Shown piece after piece: positions 1 to 64,000 of a stretch of DNA of 64,000 bases. Both the position numbers and the translations under genes were made by a program. The stretch comes from Macrostomum lignano (Eukaryota). The DNA lies in NCBI GenBank assembly GCA_002269645.1, contig NIVC01001971.1:62001-126000 (forward strand), given 5' to 3'. The notes beneath the pieces were generated by a model that did not search any database, was not told the DNA's origin, and saw only the letters and a program-made list of their open reading frames with translations. Positions within the stretch are counted from its first letter, which is position 1. Each line of letters starts with the position of its first letter.

Positions 1-414
1 TAGTGCAGGATGGAGTTGGCCCAACCAGTGAGGATGTCAGTTGCTGTGAACTTTTCCAGGCTAAACAAATTTGTTGAGCCGATGCCAGGAGAGAATTCTA
101 GCTTAATCCAATAGTTGCCTGACAAAGATTTTTGCTAATACTCGTAGATTGTTATCTGGTTTGGTCGGCAACTCATTTGATCCTCGATGTCATATCTGAT
201 GTCTACAATAAGCTGATTTAAACTCTTTGTTATTTCTTTAATTTTTAGGTGATGAAGGTAAACGATGGAAACTTTTCTATACTGAATCTTTTTTTGTAAT
301 TTTTCCTCAAATTTAGTCCTGCGATGCCTTGCGTATCGCATGCGCAGCGCTTTCCTATTGTAACGGTTTATTACTCCAGCCTTGCTGAAGCACTTGCAAT
401 TGTTAAATGGCACA

Positions 415-1175
415 CATCAGGTCCCCAAAGTAGCACGCATCAGGCCCCAAAAATGACACTCATGAGATCCCCAAAATGGCACCCAACAGATCCCCAAAAT
501 GGCATCCAACAGATCCCCAAAATGGCACCTAACAGATCCCCAAAATGGCACCCAATAGATCCCCAAAATGGCACCCAACAGATCCCCAAAATGGCACCCA
601 TCAGATCTTCAAAATGGCACTAATCAGATCCCCAAAATGGCACTAATCAGTTCCCCAAAATGGCACTCATGAGATCCCTAAAATGGCACTCATGAGATCC
701 TTAGAATGGCACCCATCAGATCCTCAAAATGGCACCCATCAGATCCTCAAAATGGCACCCATCAGATCCCCAAAATGGCACCCATCAGATCCACAAAATG
801 GCATCTATCAGATCTCAAAAATGGCACCCAATAGATCCCCAAAATGGCACCCAACAGATCCCCAAAATGGCACCCATCAGATCTTCAAAATGGCACTAAT
901 CAGATCCCCAAAATGGCACTAATCAGTTCCTCAAAATGGCACTCATGAGATCCCTAAAATGGCACTCATGAGATCCTTAGAATGGCACCCATCAGATCCT
1001 CAAAATGGCACCCATCAGATCCTCAAAATGGCACCCATCAGATCCTTAGAATGGCACCCATCAGATCCTCAAAATGGCACCCATCAGATCCTCAAAATGG
1101 CACCCATCAGATCCCCAAAATGGCACCCATCAGATCCACAAAATGGCATCTATCAGATCTCAAAAATGGCACCAA
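415..1175. repeat. Minisatellite, 23-bp unit (ATGGCACCCATCAGATCCTCAAA)
   Basis: Directly visible tandem array; explains the repetitive ORFs at 324-1292. Confidence 0.95.
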
Positions 1176-1612
1176 CAATTCGATTCACTCAACACCGTAA
1201 TTTTTTTTCAAATACGAGCTAAATATGATTTGTTAACGTTATGCATATGCATCACATCCATAAATTTTCTGTTCTGCTTGGATTCGAAATAATAATAATA
1301 ATATATTTGCACAAAGTCTACTAACACATTTTATTCCCACCTATCAAATCGCACCTGTGAGTCAATCAATTTGATTAATTTTATTCAGCTTAAAGCAATA
1401 TTAAAAAGTTAAACTTTAACTTTCTACATACTATTCGCTGGATATTAAGAGTAATTCTTGTGCTTTAAATGAGTCCAATTTGCTATTATCACTTTCGCTT
1501 AAAACTTTTTTTATAATTTAATTTTGCGCACCTGACATACCAGTATATAGCTGCACTAAAATAACATATTGCACTTTCAAAAGTATAAAAATAAAACCGT
1601 CGCCGCACGCAG

Positions 1613-4600
1613 ACGATGGCCGCTCAGAAAAGAAATCAACTTGGCGCGTCTCTGGCCTTGGCCGCCAGGCAGAGTCTCAACGACGAAGAGCTGGTGAGTC
1701 AGTGCTTAACTGGGAGAATTCCACCATGATTGGGGAATTCCCATTGATATGATTTATTGTCAGAATTTATTGAATCCAATTCGATCATTATTATTAAGGA
1801 ATCCCTATGTGGCCATCATTAGAGAATCCCATTTATGACCTTTGGAAAATCCCTATATCGTTTTGATAGGGAATTCCAACCTCCATGAAGAACGACCCCT
1901 TTGATAGGGAATCCCAAATGCCATTATTGAGAAATCTCTAGACTGCCTTGATGGGAAGCCCCATCAACCAGAATCCTATCCGCTATGAGAGGGGAATCCT
2001 ATCCCGTCTATCCTCTATGAGAGGGGAATCCTATCCCGTCTATCCTCTATGAGAGGGGAATCCTATCCCGTCTATCCTCTATGAGAGGGGAATCCTATCC
2101 CGTCTATCCTCTATGAGAGGGGAATCCTATCCCGTCTATCCTCTATGAGAGGGGAATCCTATCCGCTGTGAGAGGGAAATCCTATCCGCCATGAGGGGGG
2201 AATCCTATCCGCCATGAGGGGGAATCCTATCCGCCATAAGAGGGGAATTCTATCCGCCATAAGAGGGGAATCCTATCCGCCATGAGAGGGGAATCCTATC
2301 CGCCATAAGAGAGGAATCCTATCCGCCATGAGAGGGGAATCCTATCCGCCATGAGAGAGGAATCCTATCCGCCATGAGAGGGGAATCCTATCCGCCATGA
2401 GGGGGGAATCCTATACGTCATTAGGGGGAATCCTATCCGCCATAAAAGAGGAAACCCCTCTGTTGTGAAAGAAAAACCCCATAAGTACGAGCGTACGAAT
2501 AGACGTTAAGAAATATTCGCATTCTCACCCAACAGAAGTCGCACGTGTACAAGAAAACTCTGCAGGCAGTCTGCTACCCAATCAGCTGTACAGTGCCGCA
2601 CAGCTTTCAAGTTTGGTCGGCCACCAGTCCCACCTACTGTCACGAGTGCGAAGGCCTGCTGTGGGGCATCGCCCGTCAAGGCGTCCGCTGCAGCCAGTGC
2701 GGGGTTAAGACGCACGAGAAATGTAAAGACCTGCTGAATGCCGACTGTCTGCAACAGGCGGCTGAGAAATCCTCCAGACACGGAGCCGAAGACAAGTCGG
2801 CCGCGATTCGGCAAGCGATGCAGGTGAGATGGTCATTCGTAATTTGATAATATTGGAGGAATGCAGGCTTGAGGGCCTAATGGGGCGGAAGTAATGAAGC
2901 AGGACTGACTAAGAGTGGAATCTATCTGGTTCCTTTCTGATATCCGATATTGGGAAGCTAATAAACAACTCTTTTTCTGCAGTGGGTACTGCCACTATCC
3001 ACTGTCTTTAAGTAAATCTGGTCACTACCCACTGTCCTTCAGTAGGTCTGGTCACTACCCACTGTCCTTCAGTAGGTCTGGTCACTACCCACTGTCCTTC
3101 AGTAGGTCTGGTCACTACCCACTGTCCTTCAGTAGGTCTGGTCACTACCCACTGTCCTTCAGTAGGTCTGGTCACTACCCACTGTCCTTCAGTAGGTCTG
3201 GTCACTACCCACTGTCCTTCAGTAGGTCTGGTCACTACCCACTGTCCTTCAGTAGGTCTGGTCACTACCCACTGTCCTTCAGTAGGTCTGGTCGCTACCC
3301 ACTGTCCTTCAGTAGGTCTGGTCACTACCCACTGTCCTTCAGTAAGTCTGGTCACTACCCACTGTCCTTCAGTAGGTCTGGTCACTACCCACTGTCCTTC
3401 AGTAGGTCTGGTCACTACCCACTGTCCTTCAGTAGGTCTGGTCACTACCCACTGTCCTTCAGTAGGTCTGGTCACTACCCACTGTCCTTCAGTAGGTCTG
3501 GTCACTACCCACTGTCCTTCAGTAGGTCTGGTCACTACCCACTGTCCTTCAGTAGGTCTGGTCACTACCCACTGTCCTTCAGTAGGTCTGGTCACTACCC
3601 ACTGTCCTTCAGTAGGTCTGGTCACTACCCACTGTCCTTCAGTATACACTAATAACCCTAGAATTTCATTTTAGAATCCTAAAAATTATCTGAAAAATGC
3701 GAAAAAATAACATATTTTGCATCTTGCAGGAGAGAATGCAATCTAGAGAGCAAGCTCGACCAGAAGTATTCGAGCTCGTCCGTCGAGTATTCGGTGTCGA
3801 CGAAGCGAGCCATCGGGAGCAGCTGCGCGCGGTACAACTCTCCATTCTAGAGGGCAGCAGCAACTGGAGCGCCAAGATTGCCATCACTGTGATTTGCGCG
3901 CAGGGTTTGATAGGCAAAGATAAAACTGGCACCTCCGACCCCTACGTCACTGTGCAGGTGGGCAGGCTGAAGCGTCGAACAAAGACTGTTCCGCAAGAAT
4001 TGAACCCAACCTGGAATGAGAAATTCTACTTGTGAGTGAAAAGTACTTTTCGACTATATAGAATAGAAGAACGTACTAAATTAAGCTACTTTTTTCATCA
4101 CTTGATTACAGCGAGTGTCACAACTTTTCCGACCGAATCAAAGTTCGAGTTTGGTAAGTCGATTCCATTTTATTAAATGTACGAGCTGACTAAATGTTGA
4201 TTATCAGGAGCTTGGAGCAGAAAGCAGTGTGTTACAAGCTGAGATTTGTGTCTTTAACTGAGATTGGTGTGTCTGTAGCTGAGATTGGTGTGTCTGCAGG
4301 TGATATTGGTGTCTTTAGTTGAGATTGGTGTGTCTGCAGCTGATATTGGTGTGTCTGTAGCTGATATTGGTGTGTCTGCAGCTGAGATTGGTGTGTCTGT
4401 AGCTGATATTGGTGTGTCTGTAGCCGCAGAGATTGGTGTGTCTATAGCTGTGATAGGTGTGTCTGTAGCTGAGATTGATGTGTCTGTAGCTGAGATTGGC
4501 ATGTCTGTAGCTGAAATTTGTGTCTGTAGCTGAGTGTGTCTGTAAGATATTTGGTATTAAAAGTTGATGATGGATACTTTTTGTAGACTAATTTTTGTCT

Positions 4601-7600
4601 GCGCCTAATATTTTCCAGGAAGTTCAATTTTGATTTCATTAAATTTAAAGACACGCTTTGTTTGCTTAAAAGGAAAGTACAAGTAGTAATTCATTTTTGG
4701 CTTTCATTAGTTCGTATTCGCAATTGCGTACGATTACTATTTGAAAGACAAGTTACTGAGGTCTGTCAGATTAGCTCCTAAAAAGAAAAGTGCCCAATAA
4801 CACCCAAAAAATTGCTATGATAAAAAAGGGACGAAGACAACGATCTGAAGTCAAGAATTCGTCAACGACTCACCAGAGAGTCCGATGATTTTCTCGGTCA
4901 GACTCTGATCGAAGTTCGCACTCTATCGGGCGAGATGGACGTCTGGTACAACCTGGGTAGGTTGGCCACTCCCCTAACCCGATTGTCTCTCCACTAACTC
5001 ACCCGGTTGCTAATAACTGTGTTAACTAACTCTACACGTGAGTTAAAACCCAGTTCTCGAAATCTCTTCTCGCTACTGCTAGTCTACCTGCCAAGTCAAA
5101 CCGAAAAATGTCTGTCTTTATGTGTACACTGTAGTTACGTCTTTGCACTTCTCTAGTATCGTGTGTCTAATAAGACGGGCAACTTTGACACAGTGCTCGA
5201 GTGTTAATTGTCTGACGCAAGATATTACGTGTGGCCGAAGTGAAGTTCAATGATTTGGGGTTAATGGGGTGGAGGCTAACGGGCCGACCAGAAAATCGAT
5301 AACGGTACACCATCAAGTTTACAATTCGGGGGGTTGGCCCAGTCAAAAGCTACGCTGGTATAAAGTGGATTGGAAAGATCGGGGCTAAGTGGGGTGGGGG
5401 GTCAACGCGCCGACCAGAAAATCGATAACTTAACACGCCCAGGCTAAATGAACAGCGGCAAAAACTATTGTAGCAAAGCGCGCCTGCCCATCGTGGATAA
5501 AAGGTTTGGGGTAAAGGGGTTTAACGGGACCGACAAAAAATCGATATGACATCCACCCAACTCACACGCCCAGGCTAAAGAATGCAAGTCAACTTGAGAA
5601 GACAGTGTCTAGTGTGTGACAACAGTGTGACAAATAGGAACTAATCTCCTTACGCATCATTCATACCTTTTGAAAAATTAATCAGTTTAAATGCAATTTA
5701 AATTCGATGGTAAGAAAACCTTATTTACGGCTATTCTGGCTTATTCTCAGGACACACGGTACTCCTATGTTGTTTTAGATTTTTGAGGTTGCACCTTGCT
5801 TTTCGGGTTTTGCGTCTGTAGCTGAAAAAACCGAATCCCGAAAGGCAAAGGAAATTGAAATGATAAACATATCGAATGATAGACTGCTGTAACCATTTTA
5901 TTTTTCTAGCAATTTCAGTAGCCAATTTCAGTAGCTAATTTGTATTCAGTACGTTTTAGAAGAGTTTTTTATCGTGTTTCATACTTCCTGTGATACTCGT
6001 ACCTATAGCGATAGCGTGGACTTAAAAACAACAATGAAAAATATTTCTTTTTGATTCCAAATTAGGCTAGAAAGACTGACAGACCTTTAAAAAGGTAGCT
6101 ACTCGTAGTCAAATACGCACTCTGTCGCCTATTCAATAATCAGGGATGAGGACAACGACCTGAGGGCTCGAATCCGTTCAAAGTTAACGTCCGAGTCGGA
6201 CGACTTTCTCGGTCAGACAATGATCGATGTGAGCAAATTGTCCGGCGAAATGGACGTCTGGTACACTCTCGGTAGGTTGCAAGTGGACCCAGCTTGAATC
6301 GGCTGTGTTGCTAAGAACCAACTATCGAAGTTTAGGCATTATGGTTAGGCAGAAGTTTTAGTTAACAATACAAACTATTAAACACTTTGGTGCTTCCTTA
6401 AAGCCTATTTACTATATTTGTTCTGTCATTTAATGTTGTAAATATTTCTTACATTTTTATACATTGTCAAATATGCATGTTGCTACGCTAGGCAGTTGTT
6501 TTGCAACAAGACGACTGGTAAGGATATGAATGACACCTATTTTATGGAAATTTGTGTCAGGCTAGTATTTTATCTCGAAAAGCCTGAGAAATACATGTAC
6601 TACATTGGAGACTAATTAGCAAGCGTGATTTTATAAAAACTCACTTATAACTTTCTACACATCCTGTTACATTATAAATGTTATAAAATATTTTATTGCT
6701 TGATACAAAACTTCGGAACTTGCTTAGAATCAGTGCAATATTATTTTTCCCAATTGTAAAGTTGCTAAACTTGGGAATCAAACTCCGATCAAACGCATTA
6801 CAACTGCCCCGTATTACCTGTGCATTTTGAAACGTAATTAAGCCTCTAGAAAATCTGAAAAACTTCTCTTTGCTCCCAATGGTCCATACCTGTACAGAAA
6901 ACAGTTGCGTTTTATTTTTTGCAATACGCTCGTAACTATTCACTTCAGAGAAGCGAACGGACAAGTCGCTGGTGTCGGGCGCTGTGCGATTGCACATCAG
7001 CGTGGAAATCAAAGGCGAAGAGAAGGTCGCGCCGTATCATGTGCAGTACACCTGCTTGCATGAGGTGAGGCTCGATATTTGCATATTTTACTCGTTCAAA
7101 CAATTTCTTTTCATTCGTTTAAAAATGGATTAAAAGTTAAAATGATACCATTAGCTAAGGGAGATCGACAAACTGAGTTCTTCAAATTTGTCTGGTATAT
7201 TTTCTCAAAACGGATTGCCAGATAAATATCGCTCCCTATCGTCTCAAGAACAATTTAAGAACGTTCTTAAGTCGTTATTTTATTGCCTGTTGAAATAAGA
7301 TCTCTTAAAAGTCCATTTCGTGATATGCAAAGTAAATGCCTGTTGCTAGATATGTCTAGCTCGTATTTATATTTAATTAAAATATAGATGTCTTAAAACC
7401 TTAAAACAAGAGTCTCCAGGCATGACACTACACACAGCTTGACACTATTCACGAACCAAACTTACAGAACTTATTCCACTACATGTGCGAGACATCGAAA
7501 CAGGATGGTAAACAGGAAGTCCGACTGCCCAGACAAGCCATCGGACGAGGCGAGAATGCGTGGAAAATCTACTTCGAAGCTGAGATGCAAGAAATCGTGG

Positions 7601-10600
7601 ACGAGTTTGCGATTCGATACGGCATTGAGAGCATCTATAGAGCGATGACGTGAGTGAAAAATGCTCATTTGTTTATTTAATCGCAGTGATTTGCTAATTA
7701 AGTTGGTTGAATACACTGTCTGACCGTGATGCTCTACATGTATGCTTTGTTAAAATGCTTCGTACAATTATTTCCCTGTTTTGCGAAGCTATTTCATCTT
7801 GTCTAAACTTTCGATAGTACGTTTGGTAGCCACGCCATTTGACTGTTGACCACTTGAATGCCACCGATCAAGTACATCTATCTACCTTGCCTTCTTACTT
7901 GCACGCCAGATTTCCCGTGTACATGACATGTTGGGCTTGTAAGGGTGCATCTTAAAACGAATTTAGGCAGTGATCCTTTGGTGAAAAAAATTTCTTCCAA
8001 TATCTTAGAAACAAAAGTGCATCGTTTTCAGGAGAAGCAATCAATTTAATAAGCTAAGGAAGTTCACATTCGTTATACGAAAAATATGCAAGATTGACAT
8101 TGAGTACTACAGTGTAATCTGGATGTTCCTGCCCTCTCGTTAATTCCTCTCTCCCTCTTTCTTATCCTTATCCTGCATGAGTTCTGAGAACACTTGCTGT
8201 GTATATGAATGCTTTGTATTCTGTACAAATATTTCTATCCGCTGCCACTTTCATTCTGGGCGATGCGTCTATTGATCGATCCGTTATTATAAGACAGAAT
8301 CCAGGGAGAGGGAGGAGAGAGAGAAGGGGAGCCAAGGCGCGGAAAGAATTTCCTGGTCAAATTTCTCCTCTGCTCAACCGCGCCCATAACAGTTCCTGTT
8401 CTCTCCTGACCGCTACAGCATCCCCTTTTTTCTGTTCATTCTTTCTCCTCTCACCGCGCTTCTCCCTCTGTGATGCCCCGCAAGCAGCTGCAGCCTCGTT
8501 TTATCATTTATTCTTGGCCTATCGTCAGGCCTCTCAGAAATCTCTTGCACTCTGTCTCTCTCCCCATCGGAGCCACTTCAGTACCTCTTCTATAGCCGAT
8601 CCAATGGTTGATTCGGGTTTCGCACTAGAAATGCAATACTGCAGAAAAAACCTAATGTCAAACACATTCAACGTGTTTTACGTTCAGTTCAATTCATCTA
8701 TACTGAACCCACTGCCAGGCGCTAGACAAAGGCTGCAGAGAAATCGTTAACAAAGATGACGATTCTGTGTAGTTTTTGCAACCCAATTATCTTGTATGCA
8801 TTGAACTTCAATCGGGTTGGAGTAAAATTTTCAGTAGAACTACTAGCAATCTAGTGCCCCTTTTTTGGGGCGGCCAATAATCAAAGGACGAAAATTATTT
8901 ACGTGAATCCTTTTAAGAGACAAAGACACATTTTCTTAAAAGCATTCATTCTTCAGTTTCGTAAATCCCATTGTTCGAGAAAATTTATCAGGGACAAAGA
9001 TTTTGGGGAGCTAACAAAAAATGAGATACACTGGTGGACATTGAAGAGATCCACTACTACTGTTCAGTAGTGTATTATTGCACACTATTATTCCTTCGAT
9101 TTAGTGCGCAATTAAATAATATCGTTACCCGCTCGGGATGCAAGTTGCGTAACTTGCAGTTGCGATCGGAGAGAAAAAGAGGATACTTTTCAAAGTCCAG
9201 CGTTTATTTTTAAATAAGCTACATGTAGCTTCTGACTACTCAGCTTTGACATCTCAGCAATTCCCCCCGTAAGCCTTGACATCTCAGCAATTCCCCCTGT
9301 AATGACTCGGGAGTCAGTATTGATTTTGCAGTGCGAAAACGCTTGGACCTCCAAGAAGGGTGAGAGTGCCTATATATATTTGGGCCCTCAGGCCTCAGCC
9401 AATCATGTGTGGCTACGTAATTGGTATAAAATGCATACGAGCTCGTAAAAGGGGAGAGGTAAGCTGTGCAGAGTACAGTAAAAGAGTACAGTGAGTGAGC
9501 ACCCCGCACTGCTAGGCACCCCGTTTAACAACAACAATTGAGTGCAGGGCATGACACCCCATAAGCTGTGACTTCTCAGCAATTCTCCCGTAAGCCTTGA
9601 CATCTCAGCAATTCCCCCCGTATTACTCAATGTGAGCAATACTTAATGTGTTATGTGTAACGGTGGCGTCCCTGGAGCAAATAGCGCATGCTGATGTACA
9701 CTCAGCAACATGTTAAAGTTTCCACCCCAAGAACTGTTGGTCCACAAGTAGCAGCTTTAATTCAACTTAGCCATAAAAGCTCATTCACACTGCCCATCTG
9801 ATGAGCAAGCAAATCACACGACCAATGCACAAAGAAATCAAATTTGATGTTAAGTTGTGTGATCACACAAAAATGGGCCTTATATGATAGTGGTGTGAAC
9901 GAGCATAAACTTTCTAGTCTCTCCTAACCAGCCTAAGCTAGGTCTTGTTACGCAAAGTTCATCACCCGCAGTCGAGACGAAAACCGCGCGCGTGTGATGT
10001 GAATTGCGTCAACTTGGAGCTGAAATCTGAGAACAGTTGACCACTGGTTTCGGGGTGGTCACAAACTTTAATATGTTGCCGGGTGTACATTCAATGTACG
10101 CTGCCGTCTAATTATTTCTACCCCCAGTTTTGTGTACCCTCTCTCCTCCCAGCCTCAGCGCGGGCTCTAATTGGCTAAAGGTTGATTTATATTCGCTGAC
10201 CAACAAGAGTCAGCCAATGTTTGGCAGTCCAATTTGTTTACGAAAAATGACCAATCTGAGCCTGACCGTGCCAGTCTGTCTTGGCGAGCGTAGGAGACTG
10301 TCTGCCTGCGAGCTTCAACATGCACAGCAGCAGCAGCAGCAGTTGCAGATTAATCCAGTTGAACCTCGACGGCGCAGCATAGCTGTGCCTAGCGTCGCAT
10401 CTTCCGAGACCGAATCACCGTCGCATTCAACCTCGTCCCCTTTGCCGTTCAACTCTCCATCTTTCAGGCATTTCTCCTGTCTGACAACAAAATCGTTGAG
10501 CACCGGAGTGCCAGCCGTGATGTCCAATCTGCTTGCTAACATCAACGCATTCTATGCGCACAGCGCCACCGGGAATTCCGTCAGCGCTAACGACCGTTTC

Positions 10601-13600
10601 GCGGCGTCCAACTTTGGCAAAGAGAAGTTTGTGAAACTATTGGATCAGCTGCACAACTCGCTACGAATCAGTTTATCAGTGTACCGAAACTCTTTCCCCG
10701 CCTCTCAACCTGAGAAACTGTTGGATCTGAAATCAACAGTGGATCTGCTCACCAGTATTACTTTCTTCCGGCTCAAGGTGAGATGCGTTTTGATTTGATT
10801 TGATTTTTGATATTTGTTTTATTTTCAAGTATTATCAAGGTTTTTAGCTATAGGGCCTCAAAGACGGGGAAACGTCCTTAAGTTTCTGATTTGACTTGTA
10901 ATCAATGTATACATACTCGTAGAATTCAGATTGAGGTGTCTAGCGGCCACAAATGCAAAAAAATCGAAGTGTCCGTTAGGAAAAATAGAATTGCCTCAAT
11001 TTTAGGCGTAAACAAGTTGATGTGAATTTCGAAACAGATCTTTTTGTAGTCATACTCGTATATAAAATAAGTCTCGACAGACTTTTGTTCTTCTCCGGTC
11101 ACTACGATTAAATTGAAGGGGTCTTTTAATTAATTAACTAGAAACGAGAAAATAGCAATTCACTTTCTCCCAATTCGCAGGTTCAAGACGTAGGCAGCGT
11201 GCCTCGAGCGGGCAGCGTACTGAAGGAGTGCGCACTCAACTGCTTGAAAACCACGTATCAGTTTCTGTTTGAAAACTGCAACGAATTGCACCAGCGGGAG
11301 TTCCCAGCAGCAGCTGCGGCCGCAGCAACAGAGGGGGCGTCGGAGTCGGCTAAGTCGGGCCCTTCGCCGGACTCTCTGGACTTTTGGCACCGACTGATCG
11401 AGCTGGTGGTGTCGGTGATCGAGGAGGATCGAAACAGCTACGCCCCGGTGCTAAACCAGTTCCCTCAGGAGGTCCACATTGGCCAGCTGAGCGCCTCCGC
11501 AATGTGGGATCACTTTAGTCAGGATTTGATGTACGCTCTGCAGGAACACGAAGAGAAGAGGCCGTGCAAAACGTCCGAGTACATGAACCTGCTGTTTAAG
11601 GTGGGCTTCTGTGGATTTAGATTTTTCCTTAATGATTTCTGCGCACTGTAAGTGTGACCTTTGAGCACAGAACTAGATTTGTTACTATCCTATTTTCAAT
11701 TTGGCGTCTGTTTTGGGTTCGCATAAATTTTTCATTGGTTCGGAGCTTCTGTCTATGGCCAAATATGACAGATCGGTGGTCTCGTCTCGAAACTGGACCA
11801 TCTTTGATCCATAGTGAATCAAGCCGTTTTGTTGTGCCAGCCTGAGTTACGTATTTATTATTTTTATGAAATCTCGTTATGCTTTGTCATAAGGCCTTAA
11901 ATGATAATGTAAAAATTTCACTACAGGTGAAGTGGCTCTACAACAAATACGTGGCAGACGCTCCGCCGCACAAAGGCTCCGTACCTGGCTATCCACTCTG
12001 GTTCCAGCCGTTCGTACTGCAGTGGCTAAGCGAGAATGATGAAGTCTCCATGGAGTATCTGCACAGCGCCTATGCTAGGTAAGGTTTTGAACTATATAGT
12101 TTGCAAGTCAGTTTCAGTTATTTCAACTTCTCACTAGATCATTTGAGAGGTTGCAGCGCACAGAATGAACAGCAGCGGTATTACTCGTAGATAACCCACC
12201 AAGACGAATGTCGACCCTCGGCTCACAAGGTGCCAGTCACGCCGATTCTTGAGCTCGCCCACGCTGATATGCGTAGACAGGCCCTGACTTTCTCGTCGTC
12301 TAGCATGTACACTCTCTGAGCCTTGGGGTAGTCCTCAATCGCACCAGCCCCGGTCAATATTCGTTGCACCTCCCCAAATCTATATACGAGCTATGTACTT
12401 GCATGCAATCGAATCTGGGTACTATATAGCGCGAGAGTCAGATGCGCTAACTGCTGTGCCACTCTGCCCCCCCCCCCCCGATATAGACTTATCTTTGATT
12501 TTACTATTGAGGCCTCAATTCGCACAAGTGTATCATTCAAAATGAACATTTGAAATAACGAAACTCATTGTTTGTAGCGACTCACTTCTAATAAGACCCA
12601 AAATGACAACTTTTAAGTAAAAGTCGCGAATTTGTTTATGTAATATTGTTTTTTTTCGCCATCAACAGAGACCGGAAAGACAGCTTTCAAAAGAGCTCAG
12701 ACCACGCACTGTTCAGCACGTCTGTTGTTGACGTATTTACTCAGCTCAACCAGTGCCTAGATGTAGTAAAGAAGCTGGAATGTCCAGATCCAGCAGTTGA
12801 AGCCGCTTTCATGAGTCGATTCAGCGGCACAGTTGTCAAAGTTCTATTCGCGTACGCCGACATCATCGCTAAAGACTATGGCAACTTTACTGGCCAGTCT
12901 GGCAAAGCCTGCGTGCTTATGAACAATGTGCAGCAGGTTCGAGTGCAACTGGAGAAACTCTACGAAGCCATGGGCGGCCAGGCCATGGAAGCTGAGACCA
13001 AGGACAAGCTACAGGTAATAAATTTTTCAATTGCAAATTTTGTGTTTGCTTAATTGTAGCTTCTTTCGTGATTACGTGATAATTAGGACATTTCAAATAA
13101 TAAAAAGCTTTAATGCTAAAAGAAAAAAATGACTACAAGTACAACATACAACAAGAACTAGTAGATATCGGCACCAAAAATGGAGACCGGACGGGAGTAA
13201 TACTTCAGATCAAACCGTCCATTTCTTAGTCAACTGGTCCGACAAGTTATCGATCGCAGTGGGTTTAACTCGAAGCTTTACTTCTCAGGCTCCACTCCGG
13301 CGCTTAAGCCCTTTTTCATTAGAAGACAAAAAGCAAAGTCTTTAGTGAAAACCCTCGAGACCCCTACAAACTCTGCAGGAGCTGCAAGATCGACTGAATA
13401 CCGTACTGGACGATCTGGCGGCGAGATTCGTTTCTACAAAATCTAGCGAAATTGTCGCTGCAGTCCGTGAGGTCGGCTGCCTGCTGCACAAACACGTGCG
13501 CGGTGGAGCCGGCAGCAGTGGCGGTGGGTCAGGAAGCACAGATCCGCAGGCGGAGGCTGATATGATACTGCGGCCACTGATGGAGCTTTTGGACTCGTCT

Positions 13601-15861
13601 CTGGGCATGCTGGCTGTCGAATGCGAGAAGGCAATTCTCAGGCGACTCTTGAAGGAGATGTGGCGTGTCACCGTGGCGGCTCTAGAAAAGGAAGTTGTGC
13701 TGCCACCAATCAGCGATCCTAGACAGGTGAGCAGTTTTTAGAAGCGCTTAGTTACCGAGCAAACTTTATATAAACAAAGAGGCAATGTCCCCTTTTTAAA
13801 TTTAAAGTTTTACACCAAGTTTACAGAGCAAACTAATTTTACTTGAGCAGCATAACGTTTGCCACTTGATTGAGTTTTCAGCCAATCATGATTTTATGTT
13901 TAGGACGCAGCCTCAGAGCCACGGCTACTAGTCTTCCATAATCAAATTTCAGCTATTCCTCAATCTGAGCATCCCAGCTAAGGCCAAAGTGGCCGGCGTT
14001 AGCCAAGGCCTGCTAAGCAACATCTCCAGCATATCAACCCAGGTGTCCAATGTAACATCCGTGCCAAATATTAGCAACGTGTCTAACCTGTTGCAGGTAA
14101 AGAAAGCTAAGAGGCGCGTTGAAAATAGCGTTGCCGAACGTCGCACCTAGTCTTGCTCACTTGATCCATGTTGTTTTGCACTTACGGAGATCGCAAATTT
14201 CCATAGATCTCTGGCTATTTATTTACTAACAGTAGCATCGAGAGACATACACAAATCTTTGCCAATCGGCGATCTTATCTACATGAATGTTGTGTCTTCA
14301 GTCATTTGATTTGTCTGTCGCCTTTAATCTCCTATTGCTTTCAGTTAAACTTTCGTCCAGCAGCTTGTATTTCAAGCAAATCCCTTTGCTTGCTTATGCT
14401 GTCTAGCATCCAACCCAGACCCTTAATATGAGTATAGTGCCATTTCTATTTTTTCGTTACCGCAAATGCGCAAAATGTGCCGTTATTTTTCTATTTACGG
14501 TGTCTTTCTCATGAGTTAATCTTTATTATTGCACTATATTTCACCGTTTGTAGGAGTTTCGTTTCACACTACAATATTCATCCATTCTTGCATTCCAGCT
14601 ACATGTCAGCGACAATAGCTTGCACTTTTAACCTTTTTAAATATCCTCTCCAATCAACAGGACACTCTATCAAAGGATCTAGAGAAGACTATGTCTCCCA
14701 GGCAGTGCGCAGCGATCCAGGTAGCCCTAGAAACTGTCCGGCAATATTTCCACGCTGGCGGCAACGGTCTAAAGCTGGCTTACCTGGAGAAGAGCGCCGA
14801 GTTGCAGTCGTTGCGCTACGCCTTGTCGCTTTACTCTCAGACGACCGATTCGCTTGTGAAAACGTTTGTAGCAACACAGGCTGGCCAGGACCGGCCGGCG
14901 GTAGACGAACCTGTCGGCGAGGTGTCAATCCAGGCGGATCTTTTCAGGCATCCTGGCTCGGGCGAGGTCAAGGTCACTGTTAAAGTCGTTGCAGCTAATA
15001 AGCTTCAATGGGACACCAGCTCAATGTTTCGACCGTTTGTTGAGGTTAACTTGATTGGGCCGCATCTGAGCAATAAGAAGCGCAAGTTTACCACGAAGTC
15101 CAAGAATAATTCGACATCGCCAAAGTACAACGAATCGTTCAGTTTGTAAGAAAAGTTTTTTCTGTGCAAATTTTTCTGTTTTGATAGTTTATAAACGGAC
15201 CTTTGGAAACGTAGGGACCTTCGGAAACGTAGGGACCTTTGGAAACGTAGGGACCTTTGGAAACGTAGGGACCTTCGGAAACGTAGGGACCTTCGGAAAC
15301 GTAGGGACCTTCGGAAACGTAGGGACCTTCGGAAACTTAGGGACCTTTGGAAACGTAGGGACCTTCGGAAACGTAGGGACCTTCGGAAACGTAGGGACCT
15401 TCGGAAACGTAGGGACCTTCGGAAACGTAGGGACCTTCGGAAACGTAGGGACCTTCGCGATGTTCAAGACCTCTAGAAACCATCAGGACCTACTGGATCT
15501 TCGGGAGCTTTGCTATTCGCTATTGGAACCTTATTTCAATAGAATTCATTCCCTCAGCATTCTGGGCACTATTGAGGATCCCGAAGCATTCGAGCTGCAG
15601 ATTAGCTGCAAAGATTATTGCTTCGCTCGAGATGACCACCTGATCGGCGTCACAGTGCTACAGATCAAGGATATCATCGAGCAAGGCAGCTGCGCCTGCT
15701 GGTGCGCCCTGGGCCGAAAGCTGCAGCTCGATGAGACCGGCTGGACAATCCTTCGAATTCTGTCGCAACGGCCTAACGACGAGATTGCGGCCGAATTTGT
15801 TCGGCTGAAATCGGAGCAACGGCAGGACAATCCGCACGGCCTTTGGCTGGGCAAAAGTTAG
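1613..15861 (+). CDS. unc-13: Unc13/Munc13 synaptic vesicle priming protein, C1-C2B-MUN-C2C region (about 1215 aa in window; likely 5'-partial)
   Basis: Exons with GT-AG boundaries and consistent phases: 1613-1693, 2536-2823, 3730-4031, 4112-4153, (4829-4956 or 6144-6271), 6949-7064, 7468-7649, 10468-10777, 11181-11600, 11927-12078, 12669-13014, 13379-13726, 13953-14096, 14661-15145, 15558-15861 (TAG). Munc13 hallmark peptides: HVYKKTLQ, C1 [29 protein letters not shown]2[17 protein letters not shown] and [43 protein letters not shown]2[10 protein letters not shown] and GSCACWC. Confidence 0.97.
1970..2450. repeat. Intronic minisatellite, 32-bp units then 23-bp units (GAGAGGGGAATCCTATCCGCCAT)
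   Basis: Visible tandem array in an Unc13 intron. Confidence 0.9.
2990..3643. repeat. Intronic minisatellite, 30-bp unit (ACTGTCCTTCAGTAGGTCTGGTCACTACCC), about 21 near-perfect copies
   Basis: Two identical units per 60-nt line; source of ORFs 2915..3652 and 3008..3649. Confidence 0.97.
4238..4545. repeat. Intronic minisatellite, 21-bp unit (GCTGAGATTGGTGTGTCTGTA)
   Basis: Visible degenerate tandem array. Confidence 0.9.
4829..4956 (+). CDS. unc-13: Unc13 C2B exon, variant A (mutually exclusive candidate)
   Basis: 128 nt, AG/GTAGGT; encodes (W)[42 protein letters not shown], close to the canonical Munc13 sequence; acceptor (TAAAAAAG) lacks a pyrimidine tract. Confidence 0.9.
6144..6271 (+). 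CDS. unc-13: Unc13 C2B exon, variant B (mutually exclusive candidate)
   Basis: 128 nt, CAG/GTAGGT, same phases as 4829-4956; encodes (W)[42 protein letters not shown] with no stop or indel. Confidence 0.85.
9298..9556. mobile_element. Solo LTR (Gypsy-like) in an Unc13 intron
   Basis: TGTAATG...CATGACA termini, 4-bp TSD CCCC (9294-9297 and 9557-9560), internal CCAAT (9399) and TATAAAA (9425-9431); removing it restores a ~30-bp tandem repeat (GACATCTCAGCAATTCCCCCCGTAAGCCTT). Confidence 0.7.
10247..10467 (+). CDS. unc-13: Candidate alternative N-terminal coding extension (internal first exon) of Unc13
   Basis: Stop-free frame from 10130 runs in frame into exon 10468-10777; ATGs at 10217 and 10247 (AAAAATGA); peptide has RRRLS, RRRS, Q6 and an S/P-rich tract; branch point plus pyrimidine tract plus CAG acceptor at 10127. 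Confidence 0.5.
12185..12468 (-). mobile_element. tRNA-derived SINE
   Basis: Minus-strand head GGCAGAGTGGCACAGCAGTTAGCGCATCTGACTC...CCCAGATTCGATT with A/B-box-like motifs; central CCCCAAGGCTCAGAGAGTGTACATGC block shared with SINEs at 34.9 and 54.3 kb. The 3' end is approximate. Confidence 0.6.
15197..15457. repeat. Intronic minisatellite, 18-bp unit (GGACCTTCGGAAACGTAG), about 14 copies
   Basis: Visible array in the last Unc13 intron; gives the GTFGNV repeats of ORF 15181..15861. Confidence 0.95.
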
Positions 15862-17159
15862 CTGAAATAATTCCTCACATTACACAGGGGTCCTGTCTAA
15901 ATGCACAACTAAAGCACTCGAAAGCATATTTGTTCATGGGTGCTGGCTTTTTCGTCATCTATTATTTTATTTCCTGGATATTTAGTAGGATGATTAAAAT
16001 ACAAAATGATGACGAAGTAGCCATACATGAACATGCAATTAAGGTGCTTTTGTATCAGTCGAATCTTTGATTCATTTTTTATTCCCTGATTCGAATCTAG
16101 ATTGAAACTTGCGAACAGAATTGTGCAAAACATGTTTAATACCTAATAGATTGAATCAATTTGTTGAACACTATATTTTTAGTCATTTTTATATACTACT
16201 GTTTTAAGCATGCATCGAGATCGTGTTGTTATTCCTTTGCAAAACCATCTAATAAACACAATGCGCATATACTGTGGGTTCTACCAGTTCGTAATCCACT
16301 CGATTGCAGATGGCTTTTTGAGTTGCTTTGTGTGTTCTAGCGTCAGGACAGAGTAGAGTATAGTTTGTCATATTGGTTACCATAAAGTGTCTGATGATCT
16401 ACTTGAGAAAATTGCAACGAACCCGTTTTTGTGCATGTGCTATACAGCTACTGCTAAAGGTTAATTGCTTTTTCAGACGAAAGTAAATATATTTTCGTAA
16501 ATTGTCACGAGGTGCCAAATAAGCAAGTCAGCAATACATAACAACAATAGCTCGCAAAAATATTTTCAATATAATTGTAGTTAATTTGATGAAAGCATGT
16601 ATGCGTAATTAAAATCCGTCAATACTCGCATAATTATGATTTTTGCTTTTAAACTAGCGCAATTTGTCTATTTAACTTCTTTTGTAATGATTGCTTCGAA
16701 AAGGCAGATTTTTTATTCCTACTTGCAGCATCCACTTGTGTTTTTTTACAGACTACTATGTGTAGTAATATATTCAATACAAAGCTGCTTATTCTCGCCT
16801 TTTGTTTTAACCAAACTCTTAAGCTAATAATCGGTTGCCCATTTACATGTAGCTTTTTGGTGTTATACTGAGCTACTTCGGCTCTTTTTTGGCTATGCAC
16901 TATGCACTGTATATGGATGCATGTACGTATACTCGTAAACTACGTGTTAATTTCTAAAAATAGATCGCTGCACAAACTTCAGTAAGATCAAATTGCTTTA
17001 TTATAACTGCCATACAAATAATCCATCAAAAATAAAATTGATTAAGAAATTTATTTATAAGCAATTAAATTGAAAATTAATTTTACCATGTTTCAACGAT
17101 TGCGTCAGCTTTTTGTCGATTTCTATTTCATGGTTGACTTCAACTTCGTCTCTCTCTCT

Positions 17160-17492
17160 CAGGGGCGTCTCCACTGGTGGGACAGGTACATGTCCCCCAG
17201 TAAAAGCTATAGGGGGGGGGGGAATGCCAATGCATTGTCCCCCCCCCACCCCACCAAGGACCACCTAGCAGTATATCCTGCTAGTGGTCCTTGCACCCAC
17301 CTTTTGTGACCCGTTGTAAAATCGATAGTTTTGCTTCAGGGCGCCAAAATGTAGCGCATTTGGCTCCAAAATGAGTGCTAACATGCAACACCGATTCTCA
17401 AAATAGTGTACATGTAAGAATTTAGTCAATGTAAATGTAGAATTCCTGGCTTGCCTCTTCTACAACCATAAAATCTATGGCGACGCGCGTTG
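17160..17492 (-). mobile_element. hAT-like MITE, short relative of the 55212-56586 element
   Basis: CAGGGGCGTC terminus at 17160, degenerate CGACGCGCGTTG at 17481-17492; reverse complement of ~17340-17490 aligns with 55212-55345; no clear TSD. Confidence 0.65.
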
Positions 17493-17698
17493 ATTTTTTA
17501 GTCTAAATACGAGACGATGTAACTCGAATGCTGAAATGGAGTGCATTTTCTTTAACGTTTACGACGTAGATGGCACTATACAAAAAAATCAAATGCATAC
17601 TACAGCAAGGAAAATATTTTTAAAATTAAACTAAAAGCATTTTTGCAACATAACATCTGAGTAGACCTTACACCAAATATCTTTTCAATTGAAAATTT

Positions 17699-17990
17699 GT
17701 GAGCTTCATAGCACACCCCGAATGCTCAAATGGAGAGATTTCTTCGTGCTTTTTTATCTGTTGTGGAGACGCATCGTTCGCCACAGCGGCAAAAAACACC
17801 TGGGCTTGTTTGGCAACTCTGGCGACCTCAGCCTCTTTTTCTCGTCTGTTGAAAGCACAGAAAGAGGTGGATTCGAGCGTTGTCAGCATATTGAAGACCG
17901 AGATGCTGACTGTGTCTGCTGACGTATCAGCGCGGACCTGACATGCCACGGCGTAGACGCGCGCTGCCAGCAGTGGTTCATCACACCAGC
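17699..17990 (+). pseudogene. Decayed non-LTR retrotransposon RT fragment
   Basis: Translation ...VVSILKTEMLTVSADVSA parallels VVNTLKTEVLTVPDDIPAD of the RT fragment at 18.6-19.0 kb. Confidence 0.5.
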
Positions 17991-18610
17991 AGTCTGGTGC
18001 TCCATGTGGAGAGAGGAAAACCTTTCATATGAGGGGCCAGGCCCGAACCCATTGATCAATCCAAACTAGATGTACATGTATAGCTGTTCTACGTGTTCTC
18101 TATACACTACATAGCTATCTGAACCATATGTCATCACAGCCTTAAAAGGATCCCCTGATAAAAATCCGTCAGTATGATCCCGAAGTTCCCGATTTGTGCC
18201 CAAGCAGATTCCTATTGGCTATTCGGCTGAATGCTGCTCCCCGCTAGCTCCAACCCTTGATACTCATCCCAGGCGGGGCTCCGGCCTCGCCAGGTCTGGT
18301 CATACCGTAGATCCAGGTTCGCCAGGTCACAGAGTGGTGGCAGCCAGTGGGTCATGCAATAACCCGATGATCAATATTTGCACCTTAGCTATCGATGGGG
18401 CACATTTGGGGATCCTTTACCCCGTCTCTAATATAGCACTACCAAAAATTGTTATCAATATGCATGGGCGGGACAATCTGAAGGGCGATCTGTCGGTCAT
18501 AGTCTGGTCATAAACGGCTGGCAGCCATCCATAGTCATACGATCTGATCCTTCCCCCATGAGAAGACGGTTCACTAGTAGGGCGATTACATACATGTAAA
18601 TCATCATCAG

Positions 18611-19010
18611 TTCGACACTTCATCAGGAGTTCTGCATGGCGACACTTTGGCGCCGTTTCTCTTCGTGCTGCTGCCACTGGGTGCTTCGGACCGCAGTCTC
18701 CTCGACTAACGACGGCTTCCTGCACTGCGCAGACGCATCGGTCGACGCCACGGCGAAAAGTGCCTTATTATTATTTGCTTGGCTCGTCCGTTTAAGGCGC
18801 CCAGCGCCAGATCGACAGGTTGGTCAAGGTGGCATTGAGCGTCGGACTGGTTGTCAACACGCTGAAGACCGAGGTGCTGACTGTGCCGGACGACATCCCA
18901 GCGGACCTGACATGTTGCCTCGCAGACGGGCAGATGACCACGCTCGCGCGAACGCTACCAGCGGTTCACCTACTCGGCGGTCTGGTGCCTCACGTGGAGA
19001 GTGTGCAATT
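18611..19010 (+). pseudogene. Decayed non-LTR (RTE-like) reverse transcriptase fragment
   Basis: Frameshifted motifs FDTSSGVLHGDTLAPFLFVLL (QGD-type RT motif), HWVLRTAV and VGLVVNTLKTEVLTVP. Confidence 0.7.
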
Positions 19011-19658
19011 TTTTAAGAATGCTATACAGGCCTATAGTTTTCAAGAATGTTTTTTGGATTTAAAAAAAAGTTTTTATATTGTTAGTTTTTATTAATTCAA
19101 GCTTGGTTGTTGTTTTGATTTTTAAAGGCAATTTTAGCTTGAAAGAAATATTAGGGCCTAACTAAAAATAAAAAAATTAAAACAGGTTGCTACATTAGCA
19201 TTTCAGCCTATTCAGCTCGGACTTTAGGCCTCACCTCATTTAGGAGCTGTCTCGCTACGAAGCTACCACAATGCTGCAGTAGACCTGACGCAGCTCAGCT
19301 AGCTTGCCCCTTGCATATGACTACCAAGCTTCCTGCAATGCAGCTGCACGGCGCTGGCTGAGGATGGTCTATCGTTATGTTGGCAGCGGTGTAATAAAAT
19401 GTAATAGATGTAAAGATATAATATTAAAAAATGTAAAAAAATCACAAATGTTAAAACATTCAGAAATCATAGACATAGTTAAAACTTAATTTAATTCAAG
19501 TTAAAATTACACAGCATCATCTCTTCAAATTATGCACCCGAGTGGCATCGATCTAAAAACCCGGACTAAAGGTACAAAAACGAGTGCATAAGATCGGGTA
19601 AATGCCATGTCATATGCCACGGTGACATGTCTTCAACTCAATTAAAAGCGGGCTTATG

Positions 19659-22600
19659 TGTGGCAGTTGGGTGCCACTAGTGAAACGTAAATAACAGTTA
19701 TTTAAAACAACTCTCTAAAACGCATGCAAAAGAACATTAATTTTTTTTCGTGTCCACTATATGATTTTTTTGGTTCCTCATTTTCATCAAGTGGACATCC
19801 AGCTGCTGAACATTACTTCCATCTTTTGGACAGGGCTTGTTTCCTCCCGTTGGAAATTTGTTTAAGTTTTCTTTTCCCCATTGCGACAAAGCCGTCCACC
19901 CGAAGTGTCCATGCCATGTATTTTTAATCCAGCAGTCTGTCCAGTGTTTCCCCCAATTAATGTTCATGCTATTTTATCTACTATTTATTCTGCTTGTGAC
20001 GAGTCGTCCCAAGTATCCTTGGTTAGTGTTTTTGTTGGTGTTTTTTGGTTGGTGTTTTGTTTGTGTTTTTGTGGTCTCTCTCTCTATCTCTCTTAGTTCT
20101 GACATTACATTTACCAACTTGAGTTTTACTTCTATTTTCTAAACAGTCTTGCGCACCGGCGCCCGTGGATTTCATCTTCGTCTGGAATTTAATATTAAAA
20201 GTTAGTTTGATTAACAATACTAATAATTTTACTTAATAAGCCTGCTTCATTTAATAATAAAGACAATTAATAACTCCACATTTAACCGTTGACTAAAGCC
20301 ATAGTATTTCTTGAGTCATTTGCCCGTGGGGCATAAAATAACCAAAGTTCTCATCTCAAAGAAAGCTCTGAGACCATTAACGTTCCGTAATACGTAAATT
20401 ACGGTGGTGGCAGCAACTACCCTACTGACAGTAACAAGCTCTGCAAGTCGACGCAAAATTTACGGTGTCTGAATTTACGGTGTTTCATCACTTTGAACGA
20501 CCGCGCCGCTCTACGACCGCTCCGCTACGATTACGACTACCCTCCCCCCGGACTTGAGAACCCGGCTATCGGAGTAAAACAGGAGAAGAATTTCGTTGTG
20601 ATTCGTCTGCGCGATTTCTCCGGATTAATTCGTGCGAACTCAACGCCGGTGGCAATTCAAACGCGGAATCCGCCCATCACATCGTGGAAAGCTCACTTCA
20701 TGGAAAGCTCACTTCATGGAAATTTGAAACAACTCTCTGTGCAGACAACATGATCAACCAGGCCTTTATTCAAAACGATACAAAACAACTTTGGAACTTA
20801 TTAAAAACACCAAATCCCTCAAACAACAGAGTAACAATTGATGAAAAATTTGTCATACACTTTCAAAATCTTGTAACTGAACAAGACAGCAGCATTCGAC
20901 TATCATACAATCTTCACCTTGACAACCCTATTCTGGCTGATTTAGAGGATTTCAATGCCCCATTCACCAAAGAAGAAGTTATAAAACATATCAAAAAGCT
21001 CAAAACCGACAAAGCACCTGGGCACGATAAAGTATATGTAGAAACACTCAAATACCTCGAGAACGAACTTGCTGACCTCCTATGCTCACTTTTCAACGAA
21101 GCACTCAAACAAGGAACCTTCCCAACTAGTTGGATAACAAATACACTTCATCCGATTTATAAAAACAAAGGCAGCAGTGCCGACCCCAACAATTACAGAG
21201 GAATCTGCATTCAACCAATTCTTGGCAAGCTCTTTTGCCAAATTATTAAATCCAGACTCGAAAACCTAGCATACGCAAACAATCTTATATCAAAATACCA
21301 ATACGGTTTCAAGCCCAATCACAGCACAATCGAACAATGTTTTAATCTTTACAACATTATAAACCAATCCATCTACAACAAAGAAGAACTCTTTATTGGA
21401 TTTGTTGACTATGAAAAAGCCTTCGATAGCTTAAATCAACCGACCCTTTGGTGCAAAACGGATAATCAGGGTATTAAAGGTCAAATGACAAAACTTATCA
21501 AGAACATGCATAAAAATGCCTGCTTCATTCTAAAAAAAGATGATGATGATGAAACCCAGCCAATCCCAATATCTAAAGGTGTTCTTCAAGGCAACCCTCT
21601 CTCTACCATTCGTTTTGAACTATATATTGACGACATTGTTGAATATCTTGAACTCTCTAGCGCTAGGCGCTCTCTTACGAGATCTGCTTTCCCACTCATC
21701 CTACTCTTTGCAGACGATCAAGCCATTCTAGCTAAAAACAAAGACGAACTTCAAGACACATTTACGACTATGGAAAATTACTGCAAACAAAATTACTTGA
21801 AAGTAAACGCAAGCAAAACAAAGTTTATGCAGGGCAATACCAGACAAAAAAACGACACAGATAGCATTGCTACAAAAATATACTACGACAACCAAGAAAT
21901 AGAAGAAGTAAATGAATTTAAATACCTGGGAATTATTTTTGAACCAAAAACAGCTTTAAAAAATGTATTGAACACCAAACTAAGCAGGGATATACAGCCA
22001 TGTTTTCCCTACTCCATAGGGTAAAGAATACGTCCCTAGACATCACACTCATTCGCAGACTATTTGACGCGCTTGTTACCCCCGTTATCACTTACGGTTG
22101 TGAGCTCTGGGGCCCTCTGGCTACCATGTCTGATACAAAAGCTATTGATAATATTCAGCTGAAATTCTACAAATATCTCCTCAATCTACCAAAATTTGCT
22201 AGCAACAGTGTGATATCATCAGAACTTGAGCTTACTCCAATCTCTCAACGAATCGCTAAAACCTACCTCATCTACTGGCTGAAGATTAGACACAAAAAAC
22301 TCTGCCAAACGACTCTAGAAATTTTCTACTCAAGCACTGGCCAAAAAATCCATGGAAAATGAATGTACTAAAGAAACTAGAAAGTATAGACCTAAAAGCA
22401 CTAACTGAAGATAAACTTTCCCAAAGCTTTAATAACGAGAAATACCTAGTGAAAAAGCACCTCAAGATACACAGAGAAAGAGAACTTAGCCAAAGCTAGA
22501 GAATCAGCAACATATTAAACTCTACAAAAACGCCTATCTCTACAAAAAAATCTGCAGGCCCGACCTTTCAGATTACTTCCCATGTACATTTAGAAACAAA

Positions 22601-23440
22601 AAATTCTTAACAACCCTCCTAAAACTGAAATGCGAGATTACACCCAACTTTTTTTCTCAAGAACCATGTAAAATGTGTGGAGCGCGAAATGGTTCTGACA
22701 TTCTACACTACTTGACCGAATGTCCACAAACTGAAGAGATCAGGAAAAAATACTTCTGTCAATACCTCTTAAATAGCAATCAAATACACAAGATAGGATA
22801 TGCTACAAATGAAAAAAGAGTCAGAAAAGAACTCATGCACTGGTGTAGCTAAAATATATGAAGTCATGAATAGCTAAAACAGTTAAACAAACTGAATCAG
22901 ATACATTAGCAGTGTAACAAATCCGCTTTTCAGTTGTTTATTCATTTACTGTCTTTTTTAATTCCCTATTTAAATCGTCGTTATTCGTTAAACGTAAAGT
23001 TCTTCCGAAGTATTGTTTATGTTCGTTTTTTTCACGCTTTGAAATATCACGCGCTTTCAAAAATACTACATCTTTTTTTTACAAACTCGCTTACCAAAGT
23101 AATCTCGCAATTAAAGCTATACCTCGTAATTTGTACTCATTTTTGTATTAATATTTATACTCGTTGTTAGTTGTTAGTCGTCACTTTTCGTCCAAAAATA
23201 CCGTAAAAATTCTGGCGCGCTTTCAAATACTTTATCTTTTACAATAACTCTAACTCTTACTACTACTAACTCGCGGCAAATCGTCTTTATAAACTTCTAT
23301 TTCGAAAACTTTTCCAAATACATAGCTCTATAATATATTGGCCAAACAGGCTAATTGCCTGAGCCAAATTCTCTTACTACTACTACATCGTGTCAGCGAA
23401 ACCCGAGAGTTTCCAAAAAAAATTTCTCCGCCCCACCTCA
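19659..23440. mobile_element. TG...CA-bounded insertion (solo-LTR- or Ginger-like, about 1.1 kb without its nested LINE)
   Basis: Absent from the right arm of the foldback; 4-bp TSD TATG at 19655-19658 and 23441-23444; starts TGTGG, ends CCTCA. Confidence 0.65.
20687..23384 (+). mobile_element. 5'-truncated LINE (non-LTR retrotransposon), RT domain and CCHC C-terminus
   Basis: ORF 20684..22024 has KAPGHD, NYRGI, QYGFKP, FVDYEKAFDS, GVLQGNPLS, LLFADD, FKYLGI; frameshift into 22000..22362; later CKMC...HYLTEC; (TAC)n tail; 8-bp TSD ACATCGTG at 20679-20686 and 23385-23392. Clade not assigned. Confidence 0.92.
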
Positions 23441-23624
23441 TATGTATAAATCCAATGAACTACTTTCGGCGCATAATTAAAATCGTTATTTTGCTGTTTT
23501 TAATATAGATCGATGGATTAGTTCAAACAGTGGAAAGAAGTTTCAATGTTACTGCAATATTACTAGTTGCATTGCAAAGTGTAGAGTATTTAAATCAGAA
23601 TGAGAACTGTTTACTGTTATCAGG

Positions 23625-24199
23625 CCAGTGTGCGGATCATGTACCCGTGTACGCCGGAAAAAATTCGGGCGTCAAGGACTTTGTACGCCAGTGTACGCCA
23701 AAAACAAAAAGTTGCACTAAAATGTACACCAAAAATTCCTAAAAAAAGGTCATTCGGTTTTCACGAGTAGAGTTTTCTAGGAAATGCTTTGGTATGAAAA
23801 GTGTCTTTAAAATATTACGAATTTTTTCAGTTTAAACAAACTTAAATAATACCTACAAAAAAATTATGAAAAATTAATACTTACAGCAAAATTTTACACT
23901 AATTTAATTTTTTTTAACCTAAAATAAGCAAAAAGTTTATCATTGACGATATAAATTTTCCTTTACTTTACGTAAAAACGTTAATTTACTTTACAATTTT
24001 CATGCACGGCATGAATTTATTCACCAAAATTTGTACGCCAAAAAAGTATGCGTGGCTGTGTTACTTGTGTACGCCAATAGTGTACGCCAACAAAGTGCGC
24101 CAGGGGTTGTGTACGCCGATTGTGTACGCCAAGGACTTAGGGTGGCCGTTTTGTACGCCGGAAAAGTTCCGGCGTACATGCATACCATCCGCAACCTGG
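23625..24199. mobile_element. hAT-like MITE, 575 bp
   Basis: TIR CCAGTGTGCGGAT / ATCCGCAACCTGG, perfect 8-bp TSD TTATCAGG (23617-23624, 24200-24207), many internal TGTACGCC motifs; empty site seen in the right foldback arm. Confidence 0.85.
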
Positions 24200-24315
24200 T
24201 TATCAGGGAACTGTCTATTTATAATACCTTAAAAACATTTAATAAAAGAAGGCCTAACCATCTATACAGGCCTATTATGTAGGGTATACTGTATATAGAT
24301 CTTTTTAATTTATAA

Positions 24316-24780
24316 GGCAGTGACTATTCGTCAATTTACACAATTCAAAAAATGTAGGCCTAGCGTCCTGTATCGCGAAGGAATCGTCCTGTTACGACAT
24401 GCTTAATAGCTGGAACAGAAGATTTAAGCATGAATAACAAGAAGTGATGCAAATTAATTTCAATCGCGCATGTACAAATTTTCGGTCAACAACCATCATT
24501 CCTTTTGTTAAACGCTACCGGCAGGCGCCGCGGAACGAGTTTTTGCCAGGGGGGGCAGGACCAAGTTTCTGAAACTCAAGCCCAGACCCTGACTTGGACA
24601 ATGACCAAAAATTTGAGCAAAATTATGCTGTTGAACAGTATTTGAGGGGGGGGGCAATGCCCCCTCAACTTAATGTCAGGGGGGCAGCTGCCCCCCCTGC
24701 CCCCCCTGTTCCGCGGCGCCTGGCTACTGGACGAATAAAAATGACATTGTTCACCTGATACCGGATGAATAGTCACTGCC
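24316..24780. mobile_element. Mutator-like MITE
   Basis: TIR GGCAGTGACTATTC / GAATAGTCACTGCC, 9-bp TSD AATTTATAA / AATTTAAAA; empty site in the right foldback arm. Confidence 0.8.
24522..24722. mobile_element. hAT-like MITE, 201 bp, nested in the Mutator-like MITE
   Basis: Perfect 15-bp TIR CAGGCGCCGCGGAAC / GTTCCGCGGCGCCTG, 8-bp TSD GCTACCGG / GCTACTGG. Confidence 0.85.
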
Positions 24781-25269
24781 AATTTAAAAAGACCTATCTT
24801 TGTTCATTTATTTTTAATCAATGCTAAGCCTCTACTATAATTATATGTTATTAAAATATATCATTATAAAAAAGTTGGGCCCTATACTAGCTAGGCTTAT
24901 ACTTATAGCTTGCAAAATTATATCAAATTTATATCCAACATTTTTCTAATCCTAATCTTTTTACAAATCTAGCTTTTCCTTAGCCTTAGTATTTTTAGAA
25001 TAGATACAATTTTTTGGCATTAATATTTTTTTCAATTTAGTTTCTTTTCTAGCTATAATCCTTATTTGATTTTTAGTTTAAATTAATCTTTAAAAGCTAC
25101 TTTATCCTTAAGCCTAGCCTTAATTTGTCTAACAATGTAGCTTTCCCTTATCTTAATCATAATCCTTTAAAGAATCTAGTAGCTCTATTATAACCCTAAT
25201 CCTTTAAGTAATCTATCCTCTCTCTTATCTTAATCATCTAAGAAATTTAGCCACTTTCCTATCTCAATC

Positions 25270-25856
25270 CTCTAGGAATTTAGCTGCTTTCTTATCTAAA
25301 TCTTCTAGGGCATCTAACCACTCCCAATTCCCAATCTTCTAGAGAATTTAGCCACCCTCCCTTCTCAATCCTCTAGGGAATCCAGCTGCTTTCTTATCCA
25401 GATCTTCTAAGGAATCCAGGCACTCCCCTTTCTTAATCCTCTGGGGAATTTAGCTGCTTTCTTATCCAAATCCTCTAGGGAATCCAGCCACTCCCATTTC
25501 CCAATCCTCTAGGGAATCTAGCCACTCTCTTTTCCCAATCCTCTGGGGAATCCAGCCACTCTCTTTTCCCAATCCTCTGGGGAATCCAGCCACTCTCTTT
25601 TCCCAATCCTCTGGGGAATCTAGCCATTTCTCTTTTTTCAATCCACTGGAAAATCTAGCCACTCCCCTTTCCTAATCCTCTGGGAAATTTAGCCACTTCT
25701 CTTTCCTAATCCTCTGGGGAATCCAGCCACACACATCTTTCCTAATCCTTCGTGGAATCCAGCCATTCCCCTTTCCCAATCCTCTCGGGAATCCAGCCAC
25801 TTCCCTTTCCTAATCCTCTGAGAAATCCAGCCACTCCCCTTTCCCAATCCTCTAGG
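25270..25856 (+). repeat. 34-bp minisatellite in the left foldback arm (AATCCTCTAGGGAATCCAGCCACTCCCCTTTCCC)
   Basis: Visible degenerate array; inverted counterpart at ~26870-27620. Confidence 0.88.
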
Positions 25857-26869
25857 AAGGTTTTTGGTTTCGACGAGTATGCCAGTCCGGTGGAAAGTAA
25901 TTCAAATGGTCTGCAATGGTAGAGAACAAATACTATTACATTATATTAGTCATTACATCTATTAAGCTTTAAGGCCTTTTATCTCAAATATGTAATTTTA
26001 TGTAATTGTATCAAAACAATTGCATGAGAAGAAATATTAGCTTACTTAAAGAACTCCAAGATTATCATTTAAAATTCCTGCGACTTCAGAAAAAGCACAT
26101 ATGCAAATATTGGAGCCGCTGTGACTCTGTGATAATAATGATATGATAGTCAGCAAACATTAGACATGCCTGCAAGTGATTAAGAGAATTTATTCATTTA
26201 AGCACAGGCAGTACTACCACACTGTCAGTCTGGACAAGTACAAAATTTAAAATTTAACTTTGGTGCACAGATGCAATTCAATGTACCTTAGTAGTTACCA
26301 AATCCTCTAATGTATGCACCGAGGGAGTTTGCTAAACTTTTTCTCGTGTAGCACGTTTGTACACAGATTTTTCTTCAGCAGTTAGACTTTCAAATTTTTC
26401 ACTTAAAAAAGCCATGCATTCCTTGGAAAAGTTATCTGAAAAAATTATCCAAAATAATTGTAGATCATTACTCCATTTAAAACAAAAAAGTATAACTTAC
26501 AAAAAAGAAACAAACACTTAAGTTCAAAGCAAAAAAGCCAAACAAAATCTTACTTGTTCCCATAGTCTTCAAAAACATGGATTAGGCACTGGTCTTTCTT
26601 GGGCATGAACGCCAACTTTGGCACTTTTTTCATGCTTAAAAATAGCTGAAAATTGAATTAAAGACAAATAAACCATACAATTATTATAAAACATGATTTC
26701 CTTAAATGAATAAAAAGGAAAATGGAAATATAAAAAGATGGAGATAAGGAATATAATTGTTGGAGGTTTGATTCTCCCAAAGGATTACGATAGGAGAGGG
26801 GCTGAATTCCCTGGAGTAATGGGATAGGAGAGAGGCTCAATTCCTCAAAGGATTAGGAAAGGGGACTGA

Positions 26870-27620
26870 CTGGATTCCCTAAAGGATTTGGACAAGAAAG
26901 CAGCTAAATTCCCCAGAAGATTGGGAAAGGGGAGTGGTTAGATTTTCCAGAGGATCAGTAAAGAGAAGTGGCTGGATTCCCCAGAAGATTAGTAAAGGGG
27001 AGTGGCTAGATTCCCCAGAGGATTTGTAAAGGGGAGTGGCTAGATTCCCCAGAGGATTAGTAAAGGGGAGCGGCTGGATTCCCCAAAGGATTGGGAAAGG
27101 GAAGTGGCTAGATTCCCTAGAGGATTGGGAATGGGAAGTGGCTAGATTCCCTAGAGGATTTGGATAAGAAAGTAGCTAAATTCCCTAGAGTATTAGGAAG
27201 GGGGTGGCTGGATTCCCCAAAGGATTAGGAAAGGGGATTGGCTAGATTCCGCAGAGGATTAGGAAAGGGGGGTGGCTAGATTCTCTAGAGGATTTAGATA
27301 AGAAAGCAGCTAAATTTCCTAGAGGATTGGGAATGAGAAGTGGCTGGATTCCCTAGAGGATTTGTAAAGGGGAGTGGCTGGATTCCCTAAAGGATTTGGA
27401 TAAGAAAGCAGCTAGATTATTCAGAGGATTGGGAAAGGGGAGTGCCTGGATTCCTTAGAAGATCTGGATAAGAAAGCAGCTGGATTCCCTAGAGGATTAA
27501 GAAGGGAGGGTGGCTGAATTCCCCAGAAGATTGGGAATCGGGAGTGGCTAGATGCCCTAAAAGATTTTAGATAAGAAAGCAGCTAAATTCCTAGAGGATT
27601 GAGATAGGAAAGTGGCTAAA
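26870..27620 (-). repeat. 34-bp minisatellite in the right foldback arm
   Basis: Reverse complement of the array at 25270-25856. Confidence 0.88.
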
Positions 27621-30600
27621 TTTCTTAGATGATTAAGATAAGAGAGAGGATAGATTACTTAAAAGATTAGGGTTATAGAGCTATTAGATTCTTTAAAGGA
27701 TTATAATTAAGATAAGGGAACGCTACATTGTTAGACAAATTAAGGCTAGGCTTAAGGATAAAGTAGCTTTTAAAGAATAATTTAAACTAAAAAATTCAAA
27801 TAAGGATTATAGCTAGAAAAGAAACTAAATTGAAAAAAAAATTAAGGCCAAAAAATTGTATCTACTCTAAAAATACTAAGGCTAAGGAAAAGCTAGATTT
27901 CTAAAAAGATTAGGATTAGAAAAATGTTGGATATAAATTTGATATAAATTTGCAAGCTATAAGTATAAGCCTAGCTAGTATAGGGCCCAACTATTTTATA
28001 ATGATATATTTTAATAACATTTAATTATATTTTAACATCTAATTATAGAGGCTTAGCAAGATAGGTCCTTATAAATTAAAAAGATCTATATACAGTATAC
28101 CCTACATAATAGGCCTGTATAGATGGTTAGGCCTTCTTTTAATAAATGTTTTAGGGTATTATAAATAGACAGTTCCCTGATAACAGTAAACAGTTCTCAT
28201 TCTGATTTAAATACTCTACACTTTGCAATGCAACTAGTAATATTGCTGTAACATTAAAACTTCTTTCCACTGTTTGAACTAATCCATCGATCTATATTAC
28301 AAACAGCAAAATAACAATTTTAATTATGCGCAGAAAGTAGTTCATTGGATTTATACATAAGCCCGCTTTTAATTGAATAGAAGACATGTCACCGTGGCAT
28401 ATGACATGGCATTTACCCGATCTTATGCACTCGTTTTTTTACCTTTAGTCCGGGTTTTTAAAGATGCCACTTGGGGGAATTATGTTATGCAACATGTAAA
28501 CAAACTATAACAAATTATTTCACTTTGCTTAAAATATTGGCAACTAAATTATGCATGAATTAATTATCAAGATAATTGTTATCAATATTATAATCAATAT
28601 ACATTATTATTTATCTAAAAACATCCCTACCACTGATTAGTTGTTTCGTCTGCCAGCAGACGAATTGACAGCAGATGAAACAATTGCATCCCTTAAAATG
28701 CAATCAGTTTCTCAGTCAGTATCACTTCTCTATTAAAGTTGGCAAGAAAATATAAAGGCAATAATATGGTAATGCAATCCAAATCAACTCCAAGTTTCAA
28801 TGCAGTCTTGTAGTGGAAATTATGTTTAATGGTGACACAATTAAGCCAGTCAACTGATAATATATGATAAATATAAGCCAGTTGTGATCCAATCTTTATC
28901 AAAATTGGAATTTAGTCATTTTTACCTATAATGATTGCCCATAGCATTAAAAGGATTATAAAGTCGTAAAGACTTGTTTTTTGAATATTTAATTCCCTTA
29001 GCATTGAGCAATTTCTTAGCTAAGACACATGCATTGTCACAAGTCACAAAAAAATTTCTAATTTAATTGAGTGGTGCAAGTTTCATTAAAATTGGTTAAG
29101 CCATTTTTTCTTAAAATCAATCACATTGCTAGATAGAAACATTTCAATTTTAAGTGTATATTAGTATATGTGAAGCAAGCAAGCATACAAACCTTTGAGA
29201 TTTAGTATAGGCCTATTAGGAAGGAAGTATATTATATTAGTATATATAGGAAGGATAAAAAATTCAATATTTAAGTTGATTTAGAAAATTCATAGAATTT
29301 ATAGAATTTTTTTTGTTTCTATTATGGCAAAAGATAAAAATCCAAGCCCCAATATGTAAAAATATGGAATAAATAAATCTAATTTTCAGCACTAGAGAAA
29401 CAAGCTAATTGTACCTATTTTTACTTCTCTATATTTGGTTCTATACAATTCCAATTATAAGCTATAATGACAATGAATAATCTAATGTTTATTTGTTTAA
29501 GTTGGTTTACTTGCTGTTAACCATTTAATAATGCAAAGTGTTTCTCCTGATATGATATATTTTTCTTCAAAATTGTAGTCTATTACCATTTTAAAGTGTA
29601 TCTAGCTAGTATGTGTTCTTGCTCTTGCTTTCATTTTACACTTTATAATTTGAAAAACAAAGGTCAAAACCTTTATCTATTTTCTATATAGAATTCACAT
29701 ATTTCTAAAATAAAGAAGCCAATTTTAAGCAAAAGAAAAAGCAGAATATTTATAACTAAGGTCAAAAATTGTTTTTTTACCATAGCAAAATATTTGATAG
29801 AGCTCTTAGTACAATTTACTTTTTATCTTCTAAACTTAGAGCAAATAAAAACTTTTAAGCCTATAAAAACTTACTATTATTATCCAGAAAAAAGAAGCAC
29901 TTTAAAAAATGTTACACCTAATAAGTAGAAAATAAATTTACATGTACCAGAATAGTTAACTAGTTAGTTAGCTTCAATTCAATGACACAAAATGATGTTA
30001 AATGTTAAATATTAAAGAGGTTAAACACTTATGTAATTATAGCACTTTTTCACTTCTATTGTTTTTGTAGTGGCCCTTGCTCTTTAGAGCAATTACCTAA
30101 AACACACCTACGAGTAAGTCTACATCATTTCAATTCTTTCTCCATCTCTTTAGCCTTTTTTGCTTTTTTCAGCCATCTACTCATTTTTAGCAGTTTGCTT
30201 ATTTTTGCTGTCTGCTCATCTTTAGCTATCTGCTCAATTTTAGCTATCTGCTCATCTTTAGCTGTCTGCTCAATTTAGTACACGTACTAAACTTGGGTAA
30301 AAACACTCTTTAATAAGCATTTTGGAACAGAGCTGGCAATCTCAATATGTCAAATGGCCTCCTTTATATGTAACTTTACCTGTTGCCTACCCGGCTTAAA
30401 AGCAAGGTGGTAACTATAAGATAAAAACTTCCAATTATTGCTCTCCAACCACAATGGGCAATGAGCTCTGAGCTCTGAGCTGTACTAAAACAGTCTGACA
30501 ACACTTGGTCTACAAGTCTTTTTTTACAAATGATAGCAACACTATTCCCAAAAGCGATACTGAAACCACCATTGGTCAAGACTTTTAACCAATACCACTG

Positions 30601-30933
30601 ACAGTATAAACATTACAACTAGGCATTCATAAGCTAAGCAATTTAGTTGCCTCTTTTATATTTGTAGCCTAAAGTTGAATACCAACCATAAAATTCTTTA
30701 TTCAACAAAGACAATGGCAAGGGGCCTTGACCATCAAATATAGTGAAAGCATCTTTAACAATAGCCTGCAATAAATATATAAAGGGAAGCATTTTTTAAG
30801 TAATTTGTCTTTAAGCAACAAATAATATAATTTAACAACAAAAAATGTATATGTACTATAAATATACCCTCTACATAACCCTACAGAACTACATATATCA
30901 ACTTCCATGACTCTACTTTTGTGAATAAGGTGA

Positions 30934-31305
30934 AACATGAAAACAAGAAATTATTATGTTTTCTTGCTAGAGTATGTCTTGCATGATAGGATACAGTAGG
31001 AGACATAATAAAGCAGGATAAAGGGACTAGAAGTGCCTTGAAGGCCAGGTTGAATGCTGCCAAGGTGAACTAGGTTGGAAAATGGAATCTTTGAGTGCAA
31101 ACATGAAAACAAGAAATTATCATGTTTTCTTGCTGTGGTATGTCTTGCGTGATAAGATAAAGTAGAAGACAGATTAAAGTAGGATAAAGCAACTAGAGGT
31201 GCCTTGAGGGCTAGGTTGAATGCTGCCAAGATGAACTGGGTTAGAAAATGTAATCTTTTAGTATAAACATGAAGGAAATTATCATGTTTTCTTGCTAGGG
31301 TGTCT
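30934..31305. repeat. Degenerate ~165-bp tandem duplication (about 2.3 copies)
   Basis: AAACATGAA...AAATTATYATGTTTTCTTGCT recurs at ~30934, ~31099 and ~31264. Confidence 0.75.
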
Positions 31306-33423
31306 TATATAACTTATATACTTAAAATGTATATAACTTTATGTTAAGACAAGTTAGGACCTACACAATAATACAATTAGATTATATGCTATAATCAAAC
31401 TAATTAGCTTTTCATCTAGGTAGATTATCTAGCCATTATTATATTGGTTGTTAAGCATTTATTTGAGGCAATTTTAGTTGAATGATCTCTAAAATATTTT
31501 TGACTTCATCTTGGGACTAGTCAATACATAATACTTGTAAGCCAACATTGTAATATTGGCTGATTAAGTTGCAAGAGCAAGGTTAACTATGGCTAGGTTT
31601 GTATCTATTTTATAAGATTAAGGTAGGCCTATAGTAAGTTTGAGGCTGAAACTGAAAGTGGGACTTTGGGTCATAGACAAGTTAGCTTATGGGCACTCAA
31701 AAGAAAGTACTTTTATTAAATGCAAGGAAACAAATAGATCTAACTGGCTTAACTGCTACAATATAATAATAAAAGCATATTGAGTTCATGTTTTTATTAT
31801 TAGGCCTAATTTTGTAATATAAGTTTATTATTAATCATAGACAATAAATAAATTTAAAAAGTTTTTTTTAGTATTAAATATATAATTAAGATAACAAAGT
31901 ATTAAATAAAAGTGGTGAGAGCCTAAATACCATAGGCTAAGGGCCTAAATAAAAAAAGTCAATAATAGGCCTTGACTTGACTAGCTGCAGAAGGGCTCTG
32001 TGCATCTAGAAAAAGCAAGGAGGCATTGCCACCCATTTTGCTAATTCTAGTTAGTTTGATTTTTAAGTCTATAATAGGCCCTAATACTTTGTAAATAGGC
32101 CTAGTTAAGTAATGAAAGCATTAAATTTAAACTCAAAAGAACTATTGGTCTATACATTCTGTTCAAGAAAGCAAAAATAAATAAACACATGGTCATGATT
32201 TCTTGCTTTGCTATATGCTTATGCTATGATTATGCTATGATTGCCTTATTGTCTAAATTAATATAGGCTATTAGCTGATATTGTTAGGCCTTCAAAAAGG
32301 TAGGCTGAAGGGCAGGGCAGTGATAGGTAGATATGATAGGACAGGGAAGAAATAAGTAGATATACTAGACAATATAGGTAGGACATAGGCAGGCTGCATG
32401 CAAGAAGCAAGCAATCTTAATATAGTTGGCTCAATGTCAAAATCAATGCCTTAGTAGCTATAAGTCTAAGTTCATTTTGAAAAGATGATTTTCTCTTGAA
32501 AAAGCAACTTATAGAAATGTGTGAAAATATCTAAACTCTTTTCTATCAACTGTTCTAGGTTAAATTTTTATATTGGCTCATATAAAAATTTGTAATATAA
32601 CAATTACAAATTTTGTGATGTAATTGTTATATTAAGTGATCTGTGATCAAACTGCCACCTGACCTGGGACATAGCTGGCTAGGCCAATCCACAAAATACC
32701 AACACCCTAAGCTAGACTGCCTTTAAAAACTCGCTAGTGATTTTAACAAAGTGGTCTAAATTGCCACTAAGTGTTAAAAAAATTATTGCTAGTTCGTAAA
32801 TAATAAAATATATAAAATTTTGCCTCAAAAATAAAGCCCTTGAAAATCAAATACTTGTTTTGGTATTCACCAAAACATTAATTCGCTGAAACATTACTTT
32901 TCCAAAACAAAATGTTGCAGCACCAGCAGCAACTTATGTTCAGTTGAATGTACACTATAAGTATAATTGCGCTATTGATAGGACCCAATACAAGCATTTT
33001 GTAGTTGATTCTAGATTGACTAGAATAGTACCAGTTGGTGAATATGCCTAGTATTCCTAGTTATTATATAGGCTATTAAATTTGGGGCAAAATATTTATG
33101 GAGTACTTATAGGCACATCCGCCATGTCTATAGGCCATAATGTTAAGTACACATGGTAGCTACTGTTGCTTTAAATTGCAGCAATAAATTCATTTGCCAT
33201 TCAATATTAATGACACTGCTACTGGCGTTGTGCAGGTATTATTGGCATGGCCGCTATCTCCAGTGTGAGATGCATTCTATATTGTATGGACATGGTTACC
33301 AACTCGCCCTGTCTATAAGCTCTAATAATATTATAGACACGGCAGCCTGGCCTACAGTCTACATTTAAAGCATAAGTTTTCGTTTTATAAAAAAAATTAT
33401 AAACATTTCATGCATTATAAGAG

Positions 33424-35517
33424 ATGCCACCTCCATCAAAGCCCAACCAGAAGACTCAGAAGAAGCCGCTGCCGCCCCTAGTTGACGTCGAGGACAAGGA
33501 GGAATACACTGGAGACCGGCCCTTCTGCGTCTACTATTGCATGTGCGGCCAGCTCGCCCTCATCATTGACTGCCCGATTGAACGGCTGCCGCAGCGACCG
33601 CGCGACAGCTCTCGGGTGCTCGACAGGCGGCGTCGGGTTTTCAAGGCGCACTTTGATCCGGTAAGGGTCGCTGACTGTACTCATTTCGCATCGTTTTATG
33701 TTGTCGTCTGATCCACTATTGAACTACCATTAATAGAATTAAGCTACCATAGAACTGAGCTACCATAGACATAATTGATCTACTATAGACATAATTGAGC
33801 TACTAAAGACATAATTGAGCTACCATAGACATAATTGAGCTACTAAAGACATAATTGAGCTACCATAGACATAATTGAGCTACTAAAGACATAATTGAGC
33901 TACTAAAGACATAATTGAGCTACCATAGACATAATTGAGCTACCATAGACATAATTGAGCTACCAGACATAATTGAGCTACCATAGACATAATTGAGCTA
34001 CCATAGACATAATTGAGCTACCATAGACATAATTGAGCTACCATAGACATAATTGAGCTACCATAGACAGATTTGAGCTACCATAGACATAATTAAGATA
34101 CATGATACAATTAATTGATTTCGCATCAAATTCTGTAATAGACGAATTCACAATGGCAAAAGTATTTCGGTCACCCAGGTGCACCGGGAGGAGGCTCTCA
34201 TTCGCTGGCCAGACGATGCCGCAGTTGAGCGTCAAATTCGTCGCCGATGCAAGCGCTGCGCTTTGCCGCTGTTCTACCAGCATCCGGACGAACTTGGCCG
34301 ACTGGACCCGGCCAAGCCGGCCTTCTTATTGCCGGACGCTGTCCGAGAAACTGCTGGCAATAGCGGCCAGGAGGGAGCAGCCGCGGCTGCCAGCGCCGAA
34401 GCCATTGTTGGCCGGCTTAATCAGGATAAGAAGGTGAGTTTCTTGCGTGTGTGTCTCGTTACTCTGCCCACCGCCCTCTAGTAGTGTATAACGGTTGGGA
34501 ATCTGTAGGCTAGTCTAAAATGGGCTGTAGCCTAGTGGTTAGAGCGTCTGAATCACGACTGAAAGGTCGGGGGTTCGATTCCCGATCCACTCGGAACAAT
34601 TACTGTCCTTGAGCAAGACACTTAACTCTGCATTGCTTCAGTTCACATAGCAGTAAAATGGGTGCCAGCATTAGCTGAGTAATTGAGGGTGTGTGGCGAC
34701 CTCCCCCCAGTCCTTGGACTGAACAGCCGTACGCAGCCTTCAGATGCGCCGCGCAATAGCTGCGGCTGAGCTGTTGGTTGCACAACTATTATTATTTGTG
34801 CAATTATTAATTGCATAAATATAATTGCACAAAGATAATTACTATTACTATCTCAAAACTGAGGCGGAGGGCCGTGGCCCAGTGGTCTAGCGCGGGGCTC
34901 TGATTTGCCAGCGGCCCAGGCTCGATTACCAGTGCAGTCACACTAATTTGTGGCTAAATTGGAATTAGCGCCCTGAGCCGACCCCCAAGGCACAGTGAAG
35001 TGTACATGCCTAAGGATAAATAAAGTTAGGGCCGCTGTGCACTCCTGTGTGAGTGTGTGCCTGTGCGTATGACTGCGTACGTATCCGCACGCTTGTGTGC
35101 CTGCTCAGGTGAGTCTGCGGAATGGGCAGTAAGGCCTCTCGCTGCCCCTAATAAAAAGCTCAGAACTTCACAAGTATTTACAAGTTCAAAACTTTGCAAG
35201 CTCGTAATTTTTCAAAGTTAAATTTGTGACTTTGCTGTCAAAAAATTCGAATATTTAACATTCGTCATTAATTACAGGTGATGCTAACCAGACGACGTCG
35301 CGATATGGGCAAGTTCTCCTCCGTGACCGTGTCCACTATTGAAGCCGATCAGGAGGAGGTTGAGGCCAGAGAGATCGCCGACTCGTACGCCGCCAATGCT
35401 CGCATAGTTGAGAAGCAGCTGCTGCGCAAAGGCGTCATCAGGAAGCGATTAGTCGAAGAGCGCAATCAGGATGCGCAGGCGAAACGTCAGGCTAGGGGGA
35501 CGCTTATCGACTATTGA
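33424..35517 (+). CDS. STEEP1: STEEP1/CXorf56 (UPF0428) family protein, 243 aa
   Basis: Exons 33424-33660, 34179-34433, 35278-35517 (all phase 0, GT-AG). Motifs [77 protein letters not shown]. Confidence 0.95.
33745..34100. repeat. Intronic minisatellite, 20-bp unit (CTACCATAGACATAATTGAG)
   Basis: Visible array in STEEP1 intron 1. Confidence 0.95.
34522..34797 (+). mobile_element. tRNA-derived SINE with CORE-like domain
   Basis: Head GGGCTGTAGCCTAGTGGTTAGAGCG...GGTTCGATTCCC (A and B boxes); then TGTCCTTGAGCAAGACACTTAACTC...CAGTAAAATGGG resembling the MIR/CORE domain; (ATT)n tail. Confidence 0.75.
34869..35156 (+). mobile_element. tRNA-derived SINE (family also at 54140-54441)
   Basis: Head GGGCCGTGGCCCAGTGGTCTAGCG...GGCTCGATT; body matches the reverse complement of 54140-54441. 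Confidence 0.8.
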
Positions 35518-35594
35518 TTCTGCGTTTGATTTGGATTTGTTTCATTGTAATATGTGATTAAGACACTAAACTTACTCTTTACTTACTGTCACTT

Positions 35595-35780
35595 GGGCTT
35601 GGCCTTGGCTTCTGCGCTTGGGCTTGGGCTTGGGCTTAGCCTTGGCCTTGGCCTTGGCCTTGGCCTAGGTATTGGGCTTGGCCTTGGCCTAGGTATTGGG
35701 CTTGGCCTTGGGCTTGGCCTTGGGCTTGGCCTTGGGCTTGTGCTTGGGCGTGGCCTTAGGCTTTGGCTTGGTTTAAGCCT
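35595..35780. repeat. (CTTGGS)n hexamer repeat in the STEEP1 3' region
   Basis: Visible; gives the LG-repeat ORF 35554..35826. Confidence 0.85.
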
Positions 35781-36332
35781 TAATGTGTGCCATTATCTAA
35801 TTTTGACGTACTTGTTCTTTAATTAATACGCTCGTAGAAAATACTGGTGTAAATAATGGTTGATCCAAATGTGTCTCAGTACGAACTTATAAAATGACTG
35901 CGCATAGGGCAGTTGTGTGTCGGGACGCTTTATTCCTTTTGTTTGCCGTTTTCACTATCAAATTTTGGCAAGCTCAATTAAAAAACATGTCAATAAACAC
36001 ACAAAATATGAATCTGTGTAATTTACTACGAGTTATATCAAATATGACAGCAATTTGTGAGATTGATCCTAACTAAGGTTTCTGGGGTTTTTTGCAGAAC
36101 GTTAATCAGCCCAATAGCCTATTGGGGCCATGCAACAACATGCAGCAGATTAGCTGGAATTTCTACGTACATTCATATTTTGAAGTTTCCCGATTCGTAC
36201 ACGAGTGTGTAGATAAGCTTGGCGAGCCTTCCCAATTCCCAGATAAGGGGGAGTAAGGCAGGATATAATTGGGAGTAAGCTGGCCTTGACTCATATTTAG
36301 GCAGAATACTTTGATAGTCCAGTGATTCAACC

Positions 36333-36557
36333 ATGGCCAACCTATGCCCAGGCCTGCTTTGGGCGCTAATCTGGTTTTTGGCACTGATTTTCCTCGCCTG
36401 GCCAGTGTCCTACATCATCGCCTTCGTCTACATTCTGTTGCTGCCGTTCTCCGCCTGTGTCGGTCTACTCAAACCGGTCTGCGACACCCTGCTTGGCGTG
36501 GTGAATCTCTGCCTCACCTGCGCTGAGAATATGATTGCTATGAAGCCGCTGTGCTGA
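36333..36557 (+). CDS. Uncharacterised 74-aa hydrophobic, Cys-rich membrane microprotein
   Basis: ACCATGG start, GC-rich codon usage like neighbouring exons, long hydrophobic segment (LLWALIWFLALIFLAWPVSYIIAFVYILLLPFSAC) and C-terminal CAENM...KPLC; recalled as similar to an unnamed invertebrate small-protein family. Confidence 0.75.
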   Translation: MANLCPGLLWALIWFLALIFLAWPVSYIIAFVYILLLPFSACVGLLKPVCDTLLGVVNLCLTCAENMIAMKPLC

Positions 36558-39500
36558 TTTAATTAACATTTGCAGTCAATCCGTCGGCAGGTACTCCTAC
36601 AACGTACAATCTATTTTAGTACATTTTATTTTAAATTAAAACTTTAAATTATTAATCTGCTAATCTGATTGACTTTTGCATATATAGTGTGAAATTCTAT
36701 CTATGAAATTCGTTGCTGATTATGCGATGTCTTCAACCCGGATAAATTTCCCTTTTTTATCACATTTCGATCACTTACAGCATGCTACTATAGCTACGAT
36801 GAATTATCCGTTAGACACGTTGAAGGAAAAAACTGAAATAAATAATTGCACTTGCAGATAGCTACTAGCGTCTGTTACATTATCTGAACTGCATTAGCGA
36901 TATTTCATTTCGTCATCTCTAACTTGTTCTTCAGAATGTGGCATTTGCTAAAATTCAGGCGCATATGCAGAATCAATTGCATACACAACGCATGGTACAT
37001 GTAATTTTTCCGATCACTGTGTGATTTGCTACATGTATGATGTTCATAAGTAGAAAGTCAGACTTTGAATTTGCACCGAATTTTTAATCAGCGGTAAGGT
37101 TTAGGGTTAAGGTTAGAGCTTGTGCCTTTGAGGATTTCAATCGATAGTGACTGCTACATAAAAATCAGTTTTCGACGATGCGACGGACTTTCGAGCTTAT
37201 GATGGTGGTTGCTAAACTTTTCGACTATGAGTGTGATGTTTCGTAGAGCTTGCGACTTTTCGAGCTTGTGATGGTGGCATGCTAAATCAGTTTTTGACGA
37301 TGTGACTTTTCCAGCTAGTGACTTTTCGAGCTTGTGATGGAGCCCTGTTTCGACGAATCGATTTTTCGAGCTTATGATGGTGACCCGTGCTGAAAGACAC
37401 TCGTAGGCAGGTTGTTCACGCGCATAAAGCCGGATTTTATGGGCGTGGATTAACACAACAATTTTTCCTTCTAGTTTACTACTTTGTTTAAAAATGTGAA
37501 CACAAAAAGTAAAAAAGGCAAACATACTTTTTTTGCCATATTACAAATAAAAAGTCAAAAAGAGTAAGAGAGTATTTTAAAGGGACTTTCCATGAACGTA
37601 CAATTTGTTGAATAAATTCTTCTTGGATCAACTATAATTAACTTTCTAAAATTTTAAGATTTCTGTAAAAATTTAAATCAATCCTGCAATTTGTCTTAGT
37701 TTTACCAAATATTTCTGTGAGTTTCAAGGTTAGGACTCAGGAGCAAACACTAACCACTGCCCACTGGCACTAGCACTAACACTAACTGACTAACAGAGAA
37801 ATAATAATAGCTTGTAATACATCAAGTTTTTATTGTATAGCTAAGCTAATATGCTATATAGGGACGATAGGGTTCTTTTTACCAGGGTATCTAGTTTTGC
37901 TCAATTAAGTTAGGTATTTAATTTTAATGAAAATATTAATTTCTATGAAAAAAAGTGTTGAATAATGAATAGGACTTCTAGTTCTAGTAATCTAATTTTA
38001 ATGAGACTTTTGCTAAAAACTTAAAAAGTGAACTAAAATTAAAAAAAATATTCCAAATCTATACCATGTTATGTTTCTTATTCATTTCCAATTCTAGGCA
38101 TGTCAAAAAAGTTTTAACCTCACCTGTGCCACCTCTATGAAAGGTGTAATAGTTTAGTCTAAAAGTAGACATGCTAATTAACTAGCATAGCTAAATACTA
38201 TTGGGATATTATAGAAAAAGCTATATACAACCTTAAGCAAGGTGGTAGATTTCATAGAATATTCTAGCACATATTGGCCATTTCTTAGATGCACTTTGCA
38301 TATTTGGTGCATGGTACAAAATAAGAAATGAGATGAGGGCATACAACTTTGTGTACTTAAGTAGCATAATAGTATAATAAGAAGTGCGCAATCATTTTGT
38401 CTTCCACCTTTTTGTCTGCTGGCAGATAAAATGACTTTTTAAAAAAAGTTAAGGTATAGCTTTATAGCTAGTAAAGCTATTTTTTTATATTTAAATACTG
38501 CAAGTCGTGCAAAAAAAGATAAGGTAGAATGTCAGTTCTAAGCGTAATTTTGTTTATCGCACTATTTCAAAGATTTATCAATTTTAAACATCCAGTAAAA
38601 AAAACTTTTTGCAGGATGGAAGCTGCAATTATGAATATTGAAGGCAGAGACAGAGTCATTGTTAAATACAATTGGCCGGCTGTTATGAGCATTGTTATGA
38701 CCCCATCCAATGATGATGCATTTTCATTATGAACAATTATTCAGCTTACAAAATTTATATAACAAACAAAAATTTAGTATATGTGATACGGTATATACCA
38801 TACTCCCGAAGATGCTGTTTTGTGGGAAAAATTCTCGCGTGCAATAAGGTCCCAGGCAGCCATGTGCGGCATGCAAGGCGTGCAACCAAGAGGCGGAAAT
38901 TATTTTGGCATGTGCCGCGCAAATATTTTATTCACTCTGCGTTTTTGGTGATGACAAGTTTTTTATTTTAAATTGAATGTCTCGCAATAATAACACTATA
39001 TAGAGAGATTTTTTGTGTATCTGCAATAAGGAAAACAATTTTTGCGTGATGCAATACAATTTTCAGGCATTATAAAACAGTATATAATAAATATAAACTA
39101 TAGTATTTTGTTTAAGTATTTCTTTTTTTTTATTTGAAAGTGTGTCTTGCATTAATTATTCAATGCAAAGCTTACTGCTTACATAGATAGATCGGTAGAT
39201 CTAGATCCCTTGCTGCCACTCACCTGTCCTAGTTTACTATGGATAGTTTCTTTTCTTTATTTGAATTTTAAATCTCTTGTTAAAAATTAAAATCTAAAAA
39301 ATCTAAAATTTAAATTAAAAAATTTAAAAAGTCATTTAGCTTGGTGTGCATGGGGTGTATAAATAATTTGAACTCCTGCATGTGGCGTGCAAGGGCAAAA
39401 ATTATTTTCACGTGCATTAAGCATACTTGGGACTATGGGGTGTATACTACAGGTCCCTTTGGGAAAATATTTTTAGATGCTTTTAAAGTAATGAGTATGT

Positions 39501-40311
39501 TATCTTCCCTATAAGAACTTTTAAGATAAAGAGATATTTATATTCAATATTATATGTACTGGCGTCATACTTAGTCTTAACATTTTGTGGCAGATGAAAT
39601 GACTGCATCATATTTTTGCAGACGAAAAAATGGCAGACAAACTGGCAGCAGACAAAATGACCATCAACCTAATAAGACCATTTTTAGTATATGGATTTAG
39701 TATATATTCCTTTGAATAGTTTAATATAAGAATTTGTTTATGTTTTGTAATATATCATTGTTTGTATTTTATGGAAGAGTGTTATATTAATATTTTTAAA
39801 ACAATTGTTAATTTTATTATAAACATAAAAGACTAGTCAAAGTTTGAATTCATTGTATTTTGCTCAAATTCATATAAATATGTTTGTCTTTTATTTTGTT
39901 TTTGGGCTATTATGACAACTCCAAACATCAGTGTATAGTGTAAGAAAAAAATAATTCTCTGGTACATGGTGCATCATTAAAATGTGGGAAATTGTTTCTG
40001 GCATATATGGTATACCTCTGACTATGGTAAATAGCTATTTGTTTAGTATATAATTGATAATGCTATTGGACTCTAGTGTTACCTAGAGCCAAAGAGCCAG
40101 ATTGCTAGGCTTTTGCTATTGCCGAGACATTGCAGCTTTGACAATACAGCCTTCAATAATAGGTACCTATATTACCCATTTTAGTTCATTACAACTGCCT
40201 GCATAATACTAATAAGCTGACGAGGCATTTTTGTCTTAAAATATAGTCAAAGTTACTCACGCCGTTTTCCCATCATGGCATTCATGCATTTCCACCCCTT
40301 AGACACAAAAA

Positions 40312-42627
40312 ATGTTCGCTGTTATCGCTTGCGGCCGCCTCGTACAGACCGATTTCCAACAGGTGGACGCTAACAAGTTCACTCTGACTATACCGGCTGC
40401 TGACAAGGTCAACCACTTGGTATTCTTTCTTACCGGCCAATGTCCACTGCCCGATGGAGCCGCCGCTGCCGTGTACCTCGGCTGGCCCCAGCCGCCGCCC
40501 AGCCCGCCGGAGCCTGTCTGGAGCTTCATCGGTCACCTGACCAACGAGAAGCCTAGCGCTATATTTAAAATCGCGCGCACCAGACCGCAGGATCACGATC
40601 CAAATCATCCGTTTCTAGCTAATCATTTTGCCACTGGCAGTTGGACTGATCTCACCTGTGTGCAGGTGCGCCTTATCGCCGATCGATGATTTTACTGTAT
40701 CTCAGCAGAATTTTAAAGAGTCTCTGAACCCCAGACATTAGAGGTCCCCTCGCATTGAAAGTGTGAATATTCATCCTAACTTCAGCCCTCGCCACCCCAA
40801 CCAAAACGTGCACATGGCGTCAAAAATCTCTGCTGCCTGAGTCCCCCAACCCCAGTCACTTGAAAGTTGCCCTTACAAAAGCTTTGAGACTCGTTTCCAG
40901 GTTTTATTTTAGCATTAAAAGACTGGACCGCATCATCGTGTTCCCCATAGTTCTCATATTTTGTGCTCCTAGTTATTTTTAGACTCAATCACTAAGTTAG
41001 TTTGGGGTGGCCCTGAAAAGGGCCGTTTGACTTTCTAGTTTCCAGTCACCTTTTAATAAACAACACACTGTTCTACCCCCCCCCACCCATAGTCTCAGTT
41101 TTGAGTGGCCACTATCGCTAGATACAGGGAACTCGTAGCTGGTATGACTCTAGTTAAGCCGAGTTGGCGCCGGTTAGTACCAGGGCTGAAATAGGTTGGG
41201 TACCTAGTTTTAACCCTAGCATTATTGCAGCCACACCCGCCCTATGTGACCACTTTGTGTATGCAGGGTCAGGCTTGTTTGGGGAGAAAGAAATCATATT
41301 TTTAATAGCAGCACTACAATTGATATAGATCGCAGTATTAACAGGACTTATCTTCGTTATGTATCATTTCGTTTATGAGTTTATTTAAGGTCAAATTTTC
41401 GCAACTTGAACTACATCTTGAACAATGTGAACTTTCAAGCTTGCAAAAATGACCCACAGCAAGAAGGCAAGCAGCAGTTATTCTCTGAGCAAAGCAAGTA
41501 GGCACACGCTCTCACAGTGTACAGCGGCCTTGTGACTTTCTCATTCTTTGGCATGTGCACTCTCTGTGCGCCTTCGCCTCAGTGGAATGTGACCACTCGA
41601 TAGTAACAACAACAACACCAGTAAAAAAAACGATGACAACATAAATAACAACAACTGCAACAACTGCAACAACAGCACCAGTAATAATAACAACAACGAT
41701 AACACAAATAGCAGCAACAACAAAACCAACAACAACAACAACAACTGCAACAACACCAGTAATAAAAACAACAACGATAACACAAATAGCAGCAACAACA
41801 AAACCAACAACAACACCAGTAATAAAAACAACAACGATATCACAAATAGCAACAACAACAACTGCAACAACACCAGTAATAAAAACAACAACGATATCAC
41901 AAATAGCAGCAACAACAACTGCAACAACAACACCATTAATAAAAACAATAACGATAACACAAATAGCAGCAACAACAACTGCAACAACAACACCAGTAAT
42001 AAAAACAATAACGATAACACAAATAGCAGCAACAACACAGTAATAAAAAAACAGTGATATCACAAATAGCAGCAGCAACAACAACAACACCAGTAATAAA
42101 AACAACAACAATAAAGACAACAGCAGCAAAACACGCTGCTTGGGTCTTCTGAAAGCTGCGTCTCAGGGCGCGCCTCCGGACCAGGTCTGCCGGTATGCTG
42201 CGGCTATGATGCAGTCTACCAGCTGCAGTCGCCTTAGATCTTGCTATTGAAACCTCACTATTTCGCACAACTACGAGTATATAATTTAGCAATTGCAGAA
42301 TTAATCCTTTGCTAAGACCCCTAGTATCATTAGTAACAGTTTTTGAATAATATTAAATACAATATCCATTTGCAGGTAGGTATCTCCATAGAGCCGGTGC
42401 AAACGGTAGCAGGCATGACTCCGCCAGCGGGCACTCAGGCCGACTCCACGCCAACTATGGTAGCCTTCTCGCAGCGTATGCTAGAGAGCCTCGTGAACTA
42501 TTTGAGCAGTTTTGCTACAACTCCGCCTGGCGCTACTGAGTCCTACGTGCCAATGTCGGCCGTGACCAGGTGGTATGAAACTTTTGAACGGCGTCTGCGA
42601 CAGTTTCCCGACTTTTGGAAGACTTAG
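40312..42627 (+). CDS. HIKESHI: Hikeshi/OPI10 (Hsp70 nuclear import carrier), 201 aa
   Basis: Exons 40312-40665 and 42376-42627, phase 0. Motifs MFAVIACGRLVQTDFQQV, NHLVFFLTG, TNEKPSAIFKI, QVGISIE, WYETFERRLRQFPDFWKT. Confidence 0.95.
41004..41028 (-). other. Histone-mRNA 3' stem-loop consensus, with no histone ORF upstream
   Basis: Minus strand reads AAACGGCCCTTTTCAGGGCCACCCC (6-bp stem, TTTC loop, canonical flanks). Confidence 0.6.
41590..42125. repeat. (AAC)n-rich low-complexity array in the Hikeshi intron
   Basis: Visible; source of the poly-L/V/C ORFs at 41512-42292. Confidence 0.9.
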
Positions 42628-43339
42628 GGCTGCCTGTTAGGGGCAGTTAGTAACAAGTTAGATAGTTCGAGATAGAAGTTCAAAGCCAATCGTGGTTGGT
42701 GTTTAAAAATAGTAGATCTGCTCTGCGTTTGGGCTCTGCCGCAGGCGCAGGTTCTACGTGGATCAAATCAGTAAATTAAATATAAATAAAATGAGTCCTT
42801 ATGAAAATTTCTGCATATAAAAGAAAAAACATCTTAACTTACTACTGAACTACTGCAAGTAGATTGGACGCAAATGTGTGGGCTAAACGGTGTGGAGAAA
42901 CAGGCTACTGGCTTTGCAAGCGAAAATATTCTGCTATTTCTACTTTCAGTAGTTAAGTTTGTACGCAAATTCCTCAAGTCGTCCTGTCCCGACTCCCGTG
43001 TGCCTTTTTGGGCCTTTGTGGACTTTTTGAGTCAAGTTAAAAAATCGTTTCTATTTCCTGCTTATACAATGTGGTGCCCATTGATGTGCCACAAAGGATG
43101 ACTTGAAACTTTAAAAAAATTTCTTACATTTCATAAATCACTTTTGTGTGTTGCAATTTCTTACTTGACATTGCGGGTATTTATCATTTATCGTAAATTC
43201 GGAATATGAAAGTGCATTAAAACTGACAAAAAATCAATTCGTTTGTATTATATAGAACCTTGTTTTGTCCGCAGAGATTCTTTGACTTTATTTATTCGAA
43301 ATCAAAGTCATTTTTATTAGAATATGGGCTTGAATGTTT

Positions 43340-43600
43340 TAGAGTCATTGAAGTCTGAATTGGGTATTAAAAGTTGGACAGTTCTTAGGATACTAGTATT
43401 ATAGTCTGGATTGGGACTTCTAAATTATCTAGCTTTAAATAATTATTAGGGATTACTAATACTTTAGTCTGGATTGGGAATTCTAAGTTGTCTAGCTCGT
43501 GGATTGGGAAATATCTAAGTTGTCCAGCTCCTGGATTGGGAAATATCTAAGTTGTCTAGCTCTAGGATTACTAATGGTTAAGTCTGGATTGGGAACATTT
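43340..43600. repeat. Degenerate ~35-bp repeat (GGATTGGGAAATATCTAAGTTGTCTAGCTC) upstream of PDHA1
   Basis: Several imperfect copies visible. Confidence 0.7.
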
Positions 43601-43729
43601 TTATCCACACTAGTGATCTCAAATTATCATTTCCGCTTGTCTCTGCCGCCAATTGCTGCCAATTTTCGTATAGAGCCCCTTAGCAACAAAAGAATATATT
43701 ATTATATATAAAACAATTTATACTACAAG

Positions 43730-46700
43730 ATGCCTCTCAGCTCAAGTGCGATTCGCGCTAATCTACTGCTGCTTCGCGGCGGCTGTGGCCTGTTTGTAAG
43801 CAGCCGGTTGGCCTCATCAGCTATGCTGTCTACTCGGCCCTACAAGCTGCACAAACTGGAGTCTGGACCAGCCTCTGAGGCACAGGTGACCAGTGATGAA
43901 GCTAGGAAATATTATCGCGATATGGCCACAGTTCGCCGGATGGAAACTGCCGCCGGCAACCTCTACAAAGAGAAGGCTATTAGAGGCTTCTGTCATCTGT
44001 ACAGCGGCCAGGAGGCCTGCTGCGTTGGCATGGAAGCCGTGCTGGATAGGAACGACCCGGTGATCACGGCCTACAGGGCCCACGGTTGGACCTACACTCG
44101 CGGCGTGCCAGTTAAAGCTGTGCTTTCCGAACTGACTGGCCGGGCCAGCGGCTGCGCCAAGGGCAAGGGCGGCTCTATGCATATGTATAATCATAACTTC
44201 TACGGAGGCAATGGCATTGTTGGTGCTCAGGTGCGTCAGTGTGCTACCCTGATATCCGCCTTCCTCCGACTGATTCTATCCGCCCCCGACTGATTCTATC
44301 CGCCCCGACTGATTCTATCCGCCCCTGACTGATTCTATCCGCCCCGACTGATTCTATCCGCCCCTGACTGATTCTATCCGCCCCTGAATGATTCTATCCG
44401 CCCCCGACTGCTTCTATCCGCCCCCGACTGCTTCTATCCGCCCCTGACGGATTCTATCCGCCCCGACTGCTTCTATCCGCCCCCGACTGCTTCTATCCGC
44501 CCCTGACGGATTCTATCCGCCCCGACTGCTTCTATCCGCCCCTGACGGATTCTATCCGCCCCGACTGCTTCTATCCGCCCCCGACTGATTCTATCCGCCC
44601 CTGACGGATTCTATCCGCCCCTGACGGATTCTATCCGCCCCCGACTGCTTCTATCCGCCCCTGACGGATTCTATCCGCCCCTGACGGATTCTATCCGCCC
44701 CGACTAATTCTATCCGCCCCGACTGCTTCTATCCGCCCCGACTGCTTCTATCCGCCCCGACTGATTCTATCCGCCCCTGACGGATTCTATCCGCCCCTGA
44801 CGGATTCTATCCGCCCCTGACGGATTCTATCCGCCCCCGACTGCTTCTATCCGCCCCCGACTGATTCTATCCGCCCCTGACGGATTCTATCCGCCCCTGA
44901 CGGATTCTATCCGCCCCCGACTGCTTCTATCCGCCCCGACTGCTTCTATCCGCCCCCGACTGATTCTATCCGCCCCTGACGGATTCTATCCGCCCCTGAC
45001 GGATTCTATCCGCCCCTGACGGATTCTATCCGCCCCCGACTGATTCTATCCGCCCCCGACTGATTCTATCCGCCCCTGACTGACTCTATCCGCCCCAATC
45101 TGCATCTGTCCCCGCCTATCCCAATATTCTATCCCCCTCCCCCTTCATCAAACCGCACAGGTGCCGCTGGGCGCAGGCATCGCATTTGCGCAGAAGTACC
45201 GCGAGGATAAGCGCGTATGCGTCACCCTCTACGGCGACGGAGCCGCCAATCAGGGCCAGGTGTTCGAAGCTTTCAACATGGCCAAACTGTGGGACCTGCC
45301 GTGCATCTTCGTGTGCGAAAACAACAAATACGGCATGGGCACTGCGGTTGAACGGGCTGCCGCTTCCACCGCCTATTACACTAGGGGCGATTACATCCCC
45401 GGCCTGTGGGTGGACGCTATGGACGTCATTACTGTTCGGGAGGCCACCCGGTTTGCCAAGGACTGGTGCCTGTCCGGCAAGGGACCGATTCTGCTGGAGA
45501 TGGAGACTTACAGGTTCTCCTACTGTTGTTAATGATCTATTCTGTTTTAATTTTAGTACAATGCCAATGTGCCATTAATCCTACTGACAACCTCCCATAA
45601 ATCCCATTAAGAATCTCATATAAATCCTATCAAGAATCACCCATTAATCCCATTAGGAGACTCCCATAAATCCCATTAAGAATCTCCTATTAAACCCATT
45701 AAGAATCTCCCATAAATCCCATTAAGAATCTCCTATTAATCCCATTTAGAATCTCCCATTAGTCCTATTAGGAATCTCCTATTAACTCCACCAAGAATCT
45801 CCCATTAATCTCATTAGGAATCTCCTATTAACTCCACCAAGAATCTCCCATTAGTCCTATTAGGAATCTCCTATTAACTCCACCAAGAATCTCCCATTAA
45901 TCTCATTAGGAATCTCCTATTAACTCCACCAAGAATCTCCCATTAATCTCATTAGGAATCTCCTATTAACTCCACCAAGAATCTCCCATTAGTCCTATTA
46001 GGAATCTCCTATTAACTCCACCAAGAATCTCCCATTAATCTCATTAGGAATCTCCTATTAACTCCACCAAGAATCTCCCATTAATCTCAGTATGAATCTC
46101 CTATTAACTCCACCAAGAATCTCCCATTAGTCCTATTAGGAATCTCCTATTAACTCCACCAAGAATCTCCCATTAATCTCATTAGGAATCTCCTATTAAC
46201 TCCACCAAGAATCTCCCATTAATCTCATTAGGAATCTCCTATTAACTCCACCAAGAATCTCCCATTAATCTCATTAGGAATCTCCTATTAACTCCACCAA
46301 GAATCTCCCATTAATCTCATTAGGAATCTCCTATTAACTCCACCAAGAATCTCCCATTAGTCCTATTAGGAATCTCCTATTAACTCCACCAAGAATCTCC
46401 CATTAATCTCATTAGGAATCTCCTATTAACTCCACCAAGAATCTCCCATTAATCTCATTAGGAATCTCCTATTAACTCCACCAAGAATCTCCCATTAATC
46501 CCATTAGGAATCTCCTATTAACTCCACCAAGAATCTCCCATTAATCTCAGTATGAATCTCCTATTAACTCCACCAAGAATCTCCCATTAATCTCATTAGG
46601 AATCTCCTATTAACTCCACCAAGAATCTCCCATTAATCCCAGTATGAATCTTTCATAAATCGCATTGAGAATCTCTTATTGATCGCATTAAGAATCTTCC

Positions 46701-47097
46701 ATAAGTCGCATCGAGAATCTGCCATAAATCACATTGAGAATCTCTTATTAATCCCATTTTGCCCCGTTCCGTCACTCGCAGATACCACGGACACAGCATG
46801 AGCGACCCCGGCACCAGCTATCGCACCCGAGAGGAAGTGCAGTCCATGCGCCAGATGCGCGATCCCATAGCCAGCTTTAGGCAGACTCTACTCACCGCCG
46901 AGTTGGTAGCCGAGGAGGAGCTCAAAGAGATTGACCAATCAGTGCGCAAAGAAGTTGACGAAGCTGTCCAAGCCGCGAAAACTAATGCCGTGCCCGACCC
47001 GAAGGAGCTGTACACCAATGTGTACAGTCAGCCGCCCAGCGGCCAGCCCAACTATCGGATTAGAGGCATCGATCAGTTCACCTGGAGTGCTAATTAA
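43730..47097 (+). CDS. PDHA1: Pyruvate dehydrogenase E1 component subunit alpha, mitochondrial, 389 aa
   Basis: Exons 43730-44230, 45161-45513, 46782-47097. Motifs [41 protein letters not shown]-binding [10 protein letters not shown]...[17 protein letters not shown]; Arg-rich N-terminal presequence. Confidence 0.97.
44270..45100. repeat. Intronic minisatellite, 20-21-bp unit (CTGATTCTATCCGCCCCCGA)
   Basis: Fills nearly all of PDHA1 intron 1. Confidence 0.95.
45590..46750. repeat. Intronic minisatellite, 46-bp higher-order unit made of two ~23-bp subunits
   Basis: AATCTCCCATTAATCTCATTAGG plus AATCTCCTATTAACTCCACCAAG repeated; fills PDHA1 intron 2. Confidence 0.95.
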
Positions 47098-47254
47098 ACA
47101 TATTTGATATATTGGACTAATTGAACTTCGGTGCAAGAGCCGATAGTTATATACAATTTGTAACTGGGTACTCCGTGATGCTACAGGTTGCTTATGTTTG
47201 TTTTATGTGATCTGCAAATTAATTCATCTTATTGTATTAGTTAGGAATCCTTCA

Positions 47255-49030
47255 TGACCTCTGTTGACCCCTCCCCTGCGATCCTTCAGTGACCCCTCCC
47301 CTGCGATCCTTCAGTGACCCCTCCCCTGTGATCCTTCAGTGACCCCTCCCTTGCGATCTTTCAGTGACCTCTGTTGACCCCTTCCCTGTATCCTTCAGTG
47401 ACCCCTCCCCTGCGATCCTTCAGTGACCCCTCCCCTGCGATCCTTCAGTGACCCCTCCCCTGTGATCCTTCAGTGACCCCTCCCCTGTGATCCTTCAGTG
47501 ACCCCTCCCTTGCGATCCTTCAGTGACCCCTCCCCTGCGATCCTTCAGTGACCCCTCCCCTGTGATCCTTCAGTGACCCCTCCCCTGCGATCCTTCAGTG
47601 ACCCCTATCCTGTGATCCTTCAGTGACCCCTCCCTTGCGATCCTTCAGTGACCCCTCCCTTGCGATCCTTCAGTGACCCCTCCCCTGCGATCCTTCAGTA
47701 ACCCCTCCCCTGTGATCCTTCAGTGACCCCTCCCCTGTGATCCTTCAGTGACCCCTCCCCTGCGATCCTTCAGTGACCCCTCCCCTGTGATCCTTCAGTG
47801 ACCCCTCCCCTGTGATCCTTCAGGGACCCCTTCCCTGTGATCCTTCAGTGACCCCTCCCCTGTGATCCTTCAGTGACCCCTCCCCTGTGATCCTTCAGTG
47901 ACCCCTCCCTTGTGATCCTTCCCTGTGATCCTTCAGTGACCCCTCCCCTGTGATCCTTCAGTGACCCCTTCCCTGTGATCCTTCAGTGACCCCTCCCCTG
48001 TGATCCTTCAGTGACCCCTCCCTTGCGATCCTTCAGTGACCCCTCCCCTGCGATCCTTCAGTGACCCCTCCCCTGTGATCCTTCAGGGACCCTTTCCCTG
48101 TGATCCTTCAGTGACCCCTCCCCTGTGATCCTTCAGTGACCCCTCCCCTGTGATCCTTCAGGGACCCTTTCCCTGTGATCCTTCAGTGACCCCTTCCCTG
48201 TGATCCTTCAGTGACCCCTCCCCTGTGATCCTTCAGTGACCCCTTCCCTGTGATCCTTCAGTGACCCCTCCCTTGTGATCCTTCCCTGTGATCCTTCAGT
48301 GACCCCTCCCCTGTGATCCTTCAGTGACCCCTCCCCTGTGATCCTTCAGTGACCCCTCCCCTGTGATCCTTCAGTGACCCCTTCCCTGTGATCCTTCAGT
48401 GACCCCTCCCTTGTGATCCTTCCCTGTGATCCTTCAGTGACCCCTCCCCTGTGATCCTTCAGTGACCCCTCCCCTGTGATCCTTCAGTGACCCCTCCCTT
48501 GCGATCCTTCAGTGACCCCTCCCCTGTGATCCTTCAGTGACCCCTTCCCTGTGATCCTTCAGTGACCCCTCCCCTGTGATCCTTCAGTGACCCCTCCCTT
48601 GCGATCCTTCAGTGACCCCTTCCCTGCGATCCTTCAGTGACCCCTCCCCTGTGATCCTTCAGTGACCCCTCCCCTGCGATCCTTCAGTGACCCCTCCCCT
48701 GTGATCCTTTAGTGACCCCTCCCCTGTGATCCTTCAGTGACCCCTCCCTTGTGATCCTTCCCTGTGATCCTTCAGTGACCCCTCCCCTGTGATCCTTCAG
48801 TGACCCCTCCCCTGTGATCCTTCAGTGACCCCTCCCCTGTGATCCTTCAGTGACCCCTCCCTTGCGATCCTTCAGTGACCCCTCCGCTGTGATCCTTCAG
48901 TGATCCCTTCTACCCCATCCCCTGTAATTATTCAGTGACCCCTCCCCTGTGATCCTTCAGTGATCCCTTCTATCCCATCCCCTGTGATCCTTCAGTGACC
49001 CCTTCTATCCCATCCCCTGTGATCCTTCTT
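47255..49030. repeat. Minisatellite, 25-bp unit (TCAGTGACCCCTCCCCTGTGATCCT), about 70 copies
   Basis: Visible array downstream of PDHA1. Confidence 0.96.
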
Positions 49031-49864
49031 TACTGTATTTAGTCCTTTTAAGTTGACTATTCCCCAAAACCAATACTACCTATACAATATCTGTCATATA
49101 AGCTTTCTGTACCATCACTTTTTTATTTCTAAATTTTAACTAATTTCTTTTTTGTGAAGAAGCACTCTGTAATGTCTAGTTTATAAAATAACAATTAGAT
49201 AGAGAAACCGCCATATTTAGCGCTGTGTTGTAGTACTAGTTAATGTAATTAATTTTATAATTAGTTTTTGTCTAGATTTTTATAACTATTATAATACAGC
49301 TCAAGTTAACACATAGCAAGCACCTCGATTTTGTCACGTTTTGCTCTCCGTTTCGCTTGACAATATTTCGCTATCTCTACTTATAGTAAGTAGAACGAGC
49401 GTTTGGATTTGTTTAAATTAGCAAATATTGAAACTGCGAGTACATTTCTGTCTTGTGCACCATTTTTTGTCTAACACAACTACTACTTGGAATGAGTAGG
49501 CGCTTAGGACATTGATGCTATTTTATATTTTCAATAGCTATCTCAACTGGCACGATGGCACGCCGTTGTTTTTTCTTCTATTATTTTGGCTTTCCTTGGT
49601 AATAAATTCTAACTGTAGTGGGTCTTTGTTTAAATGCGAACTTACACAATTACCTTTAGCAAAATCAATTGAAATGCTACTTCATACTCTTAGAATAGAT
49701 AGATTATAAAATACAAGTTTGAAATTATAATAGTTTTCTTTAAAATAAATTTACATTTTTGTGTACTTTACTTTTAGAGGCTCTATCATATTTCTGCCTG
49801 GAAACTTGGTCACTAATTTTTATTTGTTTTCGATCGCTGTTTGCTCTTGGTGCTGTGGATGCTG

Positions 49865-50500
49865 GTCTGTGTGAATATTGATGTTGCCGTGAATGCTGGT
49901 ATATGTGAATATTGATGTTGCCGTGAATGCTGGTATGTGTGAATATTGATGTTGCCGTGAATGCTGGTATGTGTGAATATTGATGTTGCCGTGAATGCTG
50001 GTATGTGTGAATATTGATGTTGCCGTGAATGCTGGTATGTGTGAATATTGATGTTGCCGTAAATGCTGGTATATGTGAATATTGATGGTGCTGTGAATGC
50101 TGGTATATGTGAATATTGATGTTGCCGTGAATGCTGGTATATGTGAATATTGATGTTGCTGTGAATGCTTGTATGTGTGAATATTGATGGTGCAGTGAAT
50201 GCTGGTATATGTGAATATTGATGGTGCTGTGAATGCTGGTATGTGTGAATATTGATGTTGCCGTAAATGCTGGTATATGTGAATATTGATGGTGCTGTGA
50301 ATGCTGGTATATGTGAATATTGATGTTGCCGTGAATGCTGGTATATGTGAATATTGATGTTGCTGTGAATGCTTGTATGTGTGAATATTGATGGTGCAGT
50401 GAATGCTGGTATATGTGAATATTGATGGTGCTGTGAATGCTAGTATATGTGAATATTTATGGTGCTGTGAATGCTAGTATATGTGAATATTTATGGTGCT
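49865..50500. repeat. Minisatellite, 34-bp unit (GAATATTGATGTTGCCGTGAATGCTGGTATATGT)
   Basis: Visible array just upstream of TXNDC17. Confidence 0.95.
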
Positions 50501-50607
50501 GTGAGCATTCACATAGGAACTGTGTGAACGTGTTGCGATTAATAGACAATAGGATGTGTAACAGCCTAGCAACACTGCCGTTTTCTGCGCATCCCACGCG
50601 CCGAGTC

Positions 50608-51716
50608 ATGGTCCGCGAGATCCTGGTGAAGTCACTGGACGAATACCAGTCTAACCTGGCCTCGCTCACTACAGACGAGAAGGTGAGTCGCATCTTCACC
50701 CTGTTCATGGCTGCCACCGACCCCAACACGGGCGACAGCTGGTGCCCGGACTGCCGAGCAGCCGAGCCGCTCATCGAGGAGGCGCTGGGCCAGCTGGAAA
50801 ACCGAGACGATGTCGTGTTCTTCATCGTTGAGGTTGGAAACCGGCAGGCCTGGTCCGATGGGGACAATGTATTCAGGCACCTAGCTGACCAGTGCGTCAC
50901 TGGCCTGCCCACTCTGGTTGAGGTCAAGACGGTGAGTCACCATCTCCGACCTCTTTATACTGGATTCCATTCTCAAAGCCTCATCCACAAATCCCCATCC
51001 TCAAATCCCGTCTCTAAATCCCCATGCACAAATCCCCATCCTCAAATCCCCATTCTCGAATCCCCATTCACAAATCCCCATATTGAAATCCCCAATTCCC
51101 AAATCCCCATTCCCAAATCCCCATCTACAAATCCCCATCCTCAAATCCCCATTCTCGAATCCCCATTCACAAATACCCATACTAAAATCCCCATTCCCAA
51201 ACCCCCATTCCCAAATCCCCATCCACAAATCCCAATCCCCAAATCCTCATTCACAAATACCATACATAAGTCCCCGTCCCCAAATCCCATCCACAAATCC
51301 CAATTCACAAATCCCCATCCCCAAATCCCCTTCCTCAAATCCCCATCCACAAATCCCAATCCCCAAATCCCCATCCACAAATCCCTATTCACAAATCCCC
51401 ATCCCCAAATCCCCATTCCCAAATCCCCATCCACAAATCCCCTTCCTCAAATCCCCATCCACAAATCCCCATCCACAAATCCCAATCCCCAAATCCCCAT
51501 TCACAAATACCATGAACAAGTCCCCGTCCCCAAATCCCATCCACAAATCCCAATTCACAAATCCCCATCCCCAAATCCCCATCCACAAGTCCCCATCCAC
51601 AAATCCCCATCTCTAAACGCCACTTCCCACTTTTTGGGTCCTATTTGCAGCAAGCCCGCCTCAATCAAACGGAGTGCCAGGTGAAGGACAAGGTGATGCA
51701 ATTCTTTGCCTGCTGA
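50608..51716 (+). CDS. TXNDC17: Thioredoxin domain-containing protein 17 (TRP14), 129 aa
   Basis: Exons 50608-50931 and 51651-51716 (phase 0, GTGAGT / TTTGCAG). Motifs TGDSWCPDCRAAEP (WCPDC active site), VGNRQAWSD, LPTL, RLNQTEC. Confidence 0.92.
50990..51612. repeat. Intronic low-complexity array (AAATCCCCAT-based)
   Basis: Fills the TXNDC17 intron; source of the P-rich part of ORF 50437..51684. Confidence 0.9.
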
Positions 51717-52599
51717 GCTGATGGCGTCTTGAAATTGTTCTGCTTACAGGATACGATGCTTGATACAATAAATAGACGATTGTTTTTCTTGTCATCGGTC
51801 AAAGGTGTTTAGTCATCATTTTATGTCATTTTATGAAGCGAAAGGCAGTTAGAATATTATGCAGCAGAATCTGTATTTGCGAGTTAAACTGATTTTCACT
51901 GGTACTAATATTTACAGCACTTGAGTTAATATTATTAAATGTACTTTTACTGTCGAACTGCATGTCAGTGTCAACCTGGCTTTACTCTGGTTTGGTGCAC
52001 TTTCAGGGTTAATCTTGTCGTTAGATTATTGCGATTACGTAATAATGTGTTAGATTGGTCTAGTCATAGCTGTACTGCGCTAATTCATTCCTTGTGTGTA
52101 ATTCTCCTTTGTCTCTCTGGTGCCCAAGCCGTACGCTATCTAACGCTATACTACTTACACTTTTATTATTAAGTTAGTAGTCAGATGCGACTATTGTGAT
52201 GATTTTATAAACCCAACTGATCCTCTGTCATTTTTACACGGCAATTTTCTTTTGTCTCGCTGAAGTTTTAACCCCAGCCTGATGTGTTATTGATTTAAGT
52301 AATATTATTAACCTAATTATTATCCAATTGTTGCCAATATGAACATAGATTATGGATTTACCGTTCTGGTGGCTTGATTTTCTTACCGCACTATTTATAA
52401 TTTAATGTGTTTCATTTTTTTGTTAGAATTTGAATAACAATAATATTGAATTTTGATTTGTTCTTCCACATCGAGTCAAATATACATATTCATTTTCGTT
52501 ATATAATAACCTGAAGCTCTGCACTGACGAAATCTTTATATGAATTTCGTTTCTTTAGTTTCTTTCTTTCAAAAGTGTGTCTAAATACGCCACCGACAG

Positions 52600-53330
52600 C
52601 ATTTTTATGGCGCCATTGACAGGATCATTAAGACACCATTGACAGCACCTTCAAGACGCCGCCAACAGACAACACCTTTAAGACGCCACCAAAAGCACCT
52701 TAAAAACGCCATTGACAACATTTTTAAGACGCCATTGACAGCACTCTTAGGACGCCACCAACAGCACTCTTAAGACGCCACCAACAGCAATCTTAAGACG
52801 CCACCAACAGCAATCTTAAGACGCCGCCAACAGCAATCTTAAGACGCCACCAACAGCACTCTTAAGACGCCACCAACAGCACTCTTAAGACGCCGCCAAC
52901 AGCAATCTTAAGACGCCACCAACAGCACTCTTAAGACGCCACCAACAGCACTCTTAAGACGCCACCAACAGCACTCTTAAGACGCCACCAACAGCACTCT
53001 TAAGACGCCACCAACAGCACTCTTAAGACGCCGCCAACAGCGCTCTTAAGACGCCACTAACAGTACCCTTAAGATGCCACCAACAGCACCCTTGAGACGC
53101 CACCAAAAGCACCCTTGAGACGCCACCAACAGCACCCTTGAGACGCCACCAACAGCACTCTTAAGACGCCACCAACAGCACCCTTGAGACGCCACCAACA
53201 GCACCCTTGAGACGCCACCAACAGCAATCTTAAGATGCCACCAACAGCACCCTTGAGACGCCACCAACGGCACCCTTAAGACGCCACCAACAGCACCTTT
53301 AAGACGCCACTGACAACACTCAAGACTTTC
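52600..53330. repeat. Minisatellite, 23-bp unit (AAGACGCCACCAACAGCACTCTT)
   Basis: Visible array. Confidence 0.93.
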
Positions 53331-54139
53331 ATCAACGCCCATAAAGGCGGCACCAACAAACGAAGCCCTTAAAGTCGACAGCCAATCTCGTTTTAAACGA
53401 ATCTTCAAGCAGAGACTAATAAGTCGCTGGCATCGTAGCCCGAGGCTCATACCAACGCTGCTGCAGCATACTGAGTACACAGGCCCCAGCAACCACAGCT
53501 ATATTTCAGTCCGAGCTAAGTGGCGGTGCGTCTTATATAAAATTTATTACAATGGAATTATAATAAATTTGCAATTTGGATTGTATGCCGCGAGTACGCC
53601 TTTGCCATTAGCAAAAATAGATGAGATTGAAACTTCAAAGACTGTCGTATTGTATTGTTATTGCTGCTCGAGCTCGATCCATGCTTCTCAAGGGACCGAG
53701 CGAGAATATACAACTCGGTCATAAAACTGTCTCTTTATGCGCGCCGAGAGAAAGGAGCTGTTAAGAGGCTCTGGCCGCCGCCCTCACCCTCGTAACGGCT
53801 GGCTGTCCCAGGTGTGAAGAATGATATTATAAGACTACGTAATAATATGGATATGATAGATCGTAAATGCATTTTAAAGCAGGCCGCAACATGGATTGAG
53901 GCTTGAGTTCTGTGTGTTGCGCGATCTCTTCTCTGAAGCTTTGGTGGCGTTTTCGCAGGATTTTCAAACCGTTCACTCACTCTAAGAGGAGGTTTGATCA
54001 CTCTCGAGGGTTACTTTCACTCTCTCTAAAGGTAACTGTCACTCTCAAAGGTCACTTTCACGCCCTCCAAAGGTACTCTCTTTATTTTTTATTAGATGCA
54101 GGGGGTTGTGTGCACCCTGGCGCACTTTAAACGACATAG

Positions 54140-54441
54140 GCACAACCGGCGAGAGGCATTACTGCCCATTCCGCCGACTCCCCTGAGCAGGCATACAAGC
54201 GCGCGGACACGTACGCAGGCACACACTCACACAGGAGTGTACAGCGGCCCTAACTTTATATTATCGTTAGGCATGTACACTTCACTGCGCCTTGGGGGGT
54301 TGGCTCTCAAGGCCGTAAATTGCACGAGCAGAGCCAAGCCGAGATTCCAATTCAGCCCCAAATTAATGCGACTGCACTTGGAATCGAGCCTGGGTCGCTG
54401 GCACACCAGAGCAGCTGCGCTACCGCTGGGCTACGGCCCCC
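54140..54441 (-). mobile_element. tRNA-derived SINE (family also at 34869-35156)
   Basis: Minus-strand head GGGGCCGTAGCCCAGCGGTAGCG...GGCTCGATTCC; body aligns with the 34.9-kb copy. Confidence 0.8.
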
Positions 54442-55211
54442 TAAAGGTACTCTCACTCTCGAATGTTACTAATTCACTCCCTCTAAGGGTGCTGGGTACT
54501 GTCACTCTTGAAGGTTACTTTCACTCCCTCTAAGGGTACCACTGTTCATCAATGGGTACTGCTATTAGAGGGAGAGTGATAGTACGCTTTACTCTCCTAA
54601 TAGGGTTTCTGGCACTTCTAATAGGAGTTCTGTCACTCTTCTAAGTGTACCACATACACGAAGGTGTCTGTAATACTCCTCCATAAAAATGCACATCTAT
54701 AGAGACACCTCCGCATTTTGCGTCTTAATAATTCACCTTTTTTATATTCTTCCATCTATAGCCATTCTTCTCTATGTCTGATATATGACCAGCTGTCACA
54801 GAAAAACTGGACCTTCTCATTCTTCTTCCGAAATGCAAATAGCGGTATCTCTTTAATCTTATACTCTGACTCCGAGAGTGAATATTAATTCAAGACAAAT
54901 ACACTGTATGAGATATGGAAATATCAAAGCGGCCGCACTGAAGGGTAGGTACCCTGATAATTTTCATTGGTTGGTTTTCTATTAATATTTTGCGAGAACT
55001 ATAGTCTAGTGTGCTACAAAAATATGCTTTTTAACCATTATTGAGTACAGTACGCATGGACGCTGCAGTGGCTGCAATACAAAATGAGAAACTGCTTTAT
55101 TGTTATTAAGGGAGGGGTGGCAGCTTTGGTAAGGAGGAACAGGGACCTACTTACTCTAGACAGACTTGGCGTCTTGGAATCTCAGCTTGTCTTTTAGTTT
55201 CATGTAACTGG

Positions 55212-56586
55212 CAGGGGCGTCGCCATGGATTTTATTGTGGGGGGGGGGGTGGGGGACAAGGCCAAGAATTCTACATGCACATGACTAAATTCCTACATGT
55301 ACATTATTTTCAGAATCGGTGTTGTCAGTGCTCATTTTAGCACCGCATGCACTCATTTTGGCGCCGCATGCACTTATTTTAGCACCGCATGCACTTATTT
55401 TAGCGCCGCATGCACTTATTTTAGCACCGCATGCACTTATTTTAGCACCGCATGCACTTATTTTAGCACCGCATGCACTTATTTTAGCACCGCATGCACT
55501 TACGAGCTATTTTGGCGCCGCATGCACTCATTTTAGCGCCGCAGGCACTCATTTTGACGCCGCAGGCACTCATTTTAGCGCCGTAGGCACTCATTTAGAC
55601 GCCGCAGGCACTCATTTTAGCGCCGTAGGCACTCAATTTGGCGCCGCAGGCACTCATTTTAGCGCCGCAGGCACTCATTTTAGCGCCGCAGGCACTCATT
55701 TTGGCGCCGCAGGCACTCATTTTGGCGCCGCAGGCACTCATTTTAGCGCCGCAGGCTTTTATTTAGCGCCGCAGGCACTCATTTTAGCGCCGCAGGCACT
55801 CATTTTAGCGCCGTAGGCACTCAATTTGGCGCCGCAGGCACTCATTTAAACGCCGCAGGCACTCATTTTGGCGCCGCAGGCTTTTATTTAGCGCCGCAGG
55901 CACTCATTTTAGCGCCGCAGGCACTCACTTTAGCGCCGTAGGCACTCAATTTGGCGCCGCAGGCACTCATTTTAGCGCCGCAGGCACTCATTTTGGCGCC
56001 GCATGCACTCATTTTAGCGCCGCAGGCACTCATTTTAGCGCCGCAGGCACTCATTTTGGCGCCGCAGGCACTCATTTTAGCGCCGCAGGCACTCATTTTG
56101 GCGCCGCAGGCACTCATTTTAGCACCGCAGGCACTCATTTTGGCGCCGCAGGCACTCATTTTAGCGCCGCAGGCACTCATTTTAGCGCCGCAGGCTTTTA
56201 TTTAGCGCCGCAGGCACTCATTTTGGCGCCGCATGCACTTATTTTAGCACCGCATGCACTTACGAACTATTTTGGCGCCGCATGCACTCATATTAGCGCC
56301 GTAGGCACTCAATTTGGCGCCGCAGGCACTCATTTTAGCGCCGTAGGCACTCAATTTGGCGCCGCAGGCACTCATTTTAGCGCCGCAGGCACTCATTTTA
56401 GCGCCGCAGGCACTCATTTTGGCGCCGCAGGCACTCATTTTAGCGCCGCAGGCTTTTATTTAGCGCCGCAGGCACTCATTTTGGTGCCACAGGCTATTTT
56501 TGTCACTCTGCAGCAAAATTATTGATTTCCATAAAGGGTCACAAGGTGGGGTGGGGTGACATGTCCCCCTGTTCCCGACGCCCCTG
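55212..56586 (+). mobile_element. hAT-like non-autonomous element with an internal 21-bp minisatellite
   Basis: 11-bp TIR CAGGGGCGTCG / CGACGCCCCTG, 8-bp TSD GTAACTGG / ATAACTGG; about 55 copies of GCGCCGCAGGCACTCATTTTA at ~55325-56490. Confidence 0.85.
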
Positions 56587-56859
56587 ATAACTGGTCAAAC
56601 CTGTTTTTCATATGCATTTACTGCTGAATTTAAGCTTGGAATATGGCACTATTATCAATGTATTGTTGCAAATACGAGTGAGTCTAGTGACGGAGCTACA
56701 GGAGGTGCGAGGGAGAGATTGTACGGTCGTTGTTAATAGATCTGAGGTCTGAAAGTGGAGAAGAGAGGAGTGAGAGGAGAAACTGGGGAGAGAGTGGAGA
56801 CAAGAAAAAAAATGAAGCTTAAGAGATGAGAGAGGGGAGTGGAGAGAGGAAGTGAGAAA

Positions 56860-57390
56860 GGAGGGAGCGGAAAGAGGAGGGAGGAGGGAATTGAGAGAGG
56901 AGAAAGGAGAGAGGAGAGAGAGATCATTCCCTCATAAGAAATGAGGGAGGAGAGAGAGGAGGGAGGAGAGAGAAGATGAGAAATGAGGGAGGAGAGAGAG
57001 GAGGGAGGGGAGAGAGGAGATGAGAAAGGAGGGAGAGAGAGAGGAGGGAGGAGAGAGAAGATGAGAAAGGAGGGAGGAGAGAGAGGAGGGAGGAGAGAGA
57101 GGAGGGAGAGAGAGGAGGAGGAGAGAGAGGAGGAGGAGAGAGAGAGGAGAGAGAGGAGGGAGAGAGAGGAGGGAGAGAGAGAGGAGGGAGAGAGAGGAGG
57201 GAGGAGAGAGAGGAGGGAGGAGAGAGAGGAGAGAGAGAGGAGGAGAGAGAGAGGAAGATGAGAAAGGGGGAGGAGAGAGAGGAGGGAGGAGAGAGGAGAG
57301 AGGAGTGAGGAGAGAAGAGAGGAAGCAGGAAAGAGAAGAAAGGTGAGGAGGAGAGGAGATATGGTAGAGTGGAGAGAAGAGAGAAGAGTA
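56860..57390. repeat. GA-rich polypurine low-complexity tract
   Basis: Visible. Confidence 0.9.
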
Positions 57391-57930
57391 CTGAGATACT
57401 TAAAAAGAAAGAAATAAAGTTTAATTAAAAGAGTGAAAGATATAAAACTGATCAGGGCAACAGCTTCAGAACAAATGTGTTAATTGCAGCGAAATCTGAT
57501 TATTATTCTGTTCCCTGACCTAGAAAAGATTGAGGAATCCAGGGTACGGGAATTTCGTGATTCAACAGCAATGAAAGTTTGCCCGCTTATGCGATATCCG
57601 GCACGTACCCAGCAGGCGGGGCTGCACCTGCATAAGTCCTTAATTACTTTGTTGCAGTTCCGTATCGAACTGAAACTGGGACAAATTGTTTTGACTTGCC
57701 AACCCCACTGGCACGCTTTAAATTCAATTGATTCGTCCCTGACTCCCTGTCTTAATTATTATCCCATATTTTCTCCAACCAGCAGATTCCCCTATTATTG
57801 AACTCTTACCAAATCCCATAAAACTCAACTCTGCTCATTGCTTTGCAATAAATCATGGACTTCTGAGCGGAAAATCTGGACTGGACTAGCTGCTGCGTGA
57901 CCTAGGTTCTTTAACTTCTTTAGAACCTGT

Positions 57931-58770
57931 TCTAGGCTGTTCTAGGCTGTTCTAGGCTGTTCTAGGCTGTTCTAGGCTGTTCTAGGCTGTTCTAGGCTGT
58001 TCTAGGCTGTTCTAGGCTGTTCTAGGCTGTTCTAGGCTGTTCTAGGCTGTTCTAGGCTGTTCTAGGCTGTTCTAGGCTGTTCTAGGCTGTTCTAGGCTGT
58101 TCTAGGCTGTTCTAGGCTGTTCTAGGCTGTTCTAGGCTGTTCTAGGCTGTTCTAGGCTGTTCTAGGCTGTTCTAGGCTGTTCTAGGCTGTTCTAGGCTGT
58201 TCTAGGCTGTTCTAGGCTGTTCTAGGCTGTTCTAGGCTGTTCTAGGCTGTTCTAGGCTGTTCTAGGCTGTTCTAGGCTGTTCTAGGCTGTTCTAGGCTGT
58301 TCTAGGCTGTTCTAGGCTGTTCTAGGCTGTTCTAGGCTGTTCTAGGCTGTTCTTAGGCGCCACTCTAGGCGCCGTTTCTAGGCGCCGTTCTAGGCGCCAC
58401 TCTAGACGCTATTCTAGGCGCCATTCTAGGTGCTATTCTAGGCGCCGTTCTAGACGCTATTCTAGGCGCCATTCTAGGTGCTATTCTAGGCGCCGTTCTA
58501 GGTGCCGTTCTAGGCGCCATTCTAGACGCTATTCTAGGCGCCATTCTAGGTGTTATTCTAGGCGCCGTTCTAGGCGCCGTTCTAGGCGCCGTTCTAGGCG
58601 CCGTTCTAGGCGCCGTTCTAGGCGCCGTTCTAGGCGCCGTTCTAGGCGCCGTTCTAGGCGCCGTTCTAGGCGCCGTTCTAGGTGCTATTCTAGGCGCAGT
58701 TCTAGATGCCGTTCTAGGCGCCGTTCTATGTGCTCTTCTAGGCGCCGTTCTACACGTATTCTAGGCGCCG
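57931..58770. repeat. Compound satellite: 42 perfect copies of TCTAGGCTGT, then 12-bp TCTAGGCGCCGT-type units
   Basis: 10-mer at 57931-58350; 12-mer variants to ~58770. Confidence 0.97.
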
Positions 58771-59274
58771 CCTAAGCACCCACAATGACTTACCTGCTTT
58801 TTCCAGTTTCTTAGTATCCATGACCATTTACTATGTTTTGCGGTCCTTAAACTGAAATAAACGCAGAGTTGGCCAACTGACTTTTGGATTGAGACCACCC
58901 AGCCTAAGTCTCTGGCGTTTCTGTATCGAGCAGTGCCCCTCTAATTTACGAGTATATTTATGCCATATGCAATTTCTCAATGGCAGTTTTATTAGCATTC
59001 TGAATGTCCCTCATGTGTGCTAAACTGTAAATACCCCTGCAGTAACAGAGCGTTTGTTTAGCAGTAAATAATAATCCAATATTGACTATCAACATGAGGG
59101 CGCCCAGGCTTCAGTTGCTGACTATAGAAATCTCTGATAAAATGAGCAACAGGGTTACTATCGGCTCTGCGGACCGTGCTGGTCTACTTTTTAATTGGAG
59201 CACGTGTGAACCTGCTAGCGGATGGGAATCCATTATTCAGCTGGTTCCACTGTCAGATCTGTTTTTGGAATACT

Positions 59275-60600
59275 TAACTCTCAATCTCACTCTCACTCTC
59301 ACTCTCAGTTTCCCTTTCAATCTCACTCTCACCCTCACTCTCAGTTTCCCTCTCAATCTCACTCTCACTCTCTCTCAATCTCACTCTCACTCTCAGTTTC
59401 CCTTTCAATCTCACTCTCACTCTCACTCTCAGTTTCCCTTTCAATCTCATTCCCACTCTCACTCTCTCTCAATCTCACTCTCACTCTCACTCTCAGTTTC
59501 CCTCTTAATCTCACTCTCACTCTCACTCTCAGTTTCCCTCTCAATCTCACTCTCACTCTCACTCTTAGTTTCCCTCTCAATCTCACTATCACTCTCACTC
59601 TCAGTTTCCCTCTCAATCTCACTCTCACTCTCACTCTCAGTTTCCCTTTCAATCTCACTCCCACTCTCACTCTCTCTCAATCTCACTCTCACTCTCTATC
59701 CATCTCAATCTCACTCTCACTCTCAGTTTCCCTTTCAATCTCACTCCCACTCTCACTCTTAGTTTCCCTCTCAATCTCACTCTCACTCTCTCTCAATCTC
59801 ACTCTCACTCTCTCTCTCAGTTTCCCTCTCAATCTCACTCTCACTCTCACTCTCAGTTTCCCTCTCAATCTCACTCTCACTCACTCTCAGTTTCCCTCTC
59901 AATCTCACTCTCACTCTCACTCTCAGTTTCCCTCTCAATCTCACTCTCACTCTCACTCTCAGTTTCCCTCTCAATCTCACTCTCACTCACTCTCAGTTTC
60001 CCTCTCAATCTCACTCTCACTCTCACTCTTAGTTTCCCTCCCAATCTCACTATCACTCTCACTCTCAGTTTCCCTCTCAATCTCACTCTCACTCTCACTC
60101 TCAGTTTCCCTTTCAATCTCACTCCCACTCTCACTCTCTCTCAATCTCACTCTCACTCTCTATCCATCTCAATCTCACTCTCACTCTCAGTTTCCCTTTC
60201 AATCTCACTCCCACTCTCACTCTCTTTCAATCTCACTCTCACTCTCACTCTTAGTTTCCCTCTCAATCTCACTCTCACTCTCACTCTCTCTCAATCTCAC
60301 TCTCACTCTCTCTCTCCATCTCAATCTCACTCTCACTCTCAGTTTCCCTCTCAATCTCACTCTCACTCTCACTCTCAGTTTCCCTCTCAATCTCACTCTC
60401 ACTCACTCTCAGTTTCCCTCTCAATCTCACTCTCACTCTCACTCTCACTCTCTCTCACTCTCACTCTCACTTTAAATCTCACTCTCATTATCTCATTCTC
60501 ACTCACTCTCTCAATCTGAATCTCACTGCCACTGTCACTGTCACCCTCTCATTATCTCACTCTCACCTTCTCAATCCCACTCTGACCTCTAATCTCGCTC
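59275..60600. repeat. (ACTCTC)n-based low-complexity array with ~36-bp higher-order unit
   Basis: Visible; source of the S/L/T- and RV/ES-repeat ORFs. Confidence 0.93.
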
Positions 60601-61194
60601 ACTTGTGACATCTCTTCTCTCAAATATAAAATTGTATTTCTATTTTCGTTTCAATTTTCAGTTGCCTGGAGTGGTTCTCAATCTACTATTCCAATATAGT
60701 ATGCACTTAGAATATTTGATTATCACAAAAACATCATTAAAACATTGCGCCTTATTATCCTTTATAGTTTATACCATTTACCACTATTTTCTTTATAATC
60801 TGATATTTCCATTTAAACTATTCCCGCTGACGGCTAAGCGCGTGAGCAATGCTGTTACCATATTTATAGAGAAACAGGAGCCCTAATCTACCCAGGCAAT
60901 TGTTTATCTTAACCAGCGGGAGAACGCAACAGGTGCGATACATGCAAGCACAGTCTTGGCCATAGACTATAGCGTCAGAACAGCGGGTGAGGATCGACTC
61001 AACGCTGGCGGTGACATGGTGCCAGAGAAATGAAAACAATAATTGTCAATAGGCAAGGCGCCAGTACACCTTGATGTCACACTGCCAAACCATGCGGGTT
61101 TGAAGCGGATGAAAGAGAAAAGTCTGATGGGCTTCTAATTCTGCTTTTCAAAATAAGGTACGTCCGTCAGGTAAGAAATGTGATGTAAGCATTA

Positions 61195-61612
61195 AAAAAG
61201 TGCCAGAGAAACGCCAGAAAAACCCCAAAGAAGCGCCAGAGAAGAGCCACAAAAGCGCCAGAAATATCCCAGAGAAGCGCCAGAAAGACCCTGAAAAAAG
61301 CGCCAGAGAAGCGTCAAAGAAGCGCCAGAAAAACCCCAAAGAAGCCCCACAGAAGTGCCAGAAAAGCGCCAGAAATATCCCAGAGAAGCGCCAGAGAAGC
61401 GCCAGAGAAGCGCCAGAGAAGCGCCAGAGAAGCGCCAGAGAAGCGCCAGAGAAGCGCCAGAGAAGCGCCAGAGAAGCGCCAGAGAAGCGCCAGAGAAGCG
61501 CCATAGAAGCGCCAGAGAAGCGCCAGAGAAGCGCCAGAGAAGCGCCATAGAAGCGCCAGAGAAGCGCCAGAGAAGCGCCAGAGAAGCGCCATAGAAGCGC
61601 CAGAGAAGACGC
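61195..61612. repeat. Minisatellite, 11-bp unit (GAGAAGCGCCA)
   Basis: Visible array. Confidence 0.93.
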
Positions 61613-62569
61613 CTTGATGACGACAGGAAAGTGTCATAACTGCGTGGACTAGAGCCACTAAGATGATCTATGTTAATCGCATTCATTTAATGCGGCCCCA
61701 CCAGTAAGACGCGCCGCCCCAAAAACTTATTGACACCTTCAGCCACTTCAGAACTGACGGTCCCAAATCTCGGGGGCTGGCACTCTTTAGTCGCCACCCA
61801 TTCAGGCGTGAAAGGAACAAGTCGTATTAAAAATAAGACAGTATACTGTGGCAACACACACAGTTTCCTGCAGGCCCTATTTGAGCACAGAGCACAGACT
61901 CAAGCTCTGCAGCACTGGCTAAATCACACCCCTCCTTCACACTCTTCTTTCTGACGAGCCACTTATTCGCACAGGGGAAGAATTGGCGATAAATTAAAGA
62001 GAAAGAGAGAGCGAAGAGAGACTTGAAAATGGGGGGAGGTCCGAGCAGTTGACAAAACATTTCTAAACGATGAGTGAGCCGAGACCAGTTGCCACCCAGT
62101 GAGGTGAGGGGGGGAGACCCTTGAAAACTCATTGCAGCACCCGGCAGTCTCTATTGCCAGCGAATGAAAAGATTTCAAGAAAAAATAGATAGAAAAGTTG
62201 AGTGGAGGGGGTGGCTGCAGACACTCGCGGGCGCCAGGCTGTCTGGCGGAATTCCTGCAGGCTGCCATGAGCCAAGCTCTAGCCTAAGTTTTTTCTGTGT
62301 ATTAAGCTCAGCCCAAGCTGCCCCAGGCTTGCTCAGCATAACTCAGAATCGTAACTTTAGCTCAAGAATATTGAGTTCGATCTAATGAAGCTATTATTGA
62401 GTACAAGTATTTAGATTAGAGTTTATCTTCTGCTATTTGAAATTTTCGTAAAAATTGACAAGGGGTAAGTTTAACTGAAAAATTTAATTAATTTGTTTCT
62501 TTATTTAATTCACTTCACTGTACAGTGCAATTATATAGTTTACTGATATTGGCCACGTCTCAAGTCATC

Positions 62570-63525
62570 ACCTGACCCAGATTGGCCCACTGACCCATCA
62601 CTAATCCTCCTGACCCATCACTAATCCTCCTGACCCATCGCCGATCGTCCTGACCCATCATCGCCGATCCTCCTGACCCATCATCAATCTCTCTGACCCG
62701 TCCCGATCCTCCTGACCCATCACTAATCCTCCTGACCCATCGCCGATCCTCCTGACCCATCGCCGATCCTCCTGACCCATCATCGCCGATCCTCCTGACC
62801 CATTACTAATCCTCCTGACCCATTACTGATCCTCCTGACCCATTACTGATCCTTCTGACTCATTACTGATCCTCCTGACCCATTACTGATCCTCCTGACC
62901 CATTACTGATCCTCCTGACCCAATACTGATCCTCCTGATCCATTACTGATCCTCCTGACCCAATACTGATCCTCCTGACCCAATACTGATCCTCCTGACC
63001 CATCATCGCCGATCCTCCTGACCCATCATCGATCCTCCTAACCTATCCCGATCCTTCTGACCCATTGAAGATCCTTCTGACCCATCATCAATCCTCCTGA
63101 ACAATCATCGATCCTCCTGACCCACCATCAATTCCTCTGACCCACCATCAATTCCCCTGACCCACCATCAATTCTGCTGACCCACCATCAATCCTTCTGA
63201 CCCATCATCAATCCTTCTGACCCACCATCAATTCTCCTGACCCATTGCCGATTCTGCTGACCCACCACCAATCCTCCTGAACAATCATCGATCCTCCTGA
63301 CCCACCATCAATTCCCCTGACCCACCATCAATTCCCCTGACCCACCATCAATTCTGCTGACCCACCATCAATCCTCCTGACCCATTTCCGATTCTGCTGA
63401 CCCACCATCAATCCTCCTGACCCATTTCCGATTCTGCTGACCCACCATCAATCCTCCTGACCCATTTCCGATTCTGCTGACCCACCATAAATCCTCCTGA
63501 CCCATGCGTGATCCTCCTGACCCAG
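62570..63525. repeat. Degenerate 20-24-bp minisatellite (ATCCTCCTGACCCATCA...)
   Basis: Visible array with several sub-variants. Confidence 0.92.
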
Positions 63526-64000
63526 GAAAGCATTCAGTTTGATCACTCAGATTGAGCAGGCAACTTCGAGCACACTCTGGATTCCTCCCAGAGTGGCGAC
63601 TTAACTCCCCAGTGAAGCGCACAGACTCTTAGTTGCCAACTCAAAGCCAAATTGCATCTGTATAAACACAGCATACTGGCACACACGCACGCATCAATGG
63701 TAGAATCATGGGCATTGGCCACTGTTTGCTGTGTGTCAGAAATTCAAATCGAATGACGGGGAGGGGTGGGGGAGATGCATGCACGTTCGTGATGAGGCAT
63801 GGCCGTCTGGCTCAACAAGTTTCTGTTTCAAACGGCGCGCCGTTCCCTCGTGCAAGTTGCGCAAGGTCAGGACGTGTTTTTGTTGTCCATGCAACTCGCT
63901 ACGTCCCCGTGCGACAGTGTTGCAGAACTTGGAGCCTCTTCAATGGCTTGGGTTTGTTGGCCTTCATGCATTTGGGTCTGAGGACATTGATCGGCACGAT

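Follow-up and report, generated by a model that had tools for sequence, protein, structure and literature searches.

Unc13/Munc13 sets the number of release-ready vesicles and the activity-dependent change in release, and mutually exclusive exon pairs are familiar in presynaptic genes. In the window, the stretch of 64,000 nucleotides that we analysed, an unc13 gene carries two similar exons in tandem where the C2B domain is encoded. This raises the question of whether a single gene can supply its C2B domain with either of two versions of a calcium-binding loop. The original prediction, made from the letters of the window, held that the two exons are alternatives and knew of no such switch in described Unc13 genes. 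A full-text literature search likewise turned up no account of alternative exons within the C2B domain of Unc13. The Unc13 isoform papers treat N-terminal variants (e.g. PMC11991699, PMC9282427), and all isoform diversity in the papers found was either N-terminal or derived from separate vertebrate genes. Our analysis suggests that one flatworm unc13 gene probably gives rise to two differently tuned priming proteins.

An unc13 gene with two copies of one C2B exon

Both tblastx against an Owenia locus and tblastn with proteins of Macrostomum lignano located the exon pair within an Unc13 gene that occupies ~1613 to 15828 of the + strand. Among 5.8 billion proteins searched, the top homologs of the window Unc13 were the two M. 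lignano Unc13 paralogs, with identities of 74% and 72.5%; the paralogs are 70% identical to each other. The junction model of the gene yields a 1199-aa product in which Pfam found C1_1 (22-72), C2 (146-253 and a second stretch) and MUN (469-1006). The product is collinear with M. lignano Unc13 and with the rat Munc13-1 structures 5UE8 and 7T7C, and the Pfam matches and this collinearity together give the domain order C1 - C2B - MUN - C2C. The exon encoding the first C2B strands occurs once in the window gene and is duplicated in Owenia. Some repeat families were found to be common to the window and an M. lignano locus, at 82-88% nucleotide identity. The homologs and the shared repeats mark the source of the window as a Macrostomum-type flatworm.

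Table 1 Features of the unc13 gene around the C2B exon pair (positions in the window).
Feature	Position	Strand	Description and basis
unc13/Munc13 gene, conserved core (C1-C2B-MUN-C2C)	1613..15828	+	~15 coding exons; tblastn with M. lignano P0121, junction model, Pfam
Constitutive exon	3730..4031	+	C1-C2B linker, first C2B strands, loop-1 Ca2+ ligands (rat D705/D711)
Constitutive exon ending ...RIKVRVW	4112..4153	+	Donor GTAAGT; ends in phase 2 (TG|G)
Intron 5' of exon A	4154..4828	+	21-nt minisatellite at 4237-4534
Exon A	4829..4956	+	128 nt; canonical loop 3, helix and strands; IEVRTL...WYNL; donor GTAGGT
Intron between A and B	4957..6143	+	1187 nt; three ~126-nt direct repeats (5238-5580)
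Exon B	6144..6271	+	128 nt; variant loop 3, helix and strands; IDVSKL...WYTL; donor GTAGGT
Intron 3' of exon B	6272..6948	+	Junction model
UGCAUG (Rbfox-type motif)	6474..6479	+	Sole copy of the cluster; 203 nt 3' of exon B
Constitutive exon starting EKRTDKS, end of C2B	6949..7064	+	Junction model, tblastn

Exons A and B are equal in length, are in phase 1 at both ends and have their own splice sites, with AG immediately before and GTAGGTTG immediately after each of them. They are identical at 92 of 128 nt (72%) and at 32 of 42 residues. Similarity is limited to the exon and its splice sites, since the flanking 60 nt on each side show 32-33% identity; the repeated unit runs from the acceptor AG to a point just beyond the donor. 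Exactly two copies of the exon were present in the first 17,000 bases, which hold the whole unc13 gene, and within these bases a third, divergent copy like those of annelid-like contigs was absent. The shared length, phases and GTAGGT donors had been predicted, together with the four junctions (4153 to 4829, 4153 to 6144, 4956 to 6949 and 6271 to 6949) and the peptides of both exons. All of the junctions were correct, the exon boundaries were recovered at 4829-4956 and 6144-6271, and translation returned the predicted peptides.

Each transcript is predicted to carry one of the two exons

We translated the possible combinations of the exons. Joining the upstream exon, either A or B, and the downstream exon leaves the reading frame open in both cases. 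When A and B are joined to each other, the product reads ...WYNLGMRTTT and then meets a stop, 7 codons into B; when both exons are skipped, it ends in ...RIKVRV and a stop. Including both exons or neither leads to a premature stop because 128 nt is not a multiple of three, and the frame shift that had been predicted for these two cases thus appeared as an early stop in both translations. A stop this early, with many junctions still downstream of it, should trigger nonsense-mediated decay (NMD). One mRNA would then contain exactly one of A and B, and transcripts with two or zero copies would be cleared by NMD.

Other ways of enforcing exclusivity were considered and found no support in the window. 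Steric hindrance would require a short intron, and the inter-exon intron of the window is too long at 1187 nt (the bivalve-like contig described below has 75 nt). Incompatibility between U2 and U12 sites does not apply, as every splice site is GT-AG and of the U2 type. For competing RNA pairing between docking and selector sequences, we found only AT-rich inverted repeats of 14-23 nt with 73-88% complementarity, such as 4809-4827 with 5897-5915, and none of the window's candidate repeats was conserved in the M. lignano locus compared. Judged from sequence, frame incompatibility, with NMD predicted to follow, is the sole exclusivity mechanism supported for the window pair.

The database gene models of M. 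lignano offer another way of using the two exons. Models P0121, PAA82660.1/P0362 and P0363 contain exon A only, and in models P0122, P0367 and P0149 A and B are joined via odd splice choices or a retained intron. Models P0122 and P0367 read ...WYNLGRDEDNDL..., as would be expected if both exons were included in frame through an alternative acceptor to give a C2B domain with a duplicated loop. However, the window has no AG at the place where 4 nt upstream of B would have to be added (AATAATCAG|G), a second copy of the 43-residue segment would disrupt the C2 beta-sandwich, and P0149 joins the exons only through a retained intron. We therefore regard in-frame inclusion of both exons as next to impossible. 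The joins in P0122, P0367 and P0149 are artefacts of the sort that ab initio prediction typically produces where exons are mutually exclusive.

The exon encodes the calcium-binding loop 3 and the membrane-inserting helix

Alignment to the solved structures 5UE8, 7T7C and 6NYC maps the exon to residues W756-L798 of rat Munc13-1. The exon contains the loop-3 Ca2+ ligands (D757, D759, D775/776), the amphipathic helix and the strands that follow, which agrees with the C2B loop to which the original prediction had assigned it. The amphipathic loop-3 helix is unique to the C2B domain of Munc13. By molecular-dynamics simulations and mutagenesis, this helix was shown to insert into the membrane, where its basic residues sit on lipid head groups, and R769E impairs membrane binding and priming (PMC8648301).

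The Ca2+-ligand aspartates (rat D705, D711, D757, D759, D775/776) are present with both A and B in the alignment to 5UE8 and 6NYC. Both exons were predicted to keep their acidic residues, and ESDD was indeed found in A and in B. The helix segments of the two exons are equal in length and align with rat without gaps, and rat position 769 is basic in both (R in A, K in B). The helix of exon B has one basic residue fewer (R772S), and in its following strand a basic residue has moved from 786 to 787. Swapping A for B would be expected to alter the responsiveness of C2B to the membrane, PIP2 and Ca2+, and through it release probability or short-term plasticity. The differences between A and B are mostly conservative, and the functional effect could be small.

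Both exons are under purifying selection

Of the 36 nt differences between A and B, 21 are at third codon positions, with dN of 0.16 and dS saturated. In 20,000 trials of 36 random substitutions, the mean number of amino acid changes was 22.4 and the minimum was 14. We observed 10 (P<5e-5), so the pattern between A and B is not due to chance. A stop was created in 72% of these trials.

Both M. lignano unc13 paralogs were found to contain both exons. In the genomic locus of one of them (L009, from NIVC01000460.1 of GCA_002269645.1), A is followed by an 894-nt intron and B, and both exons have GTAGGT donors. In L009 coordinates, the upstream exon ends at 48564, A is 48830-48957, B is 49852-49979 and the downstream exon starts at 50598. 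In the comparison of the window with L009, alignment is confined to the exons, and no common stretch of the cluster introns exceeds 13 nt. Exon A of the window has 98% amino acid identity to the A exons of both paralogs, and its comparison with A of L009 gave 29 nt differences, one amino acid difference and a dN of 0.026. For exon B of the window, amino acid identity to its counterparts in the two paralogs is 86-91%. Compared with B of L009, exon B of the window has 23 nt differences and 6 amino acid differences (dN 0.083, dS 0.97, dN/dS ~0.09). By these values, exon B is somewhat freer than A yet clearly constrained. Five differences between A and B are fixed in all three genes, the window gene and the two M. 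lignano paralogs: K763R, Q768S, R772S/T, R786S/N and T787K in rat Munc13-1 numbering. The prediction that both exons are selected is thus borne out by a dN/dS far below 1. Exon B was neither absent nor decayed in relatives, being intact in both M. lignano paralogs, and comparable exon pairs are also present in an annelid and in a bivalve-like contig.

These values bear on whether exon B could be an unused relic of the duplication, a pseudo-exon that never enters a productive mRNA. Searches of the protein collection with C2B, with a 726-aa sequence and with a B-exon profile gave no spliced transcript or protein with B only; where matches had B-like residues, they were genomic open reading frames running through the acceptor. 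This result and the presence of A only in the clean M. lignano models are what a relic would predict. Against it, B retains an open frame, its exact length and its two splice sites in three genes that are 70-74% identical overall, and B has a low dN/dS while the surrounding introns fail to align. Random drift to the divergence seen between A and B would also have created stops in ~72% of cases. We consider it highly improbable that B is a relic.

It is also conceivable that the second exon acts mainly as a poison exon, in which case the stop in transcripts with A and B, coupled to NMD, would lower the dose of Unc13 and the protein encoded by B would be irrelevant. The position of that stop suits this function, and NMD-coupled splicing is common in neuronal genes. 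However, a poison exon requires no conservation at the protein level, which is at odds with the dN/dS between the B exons and with the retention in B of every Ca2+ ligand, of the fold-critical residues and of the five fixed B-specific residues. A role mainly as a poison exon is very unlikely, and some leakage of transcripts with A and B may occur alongside the protein encoded by B. We conclude with good confidence that A and B are best explained as selected, tandem-duplicated, mutually exclusive exons, with exclusivity enforced by the frame and predicted NMD, which would yield two differently tuned priming factors.

Splice sites and a candidate regulatory motif

The donors of A and B both have G at +4, which is found in only 1 of the 12 other modelled donors of the gene. 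The acceptor of exon A is poor, with a purine-rich AAG (GATAAAAAAG|G). The weak, conserved GTAGGT donors would fit a regulated choice of exon.

We searched the exon cluster for UGCAUG. The cluster of L009, like that of the window, has a single UGCAUG, 221 nt downstream of exon B. With four species pooled, the motif was observed 8 times downstream of B against 1.7 expected, and 2 times in the other cluster introns against 2.8 expected, the partition having been chosen post hoc; restricted to the two flatworm loci, and with the same partition, P was 0.06. We regard the UGCAUG result as a lead rather than a result. Rbfox binding downstream of an exon usually promotes its inclusion, and the positionally conserved UGCAUG ~200 nt downstream suggests a putative Rbfox-type factor that would promote B. 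Rbfox-regulated neuronal alternative exons are a candidate parallel: in the flatworm loci the motif lies ~200 nt downstream of B, at a position kept between introns that otherwise do not align. The parallel is drawn from a motif match.

Distribution and origin of the exon pair

The 128-nt exon with the same boundaries was found to be old and widespread. It is present in a single copy in Lottia, Echinococcus, Dibothriocephalus, Priapulus and two further contigs, and the exon of Echinococcus and Dibothriocephalus has a B-like helix and an A-like strand. In insects, mites and nematodes, this part of C2B is intronless and read through. In vertebrate contigs the reading frame is continuous from RVW into DEDDD.

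Tandem pairs were identified in the annelid Owenia fusiformis (L002, 18251-18379 and 19216-19344) and in L010, a bivalve-like contig that is 89% identical to Mytilus Unc13. The two copies of L010 are 75 nt apart and differ only by N760D and Q768S. Further tandem pairs were found in L006 and in six metagenome contigs. Several of these tandem pairs include a copy that is highly divergent and no longer has acidic Ca2+ ligands in full. Owenia and L010 have the same donors, GTGGGT for A and GTCAGT for B, and this supports orthology of A and B between those two phyla.

The flatworm pair could have been duplicated independently of the mollusc and annelid pair, or all of them could go back to a single ancient pair in lophotrochozoans. 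By neighbour joining, the 42 exon residues, too few to decide between a single and multiple origins, place flatworm B with the one exon that cestodes have, apart from mollusc and annelid B. The flatworm donors, GTAGGT, also differ from GTGGGT/GTCAGT, and B-like Ala/Ser residues are also found in the single-copy L007, L008 and Priapulus. Pointing instead to one ancient pair, both groups have the same order, with the canonical copy first, and Q768S is common to both. Among flatworms, a B-like exon is found in cestodes and an A-like exon in a trematode and a monogenean, which is expected from differential loss. We find the evidence evenly balanced between an independent flatworm duplication and a single ancient one. 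More tentatively, and with a probability below even, the splice switch may predate the split of flatworms, annelids and molluscs; it would then provide single-gene invertebrates with two biophysically distinct priming factors that are chosen cell by cell, perhaps by Rbfox. If so, those annelid-like lineages in which the alternative copy is without the Ca2+-ligand aspartates could switch Ca2+ regulation on or off.

Comparison with known systems

SNAP-25 exons 5a and 5b are a mutually exclusive pair in a vertebrate presynaptic SNARE gene; few residues differ between them, and they are thought to tune priming and release. Like A and B of Unc13, they arose by tandem duplication, match in length and belong to a core exocytosis gene, and one is chosen for each mRNA, as predicted for A and B. 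The SNAP-25 pair is located in the SNARE motif and linker, whereas the Unc13 pair is located in a C2 Ca2+-binding loop. Usage and physiology have been demonstrated experimentally for SNAP-25; for Unc13 A and B we infer exclusive usage, a regulator and a biophysical effect.

Munc13 paralogs endow synapses with different release properties. The same helix positions vary among vertebrate Munc13-1, -2 and -3 (KQRFKRE, KQKFKRE, KQHFKKE, KQRLKRE), and the diversity of the sensor that separate genes provide in vertebrates would be provided by exon choice in the window gene. Within the same gene family, N-terminal isoforms include C. elegans UNC-13L/S, Drosophila Unc13A/B, ub/bMunc13-2 and the start-site variants of Aplysia unc13. 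These isoforms arise from alternative promoters or N-termini and leave the C1-C2B-MUN-C2C core invariant, whereas the A/B switch is inside the core. The N-terminal isoforms alter synaptic properties (PMC11991699; PMC9282427).

Implications for Unc13 diversity

Unc13/Munc13 is oriented on the plasma membrane in part through its C2B loop-3 helix, and the A/B pair sits in this mechanistically central, well-studied loop. If the switch operates as proposed, it would account for the faulty two-exon gene models in flatworm annotations. It would also supply variants of the loop already tested by evolution, namely the five fixed substitutions in flatworms and N760D and Q768S in the bivalve-like and annelid loci; M. 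lignano is amenable to RNAi and transgenesis. Invertebrates with one or few Unc13 genes would then diversify the sensor too.

Gene models, splice acceptors and repeats in the window and in M. lignano

We found that three M. lignano database proteins (P0122, P0149, and P0367) contain both exon A and exon B in frame, by means of non-canonical joins or a retained intron. The models are probably annotation errors to which the exon pair has given rise. In the window a poor A-rich acceptor (AAAAAAG|G) precedes exon A, whereas in the locus of an M. lignano paralog (L009) it precedes exon B, so the weaker exon may differ from gene to gene.

Five unc13 introns of the window carry minisatellites, which have units of 18-32 nt in as many as 33 copies. 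A direct repeat of about 126 nt (GGGG...CCGACCAGAAAATCGATA...) is present three times in the A-B intron and was absent from the M. lignano intron in the comparison with L009. Interspersed repeats at two places elsewhere in the window have 82-88% nucleotide identity to several places in L009, which is consistent with the window coming from a Macrostomum. The window also contains a reverse-transcriptase ORF of 446 aa, probably a non-LTR retrotransposon, and exons of two further genes, of which the thioredoxin-domain-17-like open frame continues into a long proline-rich PQIPI-KSP repeat. No histone reading frame was found upstream of the histone stem-loop match on the same strand.

Features of the window and of related loci
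Feature	Location	Strand	Evidence
Loop-1 C2B exon	window 3730-4031
A-rich acceptor, exon A	window 4822-4840
A-rich acceptor, exon B	L009:49845-49863
unc13 intron minisatellites	window 405-1173, 1976-2443, 2993-3644, 4237-4534, 15197-15457
Direct repeats, A-B intron	window 5238-5580
Interspersed repeats	window 34519-35142, 54088-54437
Reverse-transcriptase ORF	window 20684-22024	+	Pfam RVT_1, E 9e-31
Histone 3' UTR stem-loop match	window 40983-41029	-	Rfam, 39.5 bits, above gathering score
Pyruvate-dehydrogenase-E1-like exons	window 43730-44293	+	Pfam E1_dh
Thioredoxin-domain-17-like exons	window 50437-50950	+	TXD17-like_Trx
Owenia loop-1 exon copies	L002:14134-14265, L002:15875-16006
Bivalve-like exon pair	L010:10061-10392		ENA ERZ24900295
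Cestode single exons	L004:7942-8070, L001:10703-10831
Exon copies, contigs with a divergent and a canonical copy	L006:8368-8496, L065:2630-2755, L067:2191-2316, L069:1109-1234, L079:960-1091, L049:959-1084, L055:2335-2460

Exon copies in other invertebrates

The cestodes have a single exon with a helix of the flatworm B type (LRSKLRSKLTSE), and an A-type exon was found in a trematode and a monogenean (proteins P0202 and P0044). This distribution fits an exon pair in the flatworm ancestor that was then lost differentially.

In the bivalve-like contig, the two copies have 25 nucleotide differences yet just two residue changes, N760D and Q768S (rat Munc13-1 numbering). The intron that separates them is 75 nt long, and at this length A-to-B splicing could be excluded sterically. 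The loop-1 C2B exon, which precedes the A/B-type exon, is present in only one copy in the window, while Owenia fusiformis has two tandem copies with matching TTTCAG acceptors and GTGAGT donors. The two Owenia copies may form another pair of alternative exons.

Several invertebrate contigs pair a canonical copy with a tandem copy that has diverged strongly and no longer has acidic residues that serve as Ca2+ ligands (for example, DEDFN...ESHD and NEHHD...EGDE). In these contigs, exon choice might turn off Ca2+ binding.

Follow-up and report, generated by a model that had tools for sequence, protein, structure and literature searches.

The DNA examined was from Macrostomum lignano (assembly Mlig_3_7) and comprised 64,000 nucleotides (hereafter the window), identical in sequence to contig NIVC01001971.1 over that stretch; positions in the contig record are window positions plus 62000, and all features given below are on the forward strand. 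The window contains a gene for a neuronal-type Unc13/Munc13 protein, as indicated by a score of 1062 bits to rat Munc13-1 (7t7c), by a MUN domain with a C2 domain (C2C) C-terminal to it and by upstream C1 and C2B exons joined to this region by a canonical junction. The MUN-C2C region shares 60-68% identity with invertebrate Unc13 and is of the ordinary Unc13A/B/C type, and Munc13-4 (unc-13 homolog D) matched weakly (E = 1.4e-16).

Intact exons for C1 and C2B lie within 2545-7049, with C1 encoded at about 2575-2826 and C2B at about 3742-4029, about 4131-4172, about 4830-4957 or about 6142-6273, and about 6951-7049. The 3′ part of the canonical upstream coding exon (7426-7649), which aligns in translation to rat Munc13-1, ends ...IESIYRAM plus AC and is followed by a donor GT at 7650; the donor at 7649/7650 reads GCGATGAC followed by GTGAGT (also given as GCGATGAC followed by GTGAGTGA). 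The true canonical acceptor is that of exon 10468, since joining 10468 to 7649 gives ...IESIYRAMT/HFSCLTTK, matching ...VESIYQAMTHFACLSSK of rat Munc13-1. The same junction (YRAMT/HFSCL) is used in the full-length model P0242 (UniProt A0A1I8IAL3), for which Pfam indicated C1 (C1_1, E = 1.1e-11), two C2 domains including C2B, and MUN; for neither P0242 nor P0244, full-length models found only in UniProt, is a genomic locus on record. The canonical intron (7650-10467, 2.8 kb) thus separates the last C2B-side exon from the first MUN-side exon (10468-10777, HFSCLTTK...FFRLK), which by alignment begins at rat Munc13-1 residue about 884, 49 residues N-terminal to the minimal MUN domain of the crystal structure. 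Later exons, encoding MUN and C2C and placed within 11181-15861 by exact spliced mapping of PAA62114.1, are 11181-11600, 11927-12078, 12669-13014, 13379-13726, 14661-15145 and 15558-15861 (stop).

Open frame upstream of the 10468 acceptor

The frame of exon 10468-10777 continues without a stop into the 3′ end of the preceding intron, as an earlier note on this DNA had claimed, and was open from 10112 to 10467 (356 nt, 118 codons), the nearest in-frame stop 5′ of the exon being TAA at 10109-10111. Translation from the ATG at 10247 gave the 74-residue peptide reported in that note, followed by HFSCL. The candidate coding extension (10247-10467) consists of this ATG, with an A at -3, and 73 more codons, the 74th residue (Arg) spanning 10466-10468, and encodes an S/P/Q-rich tail (S+P+Q = 39%) in which both of the RRxS motifs noted earlier were present (RRLS, 10292-10303; RRRS, 10367-10378). 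A further in-frame ATG at 10217 was rejected as a start, being an ATG in the NIVC01001971.1 copy only. The reported arrangement of a branch-point-like CTAAT (10108-10112), a pyrimidine run and a CAG ending at 10127 was also found, the CAG in all three genome copies, and an exon start at 10128 was indeed out of phase with the canonical donor. In the NIVC01001971.1 copy, two additional acceptor-like AGs would give in-phase exons beginning at 10153 and 10159. An Rfam scan of the window gave no match in or near the candidate extension.

At random non-coding positions of the window, the probability of at least 119 open codons upstream was 0.0064 and that of at least 85 was 0.016. The length of the open frame is not significant alone, given that the gene has about 14 acceptors (a rough count) and that this genome contains stop-free repeats, and was dropped as evidence of coding. 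For example, 162 open codons, due to a minisatellite, precede the acceptor at 15558, and a 189-codon stop-free stretch in the same intron as the extension (8181-8747) is clearly non-coding, with a 1-nt indel between copies. Codon scores were specific to frame: 10247-10467 scored +0.15 bits per codon in the Unc13 frame and -0.34 and -0.11 in the other frames, ranking about third among 37 control open frames, and 10112-10246 scored -0.34 bits per codon.

Gene models of the short form

The sequence of the proposed isoform, earlier taken to be novel, already forms the start of three GenBank models in which the 74-residue tail is joined to MUN-C2C. PAA62114.1 (BOX15_Mlig034388g2), at the NIVC01001971.1 locus, is 5′-partial, with a coding sequence of 10136-15861 and no splice at 10468, and omits all of the C1 and C2B exons. 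PAA70914.1 (BOX15_Mlig034388g1, A0A267FCH7), from the second genome copy (L002), and PAA73785.1 (BOX15_Mlig013739g1, A0A267FJ07), from the third (L004), both begin MTNLSL; PAA73785.1 has the tail unchanged, and that of PAA70914.1 is longer by a single Q. The deposited names are unnamed hypothetical proteins or 'C2 domain-containing protein', and a literature and supplement look-up for Mlig034388 and Mlig013739 gave no mention of either and no paper treating the models as an isoform. With the annotated splicing, the product from ATG 10247 is 861 aa long and not ~909 aa as calculated previously. The absence of C1 and C2B from this product was borne out by Pfam results for P0361, which were MUN (E = 6.6e-169, residues 190-668) and one C2 domain (E = 6.3e-15, residues 703-809).

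The M. lignano models derive from genome-guided RNA-seq assembly with StringTie/TACO together with a transcriptome assembled de novo, and TransDecoder supplied the open reading frames (PMC5730564). Continuity of RNA from 10128-10467 into 10468, which the earlier note had named as a check, was supported indirectly by three such RNA-seq-based models that are unspliced at 10468, although at this locus the model begins at 10134-10136 and not at 10128. The three models are not independent, since the genome copies are 98-99% identical and reads that map to several of them would lead to one and the same assembly at all three. Among M. lignano transcript contigs (the Logan/ENA part of the protein collection), no match of 100% identity was found to the extension or to the canonical junction.

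Such models could also be an artefact of annotation and assembly, in which case only the canonical full-length Unc13 mRNA would be real, reads from precursor RNA, unspliced or spliced in part, would have lengthened exon 10468-10777 in a low-coverage, 5′-incomplete assembly, the caller of open reading frames would have taken the longest frame, and the extension would be plain intron. We consider this explanation a serious possibility, though a doubtful one. It is favoured by the 5′-partial model at this locus, with a start that is not preceded by AG, by the non-significant length of the open frame and the non-coding stop-free stretch in the same intron, and by the presence, under this annotation, of at least one other Unc13 model (P0363) that arose artefactually as the longest ORF of a transcript with odd splicing. 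It is also favoured by what the annotation lacks: the C1-C2B half of the gene is absent from GenBank at all three copies, which can be explained, with no need for a real short isoform, by the removal of transcripts overlapping repeats for the GenBank submission, while UniProt has full-length models with the canonical junction (P0242). On the other side, the short form was retained by an isoform fraction filter of 0.75 in the assembler, by which a rare retained-intron variant is taken as less likely, and the annotated start lies at most 8 nt from the strongest acceptor-like site of the region, which would be unlikely if coverage had merely faded. Were the artefact real, the finding would amount to a warning that PAA62114.1, PAA70914.1 and PAA73785.1 stand in GenBank and UniProt as 5′-truncated Unc13.

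The 5′ end of the annotated transcript

The annotated transcript starts between 10134 and 10136, 6-8 nt 3′ of the CAG ending at 10127, and this start is preceded by GTGT with no AG; the putative 5′ leader (10134-10246) is under no frame constraint. The M. lignano spliced leader is 35 nt long (CGGTCTCTTACTGCGAAGACTCAATTTATTGCATG) and its acceptor motif is [T/C]TNCAG, with transcripts expected to begin exactly at the exon-outron junction. Compared with this motif, 10122-10127 reads CCCCAG, in which the CAG is present and the T at -5 is absent. No sign of spliced-leader trans-splicing at 10127, an earlier suggestion, was noted in the annotation, as the start is not at the 10127 AG and a 5′-partial model that begins without a preceding AG gives no indication of a defined spliced-leader site. 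The 10127 site was likewise rejected as a spliced-leader acceptor defining the annotated 5′ end, a first codon at 10136 being incompatible with a start at 10128.

A cluster of four CCAAT/ATTGG pentamers (10170-10255, at 10170, 10214, 10229 and 10251) was noticed after the fact and is a candidate promoter element. No other non-repeat, non-transposon spot in the 64 kb reaches four such pentamers per 100 nt, and the three genome copies share all four. The cluster counts in favour of a first exon, and the position of the boxes 3′ of the annotated start counts against it. RAMPAGE data exist for M. lignano (PMC5730564).

Divergence among the three genome copies

Conservation of frame, tested on the three genome copies, was evident from ATG 10247 onward; upstream of this ATG it failed, the open frame there being peculiar to the NIVC01001971.1 copy. 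In a three-way alignment of 10247-10467, all four substitutions were synonymous, in the Unc13 frame only, and the sole indel was an in-frame CAG of 3 nt (window positions of the variants, 10264, 10315, 10367 and 10441 plus the CAG indel); one substitution, CGA to AGA, retains the RRRS site. In the region 5′ of the ATG, 1-nt indels were noted at 10109 and 10217, both within 140 nt of the ATG, together with a 3-nt indel at 10143-10145, and the other two copies have, besides 1-nt indels, an in-frame stop 12 codons upstream of ATG 10247. Were the spliced leader joined at 10128, the ATG of the spliced leader itself would open a 17-codon upstream frame ending at 10178-10180; in two of the three copies the 10128-10246 leader has no ATG, and ATG 10247 is the first after 10128.

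These results bear on whether the extension is plain intron. Four synonymous substitutions of four have a probability of 0.25^4 = 0.004 under neutrality, and the likelihood ratio of coding to neutral evolution was 3.8-9.9 from substitutions and about 8-20 with indels, the indel factor of about 2 (no frameshifting indels) being an estimate from indel counts (0.3 non-3n indels per 100 nt in introns). Synonymous-only divergence, no frameshifting indel in the extension as opposed to two just upstream, a codon score specific to the Unc13 frame and a leader that lacks ATG in all but one copy argue against an artefact, with selection argued from just four substitutions among three copies at 98-99% identity. 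Favouring plain intron, the substitution rate of the extension (1.8%) equals that of introns (1.7%) and exceeds that of canonical exons (0.55%), and the implied synonymous rate in the extension is several times that of neighbouring exons.

The orphan status of the tail also favours an artefact. In M. lignano paralogue B the tail is absent, the orthologous intron being a tandem repeat of 463 nt with an in-frame stop 12 codons before the acceptor, and no counterpart was found in Schistosoma curassoni. Similarly, searches of 1.84 billion cluster representatives, of proteins similar in length and of Unc13 proteins gave no homologue of the tail.

Interpretation of the extension

Taken with the divergence among copies, the gene models suggest that 10128/10134-10777 plausibly serves one of the M. 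lignano Unc13 genes as an alternative first exon specific to this lineage, a reading for which we judge the chances to be evenly balanced. Transcription would start inside the 2.8-kb intron between the C2B-side and MUN-side exons or, alternatively, an unannotated non-coding exon would be spliced to the 10127 acceptor; the RNA would pass the canonical acceptor at 10468 unspliced and then use the normal downstream splice sites. Translation from the AUG at 10247 (A at -3), which would be the first of this RNA in two of the three copies, would then give the 861-aa protein, in which the 74-residue orphan, S/P/Q-rich and probably disordered tail with its two RRxS motifs is fused to Unc13 sequence beginning at about residue 884 in Munc13-1 numbering. 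Since the fusion would begin at that residue, the product would contain MUN and C2C and neither C1 nor C2B. On this reading, we infer that the short transcript would be a distinct mRNA, as opposed to a partly processed precursor, and that it would be translated.

A second alternative to an internal first exon, which we regard as quite improbable, is an unproductive or regulatory splice variant in which donor 7649 is sometimes joined to the 10127 acceptor, or in which the final 340 nt of the intron stay in the RNA. In both cases translation would end prematurely (at TAA 10178-10180 in that frame), and the RNA would be a target of nonsense-mediated decay that lowers the amount of Unc13 and gives no short protein. 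Such a variant is consistent with the acceptor-like site at 10127 in all three copies, with the out-of-phase junction of 7649 to 10128, which meets a stop within 17 codons, and with an annotated start just 3′ of this acceptor, but it leaves the synonymous-only divergence and frame-specific codon score of 10247-10467 unexplained, and the annotated model at this locus is without upstream exons. Finally, use of in-frame 3′ splice sites ending at 10152 or 10158, which would add about 103-105 residues between the C2B side and MUN of the full-length protein, is scarcely credible and was rejected: in this copy, exons beginning at 10153 and 10159 would be in phase, with pyrimidine tracts of 0.87-0.93 and a frame open to 10467, but 10112-10246 has the negative codon score given above, and both other copies have a +1 insertion at 10217 that shifts the frame to a stop after about 47 codons.

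Relation to known Unc13 isoforms

The N-terminal variants of Unc13 exemplified by C. elegans UNC-13S/MR, mammalian bMunc13-2 and Drosophila Unc13B arise from alternative 5′ exons. Like the product proposed here, these variants belong to the Unc13 family and carry N-termini that are varied, poorly conserved and largely disordered, and that modulate release (PMC8066380, PMC3743133). All three, however, join upstream of C1 and keep C1-C2B-MUN-C2C, whereas the M. lignano form joins inside the MUN region and loses both C1 and C2B. Munc13-4 and BAIAP3, two natural members of the Munc13 family, function with no DAG-binding C1, but these proteins (C2-MUN-C2) are products of separate, anciently diverged genes with an N-terminal C2 and are not neuronal Unc13 isoforms. 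The proposed product begins, by alignment, about 25 residues inside the classical MUN boundary, which we take to be residue 859. If real, it would be, to our knowledge, the first natural Unc13 isoform without the autoinhibitory C1-C2B module. This module restrains release in C. elegans (PMC6779330, PMC11991699), and all annotated Drosophila unc-13 transcripts retain every domain (PMC9797049).

In domain content, the proposed product is the same as the engineered MUN-C2C ('MUNC2C') of UNC-13/Munc13-1, with the difference that the latter are laboratory constructs and not natural isoforms. MUN-C2C is regarded as the minimal priming region; engineered MUN-C2C supported about 20% of evoked release in C. 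elegans when overexpressed and gave no rescue as a single copy, and its rescue is improved by addition of an N-terminal module (PMC8066380). The description of the short form in the earlier note as a Ca2+/DAG-independent priming factor was overstated, given that engineered MUN-C2C is a poor priming factor in C. elegans (PMC8066380). The product may act in vesicle priming without control by Ca2+ or DAG, but by analogy with the engineered form its priming activity would probably be low, except if the tail contributed targeting or regulation. The fuller proposal, in which a natural MUN-C2C-only Unc13 from an internal promoter has a young, disordered tail with kinase sites in place of C1-C2B control, so that priming is gated not by Ca2+ or diacylglycerol but perhaps by phosphorylation, appears unlikely.

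A real short isoform would nonetheless be a natural counterpart of engineered MUN-C2C and would test both what MUN-C2C does alone and whether a short disordered tail can substitute for the targeting conferred by N-terminal modules, for example the M domain or C2A (PMC8066380). Such a test is feasible because M. lignano is tractable to transgenesis (PMC5730564).

Public gene models of the locus

The stop-free stretch in front of the Unc13 exon 10468-10777 (+), with its candidate coding extension 10247-10467, was judged to have about an even chance of being a genuine, lineage-specific alternative first exon, in which translation from the first AUG would yield 861 aa, an orphan tail followed by MUN and C2C. 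The isoform sequence is not new: GenBank and UniProt list it under unnamed hypothetical proteins, and nobody so far appears to have interpreted those entries as an isoform. Mlig_3_7 contains the locus three times, at 98-99% identity, in the window, on NIVC01001198.1 (L002) and on NIVC01000993.1 (L004), and the sole annotated gene at each is a MUN-C2C model with the extension. The window model, PAA62114.1 (BOX15_Mlig034388g2, 898 aa, labelled partial), is encoded on NIVC01001971.1 and clusters with PAA70914.1; its 25.7-kb locus matched window positions 136-25861 with 0 mismatches, which places every window position at +62000 in the record, and its 5'-partial coding sequence runs from 10136 (+). 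PAA70914.1 of L002 (819 aa) and PAA73785.1 of L004 (861 aa) both begin MTNLSL, and the former matched the proposed isoform with 99% identity over full coverage.

The M. lignano annotation is a genome-guided RNA-seq assembly (StringTie and TACO, combined with a de novo transcriptome), with transcripts cut at spliced-leader and poly(A) signals, ORFs called by TransDecoder and, in the GenBank version, repeat-overlapping transcripts taken out (PMC5730564). RNA continuity into 10468, a check proposed in the earlier note, was thus partly borne out: RNA-seq-based models are assembled from ~10134 through 10468, but the one at the window locus is 5'-partial and the three are not independent, since multi-mapping reads assemble alike at near-identical copies. 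The models might instead be 5'-incomplete assemblies lengthened by precursor RNA, a serious though less probable reading; the start of PAA62114.1 has no AG in front, and the synonymous-only changes and codon usage described below bear on the opposite side. The C1-C2B half was unannotated at all three copies (window 1-10135, L002:1-10000, L004:1-10000) though its exons are intact, so the GenBank annotation of this Unc13 gene is incomplete, which can be explained by the repeat filter, as the introns concerned are full of minisatellites. Within the same annotation, the N-terminus of a 945-aa paralogue model, PAA72286.1, consists of an exon read in the wrong frame and joined to the KRTDK exon, which marks the model as an artefact of longest-ORF calling on an oddly spliced transcript.

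Coding evidence in the extension

The sequence observations behind a possible first exon were confirmed. The Unc13 frame has no stop from 10112 to 10467 (118 codons) after TAA at 10109-10111, and translation from ATG 10247 reproduced the peptide claimed, an S/P/Q-rich tail (S+P+Q, 39%) with both RRxS motifs (RRLS and RRRS). The product, put at ~909 aa in the earlier note, came to 861 aa when annotated splicing was applied. A second in-frame ATG, at 10217, lies further 5' in the window copy. The genuine canonical acceptor is 10468: joining of donor 7649/7650 to it reads IESIYRAMT/HFSCLTTK, colinear with rat Munc13-1 VESIYQAMTHFACLSSK. The same 7649/10468 junction is used by the older full-length model P0242 (UniProt A0A1I8IAL3), which has C1, C2B, MUN and C2C domains; exon 10468-10777 is an Unc13 exon whose best named relative in the initial search was from Schistosoma curassoni.

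The length of the open frame is by itself no better than chance. At random non-coding positions of the window the probability of at least 119 open codons upstream was 0.0064 and of at least 85 was 0.016, and the gene has roughly 14 acceptors. One of these, 15558, has 162 open codons upstream, due to a stop-free minisatellite, and the intron that holds the extension contains a 189-codon open stretch (8181-8747) that is clearly non-coding by comparison of the genome copies, because they differ there by a 1-nt indel. Minisatellites at 300-1220, 2977-3650, 4200-4530, 15190-15470, 51000-51700, 55300-56500, 59200-60500 and 61150-61700 are stop-free in several frames and yield long spurious open frames that inflate any open-frame-length statistic for the M. 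lignano genome. Codon log-odds scores, trained on 1495 codons of confirmed window exons against an intron background, were +0.15 bits/codon for 10247-10465 in frame; its two other frames scored -0.34 and -0.11, 10112-10246 scored -0.34 and the training exons +0.42. Set against 37 control open frames of 60 codons or more, the candidate would come about third. This composition modestly suggests coding potential starting at about ATG 10247.

Among the three copies, 10247-10467 contained one CAG (Gln) indel and four substitutions (10264, 10315, 10367 and 10441), each of which is synonymous when read in the Unc13 frame but in neither alternative frame. With a quarter of possible changes synonymous in that frame, the probability that all four substitutions would be so was 0.004, or 0.0017 counting transversions only, which all four are. 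The substitution rate of the extension (1.8%) was, however, like that of introns (1.7%) and unlike that of canonical exons (0.55%; 7 synonymous and 6 non-synonymous), which counts against coding. Poisson models weighing the synonymous pattern and the rate together gave a coding/neutral likelihood ratio of 3.8-9.9, and the lack of frameshifting indels added a factor of ~2, estimated from indel counts. The copy comparison is therefore supportive of coding, not decisive. Directly 5' of the extension the copies differ by 1-nt indels at 10109 and at 10217 and by one 3-nt indel; in L002 and L004, +T at 10217 abolishes the upstream ATG and creates a stop in frame, 12 codons ahead of ATG 10247, so the open stretch 10112-10246 is peculiar to the window copy. 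Two of the three copies have no ATG between 10128 and ATG 10247, which has A at -3.

The last exon of L002 lacks 2 nt corresponding to 15704-15705; this deletion truncates C2C of PAA70914.1 and reflects either a degenerating copy or a long-read assembly error. If such errors are common, the 1-nt indels used in the argument on the extension would be less secure.

More distant comparisons gave no likeness to the tail. Further M. lignano Unc13 paralogues are ~70% identical; in paralogue B (L005), which has a full-length 2337-aa model (PAA82660.1), the orthologous intron is a 463-nt tandem repeat without likeness to the tail and with an in-frame stop 12 codons before the acceptor. No similarity was found in the orthologous intron (~1.5 kb) of S. 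curassoni, and phmmer with the tail against 1.84 billion cluster representatives returned zero matches. The tail, if real, would thus be of recent origin and restricted to this family of gene copies.

Annotated 5' end

The acceptor described at 10127 is present (CTAAT, a pyrimidine run and a terminal CAG) and out of phase, as claimed. An unproductive splice variant formed through this acceptor would accord with both properties and is an unlikely explanation beside the evidence for coding from ATG 10247. M. lignano uses a spliced leader of 35 nt ending in ATG, and trans-splice acceptors, enriched in [T/C]TNCAG, sit exactly at annotated transcript starts (PMC8629364). The proposal that 10127 may be such an acceptor found no support in the annotation, whose start lies 6-8 nt downstream of the CAG and which thus records no trans-splice site there; a leader joined at 10128 would, through its ATG, start an upstream frame of 17 codons that ends at 10178-10180. 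Acceptor-like AGs with exon starts at 10153 and 10159 are in phase, and an in-frame insertion was considered very improbable. Use of 10153/10159 as an in-frame alternative 3' splice site was rejected because the frame is closed in L002 and L004 by +T at 10217.

Four CCAAT/ATTGG pentamers within 86 nt (10170-10255, +) are kept in all three copies and may represent NF-Y-type promoter elements, although they lie 3' of the annotated transcript start. The cluster, noticed post hoc, has no counterpart in the 64 kb other than in a tandem repeat and a retrotransposon. In L004 only, a 3.2-kb non-LTR retrotransposon (L004:6204-9380, -), whose endonuclease and reverse-transcriptase frames are 410 and 448 aa long, sits in the intron that holds the extension, at the equivalent of ~9628 and ~500 nt 5' of where the annotated transcript starts.

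Predicted product

As claimed for a MUN-C2C-only product, Pfam found MUN and one C2 domain and neither C1 nor C2B. The crystallised minimal MUN domain starts 49 residues after the Unc13-derived part begins; with that start taken as Munc13-1 residue 933, the product would join Unc13 at residue ~884, which presumably lies ~25 residues within the MUN domain as classically bounded. The premise that C1 and C2B restrain MUN agrees with findings in C. elegans, where both domains, together with the X region, inhibit release (PMC6779330, PMC11991699), but the idea of a Ca2+/DAG-independent priming factor must be tempered, since MUN-C2C alone is weak at priming: the overexpressed fragment restored ~20% of evoked release, a single copy gave no rescue, and addition of an N-terminal module strongly improved it (PMC8066380). 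In contrast with the predicted product, every annotated transcript of Drosophila unc-13 keeps all domains (PMC9797049), and the literature searches yielded no description of a natural Unc13 isoform limited to MUN and C2C.

Near-duplicate C2B exons at ~4830-4957 and ~6142-6273 (+) look like mutually exclusive alternative exons; both occur in tandem in older models of this gene and two paralogues (P0242, P0244 and P0245), and both are skipped, with the frame broken, in the paralogue-B transcript model P0363 (PAA72286.1). An open stretch at ~13932-14147 (+; codon score +0.22), included in P0242 and in similar form in paralogues and skipped by the three RNA-seq-based models, probably represents an alternative exon for the loop that links MUN to C2C.

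Other features of the window

A match to the Rfam histone 3' stem-loop at 40983-41029 (-; 39.5 bits, E = 4e-8) had no histone open frame adjoining it and was flanked by plus-strand open frames at 40312-40689 and 42343-42627, which we take to be Hikeshi-like. Translations read by eye indicated candidate plus-strand features: a non-LTR reverse-transcriptase open frame (20684-22362), pyruvate dehydrogenase E1 alpha exons (43730-47097) and a TXNDC17-type, thioredoxin-like open frame with a proline-rich repeat after it (50437-50930).
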